A stretch of 24,000 bases of DNA from an uncultured Thalassospiraceae bacterium. GTDB lineage: Bacteria; Pseudomonadota; Alphaproteobacteria; Rhodospirillales; Magnetovibrionaceae. A model generated the notes under the pieces. The model saw nothing but the letters and a program-made list of their open reading frames with translations. It was not told the DNA's origin and did not search any database. Positions 1-24,000 of the stretch are shown piece by piece; the first letter of the stretch is position 1; each line of letters begins with the position of its first letter. The stretch covers positions 18,174 through 42,173 of the forward strand of contig CBFDBQ010000009.1 in NCBI GenBank assembly GCA_965603095.1, given 5' to 3'. Made by a program: the position numbers and the translations under genes.

Positions 1-125
1 AGCGCGCCATAAGGCACGGTGCCTCAATGGCCCATTAGAACAAGAGCGTGGCATAAGGCACGGCGACCACTTGGTCGCTTTTTGATGTAAGAGCGCCGCA
101 TAGGCGGCGGCGGCCATTTGGCCGC
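1..125. repeat. Three tandem copies of a ~37-nt double-hairpin (REP-like) repeat; the first is cut by the window edge
   Basis: Copies lie at about 1-33, 42-78 and 89-125. The unit is AAGAGCG, then a 5-bp hairpin with an ATAA/ATAG loop, then CGG, then a 6-7-bp hairpin. Examples of the second hairpin are GCGACCA-CT-TGGTCGC and GCGGCCA-TT-TGGCCGC. The stems differ between copies by paired (compensatory) changes. Copy 42-78 is followed by TTTTT. Confidence 0.7.
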
Positions 126-135
126 TATTGGAAAT

Positions 136-399
136 ATGTCCAAAGAAAAACGCGTTTACGTATGTATAAACAAACGTGGTGGCAAGGCCTGTATTGGGCC
201 AAAGTCGCGCGAGGTTTTTCGCGCCCTGCGCCAGCGCGCCCGTGAACGTGCCGAACAAGGCGGGGACCCGGTAGAGGTCGAACGTATTGTTTGCATGGGC
301 TATTGTGGCCAAGGTCCCAACGTCAAAATTCACGGCGGGCGGTTTTTCCACGAGGTTGACCCCGATAAGGTTGATGAGATTTTGGATACGCTAACTTAA
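136..399 (+). CDS. Thioredoxin-like (2Fe-2S) ferredoxin domain protein (small)
   Basis: The ORF carries the Cys pattern VCINKRGGKAC ... VCMGYCGQGPNV typical of thioredoxin-like 2Fe-2S ferredoxins. I prefer the ATG at 136. The ORF track starts at an in-frame TTG at 118 that lies inside a repeat hairpin. Confidence 0.7.
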   Translation: MSKEKRVYVCINKRGGKACIGPKSREVFRALRQRARERAEQGGDPVEVERIVCMGYCGQGPNVKIHGGRFFHEVDPDKVDEILDTLT

Positions 400-403
400 A
401 TTA

Positions 404-522
404 AAGAACGTCGCATAAGCGACGGCGGCAGCTTTGCCGCTAGAGCACAAAGCTGTGCGCCGCACCGGATGGTGCGTTCTTAAAATTAATGCGGCGCTCT
501 TTCAAATTATGGCACGCTCTTT
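404..522. repeat. More copies of the same double-hairpin repeat: two forward and two truncated inverted
   Basis: Forward copy 404-440 is AAGAACGTCGCATAAGCGACGGCGGCAGCTTTGCCGC. Forward copy 442-480 has an outer AGAGC/GTTCT pairing that closes two inner hairpins. 491-501 (GCGGCGCTCTT) is the exact reverse complement of 89-99. 511-521 (GGCACGCTCTT) is the reverse complement of 42-52 with one mismatch. Confidence 0.65.
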
Positions 523-1438
523 AACGAAGAACTTGATCTATGTAATCGCGAGATTTGGCCATGAGCACTTTTTTAGTGTTTTTGTGTTTGTACATTTGCA
601 CGTCGGCGGCTGAGAAAAGCTTGTCTAGATCTTCGCTGTCGTCGGGCAGTACGGCACAACCGACGCTGGCACTGGCCTTTAGAATTGTGCCGTCAATATT
701 GTATGGAGTGGCGCTTAAGGCTTTTTCAATTTTTTCGCCAATGGCATAAATGTGTTCGGCTGATTTAGGCTTAATCAATATGGCGGCAAATTCATCACCA
801 CCAATACGTGCCACAACATCACTGGACCGGGTTTCGTTGACTATCCGTTCAGAAATTTGTTGCAATAATTGATCTCCGACCTTGTGGCCGTATTTATCAT
901 TTACGTATTTAAACTTATCGACATCTATTACCAACAACCCAATCTTTTCATTGTCGCGTTTGGCCCGTTGCGAAGCTTGTTGTAACTGGGCGTCAAACAA
1001 ACCTTTGTTGCCAAGCCCGGTTAGCGCATCGTGCAGGGCTTCTTTTTGCAATCCAACCTCACGAAGCTTTAAATACAAAGAATATGAAACGCATTTTGAA
1101 AGCTCAAATTCGGTGAAGCGTTCTTTGATTATATAATCCATTGCGCCTAGCGTCAGGGCTTCAAACGCGGCTTCTTTGCTGGCACGGGATGAAAGGATCA
1201 CAAATGCGGTCAACGCGGTTGTGTTGTTAAGGGATTTAAGGATATCCAATCCGGCGGCGGAACCGTCTAAATCGTACCCAAGAAAGCATAATTCATAATA
1301 GTTTGTGTCGAGGTGCGACAATGCCGCCTTGGCGGTGGTAACGTGATCAACCTTGACGTCTTGTGGGCAGCACTTTTTGATCATCTTTTTCAGATGATCT
1401 GCATATGGCTGTTCACTTTCGGCAATTAGAAATCGCAC
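521..1438 (-). CDS. Response-regulator receiver + GGDEF diguanylate cyclase
   Basis: The N-terminal domain is CheY-like (FLGYDLDG acceptor-Asp context, DYIIKE Lys). The C-terminal GGDEF domain has DALTGLGNKGLF, an RSSD I-site five residues before an intact GGDEF (ARIGGDEFAAIL). The start codon is GTG at 1438. Confidence 0.9.
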   Translation of the reverse strand: MRFLIAESEQPYADHLKKMIKKCCPQDVKVDHVTTAKAALSHLDTNYYELCFLGYDLDGSAAGLDILKSLNNTTALTAFVILSSRASKEAAFEALTLGAMDYIIKERFTEFELSKCVSYSLYLKLREVGLQKEALHDALTGLGNKGLFDAQLQQASQRAKRDNEKIGLLVIDVDKFKYVNDKYGHKVGDQLLQQISERIVNETRSSDVVARIGGDEFAAILIKPKSAEHIYAIGEKIEKALSATPYNIDGTILKASASVGCAVLPDDSEDLDKLFSAADVQMYKHKNTKKVLMAKSRDYIDQVLR

Positions 1439-1610
1439 CTAAGAATCCCTCAGCTTTTTTATTGGCCGTACGTTTATACGGCTATTAGTTGTAAGGCAGC
1501 CGCCAAATAATGGATCCATTCTGGATTATGCATCGAATCGGTGATTTGAGGCACAGTAAGCTTACCACCCAATATGCTGTTTTCACAATATAGCTAAAAT
1601 GCACTATAAT

Positions 1611-1647
1611 TTTTAAGAACGCCGCTGCTACTGCGGCGTTCTTAAAA
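1611..1647. repeat. Perfect 15-bp-stem palindrome related to the 1-522 repeat family
   Basis: The arms are TTTTAAGAACGCCGC and GCGGCGTTCTTAAAA around a 7-nt loop. It shares the AAGAACGYCGC core with the repeat family. The 16-mer GCGTTCTTAAAATTAA at 1636-1651 is identical to 474-489. Confidence 0.7.
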
Positions 1648-1657
1648 TTAACTCATT

Positions 1658-1697
1658 AAAAAACCCGCACTCTGAATGCAGAGGGCGGGTTTTTTTA
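1658..1697. terminator. Bidirectional rho-independent terminator (serves rpsU on the minus strand)
   Basis: The sequence is AAAAAACCCGCACTCTG-AATG-CAGAGGGCGGGTTTTTTT. The stem is GC-rich with an A-run on one side and a T-run on the other. It lies 21 nt downstream of the rpsU stop. Confidence 0.8.
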
Positions 1698-1717
1698 TAG
1701 ATCGGGAACGGTCAGGC

Positions 1718-1921
1718 TTAGAAGCCTTCGCGTTCCAGGCGCTTGCGTTCCATCTTTCGTGCGCGCGATACGGCCTCGGCCTTTTCGCGTGCGCGTTTTT
1801 CAGACGGCTTTTCAAAGTGCTTGCGAAGCTTGAGTTCACGGAAAATACCTTCCCGTTGCATCTTCTTCTTCAAGACCTTCAGCGCTTGGTCAACGTTGTT
1901 ATCGCGGACGACAACTTGCAC
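1718..1921 (-). CDS. rpsU: 30S ribosomal protein S21
   Basis: The translation [67 protein letters not shown] matches S21 end to end. The start is GTG at 1921, preceded by AAGGAAG. The 105-aa ORF-track version is an upstream over-extension. Confidence 0.93.
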
Positions 1922-2099
1922 GTTACCACTTCCTTTCAAGTTAGGGTTAAACCCCCGAAAGCCTTGCCTTCGAGGCGTTCCGCGCCTTAATCTAAATAAA
2001 TCTTGGCACCAACGGAACGGCGCTGGGTGTAACACATCAAATTGCCCCTGTGAAGGGCTTTTGCCATAACCATTTAAAATATAAGGAAATTAGCACTTT

Positions 2100-2687
2100 A
2101 TGGCCATTTTGAAGATAGCCCGCATGGGCCACCCGGCGCTCAGAACCCCGGCCGTGGCGGTTGAAGACCCCGCATCGCCCGAAATAAAGGCCCTAGTGGC
2201 CAATATGGTGGAAACCATGGATGATGCCGATGGTACCGGGCTGGCCGCCCCACAGGTGCATGTGGGCCTACGGGTGGTGGTTTTCTTTGTGGATGCGTCA
2301 CGGGTCTCTGAGGAAGAGGAGTTGGAGGAGGGCGGCGGCATACCCCTGACCGTGCTTATTAATCCGGAAATAGAGCCATTATCCGAAGAAATGGAGCTGG
2401 GCTGGGAAGGCTGCCTTTCGGTGCCGGGAATGTCGGGCGAGGTGCCGCGTTATAGCCATATTCGCTACCGCGGCGTGGGCCTAGACGGAAAACCCTTTGA
2501 GCGCGAGGCTTCGGGGTTTCACGCCCGTGTGGTGCAACATGAATGTGACCATTTAGACGGAATACTGTATCCTGCTCGGGTGGTTGATATTAACAGGTTC
2601 GGTTTTACCGATGCCTTGGTGCATGGCATAAGCCGACCTGATGAAGGATCTGGCGAAGAGCCAGACGAAGAGCAATATGACGAATAA
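2100..2687 (+). CDS. def: Peptide deformylase
   Basis: All three PDF motifs are present: GTGLAAPQV, EGCLSVPG and HECDHLDG. There is an acidic insertion (SEEEELEEGGG) and an acidic C-terminal tail. Confidence 0.93.
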   Translation: MAILKIARMGHPALRTPAVAVEDPASPEIKALVANMVETMDDADGTGLAAPQVHVGLRVVVFFVDASRVSEEEELEEGGGIPLTVLINPEIEPLSEEMELGWEGCLSVPGMSGEVPRYSHIRYRGVGLDGKPFEREASGFHARVVQHECDHLDGILYPARVVDINRFGFTDALVHGISRPDEGSGEEPDEEQYDE

Positions 2688-3354
2688 AAAATCTGATAAA
2701 AAATTAAGCCGTGATGAAATTAAAGACGCCATGGTACTGGCCGCCAGCCCCCATGTGGCATTTGACGGCTGGGGTATGGACGCCCTTGTTCGTGGCGCAG
2801 TAGACGCCGGTTTTGATGAAGCAACCGCCAAACGCATGTTTCCCCAAGGCGCGGTTGACGCCATTTGCCATTTTGCCAATTTATCTGACCGGGAAATGCT
2901 TAAAACAATGGATGGCGCGGATATTGAACTCATGCGTATTCGCGACCGGATAATTTTTGGCGTTCGCGCACGGCTCGAATTTCTCATTCCCCACCGCGAA
3001 GCAGTTCGCGCTGGGTTGGGTGTGCTGGCAAGCCCGGCTCATGGTGCGACCATGGCAAAGATTACCCATAATACGGTTGATGCCATATGGAACAAAGCGG
3101 GTGATAAATCCAACGATTTTAATTGGTACACTAAACGCGGGCTTTTAGGTGCGGTTTACGGGGCAACTGTTCTGTATTGGCTGGCCGATGAAAGCGATGG
3201 TTTTTCCGCCACTTGGGATTTTCTGGCCCGGCGCATAGATGGTGTTTTAAAAATTCCACCGATGAAAGCAAGGTTTGTAAAGGCGCTTGAAGATTTACCA
3301 AAACGATTTGGATTTTTTTCAAACCCCGCAGAACATGACGGAACACCAACATGA
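2677..3354 (+). CDS. COQ9-family protein (the family known as rpsU-divergently transcribed protein)
   Basis: It has the COQ9-like helical domain with DFNWYTKRGLLGAVYGATVLYWL. I prefer the ATG at 2677, which overlaps the def stop (ATGACGAATAA). The ORF-track start at 2641 lies inside def. Confidence 0.8.
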   Translation: MTNKKSDKKLSRDEIKDAMVLAASPHVAFDGWGMDALVRGAVDAGFDEATAKRMFPQGAVDAICHFANLSDREMLKTMDGADIELMRIRDRIIFGVRARLEFLIPHREAVRAGLGVLASPAHGATMAKITHNTVDAIWNKAGDKSNDFNWYTKRGLLGAVYGATVLYWLADESDGFSATWDFLARRIDGVLKIPPMKARFVKALEDLPKRFGFFSNPAEHDGTPT

Positions 3355-4223
3355 CGGGGGCTATTTTTTCACCAGATAGCGTAGCAATGGAAGCACTGAG
3401 CGCTGGCAAGCCAGCAACCATGGCCGATCATTTCGCCGCGTGCTCACGCCTTGGGCGTTATCTTACGTTGGTCGATAGTGGGCGTTTTGTTATTTCCGAT
3501 GATTTAATATCATCACGCATGCCACGCGAAGCAGTGGCGTTTGCATCTATTTGTTCCAAGGACGAGGTTGTGGCCCGGGCCGCACTTTTGCCACTGGGCC
3601 GTTTGGGTGCAGATAAATCTCGGCGTGGTGCTTACGAAGAACTATTTAACCTTATTGAATTGCAAGCCTTAAGCCCGCGTGTTCGTGCCGATGCCGAAGC
3701 AATGATAGAAGGTGGTTTCCGCGAAGCCCGCATACTGGAACTAGAAGCCAATCTGCATGATGAACTAAACCCGGCCCGCGCGCGTTATCGCAAGTTTTTA
3801 GAAACCGTAGCGCAATTGGTTAGTGGAAACATTTCCCAAGGATACTTTCTTGATGAATTTACCGATTTCACCAACACCGTTGCCGGGCGATTAGATTTTG
3901 GTATTTACAGCTTTTGCCTTGACCGTATTTTTTCGGCGCCCGCTATTCCCCTAAAGCTTAAAAAAACCTTGGTGGTTGAATTAATGGCCTTCCCACCCAT
4001 AATCAGACGCGAACTTTTATCCAATATTTTGGCGGGGGCTACTACGATGATTGAACTGTGTGCATTTACCCGCCATGCAATGGCTTTGCACCTTAAAAAA
4101 GAACGGGTGTTAGAAGTTGAATTGTTAGAAGCCGTAAAAATGAAACGCCTAAGCACCAGCGATATTGAAATAAGCCTCAAAGGCCAAAGCCAAAGTGCGG
4201 CTTTTGCCTCTGGTCAGGCTTAG
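3351..4223 (+). CDS. Hypothetical protein, 290 aa, no family recognised
   Basis: This is a long ORF whose ATG overlaps the COQ9 stop (ATGA at 3351-3354), so it is likely translationally coupled. Composition looks helical. I see no recognisable motifs. Confidence 0.65.
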   Translation: MTGAIFSPDSVAMEALSAGKPATMADHFAACSRLGRYLTLVDSGRFVISDDLISSRMPREAVAFASICSKDEVVARAALLPLGRLGADKSRRGAYEELFNLIELQALSPRVRADAEAMIEGGFREARILELEANLHDELNPARARYRKFLETVAQLVSGNISQGYFLDEFTDFTNTVAGRLDFGIYSFCLDRIFSAPAIPLKLKKTLVVELMAFPPIIRRELLSNILAGATTMIELCAFTRHAMALHLKKERVLEVELLEAVKMKRLSTSDIEISLKGQSQSAAFASGQA

Positions 4224-4239
4224 GGCCAAGCTTAATTTA

Positions 4240-5337
4240 TTAAACTTTAGGCCCGCTTCCTTTTTTATATAATTTATTTACGTGGCCCATCTTGCGCCCG
4301 GCCCGCGCTTCGGCCTTGCCATATAGGTGCAGTTTGTTTTCAGGATCGGCTATAATTTTTTCCCAATCATCCGCGTCATCGCCAATAAGGTTTTTCATTA
4401 CCGCATCCGAATGACGCTCGGTACTGCCCAAATTAATTCCACAAACGGCGCGAACAAATTGTTCAAACTGGCTTGTGTTGCATCCATCTTGGGTCCAATG
4501 GCCGGAATTGTGTGGCCGGGGCGCCATTTCGTTTACTAAAATATCGCCATTTTCGGTGATGAACATCTCCACCGCTAGCAATCCAACAATATCCATTTTG
4601 GTTGCCATTTTTTCAGCGGTTTCGATTGCCACGGCCTGTAATTCATCGCTTATGTTTGCCGGCACGATGGTTATGTCTAAAATGCCGTGGTCGTGGCGGT
4701 TTTCAGCCACATCAAAGCTTTTCATTGTTCCGTCAATGGAGCGGGCGCAAATAACCGAAACCTCTAACTTAAAATCTACAAACCCTTCTAAAATGGCCGC
4801 ATCGGTTTCTAGTTCGGCCCATTTTTTATTTGCGTCATCACCTTGGTTAATGCGGACTTGGCCCTTGCCGTCATAACCTAGCCTAGTGGTTTTTAGTATG
4901 GCGGGCGTGCCAATATTTTCTATTGCCTGAATTAATTCATCTGCATTGTTTACCTCGGCCCAGGGTGCGGTTTTAATGCCCAGGCTTTCGGCAAAGGTTT
5001 TTTCTCTTATGCGGTCTTGGGCAATCTCAAGACACTGCCAGCCGGGACGAACAGGCTTAAGGCCAGCTAATATTTTAACGCTTTGGGCCGGCACATTTTC
5101 AAATTCAAAGGTTATCACATCGACGCCTGCGGCAAATTGTTTTAGTGCTCCCGCATCGTCATAGGGTGCAACAATAGTTTTGGCCGCAACTTGGGATGCG
5201 GGTGAATTTTGTTCTGGGGTGAATATGTGCGTTTGATAGCCAAGCTCTGCCGCCCCAACGGCTGTCATGCGCCCCAATTGACCACCACCAACAATACCAA
5301 TGGTTGAGCCGGGGGGAATTACTGCCTGATTGTTCAT
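4240..5337 (-). CDS. purK: N5-carboxyaminoimidazole ribonucleotide synthase
   Basis: It has an ATP-grasp architecture with N-terminal IGIVGGGQLGRM. It sits directly downstream of purE, which is the conserved purEK order. Confidence 0.93.
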   Translation of the reverse strand: MNNQAVIPPGSTIGIVGGGQLGRMTAVGAAELGYQTHIFTPEQNSPASQVAAKTIVAPYDDAGALKQFAAGVDVITFEFENVPAQSVKILAGLKPVRPGWQCLEIAQDRIREKTFAESLGIKTAPWAEVNNADELIQAIENIGTPAILKTTRLGYDGKGQVRINQGDDANKKWAELETDAAILEGFVDFKLEVSVICARSIDGTMKSFDVAENRHDHGILDITIVPANISDELQAVAIETAEKMATKMDIVGLLAVEMFITENGDILVNEMAPRPHNSGHWTQDGCNTSQFEQFVRAVCGINLGSTERHSDAVMKNLIGDDADDWEKIIADPENKLHLYGKAEARAGRKMGHVNKLYKKGSGPKV

Positions 5338-5352
5338 ATTAATTTAGTCCGA

Positions 5353-5844
5353 TTAATCAGATGGCGTTTCGGCAACGGCGTCGGTTTGTGCCGCCCGCCA
5401 TTTAGCCAATTCGCTCGCCACGGATGCATCGGAAAGAGCAATTACGCTGGCGGCTAAAAGTGCGGCATTTATTGCGCCGGCTTTTCCAATGGCCAATGTG
5501 CCAACCGGAACGCCAGCTGGCATTTGCGCGATGGAAAGAAGCGAGTCCATTCCTTTGAGCGCCTTGCTTTCTATGGGCACACCAAAAACAGGAAGCGTCG
5601 TCATGGAAGCGGTCATTCCGGGAAGGTGTGCGGCACCACCGGCGCCGGCAATTATTACTTTTATTCCACGTTCAGATGCGCTTTCGGCATATTCAGCCAT
5701 GCGCTTGGGTGTGCGGTGGGCCGAGACGATTCGGGTCTCGAACGTCACCCCAAGCGCCTCTAGGGTATCAGCACAATTTTTCATGGTATCCCAGTCGGAC
5801 TGGCTGCCCATGATAATTCCGATAACTGCCTTGGTATCAGACAT
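5353..5844 (-). CDS. purE: N5-carboxyaminoimidazole ribonucleotide mutase
   Basis: Class I PurE motifs are present: MGSQSDW, SAHRTP and [10 protein letters not shown]. Confidence 0.95.
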
Positions 5845-6038
5845 TGCTTAAAAGCCTTCTTTGTTTCAAACGGTTAATTACTTGAGGTTTACTGGCCCCC
5901 AAGAGGAAAGGCGGCAATTATAGGGATAGCGGCCTCGCTGGCAAGGGCTGGTTATGGGGCCTAGAATATTGCCATTTTTTTAAATATTTGGCGGTTATGA
6001 TACATTTTAAGCAGTGCTTTTAGTCAGGAAACTAGACC

Positions 6039-6824
6039 ATGTCTGACGACCCAATTGGATCATATGCGCCAGTGCACTCGGTTTCCCCCGAACGCGACAG
6101 AAAAATGCCGCGTCAAGAAAAGGTCTATGACCCCTCAACCCGAAAAAAAGGCGGTGATGGCGGTGGCGGTAGTGACGGCAAAAAGGAAAGTTTTGCTGGC
6201 GGCTCCGGCCACGAAGACATAAACGATGAAGTATCTATTTTGGGTATTCCCAAAGAAGAAATGAGCAAAAGCGTTACCGACGCCATAAATATTTTACTGG
6301 AAGAAATAAACTTTCTTAAAAGCGAGCTTGCAAAATCTCACGGCCATGAAGCCTATCTTGAAGAGCAGGTCGAAACCGATCTTAATTTGCACGTTTTAAG
6401 AAGGCGGGCTCTTACTTCAAAAATAATACATGCGGTTGGGCGGGTCGAAGAAGAAAACACACCCTATTCTTTTATTTTTATTACCATAAAAAATGCTCCG
6501 ACTACGGGTAAAGAGTTTGGCCGAGACGCATACGATGAATTAATCAAACAGGCGGCTGGCGCGCTGCGCGAAGGGGTGGAGCCGGGCGACATTTTAGGTA
6601 GCCTCAGAAACCATGATTTTGGAATAATTTTACCCGGCAACACTGTTGGCGATGCTGAATTGAAAGCACAATCATTGATGCTTTCGCTGGGCGGCAGGAA
6701 GCTTGTGTGGAAAGGTAGCGCCCTTGATATAGATGCTCGGTATGGAATAACTGGAATTAATTCAGGCGATAATATTGAAAATATTTTAGAACGCTCATCA
6801 AACGACCAGCAGCGCAGGGCTTGA
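6039..6824 (+). CDS. Degenerate GGDEF-domain protein with disordered Gly-rich N-terminus and a coiled coil
   Basis: The C-terminal half aligns to a GGDEF domain (DLNLHVLRRRAL ... FIFITI ... GSLRNHDFGIILPG). The GGDEF signature is RNHDF and the RxxD I-site position reads EPGD. An AGGAAA ribosome-binding site precedes the ATG. Confidence 0.75.
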   Translation: MSDDPIGSYAPVHSVSPERDRKMPRQEKVYDPSTRKKGGDGGGGSDGKKESFAGGSGHEDINDEVSILGIPKEEMSKSVTDAINILLEEINFLKSELAKSHGHEAYLEEQVETDLNLHVLRRRALTSKIIHAVGRVEEENTPYSFIFITIKNAPTTGKEFGRDAYDELIKQAAGALREGVEPGDILGSLRNHDFGIILPGNTVGDAELKAQSLMLSLGGRKLVWKGSALDIDARYGITGINSGDNIENILERSSNDQQRRA

Positions 6825-6859
6825 AGGGTTTAGGCGACATCTAAAAATGGAAGAGGTTT

Positions 6860-8656
6860 CTATATATCCTTGTCCTGAACATCCAGATCAAATTGCAATG
6901 CGGCTAGGTGTGCATACAGAGCGCTGGATTTTAATAATTCTGTATGGGTACCACTTGCTACCGGCCGTCCATTTTCAATCACCACTATGCGATCGGCGTT
7001 GACCACGGTGGCCAGTCGGTGGGCAATTACCAGCGTAGTCCGGCCAGCCTTTAATTTTTCCAAAGCCATTTGCACCAATCTCTCGTTTTCGGCGTCGAGC
7101 GCACTGGTTGCTTCGTCCAATAACAATACCGAAGGGTCGCGCAATAAAGCCCGCGCCAGAGAAATACGCTGGCGTTGCCCGCCCGATAAACGTACACCCT
7201 TTTCGCCAAGAAAAGTTGCGAAGCCATCCGGGAGCTGGTCGAGGAATTCAGCCGCGGCCGCGGCCTCTGCCGCCCTGCGAACAGATGCATCGTCGGCCTG
7301 AGGCTGGCCATAGCGTATATTTTCCCAACCGTTGGTGCCGAAAATTACTGGGTCCTGTGGCACAAAGGCAAAACTTTCACGCACCGCCTTGATGTCGGCG
7401 CTACGGATATCTATCCCATCAAGAAGCACACTTCCCAATTCCGGGTCATAGAAACGCAATAATAACTGAAATACCGTTGATTTTCCCGCTCCCGAAGGTC
7501 CAACCAGCGCCACCGTTTCGCCAGGATTAACATCGAGCGAGAAATCCACTAACGCCGCCCGGTCGGGGCGTGAAGGATAATGAAAGGTGACATTTTTAAA
7601 ACTGACCCGTCCCTCAGATGGAATGGGCAGGGTAGTGGGGTGTTCGGGTGAACTGATTTCCGGCACTTCCTCAAGCAATTCGATTAGTCGTTCGGTCGCA
7701 CCGGCGGCGCGGAGAAGCTCTCCATAGACCTCGCTGATAACGCCAACCGAAAAGGCGACAATAGTGGCATAATAAATAAACGCCGCTAGCTCGCCGCCGC
7801 TGATTTTGCCCGCCAGCATATCCCGGCCCCCAATCCACAATATCCCGGCGATTGCGCCGAAGACTAACAAGATAACAATCGCAGTCAGCAGACCGCGCAT
7901 GCGGATGCGCCGAACTGCAACCTGAAACGCATTGTTAACTTCACCGCCAAAACGCTTTCGGTCTTCGGCTTCATGGGTAAAGGCCTGCACCGTGCGAATG
8001 GCATTGATGGATTCTTCGGCAAAGGCACCAACATCGGCAACTCTGTCTTGGCTGGCGCGCGACAGTTTTCTGACCCGGCGACCGAAAATCATGATTGGGG
8101 CCACAACTACGGGAACCAAAAGCAAAACCATAGTCGTCAAGCGTGGGTTGGTGATGAACAGCATAATAATTCCACCCACAAGATTAATCGCATTACGTAG
8201 CGCCATAGACGCGGAAGAGCCGATAACAGATTGCAACAATGTCGTATCGGTGGTCAGCCGTGACAGGACTTCGCCGGTTTTGGTGGTTTCAAAAAATCCG
8301 ATATGCAGAGCCAGCACACGCTCGTATACGGCTTGGCGCAGGTCGGCCACTACCCGCTCGCCCAGCCACGATACCAGATAAAATCTAACGTAGGTTCCAA
8401 ACGCCATAATCACGGACAAACCCAATAGTAAAAACAGGGCACGATCCAGCGCCGCTGCGTTGCCGTTGGCAAAACCATTGTCGACCAGTTCGCGTAACCC
8501 CTGACCCAACCCTAGAACCGCCAACGCGGTAACGGTTAGCGCCACAATTGCACCAATAACTTGGCGCCAATAGGGTTTGAGAAATCCCGCCGTTTGTGAC
8601 AGGTAACGTAAATCCCGTCCCTTGGGACGGTCTGACGATGCACTGGATTGAGCCAA
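6860..8656 (-). CDS. Fused ABC exporter (transmembrane domain + ATPase), MsbA/ABCB-like
   Basis: It has a six-helix exporter domain, Walker A GPSGAGKST, signature LSGGQRQRISLARA, Walker B LLLDEATSALD and H-loop IAHRL. The start is TTG at 8656 with AGGGA upstream. Confidence 0.9.
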   Translation of the reverse strand: MAQSSASSDRPKGRDLRYLSQTAGFLKPYWRQVIGAIVALTVTALAVLGLGQGLRELVDNGFANGNAAALDRALFLLLGLSVIMAFGTYVRFYLVSWLGERVVADLRQAVYERVLALHIGFFETTKTGEVLSRLTTDTTLLQSVIGSSASMALRNAINLVGGIIMLFITNPRLTTMVLLLVPVVVAPIMIFGRRVRKLSRASQDRVADVGAFAEESINAIRTVQAFTHEAEDRKRFGGEVNNAFQVAVRRIRMRGLLTAIVILLVFGAIAGILWIGGRDMLAGKISGGELAAFIYYATIVAFSVGVISEVYGELLRAAGATERLIELLEEVPEISSPEHPTTLPIPSEGRVSFKNVTFHYPSRPDRAALVDFSLDVNPGETVALVGPSGAGKSTVFQLLLRFYDPELGSVLLDGIDIRSADIKAVRESFAFVPQDPVIFGTNGWENIRYGQPQADDASVRRAAEAAAAAEFLDQLPDGFATFLGEKGVRLSGGQRQRISLARALLRDPSVLLLDEATSALDAENERLVQMALEKLKAGRTTLVIAHRLATVVNADRIVVIENGRPVASGTHTELLKSSALYAHLAALQFDLDVQDKDI

Positions 8657-8670
8657 AGAATAATCCCTGT

Positions 8671-8874
8671 TTAAGCTATTATGTTTGGGATGCCGCCGCT
8701 TTCAATAATAAGTATCTGGTCTTTTATATAAAGCTTGCGCTTTTTAAGTCGCTGCATCTGAAGCTGGTCAACATCACTGTCCAATGACAATCTTTCGATT
8801 ACATCATCAAGGTCGCGGTGTTCAATTTTTAGCTGTTCTAATTGATGCAACTTGTTGTTGTCTTGATCGACCAT
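8671..8874 (-). CDS. DUF465 (YdcH-like) small coiled-coil protein
   Basis: It shows the family pattern LEQLKIEHRDLDDVIERL ... LQMQRLKKRKLYIKDQI. It ends 15 nt upstream of the ABC exporter start, so the two are probably co-transcribed. Confidence 0.8.
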   Translation of the reverse strand: MVDQDNNKLHQLEQLKIEHRDLDDVIERLSLDSDVDQLQMQRLKKRKLYIKDQILIIESGGIPNIIA

Positions 8875-9019
8875 AATATCCCCGTTTGCGCTGGAGGGAC
8901 TTTAGCACAATTATTTCAAGCACAAAGACGTCATTAAATGTTAGCTAAAATAGTGGATTTTTTCATTTTCAGGCATTAAGATTTAAGGCTTAGGCAGCTC
9001 GAACCAGGGAGAAAAAAAT

Positions 9020-9187
9020 ATGGGACAGAAAGACCGGATTGTTTCACTCGAAGCCCGTCACCACGAACTTGAAGAAGCCATTAACGCACAGGCCGCAAGG
9101 CCACATCCCAACGAAGACGAAATTCATTCCCTGAAAAAAGAAAAACTCCGAATAAAAGATGAAATTAACACGCTTAGTAACGTCTAG
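9020..9187 (+). CDS. DUF465 (YdcH-like) small protein, 55 aa, absent from the ORF track
   Basis: My own translation is MGQKDRIVSLEARHHELEEAINAQAARPHPNEDEIHSLKKEKLRIKDEINTLSNV*. It shows the DUF465 pattern (H.ELE..I ... LKKEKLRIKDEI). An AGGGAG site lies 8 nt before the ATG at 9020. The stop is TAG at 9185-9187. Confidence 0.7.
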   Translation: MGQKDRIVSLEARHHELEEAINAQAARPHPNEDEIHSLKKEKLRIKDEINTLSNV

Positions 9188-9310
9188 GCAGTGCCTAGGT
9201 AATGCATAGCTAGCGCTTGCGCTTCAATATTACTACACTTTCATAGGTTTTAAATAATGGCTCATAGCTACCCATAATTCTTAAACGGGTTGGGGCCTTT
9301 GGGAGGACGT

Positions 9311-11218
9311 ATGTCAAATCCATATGAACAGGCGCACAAAAGGTCAATTACCGATCCAGAAGGGTTCTGGGCAGAGGTGGCGCGCGATATCAAATGGGAT
9401 AGCCCGTGGGAAAAAGTTTTAGATCAATCCAGCCCACCGTTTTATCGCTGGTTCAGCGGCGCCACATGCAATACCTGTTTTAATGCACTTGATATTCATG
9501 TGGAAGAGGGCCGTGGCGATCAGGCGGCATTAATATACGACAGCCCGATGACCGGCGGCACAAAAAAAACCTACACATATTCAGAATTGCTAGGCGAAGT
9601 CGCATTGTTTGCTGGCGCCCTAAAAGACCAAGGCGTTAAAAAAGGCGATAGGGTAATTATATACATACCAATGATACCCGAGGCCGCAATTGCAATGCTT
9701 GCCGTGGCACGGATTGGCGCGGTTCATTCGGTGGTGTTTGGTGGCTTTGCCGCGGCTGAACTTGCTACCCGTATTGATGATGCCAAACCCAAAGTAATGG
9801 TATCGGCCAGTTGCGGGCTAGAGCCGGGCCGCACCATTGAATACAAACCGTTGCTAGATGGTGCCATTGATATGGCAAAACACAAGCCCGATACCTGCAT
9901 AATTTTTCAACGCCCAAGCGCCACCGCCAAGATGAACTCCGAGCGAGATGTCGATTGGGCCGATGCCGTATCTAAGGCAGAACCGGCCGACCCAGTATCG
10001 GTTGCGGCAACAGATCCGCTTTATATTTTATATACATCTGGCACCACTGGCGTTCCAAAAGGAATTGTTCGCGATAACGGCGGGCATATGGTCGCGCTTA
10101 AGTGGACAATGAAAGCCATTTACGATGTTGGCCCGGGAGATGTTTTTTGGTCGGCATCCGATGTTGGCTGGGTTGTTGGGCATAGCTATATAGTCTACGG
10201 GCCCTTGTTAGCCGGCTGTACCACGGTAATGTTTGAAGGAAAGCCCGTCGGCACACCCGATGCGGGTGCGTTCTGGCGAGTAATTTCAGAACACAATGTG
10301 AAAGCATTGTTCACGGCGCCTACTGCTTTTCGCGCTATCAAACGTGACGACCCAGATGCAAAGCTAATGAAAAAATATGATCTTAGTAATTTTAAGACGC
10401 TTTTTTTGGCAGGCGAAAGAACCGATCCCGATACATTGGAATGGGCTGAAAAAAATCTTGGCACGCCGGTAATTGATCATTGGTGGCAAACTGAAACCGG
10501 CTGGGCCATAGCTTCCAATTGCATGGGCTTGCACGCATTTCCGGTCAAGGCAGGATCGCCGACCAAGGCGGCGCCCGGGTGGGACGTGCAGGTTTTGGGC
10601 GAAGATAATAAACCTGTAAAGCCCGGCGATATTGGCGCCATTTGTTGCAGGCTGCCATTACCGCCCGGAACCCTGCCGACGCTATGGAATGCCGATGCGC
10701 GTTATGTTGAAGCATATCTTGATGATTATCCGGGTTTTTACAAAACCGGTGATGCCGGATATATGGACGAAGATGATTACATTTATGTAATGACCAGAAC
10801 CGATGACATAATAAATGTTGCCGGACACAGGCTTTCCACCGGACAAATGGAAGAAGTTTTATCGGCTCACCCAGATGTTGCCGAATGTGCGGTCATTGGT
10901 GTTGGCGATGATTTGAAGGGACAGTTGCCGCTTGGCTTTGTGGTGCTTAAATCTGGGGTTGAACGCGACCACGATGAAATAATAAAAGAAGTAGTAGCCA
11001 TGGTCCGCAAACAAATTGGTCCGGTTGCGGCATTTAAAACTGCAACGGTGGTAGCTCGTTTGCCAAAAACAAGATCAGGAAAAATACTGCGGGGAACCAT
11101 GCAAAAAATTGCTGATAATCAGGAATACAAAGCCCCCGCAACCATTGACGACCCAGCCATATTGCCGGAAATAAAAGTGGCATTGGAAAGCGTTGGTTAC
11201 GCTGGTGCCAGAGGGTAA
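9311..11218 (+). CDS. prpE: Propionate--CoA ligase / acyl-CoA synthetase (AMP-forming)
   Basis: The N-terminus MSNPYEQAHKRSITDPEGFWAEVARDIKWDSPWEKVLD is PrpE-like. AMP-binding motifs YTSGTTGVPKG and YKTGD are present, as is the C-terminal catalytic Lys context SGKILR. GGGAGGA precedes the ATG at 9311. Confidence 0.85.
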   Translation: MSNPYEQAHKRSITDPEGFWAEVARDIKWDSPWEKVLDQSSPPFYRWFSGATCNTCFNALDIHVEEGRGDQAALIYDSPMTGGTKKTYTYSELLGEVALFAGALKDQGVKKGDRVIIYIPMIPEAAIAMLAVARIGAVHSVVFGGFAAAELATRIDDAKPKVMVSASCGLEPGRTIEYKPLLDGAIDMAKHKPDTCIIFQRPSATAKMNSERDVDWADAVSKAEPADPVSVAATDPLYILYTSGTTGVPKGIVRDNGGHMVALKWTMKAIYDVGPGDVFWSASDVGWVVGHSYIVYGPLLAGCTTVMFEGKPVGTPDAGAFWRVISEHNVKALFTAPTAFRAIKRDDPDAKLMKKYDLSNFKTLFLAGERTDPDTLEWAEKNLGTPVIDHWWQTETGWAIASNCMGLHAFPVKAGSPTKAAPGWDVQVLGEDNKPVKPGDIGAICCRLPLPPGTLPTLWNADARYVEAYLDDYPGFYKTGDAGYMDEDDYIYVMTRTDDIINVAGHRLSTGQMEEVLSAHPDVAECAVIGVGDDLKGQLPLGFVVLKSGVERDHDEIIKEVVAMVRKQIGPVAAFKTATVVARLPKTRSGKILRGTMQKIADNQEYKAPATIDDPAILPEIKVALESVGYAGARG

Positions 11219-11252
11219 CCAGAGGATAAGAGTATAAAAAGAAATTAGAAAA

Positions 11253-11290
11253 TCCACCGCTACCTTTTATGGCAACGGCGGATTTTTATT
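11253..11290 (+). terminator. Probable intrinsic terminator after prpE (imperfect stem)
   Basis: TCCACCG ... CGGCGGA forms a stem with one mismatch and is followed by TTTTTATTTT. It lies between convergent genes. Confidence 0.45.
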
Positions 11291-11320
11291 TTCTTATATT
11301 TTCTTATATTTTCTTATTCT
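11291..11320. repeat. Tandem 10-bp repeat, three copies (TTCTTATATT, TTCTTATATT, TTCTTATTCT)
   Basis: Read directly from the sequence. The third copy contains the stop codon of the minus-strand DUF1013 gene. Confidence 0.8.
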
Positions 11321-12063
11321 TTATCTGAATTGGATTGCCCAAAGACTGATGCAATATCAGGTTCCGGCTCGTCGGTACTTTCAACCGGCTTTGCCTCACC
11401 AAACACAGATTCTGCAGTTGGCGCAGGTTTATATGCAGGCTCGTCTTCAGCTTCTGGAATAATTTCTGGTGCCGGCGCCGGCGCCGGGATGGTTTTGCCC
11501 AGTCTTTTTGCTTCTTTTTCTTCGGCCAGACGAGTACGCTCTGCTTTGCGGCGTGCCAGCTCAACCATTTTTACCAATTCTGATTCGCTGCAAAGGCCAA
11601 GACCTACTGGGCTTTGTGGTTTTATGGTTGAAATATTCCAGTGGGTACGTTCCCTAATGGATTTGATGGTGGTTTTGGTTGTGCCAATCAGGCGCGCAAT
11701 TTGTGCATCTATCATTTCCGGATGATGTTTGATTAGCCACGCAATTGCATCGGGGCGGTCTTGGCGTTTTGATACCGGGGTATAACGCGCACCTTTGCCA
11801 CGAGCCTTGGGCTGGGGCAACGTTGCTTTAAGCATCTTAAGTTTTGCGCGCGCGTTGTTTTGGCACCTTTCCAGTTCTTCCTGCGAAATGAAACCGCCTT
11901 TAACCGGGTCGGCACCATGCATTCCAACTGCGACGTCACCGTCGGCAATCGCCTGAATTTCAAGCGGATGAAGCGAACAATATTCTGCAATTTGCTCGAA
12001 CGTTAATGTTGTGTTTTCAACTAGCCACACGGCTGTTGCTTTTGGCATCAATGGCTGCGCCAT
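11314..12063 (-). CDS. DUF1013 family protein (TrcR-like cell-cycle regulator family) with a disordered Pro/Glu-rich tail
   Basis: The N-terminus MAQPLMPKATAVWLVENTTLTFEQIAEYCSLHPLEIQAIADGDVA is characteristic of alphaproteobacterial DUF1013. A second helix-turn-helix-like module reads QIARLIGTTKTTIKSIRERTHWN. An AAGGAA site lies upstream. Confidence 0.8.
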   Translation of the reverse strand: MAQPLMPKATAVWLVENTTLTFEQIAEYCSLHPLEIQAIADGDVAVGMHGADPVKGGFISQEELERCQNNARAKLKMLKATLPQPKARGKGARYTPVSKRQDRPDAIAWLIKHHPEMIDAQIARLIGTTKTTIKSIRERTHWNISTIKPQSPVGLGLCSESELVKMVELARRKAERTRLAEEKEAKRLGKTIPAPAPAPEIIPEAEDEPAYKPAPTAESVFGEAKPVESTDEPEPDIASVFGQSNSDKE

Positions 12064-12082
12064 AAAATTTATTCCTTAAACA

Positions 12083-12108
12083 AAATCATTGAGGTAAATC
12101 ATTGAGGT
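12083..12108. repeat. Perfect tandem 13-bp direct repeat (AAATCATTGAGGT x2) in the DUF1013 leader/promoter
   Basis: Read directly from the sequence. It lies 20-45 nt upstream of the minus-strand start codon at 12063. Confidence 0.85.
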
Positions 12109-12205
12109 TAGCGGATTTATCAGGATTTCCGCGACCAATAAGCAATGTTTTTATTCCAATTTTAGGGTCGGGTAAACCGCATAAGGTGCCTTGAGGGCAA
12201 TTTTT

Positions 12206-13216
12206 TTACGTTTCTAGCACTATTTTACCAATATGGAGGCTAGATTCCATTAAAGCGTGGGCTTTTGACGCCATTTCCAGCGGAAAAGTCGCATGCACAA
12301 CAGGTCGGATGGAACCTGATTTAAGCAGTGGCCAGACGGTTTTTTCAAGATTTTGAGCAATTTCACCCTTGAATTCAGGGCTTCTGGCCCGAAGAGTTGA
12401 CCCTGTCATGGTCAAACGTTTTAGCATAACAGCCATAAGGTCTATTTCTACCTTGGAGCCATTTAGGAAAGCTATGTTTACCAGCCGCCCATCGGGGGCC
12501 AGCGATTTAATATTTTTAGCAACGTAATCGCCGCCGACCATATCCAAAATTACATTAACCCCAGATGTTCCGTTATGTTTTTTGCCAAACTCACGGGTGG
12601 CCTCGACAAAATCTTCGTCTCTGTAATTGATCGCACGTTCGGCGCCAAGGTCTAAACAGGCTTTGCATTTTTCGTCCGAGCCAGCTGTGGTAATTACATG
12701 AACTCCTAGGGCGCTTGTAATTTGTATGGCAGCAGTTCCGATACCGCTGGAACCACCATGAATTAAAAGCGTTTCACCAGGCTTTAACGCCGCCCGGTCA
12801 AATAGATTGCTCCACACGGTGAAAAAAGTTTCCGGCAGGGATGCGGCCTCAACCATGGAAAGTCCATCTGGTATATTCAAGCATTGAGGCGCAGGGGTGC
12901 AAACATATTGGGCATAACCGCCACCGTTTAAAAGGGCGGTTACTTTATCGCCAATATTGAAACTAGGAACGCCCTTGCCAACAGCCATAACCGTCCCAGC
13001 CGCTTCAAGGCCTAAAATATCACTGGCACCACTTGGGGCTGGATAAAGGCCTTTGCGTTGTAAAATATCTGGTCGGTTTATCCCGGCGGCAGCAATTTTG
13101 ATAAGGACCTCGCCCTTGCCGGGTATGGGTACCGGGCGCTCAGATGCTATTAAATCAGAGGCATCTGGGCCTTTGATTTCTATTGCCGTCATGGTGCTGG
13201 GTATTAATTCGCTCAT
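12206..13216 (-). CDS. NAD(P)H:quinone oxidoreductase (zeta-crystallin / PIG3-type MDR)
   Basis: It is a medium-chain dehydrogenase fold lacking the Zn ligands. Supporting motifs are the GINRPDILQRKGLYP motif and the nucleotide-binding motif LIHGGSSGIGTAAIQ. Confidence 0.88.
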   Translation of the reverse strand: MSELIPSTMTAIEIKGPDASDLIASERPVPIPGKGEVLIKIAAAGINRPDILQRKGLYPAPSGASDILGLEAAGTVMAVGKGVPSFNIGDKVTALLNGGGYAQYVCTPAPQCLNIPDGLSMVEAASLPETFFTVWSNLFDRAALKPGETLLIHGGSSGIGTAAIQITSALGVHVITTAGSDEKCKACLDLGAERAINYRDEDFVEATREFGKKHNGTSGVNVILDMVGGDYVAKNIKSLAPDGRLVNIAFLNGSKVEIDLMAVMLKRLTMTGSTLRARSPEFKGEIAQNLEKTVWPLLKSGSIRPVVHATFPLEMASKAHALMESSLHIGKIVLET

Positions 13217-13297
13217 TCTTTGGGTTTAAACTGACCCGGGCTTTGATACAATAGGGCTTAGTAAAAAATAGATATGTAAAAAACGGGAATTACTGTC

Positions 13298-13480
13298 ATG
13301 GATGACGAAGATCTGGAATTGAGCCACATCAAAAAAAATAAGGTAAATCTGGATGAAATGTCCATCGAGGCCATTGGCGAGCATATTGCCAATCTAGAGG
13401 TCGAAATTGAGCGGGCAAAGGTGGCCATAAAGCTCAAGGAAGGAGCCAGAGATGGCGCGAATTCCCTTTTTAAGACCTAA
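13298..13480 (+). CDS. DUF1192 small coiled-coil protein
   Basis: The 60-aa ORF shows the family pattern LDEMSIEAIGEHIANLEVEIERAKVAIKLKEGARDGANSLFK. Confidence 0.75.
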   Translation: MDDEDLELSHIKKNKVNLDEMSIEAIGEHIANLEVEIERAKVAIKLKEGARDGANSLFKT

Positions 13481-13592
13481 ATGCAACTGAAGGGCCTGCG
13501 GATCACTTTAATGTTCTATTAATGGTAGAGTATTAGGCTAATTGTGTCGGACGGCGTTTATATTGGCCTCCGACGCCTCCCTGTTAGACTTG

Positions 13593-13623
13593 CGCCACCC
13601 CTTTTGGGGGTGGCGTCTTTTTT
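13593..13623 (+). terminator. Rho-independent terminator
   Basis: CGCCACCCC-TTTTG-GGGGTGGCG forms a 9-bp GC-rich stem followed by TCTTTTTT. Confidence 0.8.
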
Positions 13624-13750
13624 CTCAATAATGAACCTATTTGTTTTCTTGACCATGCTCGGTCGCGTGGTAAGGTCCTTCGGTCTTAACAATAATAATT
13701 CGCGAGTTTAACAGGGCTCACAGCAATACATAAAAAACAGTGTTTTTGAG

Positions 13751-13785
13751 GGGTCGCTTTTTTAGGCGACCCTTTCTATTTTCTT
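13751..13785 (+). terminator. Terminator-like hairpin with a plus-strand T-tract and no annotated plus-strand gene upstream
   Basis: The hairpin is GGGTCGC-TTTTTTAG-GCGACCC followed by TTTCTATTTTCTT. On the minus strand the stem is not directly followed by a U-run. Confidence 0.5.
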
Positions 13786-13808
13786 GGCTGTTTTCTTGGC
13801 TATTTTTT

Positions 13809-14021
13809 TTAAGTGTCTTTTTTGGCTCCGGTGTTAATTCCAAAAATTGCATATGGCGGACACCATTTAATTGTTGCGGTGCCAAGCATCATCCCACCAA
13901 TTACAATGGAGCCCCAAAATGACCATTGGCCAAGACCGGGATAAAGAAATGCAGTTGCAATTAGGGCAGTGCCGACAATGGCTCTGGTTGAGCGATCAAT
14001 TGTTCCAACGTTAGCTTCCAT
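13809..14021 (-). CDS. DUF2892 (YgaP-like) small membrane protein
   Basis: The translation MEANVGTIDRSTRAIVG ... TATIKWCPPYAIFGINT matches the NxGxxDR ... CPxY family pattern with two hydrophobic helices. The ATG at 14021 is preceded by GAGGAGGG. The ORF-track start at 14051 is probably an over-extension. Confidence 0.75.
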   Translation of the reverse strand: MEANVGTIDRSTRAIVGTALIATAFLYPGLGQWSFWGSIVIGGMMLGTATIKWCPPYAIFGINTGAKKDT

Positions 14022-14104
14022 AATAATTCCCTCCTCAAGGGTTTGTTGCAATAAATAACAGCGGCCATATTGATGCCTAGTGATTTCATATTGGTTAATT
14101 ATTA

Positions 14105-16066
14105 CTAGCCCTGGTTTTCTGGCGAATGCTGCTCAGATTGCTCAGGTGAAGAGGTGGGGGTAGGAGCCTCGGGTGTTGCCGGCACAATGTTCGCCTGAGC
14201 CGCTAAAACTGCGTTATCGATCTCTGCTTGTGCTGTCATTGCGGCAATATCTGCTTTGTCATCCCATACGTGTTCATAAAGGTAGGCCGGCCCATCAATG
14301 CCCTTCATCAGATAAGGGCCGCGCTTAACAAATTGCATTGTCCCACCCTTGAGCATTCCATAAACCGTATCAGATACCAAGTTCATGCCGTCACCACCCT
14401 TGTCAACAATTCGTGCCGCCATTTGTACGGTAACGCCATATAGATCATTTTCTTCAACCACCACAGAGCCCATGGCGGTGCCAATTTTTACCTTTAATGG
14501 AACATCCGGGGCGTTTTGGTTGTGTAGTTGGATAAGGCGCTGCATGTGCGCTGTAGAATTAACGCTGTTGGTTACATCTTCAAACGACGCCATTATTCCA
14601 TCACCGGTATGCTTGATTTCTTTGCCGTGGAACTTGATAAGGGCTTCGCGAACCACCTTGTTGTGGGCGCGAACAATTTCCTGCGCACCAAGGTTGCCCT
14701 TTTCATGGGTCATAGCGGTGGAGCCAACAATATCGGTAAACATTACGACAATTTGTCTTTCAGGATTATCGGGCTCTTTAGGCTTGTTCCATTCTTCTAA
14801 TGTTTCATCCATGCGTATGGCGCTATCGCCCTCACCCGCAAGATAGCCAGACATATCGCGCCTGCCGGACTGGAACATTTGCATATAGCGGGCATCTGAA
14901 AGCAAATATTCTTCATAGCGCTTGGCAAAGGCGTCGGCATTATTTTCAGCCATGCCCATTACCTTTAGGCTGTCAGAAAGTATTTTTTCCGTTTCATCTG
15001 ATTCAAGGTTTCTTTCAGAGCCGATTGCCTCGGCCGCACCAGCCAAATATAGGTTCACTCCAAAACGGTTATAATTATCCATTTTTTTGCGTTCTGCCGG
15101 AAGCTTACGAATTGATTCGCCAAAAAATGACATCATCACTACTTTTTGTTTTTCAGCATTTAACGACATCATTTCTTCAAATGCGTCATCTTCTTCGGGT
15201 GCAGTTTCTTCGGGAGCTTTGTCTTCTTCCTCTTTTTTCTTTATGGCTTCTTCAGTTTCTTTTTTGAGCGCGTCTTCGTTTTCGCTGTCGGATTCTTTTT
15301 CTTTTTTCTTGCGCTCGGCTTCCTCTTTTTTACGTTTTTCTTCTTCTTTTTTACGTGCCTCTTCGCGTTTCTTTCTTTCTTCGCGCGCGCTTAACTCTTC
15401 TTTTGTTTGTTTTTCCTGCTTTTCCTGTTTTTTTGGTGCAGGCTTGCGGTTTCTACTAGGCATGTTTGGTATATTAGGTACGTTTAATTCATCGCGCGCC
15501 ATAAACACCCGGAACGAACTTCCCACCGTAACAACAAAAAATAAAATAAACATACCAAACAGAACGTTGGCGCGCATTTTACCGTAAAGTGCAATGCCTA
15601 ATACTTTTTTGTGGGGCATCATTTCAGAGGCAATGCCGGTTACAACAGCCGCCAGCGCAAGACCAAATAATATAACCAATAAAAGTTTAGTAATGACCCC
15701 AAGCCCAGATGATTTCTTGCGTGATCTTTTTTTCCCACCACCAGTATCAAAATCAGGAACTTTCCCCCCACCACCACGTGGCCCGCCACCGCTGGCAAGA
15801 CGGGCAAAACGATCAGCATCAGAAGTATGCACCGATGCATTGGGGCTATTAAATTTATATACTATGTGTTCGTTATGCAGATGTGTTTCGGTATCAAAGG
15901 CATCGCGGATGACTTTTATGTCACCAACGCCCGGCATGGATTCAAGCGCCTTGGCTTCGTTGATTGCCTCATCGCGCTCATTTTCAGAAAATTGCGCGTG
16001 AATACGCCAGTTGCCGCTTTGCAGTACCTGAACTTCAAATGATATTTGAGTATTATCTTTGCCCAT
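14105..16066 (-). CDS. Membrane-anchored class III adenylate/guanylate cyclase with unknown N-terminal domain and a Lys/Glu-rich linker
   Basis: The C-terminal cyclase homology domain contains VVMFTDIVGSTAMT, IKHTGDGIMASF and YGVTVQMAARIV. Two hydrophobic helices lie at about residues 125-195. The charged low-complexity region is KKREEARKKEEEKRKKEEAERKKKEKE. Confidence 0.85.
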   Translation of the reverse strand: MGKDNTQISFEVQVLQSGNWRIHAQFSENERDEAINEAKALESMPGVGDIKVIRDAFDTETHLHNEHIVYKFNSPNASVHTSDADRFARLASGGGPRGGGGKVPDFDTGGGKKRSRKKSSGLGVITKLLLVILFGLALAAVVTGIASEMMPHKKVLGIALYGKMRANVLFGMFILFFVVTVGSSFRVFMARDELNVPNIPNMPSRNRKPAPKKQEKQEKQTKEELSAREERKKREEARKKEEEKRKKEEAERKKKEKESDSENEDALKKETEEAIKKKEEEDKAPEETAPEEDDAFEEMMSLNAEKQKVVMMSFFGESIRKLPAERKKMDNYNRFGVNLYLAGAAEAIGSERNLESDETEKILSDSLKVMGMAENNADAFAKRYEEYLLSDARYMQMFQSGRRDMSGYLAGEGDSAIRMDETLEEWNKPKEPDNPERQIVVMFTDIVGSTAMTHEKGNLGAQEIVRAHNKVVREALIKFHGKEIKHTGDGIMASFEDVTNSVNSTAHMQRLIQLHNQNAPDVPLKVKIGTAMGSVVVEENDLYGVTVQMAARIVDKGGDGMNLVSDTVYGMLKGGTMQFVKRGPYLMKGIDGPAYLYEHVWDDKADIAAMTAQAEIDNAVLAAQANIVPATPEAPTPTSSPEQSEQHSPENQG

Positions 16067-16240
16067 TTTAATCTCTGGTTTCCCTCAAAACCAAAATGTT
16101 TCCTATCATCTAACTATATAAATTAGCCATGTTAATTAATCGTGTTACTTATGTGATTGTATAAAATAACTGTTTTTGGCGAAATGGCTAACAAGGACTA
16201 CTAGAAATAGCAAAATATGGCAAAAAATAGTGTTTTTCTC

Positions 16241-16271
16241 AAAAAAAAGCACCACCTAAGTAAGATGGTGC
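16241..16271 (-). terminator. Rho-independent terminator of rpmE
   Basis: On the minus strand the hairpin is GCACCATC-TTACTTA-GGTGGTGC followed by TTTTTTTT. It lies 34 nt after the rpmE stop. Confidence 0.8.
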
Positions 16272-16304
16272 CCCTTTTGGAAGCCCGAAGAATAGGGATA
16301 AAAC

Positions 16305-16532
16305 CTATTCGTCTTTAAGGCCAAATCCTTTGAAACGTTTATTAAATTTGGCAAGTTGGCCGCCACTGTCCATAAGACGGTGCACGCCTGTCCATGCCGG
16401 ATGAGATTTTGGATCAATATCAAGCTTAAGGGTATCGCCCTCAGCGCCCCAGGTAGAGCGGGTCTTGTAGCTTGTTCCATCGGTCATTTCGACCGTAATT
16501 TCGTGGTAATCTGGGTGGATGTCGTTCTTCAT
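16305..16532 (-). CDS. rpmE: 50S ribosomal protein L31
   Basis: The translation [29 protein letters not shown] ... [13 protein letters not shown] ... [10 protein letters not shown] matches L31 over its full length. Confidence 0.95.
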
Positions 16533-16720
16533 AGCTCTGTGGCTCCAGTGTTTAAAGCGCGCTCTATATACCCGCCATGTTCTCTAAGCGCAAGCCCTCA
16601 TAAGCCCTTCGTAATTATCACGCCAATCAAGGGCTTGCCTATTAGCCTCAGCCCCTGATATAGCCCTGATCTAGTGCCTATATATGTCTTAATATGACCT
16701 AGGAATAAGGAGGCAAATAA

Positions 16721-17041
16721 ATGAAAAACTTTGAAATTATGGTAGAAAAAGCCATTGAGAACCTGTTTGAAGCCACCATGCGTGAAATTGGCCATATGGC
16801 CGAGGTTGATCTGGAGGGCGGCATATTGAACATCGAACTGGATGACGGGCGCGTTTTCATAATAAACAAACATTCTCCCAATCGTCAGATATGGCTGTCA
16901 TCGCCGTTGAGCGGGGCACACCATTTTTCATTTGATCAAGGCAGTGGGGAATGGGTATCAACTAGGGATTCCGGGCAACTGCTAAACCTGCTTGAGGATG
17001 AATTATCTAGCATCAAAGGTGGGACGGTTAATCTTGTCTGA
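16721..17041 (+). CDS. cyaY: Frataxin-like iron-sulfur assembly protein CyaY
   Basis: It has the frataxin signature GILNIELDDGRVFIINKHSPNRQIWLSSPLSGAHHF. An AAGGAGG site precedes the ATG. Confidence 0.9.
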   Translation: MKNFEIMVEKAIENLFEATMREIGHMAEVDLEGGILNIELDDGRVFIINKHSPNRQIWLSSPLSGAHHFSFDQGSGEWVSTRDSGQLLNLLEDELSSIKGGTVNLV

Positions 17042-17501
17042 TATTGGGGCTAATGTAGAAATTTATATCGATGCCGATGCTTGCCCGGTCAAGGACGAGA
17101 CCATACGCGTGGCAACTCGCCATAATTTAAAAACCTATATGGTAAACGATGGTGGAATTCGCCCCAGCCAAAATCCATTGGTTGAATTGGTAATAGTCAC
17201 CCAAGGTGCAGACGCCGCCGATGATTGGATAGCGGAGCATATTAAAAAATCAGATATTTGCGTTACCAATGACATACCCCTTGCCGCTCGATGTCTTGAG
17301 GTAGGTGCATTTGCCATAAAGCCCAATGGCGAACGGTTTAGCGAAGATAGTATTGGAATGGCATTGGCCAATCGTGAATTGATGCAGGGGCTTCGTGAAA
17401 GTGGTGAAATAACTGGCGGGCCAAGACCATTTAGTAAATCTGATCGATCTCAATTTCTTGACCGTATGGAAACGGTTGTGCAAACAGCAATTCGAAAATA
17501 A
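17034..17501 (+). CDS. YaiI/YqxD family protein (UPF0178, DUF188)
   Basis: It has the family N-terminal motif IYIDADACPVKDE. The start is uncertain: in-frame candidates are TTG 16992, ATG 16998, GTG 17019 and TTG 17034. I chose 17034 because it gives the family-typical length and overlaps the cyaY stop. The stop overlaps the next ATG (TAATG). Confidence 0.75.
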   Translation: MSDIGANVEIYIDADACPVKDETIRVATRHNLKTYMVNDGGIRPSQNPLVELVIVTQGADAADDWIAEHIKKSDICVTNDIPLAARCLEVGAFAIKPNGERFSEDSIGMALANRELMQGLRESGEITGGPRPFSKSDRSQFLDRMETVVQTAIRK

Positions 17502-18091
17502 TGAATATGGAAAAAACAGAAAAAGAATTGCACTCACGAAGCGATGCTAAATGCGAATTATGTGGCAATGATAGCAAACTTTCTGTTTATGAAATTCCAC
17601 CACAATCTGATGGTAGCGCAGAACAGTGTGTGTTGGTTTGCCCAATTTGTTTAGGTCAGATTGTTACCCCCGAAACAATAGATATAAATCACTGGCGTTG
17701 CCTTGGCGAAAGCATGTGGAGCCAGGTGCCAGCGGTGCAGGTTATGGCATGGCGTATGCTAAATAATTTATCTGGTGATGCATGGGCGCTAGATCAGCTA
17801 GCAATGCTTTATCTTGAAGATGATGTTTTATCATGGGCAAAATTACCCGATAGCGAAAATGAAAATAGTGGCGGGGTGAAATATTTAGATAGCAATGGCG
17901 CGGTACTAGAATCTGGCGATACGGTAACCTTGATAAAAGATTTAAATGTAAAGGGTGCTAATTTTACGGCTAAGCGCGGCACGCCAGTTCGCTCAATTTC
18001 GCTTGTTGCTGATAATCCCCAGCAAATTGAAGGGCGCGTCAGCGGCCAACAGATTGTTATTTTGACCGAGTTCGTAAAAAAATCTAATTAG
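17501..18091 (+). CDS. PhnA/YjdM-domain protein (long form with N-terminal Cys-rich zinc-ribbon region)
   Basis: The N-terminal region has CELCG ... CPIC. The C-terminal PhnA domain reads DSNGAVLESGDTVTLIKDLNVKGANFTAKRGTPVRSISLV ... IEGRV ... IVILTEFVKK. Confidence 0.85.
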   Translation: MNMEKTEKELHSRSDAKCELCGNDSKLSVYEIPPQSDGSAEQCVLVCPICLGQIVTPETIDINHWRCLGESMWSQVPAVQVMAWRMLNNLSGDAWALDQLAMLYLEDDVLSWAKLPDSENENSGGVKYLDSNGAVLESGDTVTLIKDLNVKGANFTAKRGTPVRSISLVADNPQQIEGRVSGQQIVILTEFVKKSN

Positions 18092-18096
18092 GGATA

Positions 18097-19299
18097 TTAG
18101 CTTTTATTTGAAATTGCATTTTTCTTGGCTAATGCATATTTATCCATTGAGCGCCACGCCAGAACAGCAACAAAAATCATAATAACCGCACCCGCCCAAT
18201 AGGGCCAATTTTTGCTAAGGCCGGCAAAAAGAAACCCTGCCCACATTGGCCCAATAACTCGGGCCATGGTGGTGGCTGATCTGGCCGCACCCATGACGGT
18301 TCCTTGGGCAGTGCTTTCCGTAAGCAGAGAAATCAAACTATTGAGCGAAGGGTTTATAACGCTAAATCCATATGCAACAACCATCATCGCCGCAACTAAC
18401 GCTGGTACGGTGGTGCAAAATGGAATAAGCGCCATGCCTAAGGCTAGCGCAACTGCGCCTTGCACAATAAGATTGGCCTCACCAAAACGATTGGCCAGCC
18501 TGCCAACCGCGCCGCCCTGTAAAATTGCCGCAATAATACCAATGAATGCAAATAGATATCCGTTTTGTTCTGGCCCCCAGCCGAATTGGCGCCTTGACCA
18601 CATGGCAAAGGTTGTTTCCATTCCGGCAAAAACAAATGTCGCCATAAATGATATGGCAATTAGAAGCCCAATGCCTGGCTTGTTAATTGTTTCAAGGAAA
18701 TCAGCAACTCGACCCTTTTTGGGTTTGTTTTTTAACTCTTCGCGGTGCTTGGGTGAAAGAGATTCCTTCAAAGTGAAAAATGCCAGCATAAATGCTGTAA
18801 GAGAAAATGCAGCCGCCGCCAACGCCGGCGATGTATAATCAGCATTTAGCGGATCGGGACCTGCTAGTATTCCACCGATAGCAGGGCCAGCAATAAATCC
18901 AATTCCAAAAGCGGCCCCGATAAGCCCCATGCCCTTGGCCCGATTTTCCGGTGTGGTTATGTCTGCAATGTATGCAAATGCGGTTGATATATTGCCCGCC
19001 ATTAATCCGCCAATTGCGCGGGCGATAAATAAAACCCATAGCGAGCTTGCGTAGGCCAGCATTGAATAGGAAAAAACCGAACCAACAAGGCTGATTAATA
19101 ATATTGGCCTGCGCCCCATGCTATCGCTAAGCCGCCCCCACAAAGGTGCGGCAATGAACTGACCAAGAGAATAGATCGCCATTAACATGGAAACGGTAAA
19201 GGGATCAGCCTGAAAGTGTTCGCCGTAAAATGGTAATAGGGGTATGACGATGCCGAAGCCCACTAGATCGATAAAAACGATCATGAAAATTATGAGCAT
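18097..19299 (-). CDS. MFS transporter (DHA1/TetA-like, 12 predicted helices)
   Basis: MFS motif A is present (GRLSDSMGRRPILL). The profile is hydrophobic throughout. Confidence 0.88.
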   Translation of the reverse strand: MLIIFMIVFIDLVGFGIVIPLLPFYGEHFQADPFTVSMLMAIYSLGQFIAAPLWGRLSDSMGRRPILLISLVGSVFSYSMLAYASSLWVLFIARAIGGLMAGNISTAFAYIADITTPENRAKGMGLIGAAFGIGFIAGPAIGGILAGPDPLNADYTSPALAAAAFSLTAFMLAFFTLKESLSPKHREELKNKPKKGRVADFLETINKPGIGLLIAISFMATFVFAGMETTFAMWSRRQFGWGPEQNGYLFAFIGIIAAILQGGAVGRLANRFGEANLIVQGAVALALGMALIPFCTTVPALVAAMMVVAYGFSVINPSLNSLISLLTESTAQGTVMGAARSATTMARVIGPMWAGFLFAGLSKNWPYWAGAVIMIFVAVLAWRSMDKYALAKKNAISNKS

Positions 19300-19420
19300 A
19301 AATTTATATTCTTTTCTGTTTTATATTCTTTTTTATTTAATAAAAAGTCTATTTATTGGTGAACGCAATACTGTACGGAGTTAATCTGGCCCTTCTTATA
19401 ACCGGAAATTGATGTTGGTG

Positions 19421-20509
19421 CTAGCGTCCCGTAAGTTTTAGTTCAATGCGTCTATTGCGCCTAAGCGATGCTTCATCATTGCCATCAGCATTGGGTTGAA
19501 ATTCACCAAACCCAGCAGCAACTAGACGGTTTGCTGGTATGCCTTCGCCTATAAGCTGTTTAACAACTGAAATAGACCTAGCTGAGCTTAGCTCCCAATT
19601 TGAACGGAATTTCTCATTTAAAATGGGAACCTTATCGGTATGGCCATCAACTCGTAACACCCAATCAACATCTTCTGGTATGCGTGCGCTAACTTCTAAT
19701 AAGGTTTTTGCCAGTCTTGATATTTGCTCTGTTCCCGGGGCACCAATATTTGTTTCGCCGCTGGAGAAAAGAACTTCAGATTGAAAAACAAAACGGTCAC
19801 CAACAACGCGAATTCCCGGATGATCACCCAATGTAATTTTTAGGCGACCAAAAAAGTCAGACCTGTATTGCTGCAATTCTTGAACTTTTCCTGCCAACGC
19901 CGCATTAAGACGTTTTCCTAGTGATACAATTTGAACATTTTGTTCTTTGGCTTTTTGTTCCGATGCATCAAGCGCACTGTTTAATGTTGATATTTGGTCT
20001 TTCATGGCGCCTAGCCGTTGGTTAAGCAACGCAACCTCGGCTCGCGCGCTCTCAGAAATATCTTGTTCTGCCAGCAATGCAGTTTCATTTTCTTCCAAGT
20101 TTAGGGCGAGCTTGCCTATGTCAATTTCTAATTGTTTTTTAAGGGCTGAAAGCTTTTCAACATCACCGGTCAGGCTGGATATTTCGATGCGACCCTTTTC
20201 AAGACTGTCATTTAATCGGTCACGATCAATAATTGATGCCTGCAATTCACCGGAAAGCCTGCCCACATCGCCGCGCAATGATTTTGATGTTTTTTGCTCC
20301 AGCGCCAATAGTTCTGAAATTTCGGCCATATCGCGGTCTAGTTTTTTAAGCGCATTTTCTCGCCCTGATAAAGCCTCGCCAAGAAAGAACTGCGCCAGTA
20401 CAAAAAGCAGCAACAGAAAAATAATAACCATTAACAGTGAAGCCAAGGCATCGACAAATCCGGGCCAGATATCTGCCCTGTTGCGGTGGCGTGCTAAAAG
20501 GCCTGCCAT
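19421..20509 (-). CDS. MotB-like protein: N-terminal TM with conserved Asp, ~170-aa coiled coil, C-terminal OmpA-type peptidoglycan-binding domain
   Basis: IWPGFVDALASLLMVIIFLLLLF resembles the MotB/ExbD/TolR plug-TM segment with its Asp. A long heptad-like segment spans about residues 48-215. The C-terminus has VDGHTDKVP ... SNWELSSARSISV ... RRNRRIELK. Confidence 0.85.
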   Translation of the reverse strand: MAGLLARHRNRADIWPGFVDALASLLMVIIFLLLLFVLAQFFLGEALSGRENALKKLDRDMAEISELLALEQKTSKSLRGDVGRLSGELQASIIDRDRLNDSLEKGRIEISSLTGDVEKLSALKKQLEIDIGKLALNLEENETALLAEQDISESARAEVALLNQRLGAMKDQISTLNSALDASEQKAKEQNVQIVSLGKRLNAALAGKVQELQQYRSDFFGRLKITLGDHPGIRVVGDRFVFQSEVLFSSGETNIGAPGTEQISRLAKTLLEVSARIPEDVDWVLRVDGHTDKVPILNEKFRSNWELSSARSISVVKQLIGEGIPANRLVAAGFGEFQPNADGNDEASLRRNRRIELKLTGR

Positions 20510-20533
20510 TATTAATCAGCCCTTTCTGTTTTT

Positions 20534-21676
20534 TTAAGAATCGTCCTTGGCGGCAACGGTACGCGCCAGCAATTTAATTTCGCTTCTAATCTGCGACACG
20601 GTTTCTTCGCGGCCCACTCTGTTTTCTTCTAGTAGTCTCGAAAGGCACAGATCCATGTTTCGTATGTGGGTGCGGGTGGCCTCATCCATGCTGTCATTTG
20701 CCCCATCGGCAAGGCGCTCAATAACTGGTTTTAGCTCTACTTGCGTTTCGGCAAGTTTTTTCATTACTGCCTGCTCGGTTTGCATGAAATCGGTCAGGGT
20801 TCCCATTTTTGCGGCCAAATCCGACAATGCTTCATGGGTTTTGTGTCGGTTTTCTTCGCCCCGGGATAATGTTCGTTGCAGATTTTCAAGACCTTCTGCT
20901 GTTTGCTCTAGCAATGCTTCAACATATGCTGGAACGCCCTGTTCGCCTTCTGTTGAAATATTACCCGATGAAAGCCGGGCCTGACCCGAAAGCCAGTCTT
21001 CAAGTTCGGTATAAAAACGGTTGTGGGCTTGTCCGGTTTGTAAATCCAAGAACCCCAAAACTAATGATCCGGCAAGGCCAAACAGTGATGATGAAAAAGC
21101 CGTTCCCATTCCGGTCAGGGGTTTTTCTAACCCACTTTTAAGCTCGTCAAATACTGCAGATATATTTCCGCCGCCGACCGATATGTTTGAAATAACATCG
21201 CGGATTGCACCTAGGGTATCAAGCAACCCCCAAAACGTACCAAGCAGACCAAGAAAAACTAGCAATCCAACTGTGTACCTAGAAATTTCACGCTGTTCAT
21301 CCAGCCTTGATGCGATGCCATCCAAAAGCGAACGCATGGCAATGGATGAAATTTTTATTTCCGAACGATCGCCCAGCATTGCTGCCATGGGCGATAGCAA
21401 TGTTGGGGTAGGGGCGCTTGAGCTTAAATCCTGAACCGATGGCTGGCGCGGTGCGCCGGAACGAAAATGCTCTATCCATTCCAATTCGGGGCCAAGCTGT
21501 AATACTTGGCGAAAACTGTTTATTGCGCCAAGCAAAAATACACCAACAATAAGCCCATTAAGCGGGGCATTGGCCATAAATGCGGTTTTAAGCGGTGATA
21601 CCACTAGCACCACGCCAGCGGTAACAACCACAAGGAATAACGTCATTCTAATAAGGTAGCGACTAGGAGCTGTCAT
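20534..21676 (-). CDS. MotA/TolQ/ExbB-family proton-channel protein with ~165-aa C-terminal helical tail
   Basis: There are four hydrophobic helices. The last pair (VGLLVFLGLLGTFWGLLDTLG and GMGTAFSSSLFGLAGSLVLGFL) resembles the MotA_ExbB signature. An AGGGGAA site lies upstream. There is a 24-nt gap to the MotB-like gene. Confidence 0.8.
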   Translation of the reverse strand: MTAPSRYLIRMTLFLVVVTAGVVLVVSPLKTAFMANAPLNGLIVGVFLLGAINSFRQVLQLGPELEWIEHFRSGAPRQPSVQDLSSSAPTPTLLSPMAAMLGDRSEIKISSIAMRSLLDGIASRLDEQREISRYTVGLLVFLGLLGTFWGLLDTLGAIRDVISNISVGGGNISAVFDELKSGLEKPLTGMGTAFSSSLFGLAGSLVLGFLDLQTGQAHNRFYTELEDWLSGQARLSSGNISTEGEQGVPAYVEALLEQTAEGLENLQRTLSRGEENRHKTHEALSDLAAKMGTLTDFMQTEQAVMKKLAETQVELKPVIERLADGANDSMDEATRTHIRNMDLCLSRLLEENRVGREETVSQIRSEIKLLARTVAAKDDS

Positions 21677-21725
21677 TGGTGGTCGGTTCCCCTAAGCGGT
21701 AGCTCTATTTATATGGGTACCGCCG

Positions 21726-22961
21726 TTAGCGTTCGATTACAGTTATATCAACTCGTTCAGTTTCAGCATCACTTGTTTTATTGCCGAGCGCACGAACATC
21801 AATCCGGGTGCTGCGAACACCGCTTTCAATCAAGTATGAGCGAACCGCTAAAGCCCTAGAAAGCGATAACCTTCGGGCAGCGCTGGACGACATTTCTGCC
21901 CCACCAGCATAAGCTAGCAATTGCAGACGTAAATCTTCTTGTTTGGTCATGCTGGTAGCTAGACCGCGCAATTCTTCACGCGCATCAGCAGGAAGTTTTG
22001 CATTTTCCGCTTCAAATAAAACCCGCATGGAATATCCATCAGCAATGGTTGCCCCGGCTGGCGGCAGGGATGCAACAGAAGGTGCTTCGGGTGCTTCTTT
22101 TGTTATTTCAGGAAGTTTGGCCACCACTTTTGGCGGTTCTGGAACCTCAACCACTGGCGGTGGTGCGGGTGGTGCAACCGGTTCAGCTATTTTTTCTTCT
22201 TTTACTTCTTCTTTTATTTCATTTGCGGCAATTTCTTTGGCAGGCGCCGCTTCTAGCTTTACAGGTGTTTCTGTCACTGGTGTTACGGGCACCGGTGCGG
22301 GCGTAGGTTCCGGTGGTGGAGGCGGTGCTTTTGGAGCCTCTGGTTCGGCGCTTACAACTTCTTTGACAGCCTCTTTGACCACTTCTTTGGGTTTTTCAAT
22401 TGCTACCGGTTCCGGTGGCGGTGCCAGCTCTTCTTTTGCTAATTCTGGTGCAGATTTTTCTTCAATGGCCGCAACAACCGGTGGTGGTGGCGCAACGGGA
22501 ATTTCTTTTTTTACAACTTCGGTTTTTGGTTCAGCCTTTGGAATTTCTTTAGGTGCTTCTGCGGGCATTTCCGCAGACATTTCTTTAGGTGTTTCTGGCG
22601 CTACAAACTTGAACTTGAACTTTGTGGTATTTTCATCTGCCTTAACAAAACTGCTTGAAGGTGCATTAGCAGGCGCAATGTAAAGCGTTGAAACAGGCGC
22701 CTTAGGCCCAGGGATAAGATGCCCTTTGCTGCTTGTGTTGCTTGTTCTTTTTGTGGTTGGTGAGGTGCGCGCAATGGGGCCAACGCCGCTATCTTCCAAA
22801 ACTGAAAAATCAACGCTTACATTAGGATTGGAAAAATCAAGCACGATTGACTCTTGTGCGTTTGCGCCAAATGGGATTGCGATAGAGCCCATACCAACGC
22901 TTAACGAAATAACTAAAGAGTGAAAAAATACGGAGTGGCCCGTTTTACTAACAGCGGACAT
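21726..22961 (-). CDS. Proline-rich envelope protein with N-terminal hydrophobic segment and C-terminal OmpA-like domain
   Basis: The N-terminus is MSAVSKTGHSVFFHSLVISLSVGMGSIAIPFGANAQ. A Pro/Glu/Lys/Ala/Val-rich spacer of about 175 aa follows (EAPKEIPKAEPK, APPPPVV, PPPPPEPTPAPVPV). The C-terminus reads LQLLAYAGG ... RRLSLSRALAVRSYLIESGV ... ERVDITV. I prefer the ATG at 22961. The ORF-track start is TTG at 22970. Confidence 0.75.
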   Translation of the reverse strand: MSAVSKTGHSVFFHSLVISLSVGMGSIAIPFGANAQESIVLDFSNPNVSVDFSVLEDSGVGPIARTSPTTKRTSNTSSKGHLIPGPKAPVSTLYIAPANAPSSSFVKADENTTKFKFKFVAPETPKEMSAEMPAEAPKEIPKAEPKTEVVKKEIPVAPPPPVVAAIEEKSAPELAKEELAPPPEPVAIEKPKEVVKEAVKEVVSAEPEAPKAPPPPPEPTPAPVPVTPVTETPVKLEAAPAKEIAANEIKEEVKEEKIAEPVAPPAPPPVVEVPEPPKVVAKLPEITKEAPEAPSVASLPPAGATIADGYSMRVLFEAENAKLPADAREELRGLATSMTKQEDLRLQLLAYAGGAEMSSSAARRLSLSRALAVRSYLIESGVRSTRIDVRALGNKTSDAETERVDITVIER

Positions 22962-23172
22962 TTTTATCAATTTCTCCCAGAGTGACGTTTGCCATATTAT
23001 AGTAAGATTATAACAAGTTAGTTGCGATATCCCTAAGCGCGAACCATCTTTGTAAACAGACCATAACCAAGGGTGTGGCCGTGGGCAACATTCTATCGGG
23101 TGAAGTTAGCCGAGGCCCTACATAATTTATTTTGAATTTATATTAATATTAAAAAACGGCTGATTTCAGCTA

Positions 23173-23964
23173 TTATTTAACCATCTTTAGAAGTTTGGGG
23201 TGAAGCTTGTCGTTGGCGCATACAATATCACCAGTTTCCAGCATTCCTTTGCGCCCGCTAATATCGGTCACAAAGCCACCGGCTTCGCGAACAAGGGCGA
23301 TTCCCGCGGCCATATCCCATTTTTGCAGACCCGTTTCCCAGAAACCATCATAGCGTCCGGCCGCAACGTAGGCCAAATCAAGGGCGGCTGAGCCAAATCT
23401 GCGAACACCGGCTGAAACGCTCATTACATTTTCCAGACGTTCAAGAAAGCGTTCTTCCTTGCCCGATTCCATAAATGGTATGCCAGTGGAAAAAAGAGAT
23501 TCTGAAACTTCTTTGCGCGCTGATACACGAATTCGCCGTCCATTTAAAAATGCGCCTTGGCCTTTTTCCGCCCAATACATTTCATCTTGAACTGGGTTGT
23601 AGATAACGCCCGCAAAGACATCGTTATCGCGCACTAGCCCGATTGAAATTGCAAAATGGGGAATGCCATGAAGAAAGTTTGTGGTGCCATCAAGCGGATC
23701 AATAATCCATGTGCTGGATTCATCTTTGCCTTTTATTATGCCTCTTTCTTCTAATATGAAGCCATAATCGGGTCGGGCTTTTTTAAGTTCGCGCACTATT
23801 GTGTCTTCGGCAGTTTTATCAGCGATGGTTACAAAATCAGCCGGGCCTTTTTTTGAAACTAGCAAGTGTTCAACCTCGCCAAAATCTCGCACCAATTTAC
23901 GCGCGGCCTTGGTCGCCGCCGCGGTCATTACATTTATAAGAGCCGATGAATTTATATGTGCCAT
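23173..23964 (-). CDS. suhB: Inositol monophosphatase family protein (SuhB-like)
   Basis: IMPase motifs are present: WIIDPLDGTTNFLHG, and DGFWE with AAG near the C-terminus. Confidence 0.9.
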   Translation of the reverse strand: MAHINSSALINVMTAAATKAARKLVRDFGEVEHLLVSKKGPADFVTIADKTAEDTIVRELKKARPDYGFILEERGIIKGKDESSTWIIDPLDGTTNFLHGIPHFAISIGLVRDNDVFAGVIYNPVQDEMYWAEKGQGAFLNGRRIRVSARKEVSESLFSTGIPFMESGKEERFLERLENVMSVSAGVRRFGSAALDLAYVAAGRYDGFWETGLQKWDMAAGIALVREAGGFVTDISGRKGMLETGDIVCANDKLHPKLLKMVK

Positions 23965-24000
23965 TAGTCTTTGGCCCGCTCTACGTATGAGCCGTCAGTG

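What the first reader, a model, noticed from the sequence alone, without database searches (positions are those of the whole stretch)
19421..22970. Uncharacterised three-gene module that mirrors TolQ-TolR-TolA / ExbB-ExbD-TonB logic with different output domains
Three co-directional genes are separated by gaps of only 49 and 24 nt.
(1) The first encodes a protein with an N-terminal hydrophobic segment, a ~175-aa Pro/Glu/Lys-rich spacer and an OmpA-like domain.
(2) The second encodes a MotA/ExbB-family four-helix channel protein.
(3) The third encodes a MotB-like protein with the conserved membrane Asp (FVDAL), a very long coiled coil and an OmpA-type peptidoglycan-binding domain.
MotAB, ExbBD, TolQR and ZorAB are known to form 5:2 ion-driven rotary complexes, and TonB and TolA are extended, proline- or helix-rich periplasm-spanning partners. 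This triad has all three roles. It differs in that both the B subunit and the third partner end in OmpA-like domains, and the A subunit carries an extra tail. No flagellar, TonB-receptor or pal/tolB genes flank it. I do not know of an assigned function for this architecture. It may be an ion-motive-force-driven envelope machine, for example for tethering or remodelling peptidoglycan and the outer membrane.
Basis: partly seen in the sequence, partly recalled or inferred. Interest (0 to 1): 0.8.

Follow-up and report, generated by a model that had tools for sequence, protein, structure and literature searches.

The report
Alphaproteobacterial MotAB-like motor of unknown function
Two of the three genes encode a strongly conserved, core-genome relative of the ion-driven motors that power flagella, Tol-Pal, TonB and Zorya, with an unusual long coiled-coil rod tying it to the cell wall; its job is still unknown, and the third gene is an optional periplasmic accessory, not a TonB/TolA-like partner.

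Summary
Three co-directional minus-strand genes lie at 22970-19421, with gaps of 49 and 24 nt.

**A (380 aa)** has an ExbB/TolQ/ZorA-like fold, the LGLLGTFWG motif and a conserved 145-aa cytoplasmic helical tail.

**B (362 aa)** has an invariant membrane Asp. A continuous heptad coiled coil of about 180 residues follows, then a MotB-type peptidoglycan-binding domain.

**Conservation.** A and B are adjacent in 79 of 80 alphaproteobacterial genome loci, inside a housekeeping gene order (thiE-efp-IMPase-[P]-A-B).
- They are not the Tol, Exb, flagellar Mot or Zorya orthologues.
- B already has an NCBIfam family, named only "peptidoglycan-binding protein".
- The pair was studied as "motA/motB" in non-flagellated Komagataeibacter hansenii. 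The GFP fusions were polar, and cell length and cellulose structure changed.

**P (414 aa)** is a secreted periplasmic protein.
- It has a cleavable signal peptide, no TonB/TolA SHLS anchor, and a degenerate OmpA-like domain.
- It is absent from about a quarter of loci and from Sinorhizobium.
- The TolQ-TolR-TolA analogy therefore fails for P.

**New here:** B's rod varies from about 155 to 515 residues, almost always in multiples of seven.

**Verdict:** a new variant of a known kind (5:2-type ion-driven motor) with unknown function.

The parts
21726..22970 (-). Gene P: secreted Pro/Glu/Lys-rich periplasmic protein with a divergent OmpA-like C-terminal domain (414 aa from the TTG; probable true start is the ATG at 22961)
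   Evidence: ORF. GGGAGA lies upstream of the ATG at 22961. Orthologues sit directly upstream of A in most loci, and some overlap A's start by 4 nt.
22857..22970 (-). P signal peptide (...SLSVGMGSIAIPFGANA | QE)
   Evidence: Translation. An equivalent A-x-A|Q signal peptide is recognisable in 36 of 48 orthologues, and none of 48 has an SHLS motif.
22071..22640 (-). P Pro/Glu/Ala/Lys/Val-rich extended linker (about 190 aa)
   Evidence: Composition: 43 P, 36 E, 30 A, 24 K and 24 V in 190 residues. Its length varies among orthologues.
21768..22019 (-). P OmpA-like domain, variant type: AYAGG replaces the canonical GHTD, while LSLSRA is kept
   Evidence: Pfam PF00691, E 1.6e-10, residues 318-401. 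None of the 25 orthologues in which the script located the domain core (48 examined) has an HTD-type Asp.
20534..21676 (-). Gene A: MotA/ExbB/TolQ/ZorA-superfamily A subunit (380 aa)
   Evidence: Pfam 22.0 bits against a 22.9 cut-off, and PADLOC ZorA1 E 1.9e-13. The AF2 model has pLDDT 86. Foldseek matches ExbB 5sv0, ZorA 8vvn and TolQ 9ddm with probability 1.0. The family has 558 clusters at 50% identity with E <= 1e-30.
21032..21649 (-). A membrane domain (residues 10-215: four predicted TM helices, a 70-aa cytoplasmic loop, LGLLGT147FWG and PLxGMGTAFSSS motifs)
   Evidence: Invariant columns are L142 G143 G146 T147 W149 G150 L151 T154 P186 M190 F194 G200 L201. Helices come from the model.
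20537..20971 (-). A cytoplasmic tail (residues 236-380: flexible linker, then helices 250-324 and 332-379 with a conserved C-terminal ExRxEIRLLxRTIA motif)
   Evidence: Helix 250-324 has 3.5-residue periodicity, z = 7.3.
19421..20509 (-). Gene B: MotB-like B subunit, member of NCBIfam NF006543 (PRK09039.1-2, 'peptidoglycan-binding protein')
   Evidence: 436 bits against a cut-off of 305. Adjacent to A in 79 of 80 loci.
20381..20467 (-). B transmembrane helix with the invariant Asp20 (codon 20452..20450), followed by the conserved juxtamembrane AQFFLGEALSGR
19826..20377 (-). B periplasmic coiled-coil rod (residues 45-228; about 27 nm if it is a straight parallel dimer). The indel hot spot lies near residues 100-110.
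   Evidence: Heptad phase is constant from residue 45 to about 184. Length is quantised in multiples of seven across homologues. The hot spot is seen in the alignment.
19451..19768 (-). B MotB/PomB-type peptidoglycan-binding domain with canonical GHTD ... ELSSAR
   Evidence: Pfam OmpA E 7.6e-12. PDB sequence matches include MotB 6ysf at 9e-15, plus MotS and PomB.
18097..19299 (-). Downstream co-directional MFS transporter. It is probably a lineage-specific neighbour and is not established as part of the system.
   Evidence: Its best NCBIfam hit is the Tet(A)/(B)/(C)-family MFS model, well below that model's cut-off. It follows B after only 3-14 nt in L082, L087, L088 and L089, but after 121 nt here. 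It was detected in only 12 of the 80 genome loci.

Best explanation
A and B form a distinct, vertically inherited alphaproteobacterial branch of the MotAB/ExbBD/TolQR/ZorAB superfamily. They are most likely an ion-driven (probably proton-driven) A5B2 complex.

Proposed mechanism:
- Ions would pass between B-Asp20 and the A-subunit Thr147 and Ser195/197 positions. This is inferred by analogy with ZorA T147/S184 and ZorB D26.
- The two B chains leave the membrane as one continuous parallel coiled-coil rod. It has about 180 residues here and 155-515 in relatives.
- The rod ends in a MotB-type domain with intact peptidoglycan-binding residues, so B is the wall-anchored axle.
- The A pentamer would turn or step around B. 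It would deliver work or a signal through its conserved 145-residue cytoplasmic tail, or through its membrane periphery, to a partner not yet identified.
- In this layout it is a 'Zorya turned inside out': a short tail inside the cell and a long rod outside.

Likely physiological role: housekeeping, not motility, import or defence. The best guess is an envelope, cell-pole or cell-separation function. The only experiments on the family (K. hansenii) show polar localisation and changes in cell length and chaining.

P is a lineage-restricted periplasmic accessory, comparable in logic to MotY or Pal. It is secreted, extended, and has a degenerate OmpA-like domain and a conserved N-terminal V-x-V-D-L-S-V-L motif. 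It is often translationally coupled to A. It is not a membrane-anchored force transducer.

Shown: the anatomy, conservation, synteny, non-orthology to known systems and heptad-quantised rod length.
Inferred: the 5:2 stoichiometry, ion flow, rotation, which side carries the output, and the physiological role.
For: Fold and motifs of A.

Invariant Asp and intact GHTD/ELSSAR peptidoglycan-binding residues in B. PDB sequence matches to MotB, MotS and PomB peptidoglycan-binding domains.

Continuous heptad register.

Rod length conserved modulo 7 (distance from Asp20 to the C-terminus):
- 115 of 118 close homologues fall in one residue class, at lengths 328-419 in steps of 7.
- 46 of 74 diverse genomes fall in the same class, against about 11 expected. 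Another 9 sit at +4, the size of a classical coiled-coil stutter.

Synteny: A-B adjacent in 79 of 80 loci and in Sinorhizobium meliloti. They lie within thiE-efp-IMPase-[P]-A-B.

Conservation: 60-70% identity across genera, and more than 8000 database hits for each protein.

Not Tol, Exb, Mot or Zorya by curated models.

Komagataeibacter hansenii:
- It has no flagella.
- Its 'motA/motB' primers translate to the family's N- and C-terminal consensus: MTRPTTY, TLYQAF, AITVVK, QPLDNG, EFRLTDR*.
- The GFP fusions are polar, and overexpression gives elongated, chained cells.
- Disruption mutants are viable and make denser cellulose.

Zorya residue analogy: PMC11946911.
Against: - No multimer prediction or experiment supports 5:2 assembly or rotation for this family.
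- Pfam MotA_ExbB is just below threshold. A profile of the family finds no solved A subunit by sequence, only coiled-coil noise.
- Rods of 50-75 nm in some species cannot stand perpendicular in a periplasm roughly 20-30 nm wide. The geometry is therefore unresolved.
- The AF2 monomer model of B is only moderately confident (pLDDT 71) and breaks the rod at residues 139-144.
- The K. hansenii phenotypes come from overexpression and are indirect. The link to that work rests on primer-derived peptides and the BLAST table in the paper, not on full sequences.
- No cytoplasmic partner for the tail is encoded nearby.
Confidence: 0.6

Rival explanations
1. Tol/Ton-like trans-envelope force transduction. 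A-B energise P, which acts as a TolA/TonB-type periplasm-spanning arm pulling on peptidoglycan or the outer membrane.
For: - P-A-B are tightly linked. The gap is 49 nt here, and the upstream Pro-rich ORF overlaps A's start by 4 nt in Acetobacteraceae-type loci.
- P has a TonB-like Pro/Glu/Lys-rich spacer.
- Five of six sampled P-domain homologues sit in a P-A-B context.
Against: - P has a cleavable signal peptide, recognisable in 36 of 48 orthologues.
- None of 48 has the SHLS/His transmembrane motif through which TonB and TolA dock on the motor (criterion).
- P is absent from loci such as L008, L014, L058, L063, L066 and L071, and from S. meliloti. In those, IMPase directly precedes A.
- P's length does not co-vary with B's rod length (rho = -0.14, p = 0.43).
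- P's OmpA-like domain lacks the canonical Asp.
- One genome keeps P without A-B (L084).
Confidence: 0.1
2. B itself is the periplasm-spanning transducer, with GldM/PorM-like logic. The coiled-coil rod is the moving output: it is rotated or pulled by a static A pentamer, and it remodels or tensions peptidoglycan or the outer membrane at its far end.
For: - The rod continues directly from the TM helix with no flexible linker or MotB-type plug.
- Its minimum length (about 140-155 residues, roughly 21-23 nm) is close to the width of the periplasm.
- Strict heptad conservation implies a mechanically important rigid rod.
Against: - The distal domain keeps canonical peptidoglycan-binding residues. 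That suits an anchor better than a rotor.
- Rod length varies more than three-fold, which is hard to reconcile with a fixed working distance.
- The conserved A tail suggests that the output is cytoplasmic.
Confidence: 0.15
3. It is not a motor. It is a static inner-membrane-to-peptidoglycan tether or a gated ion channel / mechanosensor, in which ion flow is incidental or regulatory.
For: - The long, variable tether and the peptidoglycan-binding domain.
- No adjacent output partner.
- K. hansenii disruption mutants are viable.
Against: - The invariant Asp20 in B and the invariant Thr/Gly/Pro motifs in A's TM3 and TM4 are the residues that define working members of the superfamily.
- The whole A protein, tail included, is strongly conserved.
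Confidence: 0.08
4. A Zorya-like anti-phage sensor.
For: The best profile matches for A and B are ZorA1 (E 1.9e-13) and ZorB3 (E 1.1e-23) in PADLOC. A has a cytoplasmic tail.
Against: - No ZorC, ZorD or ZorE-like gene lies nearby.
- The position is fixed in the core genome, next to efp and IMPase, across orders.
- The tail is 145 aa, against about 500 in ZorA. B carries a rod, whereas ZorB's peptidoglycan-binding domain is fused without a linker.
- NCBIfam ZorA models score 22 bits against cut-offs of 100-500.
Confidence: 0.03
5. A cryptic or auxiliary flagellar stator, as many database annotations state ('flagellar motor protein MotA', 'chemotaxis protein MotB').
For: Source names. B's peptidoglycan-binding domain is closest to those of MotB, MotS and PomB. 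A has four predicted TM helices.
Against: - No NCBIfam MotA model matches A, and the MotB-family models fall far below their cut-offs.
- The pair is present in non-flagellated Komagataeibacter.
- It coexists with the genuine flagellar mot genes in S. meliloti (PMC9541039, listed).
- No flagellar gene lies in the window or in the related loci.
Confidence: 0.03

Closest known systems
ZorAB (core of the Zorya anti-phage systems; E. coli ZorA5B2, PDB 8qyd and 8vvn)
   Same: - Gives the best sequence-profile matches for both subunits and is among the top fold matches.
- The A subunit has a helical cytoplasmic tail.
- The B subunit has a TM Asp and a peptidoglycan-binding domain but no MotB-type plug.
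- Thr and Ser positions face the Asp.
   Different: - The tail is 145 aa and is joined by a flexible linker. ZorA has a continuous pentameric coiled coil of about 500 aa (70 nm).
- B carries a periplasmic rod of 155-515 residues. ZorB's peptidoglycan-binding domain is fused directly to the TM helix.
- There are no ZorC or ZorD genes.
- The pair sits in the core genome with conserved synteny, not in a defence island.
TolQ-TolR-TolA / ExbB-ExbD-TonB
   Same: The A-subunit fold matches: ExbB 5sv0 at E 7e-4, TolQ 9ddm. A LGLLGTxWG-type motif is present. A Pro-rich periplasmic protein is encoded alongside.
   Different: - No TolQ, TolR, ExbB or ExbD equivalog model matches.
- B has a MotB-type OmpA domain, unlike the TolR/ExbD periplasmic fold.
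- P is secreted, with no TM anchor and no SHLS motif.
- There are no tolB, pal, cpoB or TonB-dependent receptor genes nearby.
- S. meliloti has a separate, essential Tol-Pal system (PMC7327166).
Flagellar MotAB / PomAB (with MotX/MotY)
   Same: - A has four predicted TM helices.
- B's peptidoglycan-binding domain is closest to those of MotB, MotS and PomB.
- P resembles MotY in logic: a secreted accessory with an OmpA-like domain. It gives a weak MotY hit, E 6e-5.
   Different: - No MotA model matches.
- There is no plug or flexible linker; a rigid coiled coil takes its place.
- The cytoplasmic TM2-TM3 loop is only about 70 aa.
- The pair occurs in a bacterium without flagella.
Komagataeibacter hansenii 'MotA/MotB' (Jacek et al. 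2019, PMC6570709)
   Same: This is the same family. It is the only one with experimental data.
- Primer-derived peptides match the family consensus at both ends of both proteins.
- The sizes are similar (348 and 321 aa) and the genes are adjacent.
[quoted passage not shown]
   Different: That work treated the genes as motility-related genes for cellulose engineering. It did not define the family, the rod, the tail, P or a mechanism. A P-like gene was not examined there.
GldLM / PorLM (type IX secretion and gliding motor)
   Same: A long dimeric periplasmic extension of the B-like subunit emerges from a pentameric ion channel.
   Different: There is no detectable sequence relationship. GldM is not a coiled coil and has no peptidoglycan-binding domain. 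This is a comparison of architecture only, made from general knowledge and not tested here.

Membership tests
MotA/ExbB/TolQ/ZorA superfamily (A subunit of 5:2 motors) | Sequence match to Pfam PF01618 above the gathering threshold | tested here: inconclusive
   22.0 bits against a cut-off of 22.9, E 1.5e-4, residues 102-173. Some homologues carry a precomputed PF01618 hit (P0034; L085 'faint').
MotA/ExbB/TolQ/ZorA superfamily (A subunit of 5:2 motors) | The fold of the membrane domain | tested here: met
   The AF2 model (pLDDT 86) matches ExbB, ZorA and TolQ with probability 1.0 and a target-normalised TM-score of about 0.55. PomA (probability 0.97) and a MotA chimera (0.89) match more weakly. 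About 220 columns align.
MotA/ExbB/TolQ/ZorA superfamily (A subunit of 5:2 motors) | Conserved polar and Gly/Pro residues of the last two TM helices that line the ion path | tested here: met
   G143, G146, T147, G150, T154, P186 and G200 are invariant. S195 and S197 are conserved in at least 90% of 47 sequences down to 35% identity. The correspondence to ZorA T147/S184 is inferred.
MotB/ExbD/TolR/ZorB (B subunit) | A single N-terminal TM helix with a conserved Asp | tested here: met
   W15-P16-G17-F18-V19-D20 is invariant in 43 sequences. The motif was also found in 73 of the 74 genome-derived B ORFs that were measured.
MotB/ExbD/TolR/ZorB (B subunit) | MotB-type plug helix (PF13677) and flexible linker | tested here: not met
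   No PF13677 hit at E <= 0.1. The TM helix runs straight into the coiled coil.
5:2 ion-driven rotary motor | A5B2 stoichiometry and rotation | not testable with these tools
   Only monomer prediction was available.
NCBIfam NF006543 (PRK09039.1-2, 'peptidoglycan-binding protein') | Full-length score above the curated cut-off | tested here: met
   436.4 bits against a cut-off of 305, covering residues 8-362. The S. meliloti orthologue matches sister model NF006544 at 692 bits.
Tol-Pal (TolQRA) | TolQ/TolR orthology, and a TolA with an N-terminal TM helix bearing the SHLS/His motif | tested here: not met
   No TolQ or TolR model matches at E <= 0.1. P has a signal peptide, and none of 48 orthologues has SHLS. 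No tolB, pal or cpoB gene lies in the window.
ExbBD-TonB | ExbB/ExbD orthology, a TonB TM anchor, and an association with TonB-dependent receptors | tested here: not met
   No ExbB or ExbD model matches. B has an OmpA-type domain. No receptor gene lies in the window or in the related loci.
Flagellar stator MotAB/PomAB | MotA/MotB equivalog match, and dependence on a flagellum | tested here: not met
   No MotA model matches A. MotD, MotS and MotB models score 48-99 bits against cut-offs of 250-301. The family is present in non-flagellated K. hansenii.
Zorya | ZorA/ZorB together with ZorC/ZorD (or ZorE etc.) effectors, a very long ZorA tail, and a defence-island context | tested here: not met
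   The PADLOC ZorA and ZorB hits are partial. NCBIfam ZorA models score 22 bits against a cut-off of 100. No effector genes are present. The core-genome synteny is conserved.
OmpA-like peptidoglycan-binding domain (for P) | The canonical pair of residues that contact diaminopimelate: the Asp of G-H-T-D and the Arg of L-S-x-x-R-A | tested here: not met
   P has AYAGG where GHTD is expected, but keeps LSLSRA. No HTD-type Asp was found in the 25 orthologues where the domain core could be located. Which residues contact peptidoglycan is taken from general knowledge of OmpA and Pal structures.

The most novel reading that the evidence does not exclude
A-B may be a functional class of 5:2 ion-driven motor that has not yet been named. 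It would be a housekeeping, core-genome relative of Zorya's ZorAB and possibly its evolutionary source. It would be found across Alphaproteobacteria and be anchored to the wall by a heptad-registered periplasmic coiled-coil axle of tunable length. It would act at the cell poles on division, cell separation or envelope organisation through a conserved cytoplasmic tail.
Probability: 0.35. Interest if true: 0.8.

Novelty: new variant of a known kind. Interest (0 to 1): 0.6.

Why it matters
All well-understood 5:2 motors (MotAB, ExbBD, TolQR, GldLM, ZorAB) each opened up a field: motility, import, envelope integrity, secretion and immunity. This pair is as conserved as a housekeeping gene across Rhodospirillales, Acetobacteraceae, Kiloniellales and Rhizobiaceae. 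It sits at a fixed chromosomal position and is routinely mis-annotated as a flagellar stator. Its function is nevertheless unknown.

- Working out what it energises could reveal an alphaproteobacterial envelope or polarity mechanism. That would be relevant to rhizobia and acetic acid bacteria, and to pathogens if they prove to carry the pair.
- The heptad-quantised rod gives a clean, testable structural rule.
- The resemblance to ZorAB offers a route to understanding where the Zorya sensor came from.
- On the practical side, thousands of 'MotA/MotB' annotations in non-motile Alphaproteobacteria are probably wrong.

Tried and rejected
1. Sequence searches of A against PDB chains found no solved A subunit. 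This held both for the single sequence and for a 47-sequence profile. The profile returned only coiled-coil noise from the tail.
2. The Rgs/Tol-Pal polar-growth interactome of S. meliloti (PMC7327166) and the Rhodobacter CenKR paper were checked for this pair. Neither mentions it.
3. Literature searches for PRK09039, MotAB-like, and ZorA/TolQR/ExbBD surveys found no characterisation beyond the Komagataeibacter work. The MotAB evolution paper (PMC12505986) does not describe this architecture.
4. P's length does not co-scale with B's rod length: Spearman rho = -0.14, p = 0.43.
5. The S-x3-H in this window's P signal peptide looked like a TonB SHLS motif, but it is not conserved (0 of 48).
6. A hairpin (antiparallel) rod was considered, because the AF2 monomer model of B breaks at residues 139-144. 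It is judged unlikely. The heptad phase runs unbroken through the break. The length-variable hot spot lies at about residues 100-110, not at the break.
7. An exact-sequence look-up of the window's A protein found no recorded contig.
8. Cluster look-ups of distant representatives gave no taxonomy.
10. The search with P's C-terminal domain listed only proteins of 200 aa or fewer. These are truncated gene calls or fragments, so it says nothing about P's full architecture.

Full report
**1. What is in the sequence**

Three ORFs lie head to tail on the minus strand:
- P, 22970..21726 (414 aa);
- A, 21676..20534 (380 aa);
- B, 20509..19421 (362 aa).

The gaps are 49 and 24 nt.
- Upstream, the inositol-monophosphatase gene (23964..23173) ends in a hairpin followed by a run of T. 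About 200 nt of AT-rich spacer follow.
- The P-A spacer holds only a weak inverted repeat with no T-run, plus A's ribosome-binding site.
- P-A-B therefore looks like one transcription unit.
- A co-directional MFS transporter gene follows B after 121 nt.
- The rest of the window is housekeeping. It encodes def, a COQ9-family protein, purK, purE, an MsbA-related ABC transporter, an acyl-CoA ligase, a quinone oxidoreductase, cyaY, yaiI and yjdM, plus GGDEF and cyclase proteins.

**2. The A subunit**

- Pfam MotA_ExbB scores 22.0 bits, just under its 22.9 cut-off.
- No NCBIfam TolQ, ExbB or MotA model matches. The ZorA models score only 14-22 bits against cut-offs of 100-500.
- The best profile hit is PADLOC ZorA1, E 1.9e-13.
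- An AlphaFold2 model built on 47 homologues (down to 35% identity) has mean pLDDT 86.
- Foldseek matches the model to ExbB (5sv0), ZorA (8vvn, 8qyd) and TolQ (9ddm, 8vlw) with probability 1.0 over about 220 columns. PomA (probability 0.97) and a MotA chimera (0.89) match more weakly.
- Invariant residues cluster in the last two TM helices. They are L142 G143 G146 T147 W149 G150 L151 T154 and P186 M190 F194 G200 L201, with S195 and S197 near-invariant.
- These form the LGLLGTxWG and PxxGxxxAxxxS/T signatures of the superfamily. In ZorA, Thr147 and Ser184 contact ZorB Asp26 (PMC11946911).
- After TM4 come a poorly conserved linker (236-249) and two long helices (250-324 and 332-379). The first has strong 3.5-residue periodicity (z = 7.3).
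- The extreme C-terminus carries a conserved ExRxEIRLLxRTIA motif. The tail belongs to the family as a whole, because homologues align over residues 1-377.

**3. The B subunit**

- B matches the curated NCBIfam equivalog NF006543 (PRK09039.1-2, "peptidoglycan-binding protein") at 436 bits against a cut-off of 305. MotB, MotD and MotS models stay far below their cut-offs.
- The N-terminus (basic residues, then WPGFVD20AL...) is invariant.
- The TM helix runs without a plug or flexible linker into a helix predicted from residue 15 to 138, and on to 227.
- The heptad phase is constant from residue 45 to about 184. It is therefore most simply a single continuous coiled coil of about 180 residues, or about 27 nm as a straight parallel dimer.
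- The C-terminal domain resembles those of MotB, MotS and PomB (PDB 6ysf at 9e-15). It keeps the canonical GHTD...ELSSAR residues.

**4. A rule for the rod**

I measured the distance from the invariant Asp to the C-terminus, which does not depend on start-codon calls.
- In close homologues, 115 of 118 fall in one residue class modulo 7. The lengths are 328, 335, 342, 349, 370, 377, 391, 398, 405, 412 and 419.
- In 74 genomes of wider diversity the distance ranges from 321 to 681. Of these, 46 are in the same class, against about 11 expected. That covers 20 of the 45 distinct lengths.
- The next class, with 9 genomes, is offset by +4. That is the size of a classical coiled-coil stutter.
- The insertions cluster at one hot spot, near residues 100-110, between two well-conserved coil segments.
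- The rod is therefore under selection to stay in register while its length drifts more than three-fold.
- Rods of 50-75 nm cannot stand perpendicular in a periplasm a few tens of nanometres wide (general knowledge). The orientation remains open.

**5. Conservation and context**

- Each protein has more than 8000 database relatives, with 60-70% identity across genera. A has 558 clusters at 50% identity with E <= 1e-30.
- The 80 best genome loci are labelled Rhodospirillales, Acetobacteraceae, Kiloniellales, Azospirillum, Roseomonas, Defluviicoccus and others. B follows A in 79 of them; the exception is a 1.6-kb contig.
- The conserved order is gap-thiE-efp-IMPase-[P]-A-B.
- The same IMPase-A-B arrangement occurs in the Sinorhizobium meliloti chromosome, without P. 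It has purEK and an ABC transporter nearby, as in this window.
- This is a vertically inherited core-genome locus, not an island.
- S. meliloti also has its own essential Tol-Pal system (PMC7327166) and its own flagellar mot genes (PMC9541039, listed). The pair is therefore an additional system.

**6. The P protein**

- P orthologues lie directly upstream of A in roughly three quarters of the loci that could be assessed. In Acetobacteraceae-type loci the upstream Pro-rich ORF overlaps A's start by 4 nt.
- P is missing where IMPase abuts A (L008, L014, L058, L063, L066, L071 and S. meliloti).
- A signal peptide ending A-x-A|Q is recognisable in 36 of 48 orthologues (here ...FGANA|QE).
- The mature N-terminus carries a conserved V-x-V-D-L-S-V-L motif.
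- None of the 48 has the SHLS motif. None of the 25 in which the domain core could be located has the GHTD Asp (they read AYAxG), although the LSLSRA Arg is kept.
- P's length does not track B's rod length.
- Of six P-domain homologues sampled from the protein database, five sit in a P-A-B-MFS context. One sits next to cyaY with A, B and MFS missing.
- P is therefore a genuine but dispensable, lineage-restricted partner that lives in the periplasm. It cannot dock on the motor the way TonB and TolA do, through a TM helix with the SHLS/His motif (PMC12204202). MotY or Pal is the better analogy.

**7. What is already known**

[quoted passage not shown] They name B "peptidoglycan-binding protein" or "chemotaxis protein MotB".
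- The only experiments I found are on Komagataeibacter hansenii, which has no flagella. Adjacent "motA" (348 aa) and "motB" (321 aa) were described there as its only motility-like genes (PMC6570709).
- The published primers translate to (M)TRPTTY and TLYQAF for MotA. For MotB they translate to MARRSR, AITVVK, QPLDNG and EFRLTDR*.
- These peptides match this family's consensus (MxxPxxxLxRM, LxxAFxxN, ARAISVVK, QPIDxG, RRIELKLTxR). I conclude that the K. hansenii genes belong to the same family.
- In that organism, overexpression gave longer, chained cells, more colony spreading and looser cellulose. The GFP fusions were polar, and bipolar in long cells.
- Disruption mutants were viable and made denser cellulose.
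- The authors noted that the energy-receiving partner is unknown.

**8. Interpretation**

- The best-supported reading is a distinct branch of the 5:2 ion-driven motor superfamily. It is anchored to the wall through B's rod and peptidoglycan-binding domain.
- A's conserved cytoplasmic tail is the likely output. The layout is Zorya-like, but with a short tail and a long rod.
- It would serve a housekeeping envelope or cell-pole function.
- The stoichiometry, the rotation, the direction of output and the physiological role are all inferred.
- The rivals are: P as a TolA/TonB-like arm, B's rod as the moving transducer, a static tether or sensor, a defence system, and a flagellar stator. Each is weighed in the structured fields.
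- The Tol-like role for P, the defence reading and the stator reading are each contradicted by tests run here.

**9. Verdict**

It is right about the A-B core and its unassigned function. It is wrong about P filling the TolA/TonB role, and it overstates how unnoticed the genes are.
- Novelty: a new variant of a known kind.
- Interest: 0.6. The pair is a widely conserved motor with no known function and has a clear, new structural rule. However, it is already catalogued and has been lightly studied, and the mechanism remains inferential.

Noticed in passing
window 19826-20377 (B rod); homologues P0121-P0240 and loci L001-L080: The length of B's coiled coil changes almost only in multiples of seven residues. 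In close homologues, 115 of 118 fall in one residue class. In diverse genomes 46 of 74 do, and 9 more sit at +4, the size of a stutter. The length itself ranges from about 155 to 515 residues. Insertions cluster at one hot spot near residue 100-110.
   Followed up: yes
window 18097-19299 (-); L082, L087, L088, L089: A 400-aa MFS transporter whose best NCBIfam hit is the Tet(A)/(B)/(C)-family model (well below its cut-off) follows B co-directionally. The gap is only 3-14 nt in several relatives and 121 nt here, so it may be co-transcribed in this clade. It was detected in only 12 of the 80 wider loci. In relatives, rpmE or cyaY follows it.
   Followed up: partly
L082, L085, L088, L089 and most hits: Public gene calls truncate P to its last 100-200 residues, leaving about 0.6-1 kb 'empty' after the IMPase gene. 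The Pro-rich region seems to defeat gene finders, so P is systematically under-annotated.
   Followed up: partly
L084 (GCA_015231795.1, JADGAX010000001.1), 5001-5528: A P-like gene sits next to cyaY with no A, B or MFS within 5 kb. In L087 the order is P-A-B-MFS-cyaY. This looks like a deletion of A-B-MFS that left P behind, or else a relocated paralogue.
   Followed up: partly
L012, 7158-8027 (-): A 289-aa ORF that I judged by eye to resemble an IS5-family transposase lies between A and B in this Rhodospirillales MAG. It was not scanned against any family library. It separates the two genes by about 1 kb. Other loci also show unexplained A-B spacers of 190-360 nt (L020, L051, L055, L075, L077, L079).
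   Followed up: partly
L081 = CP090106.1: The record is titled 'Sinorhizobium meliloti strain Ak57 plasmid pSymB'. However, it is 3.72 Mb and carries rpmE, purEK and thiE. It appears to be the chromosome, mislabelled. Three Sinorhizobium sp. 'plasmid' records of 3.52 Mb and a Shinella record of 4.6 Mb look the same.
   Followed up: no
L004, L024, L038, L073 (record titles): MAGs labelled Gammaproteobacteria, Patescibacteria, Mycobacteriaceae and 'beta proteobacterium' carry loci 48-58% identical to this alphaproteobacterial locus. L004 and L024 also show the full IMPase-P-A-B order. Mis-binning or mislabelling is likely.
   Followed up: no
L008 (Defluviicoccus sp. SSA4, CP058705.1): The ORF holding the B C-terminal match is only 188 aa, with an Asp-like motif 133 residues from the end. 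Yet tblastn aligns B residues 7-362 there. A frameshift, a pseudogene or an assembly error is possible.
   Followed up: no
window 4240-8656 and 23173-23964; L081: purK, purE, an MsbA-related ABC transporter and the IMPase gene accompany the A-B pair both in this window and in S. meliloti. Relatives show gap-thiE-efp-IMPase upstream. The gene order is unusually stable across orders.
   Followed up: partly
window 21677-21725 (-): The P-A spacer contains an inverted repeat (GCGGTAC ... CTACCGC) just upstream of A's AGGGGA ribosome-binding site. No T-run follows it. It could be a processing or translational-control element, or it could be chance.
   Followed up: no
window 521-1438 (-), 6039-6824 (+), 14105-16066 (-): The same window also encodes a PleD-like response-regulator diguanylate cyclase, a weak or degenerate GGDEF protein, and a 653-aa protein with an adenylate/guanylate-cyclase-type C-terminus. 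No link to the A-B pair was found.
   Followed up: no
window 16992-17501 (+): The listed YaiI/YqxD ORF starts at a TTG inside cyaY (16721-17041). The family match begins at residue 23, so the real start is probably downstream of cyaY's stop.
   Followed up: no
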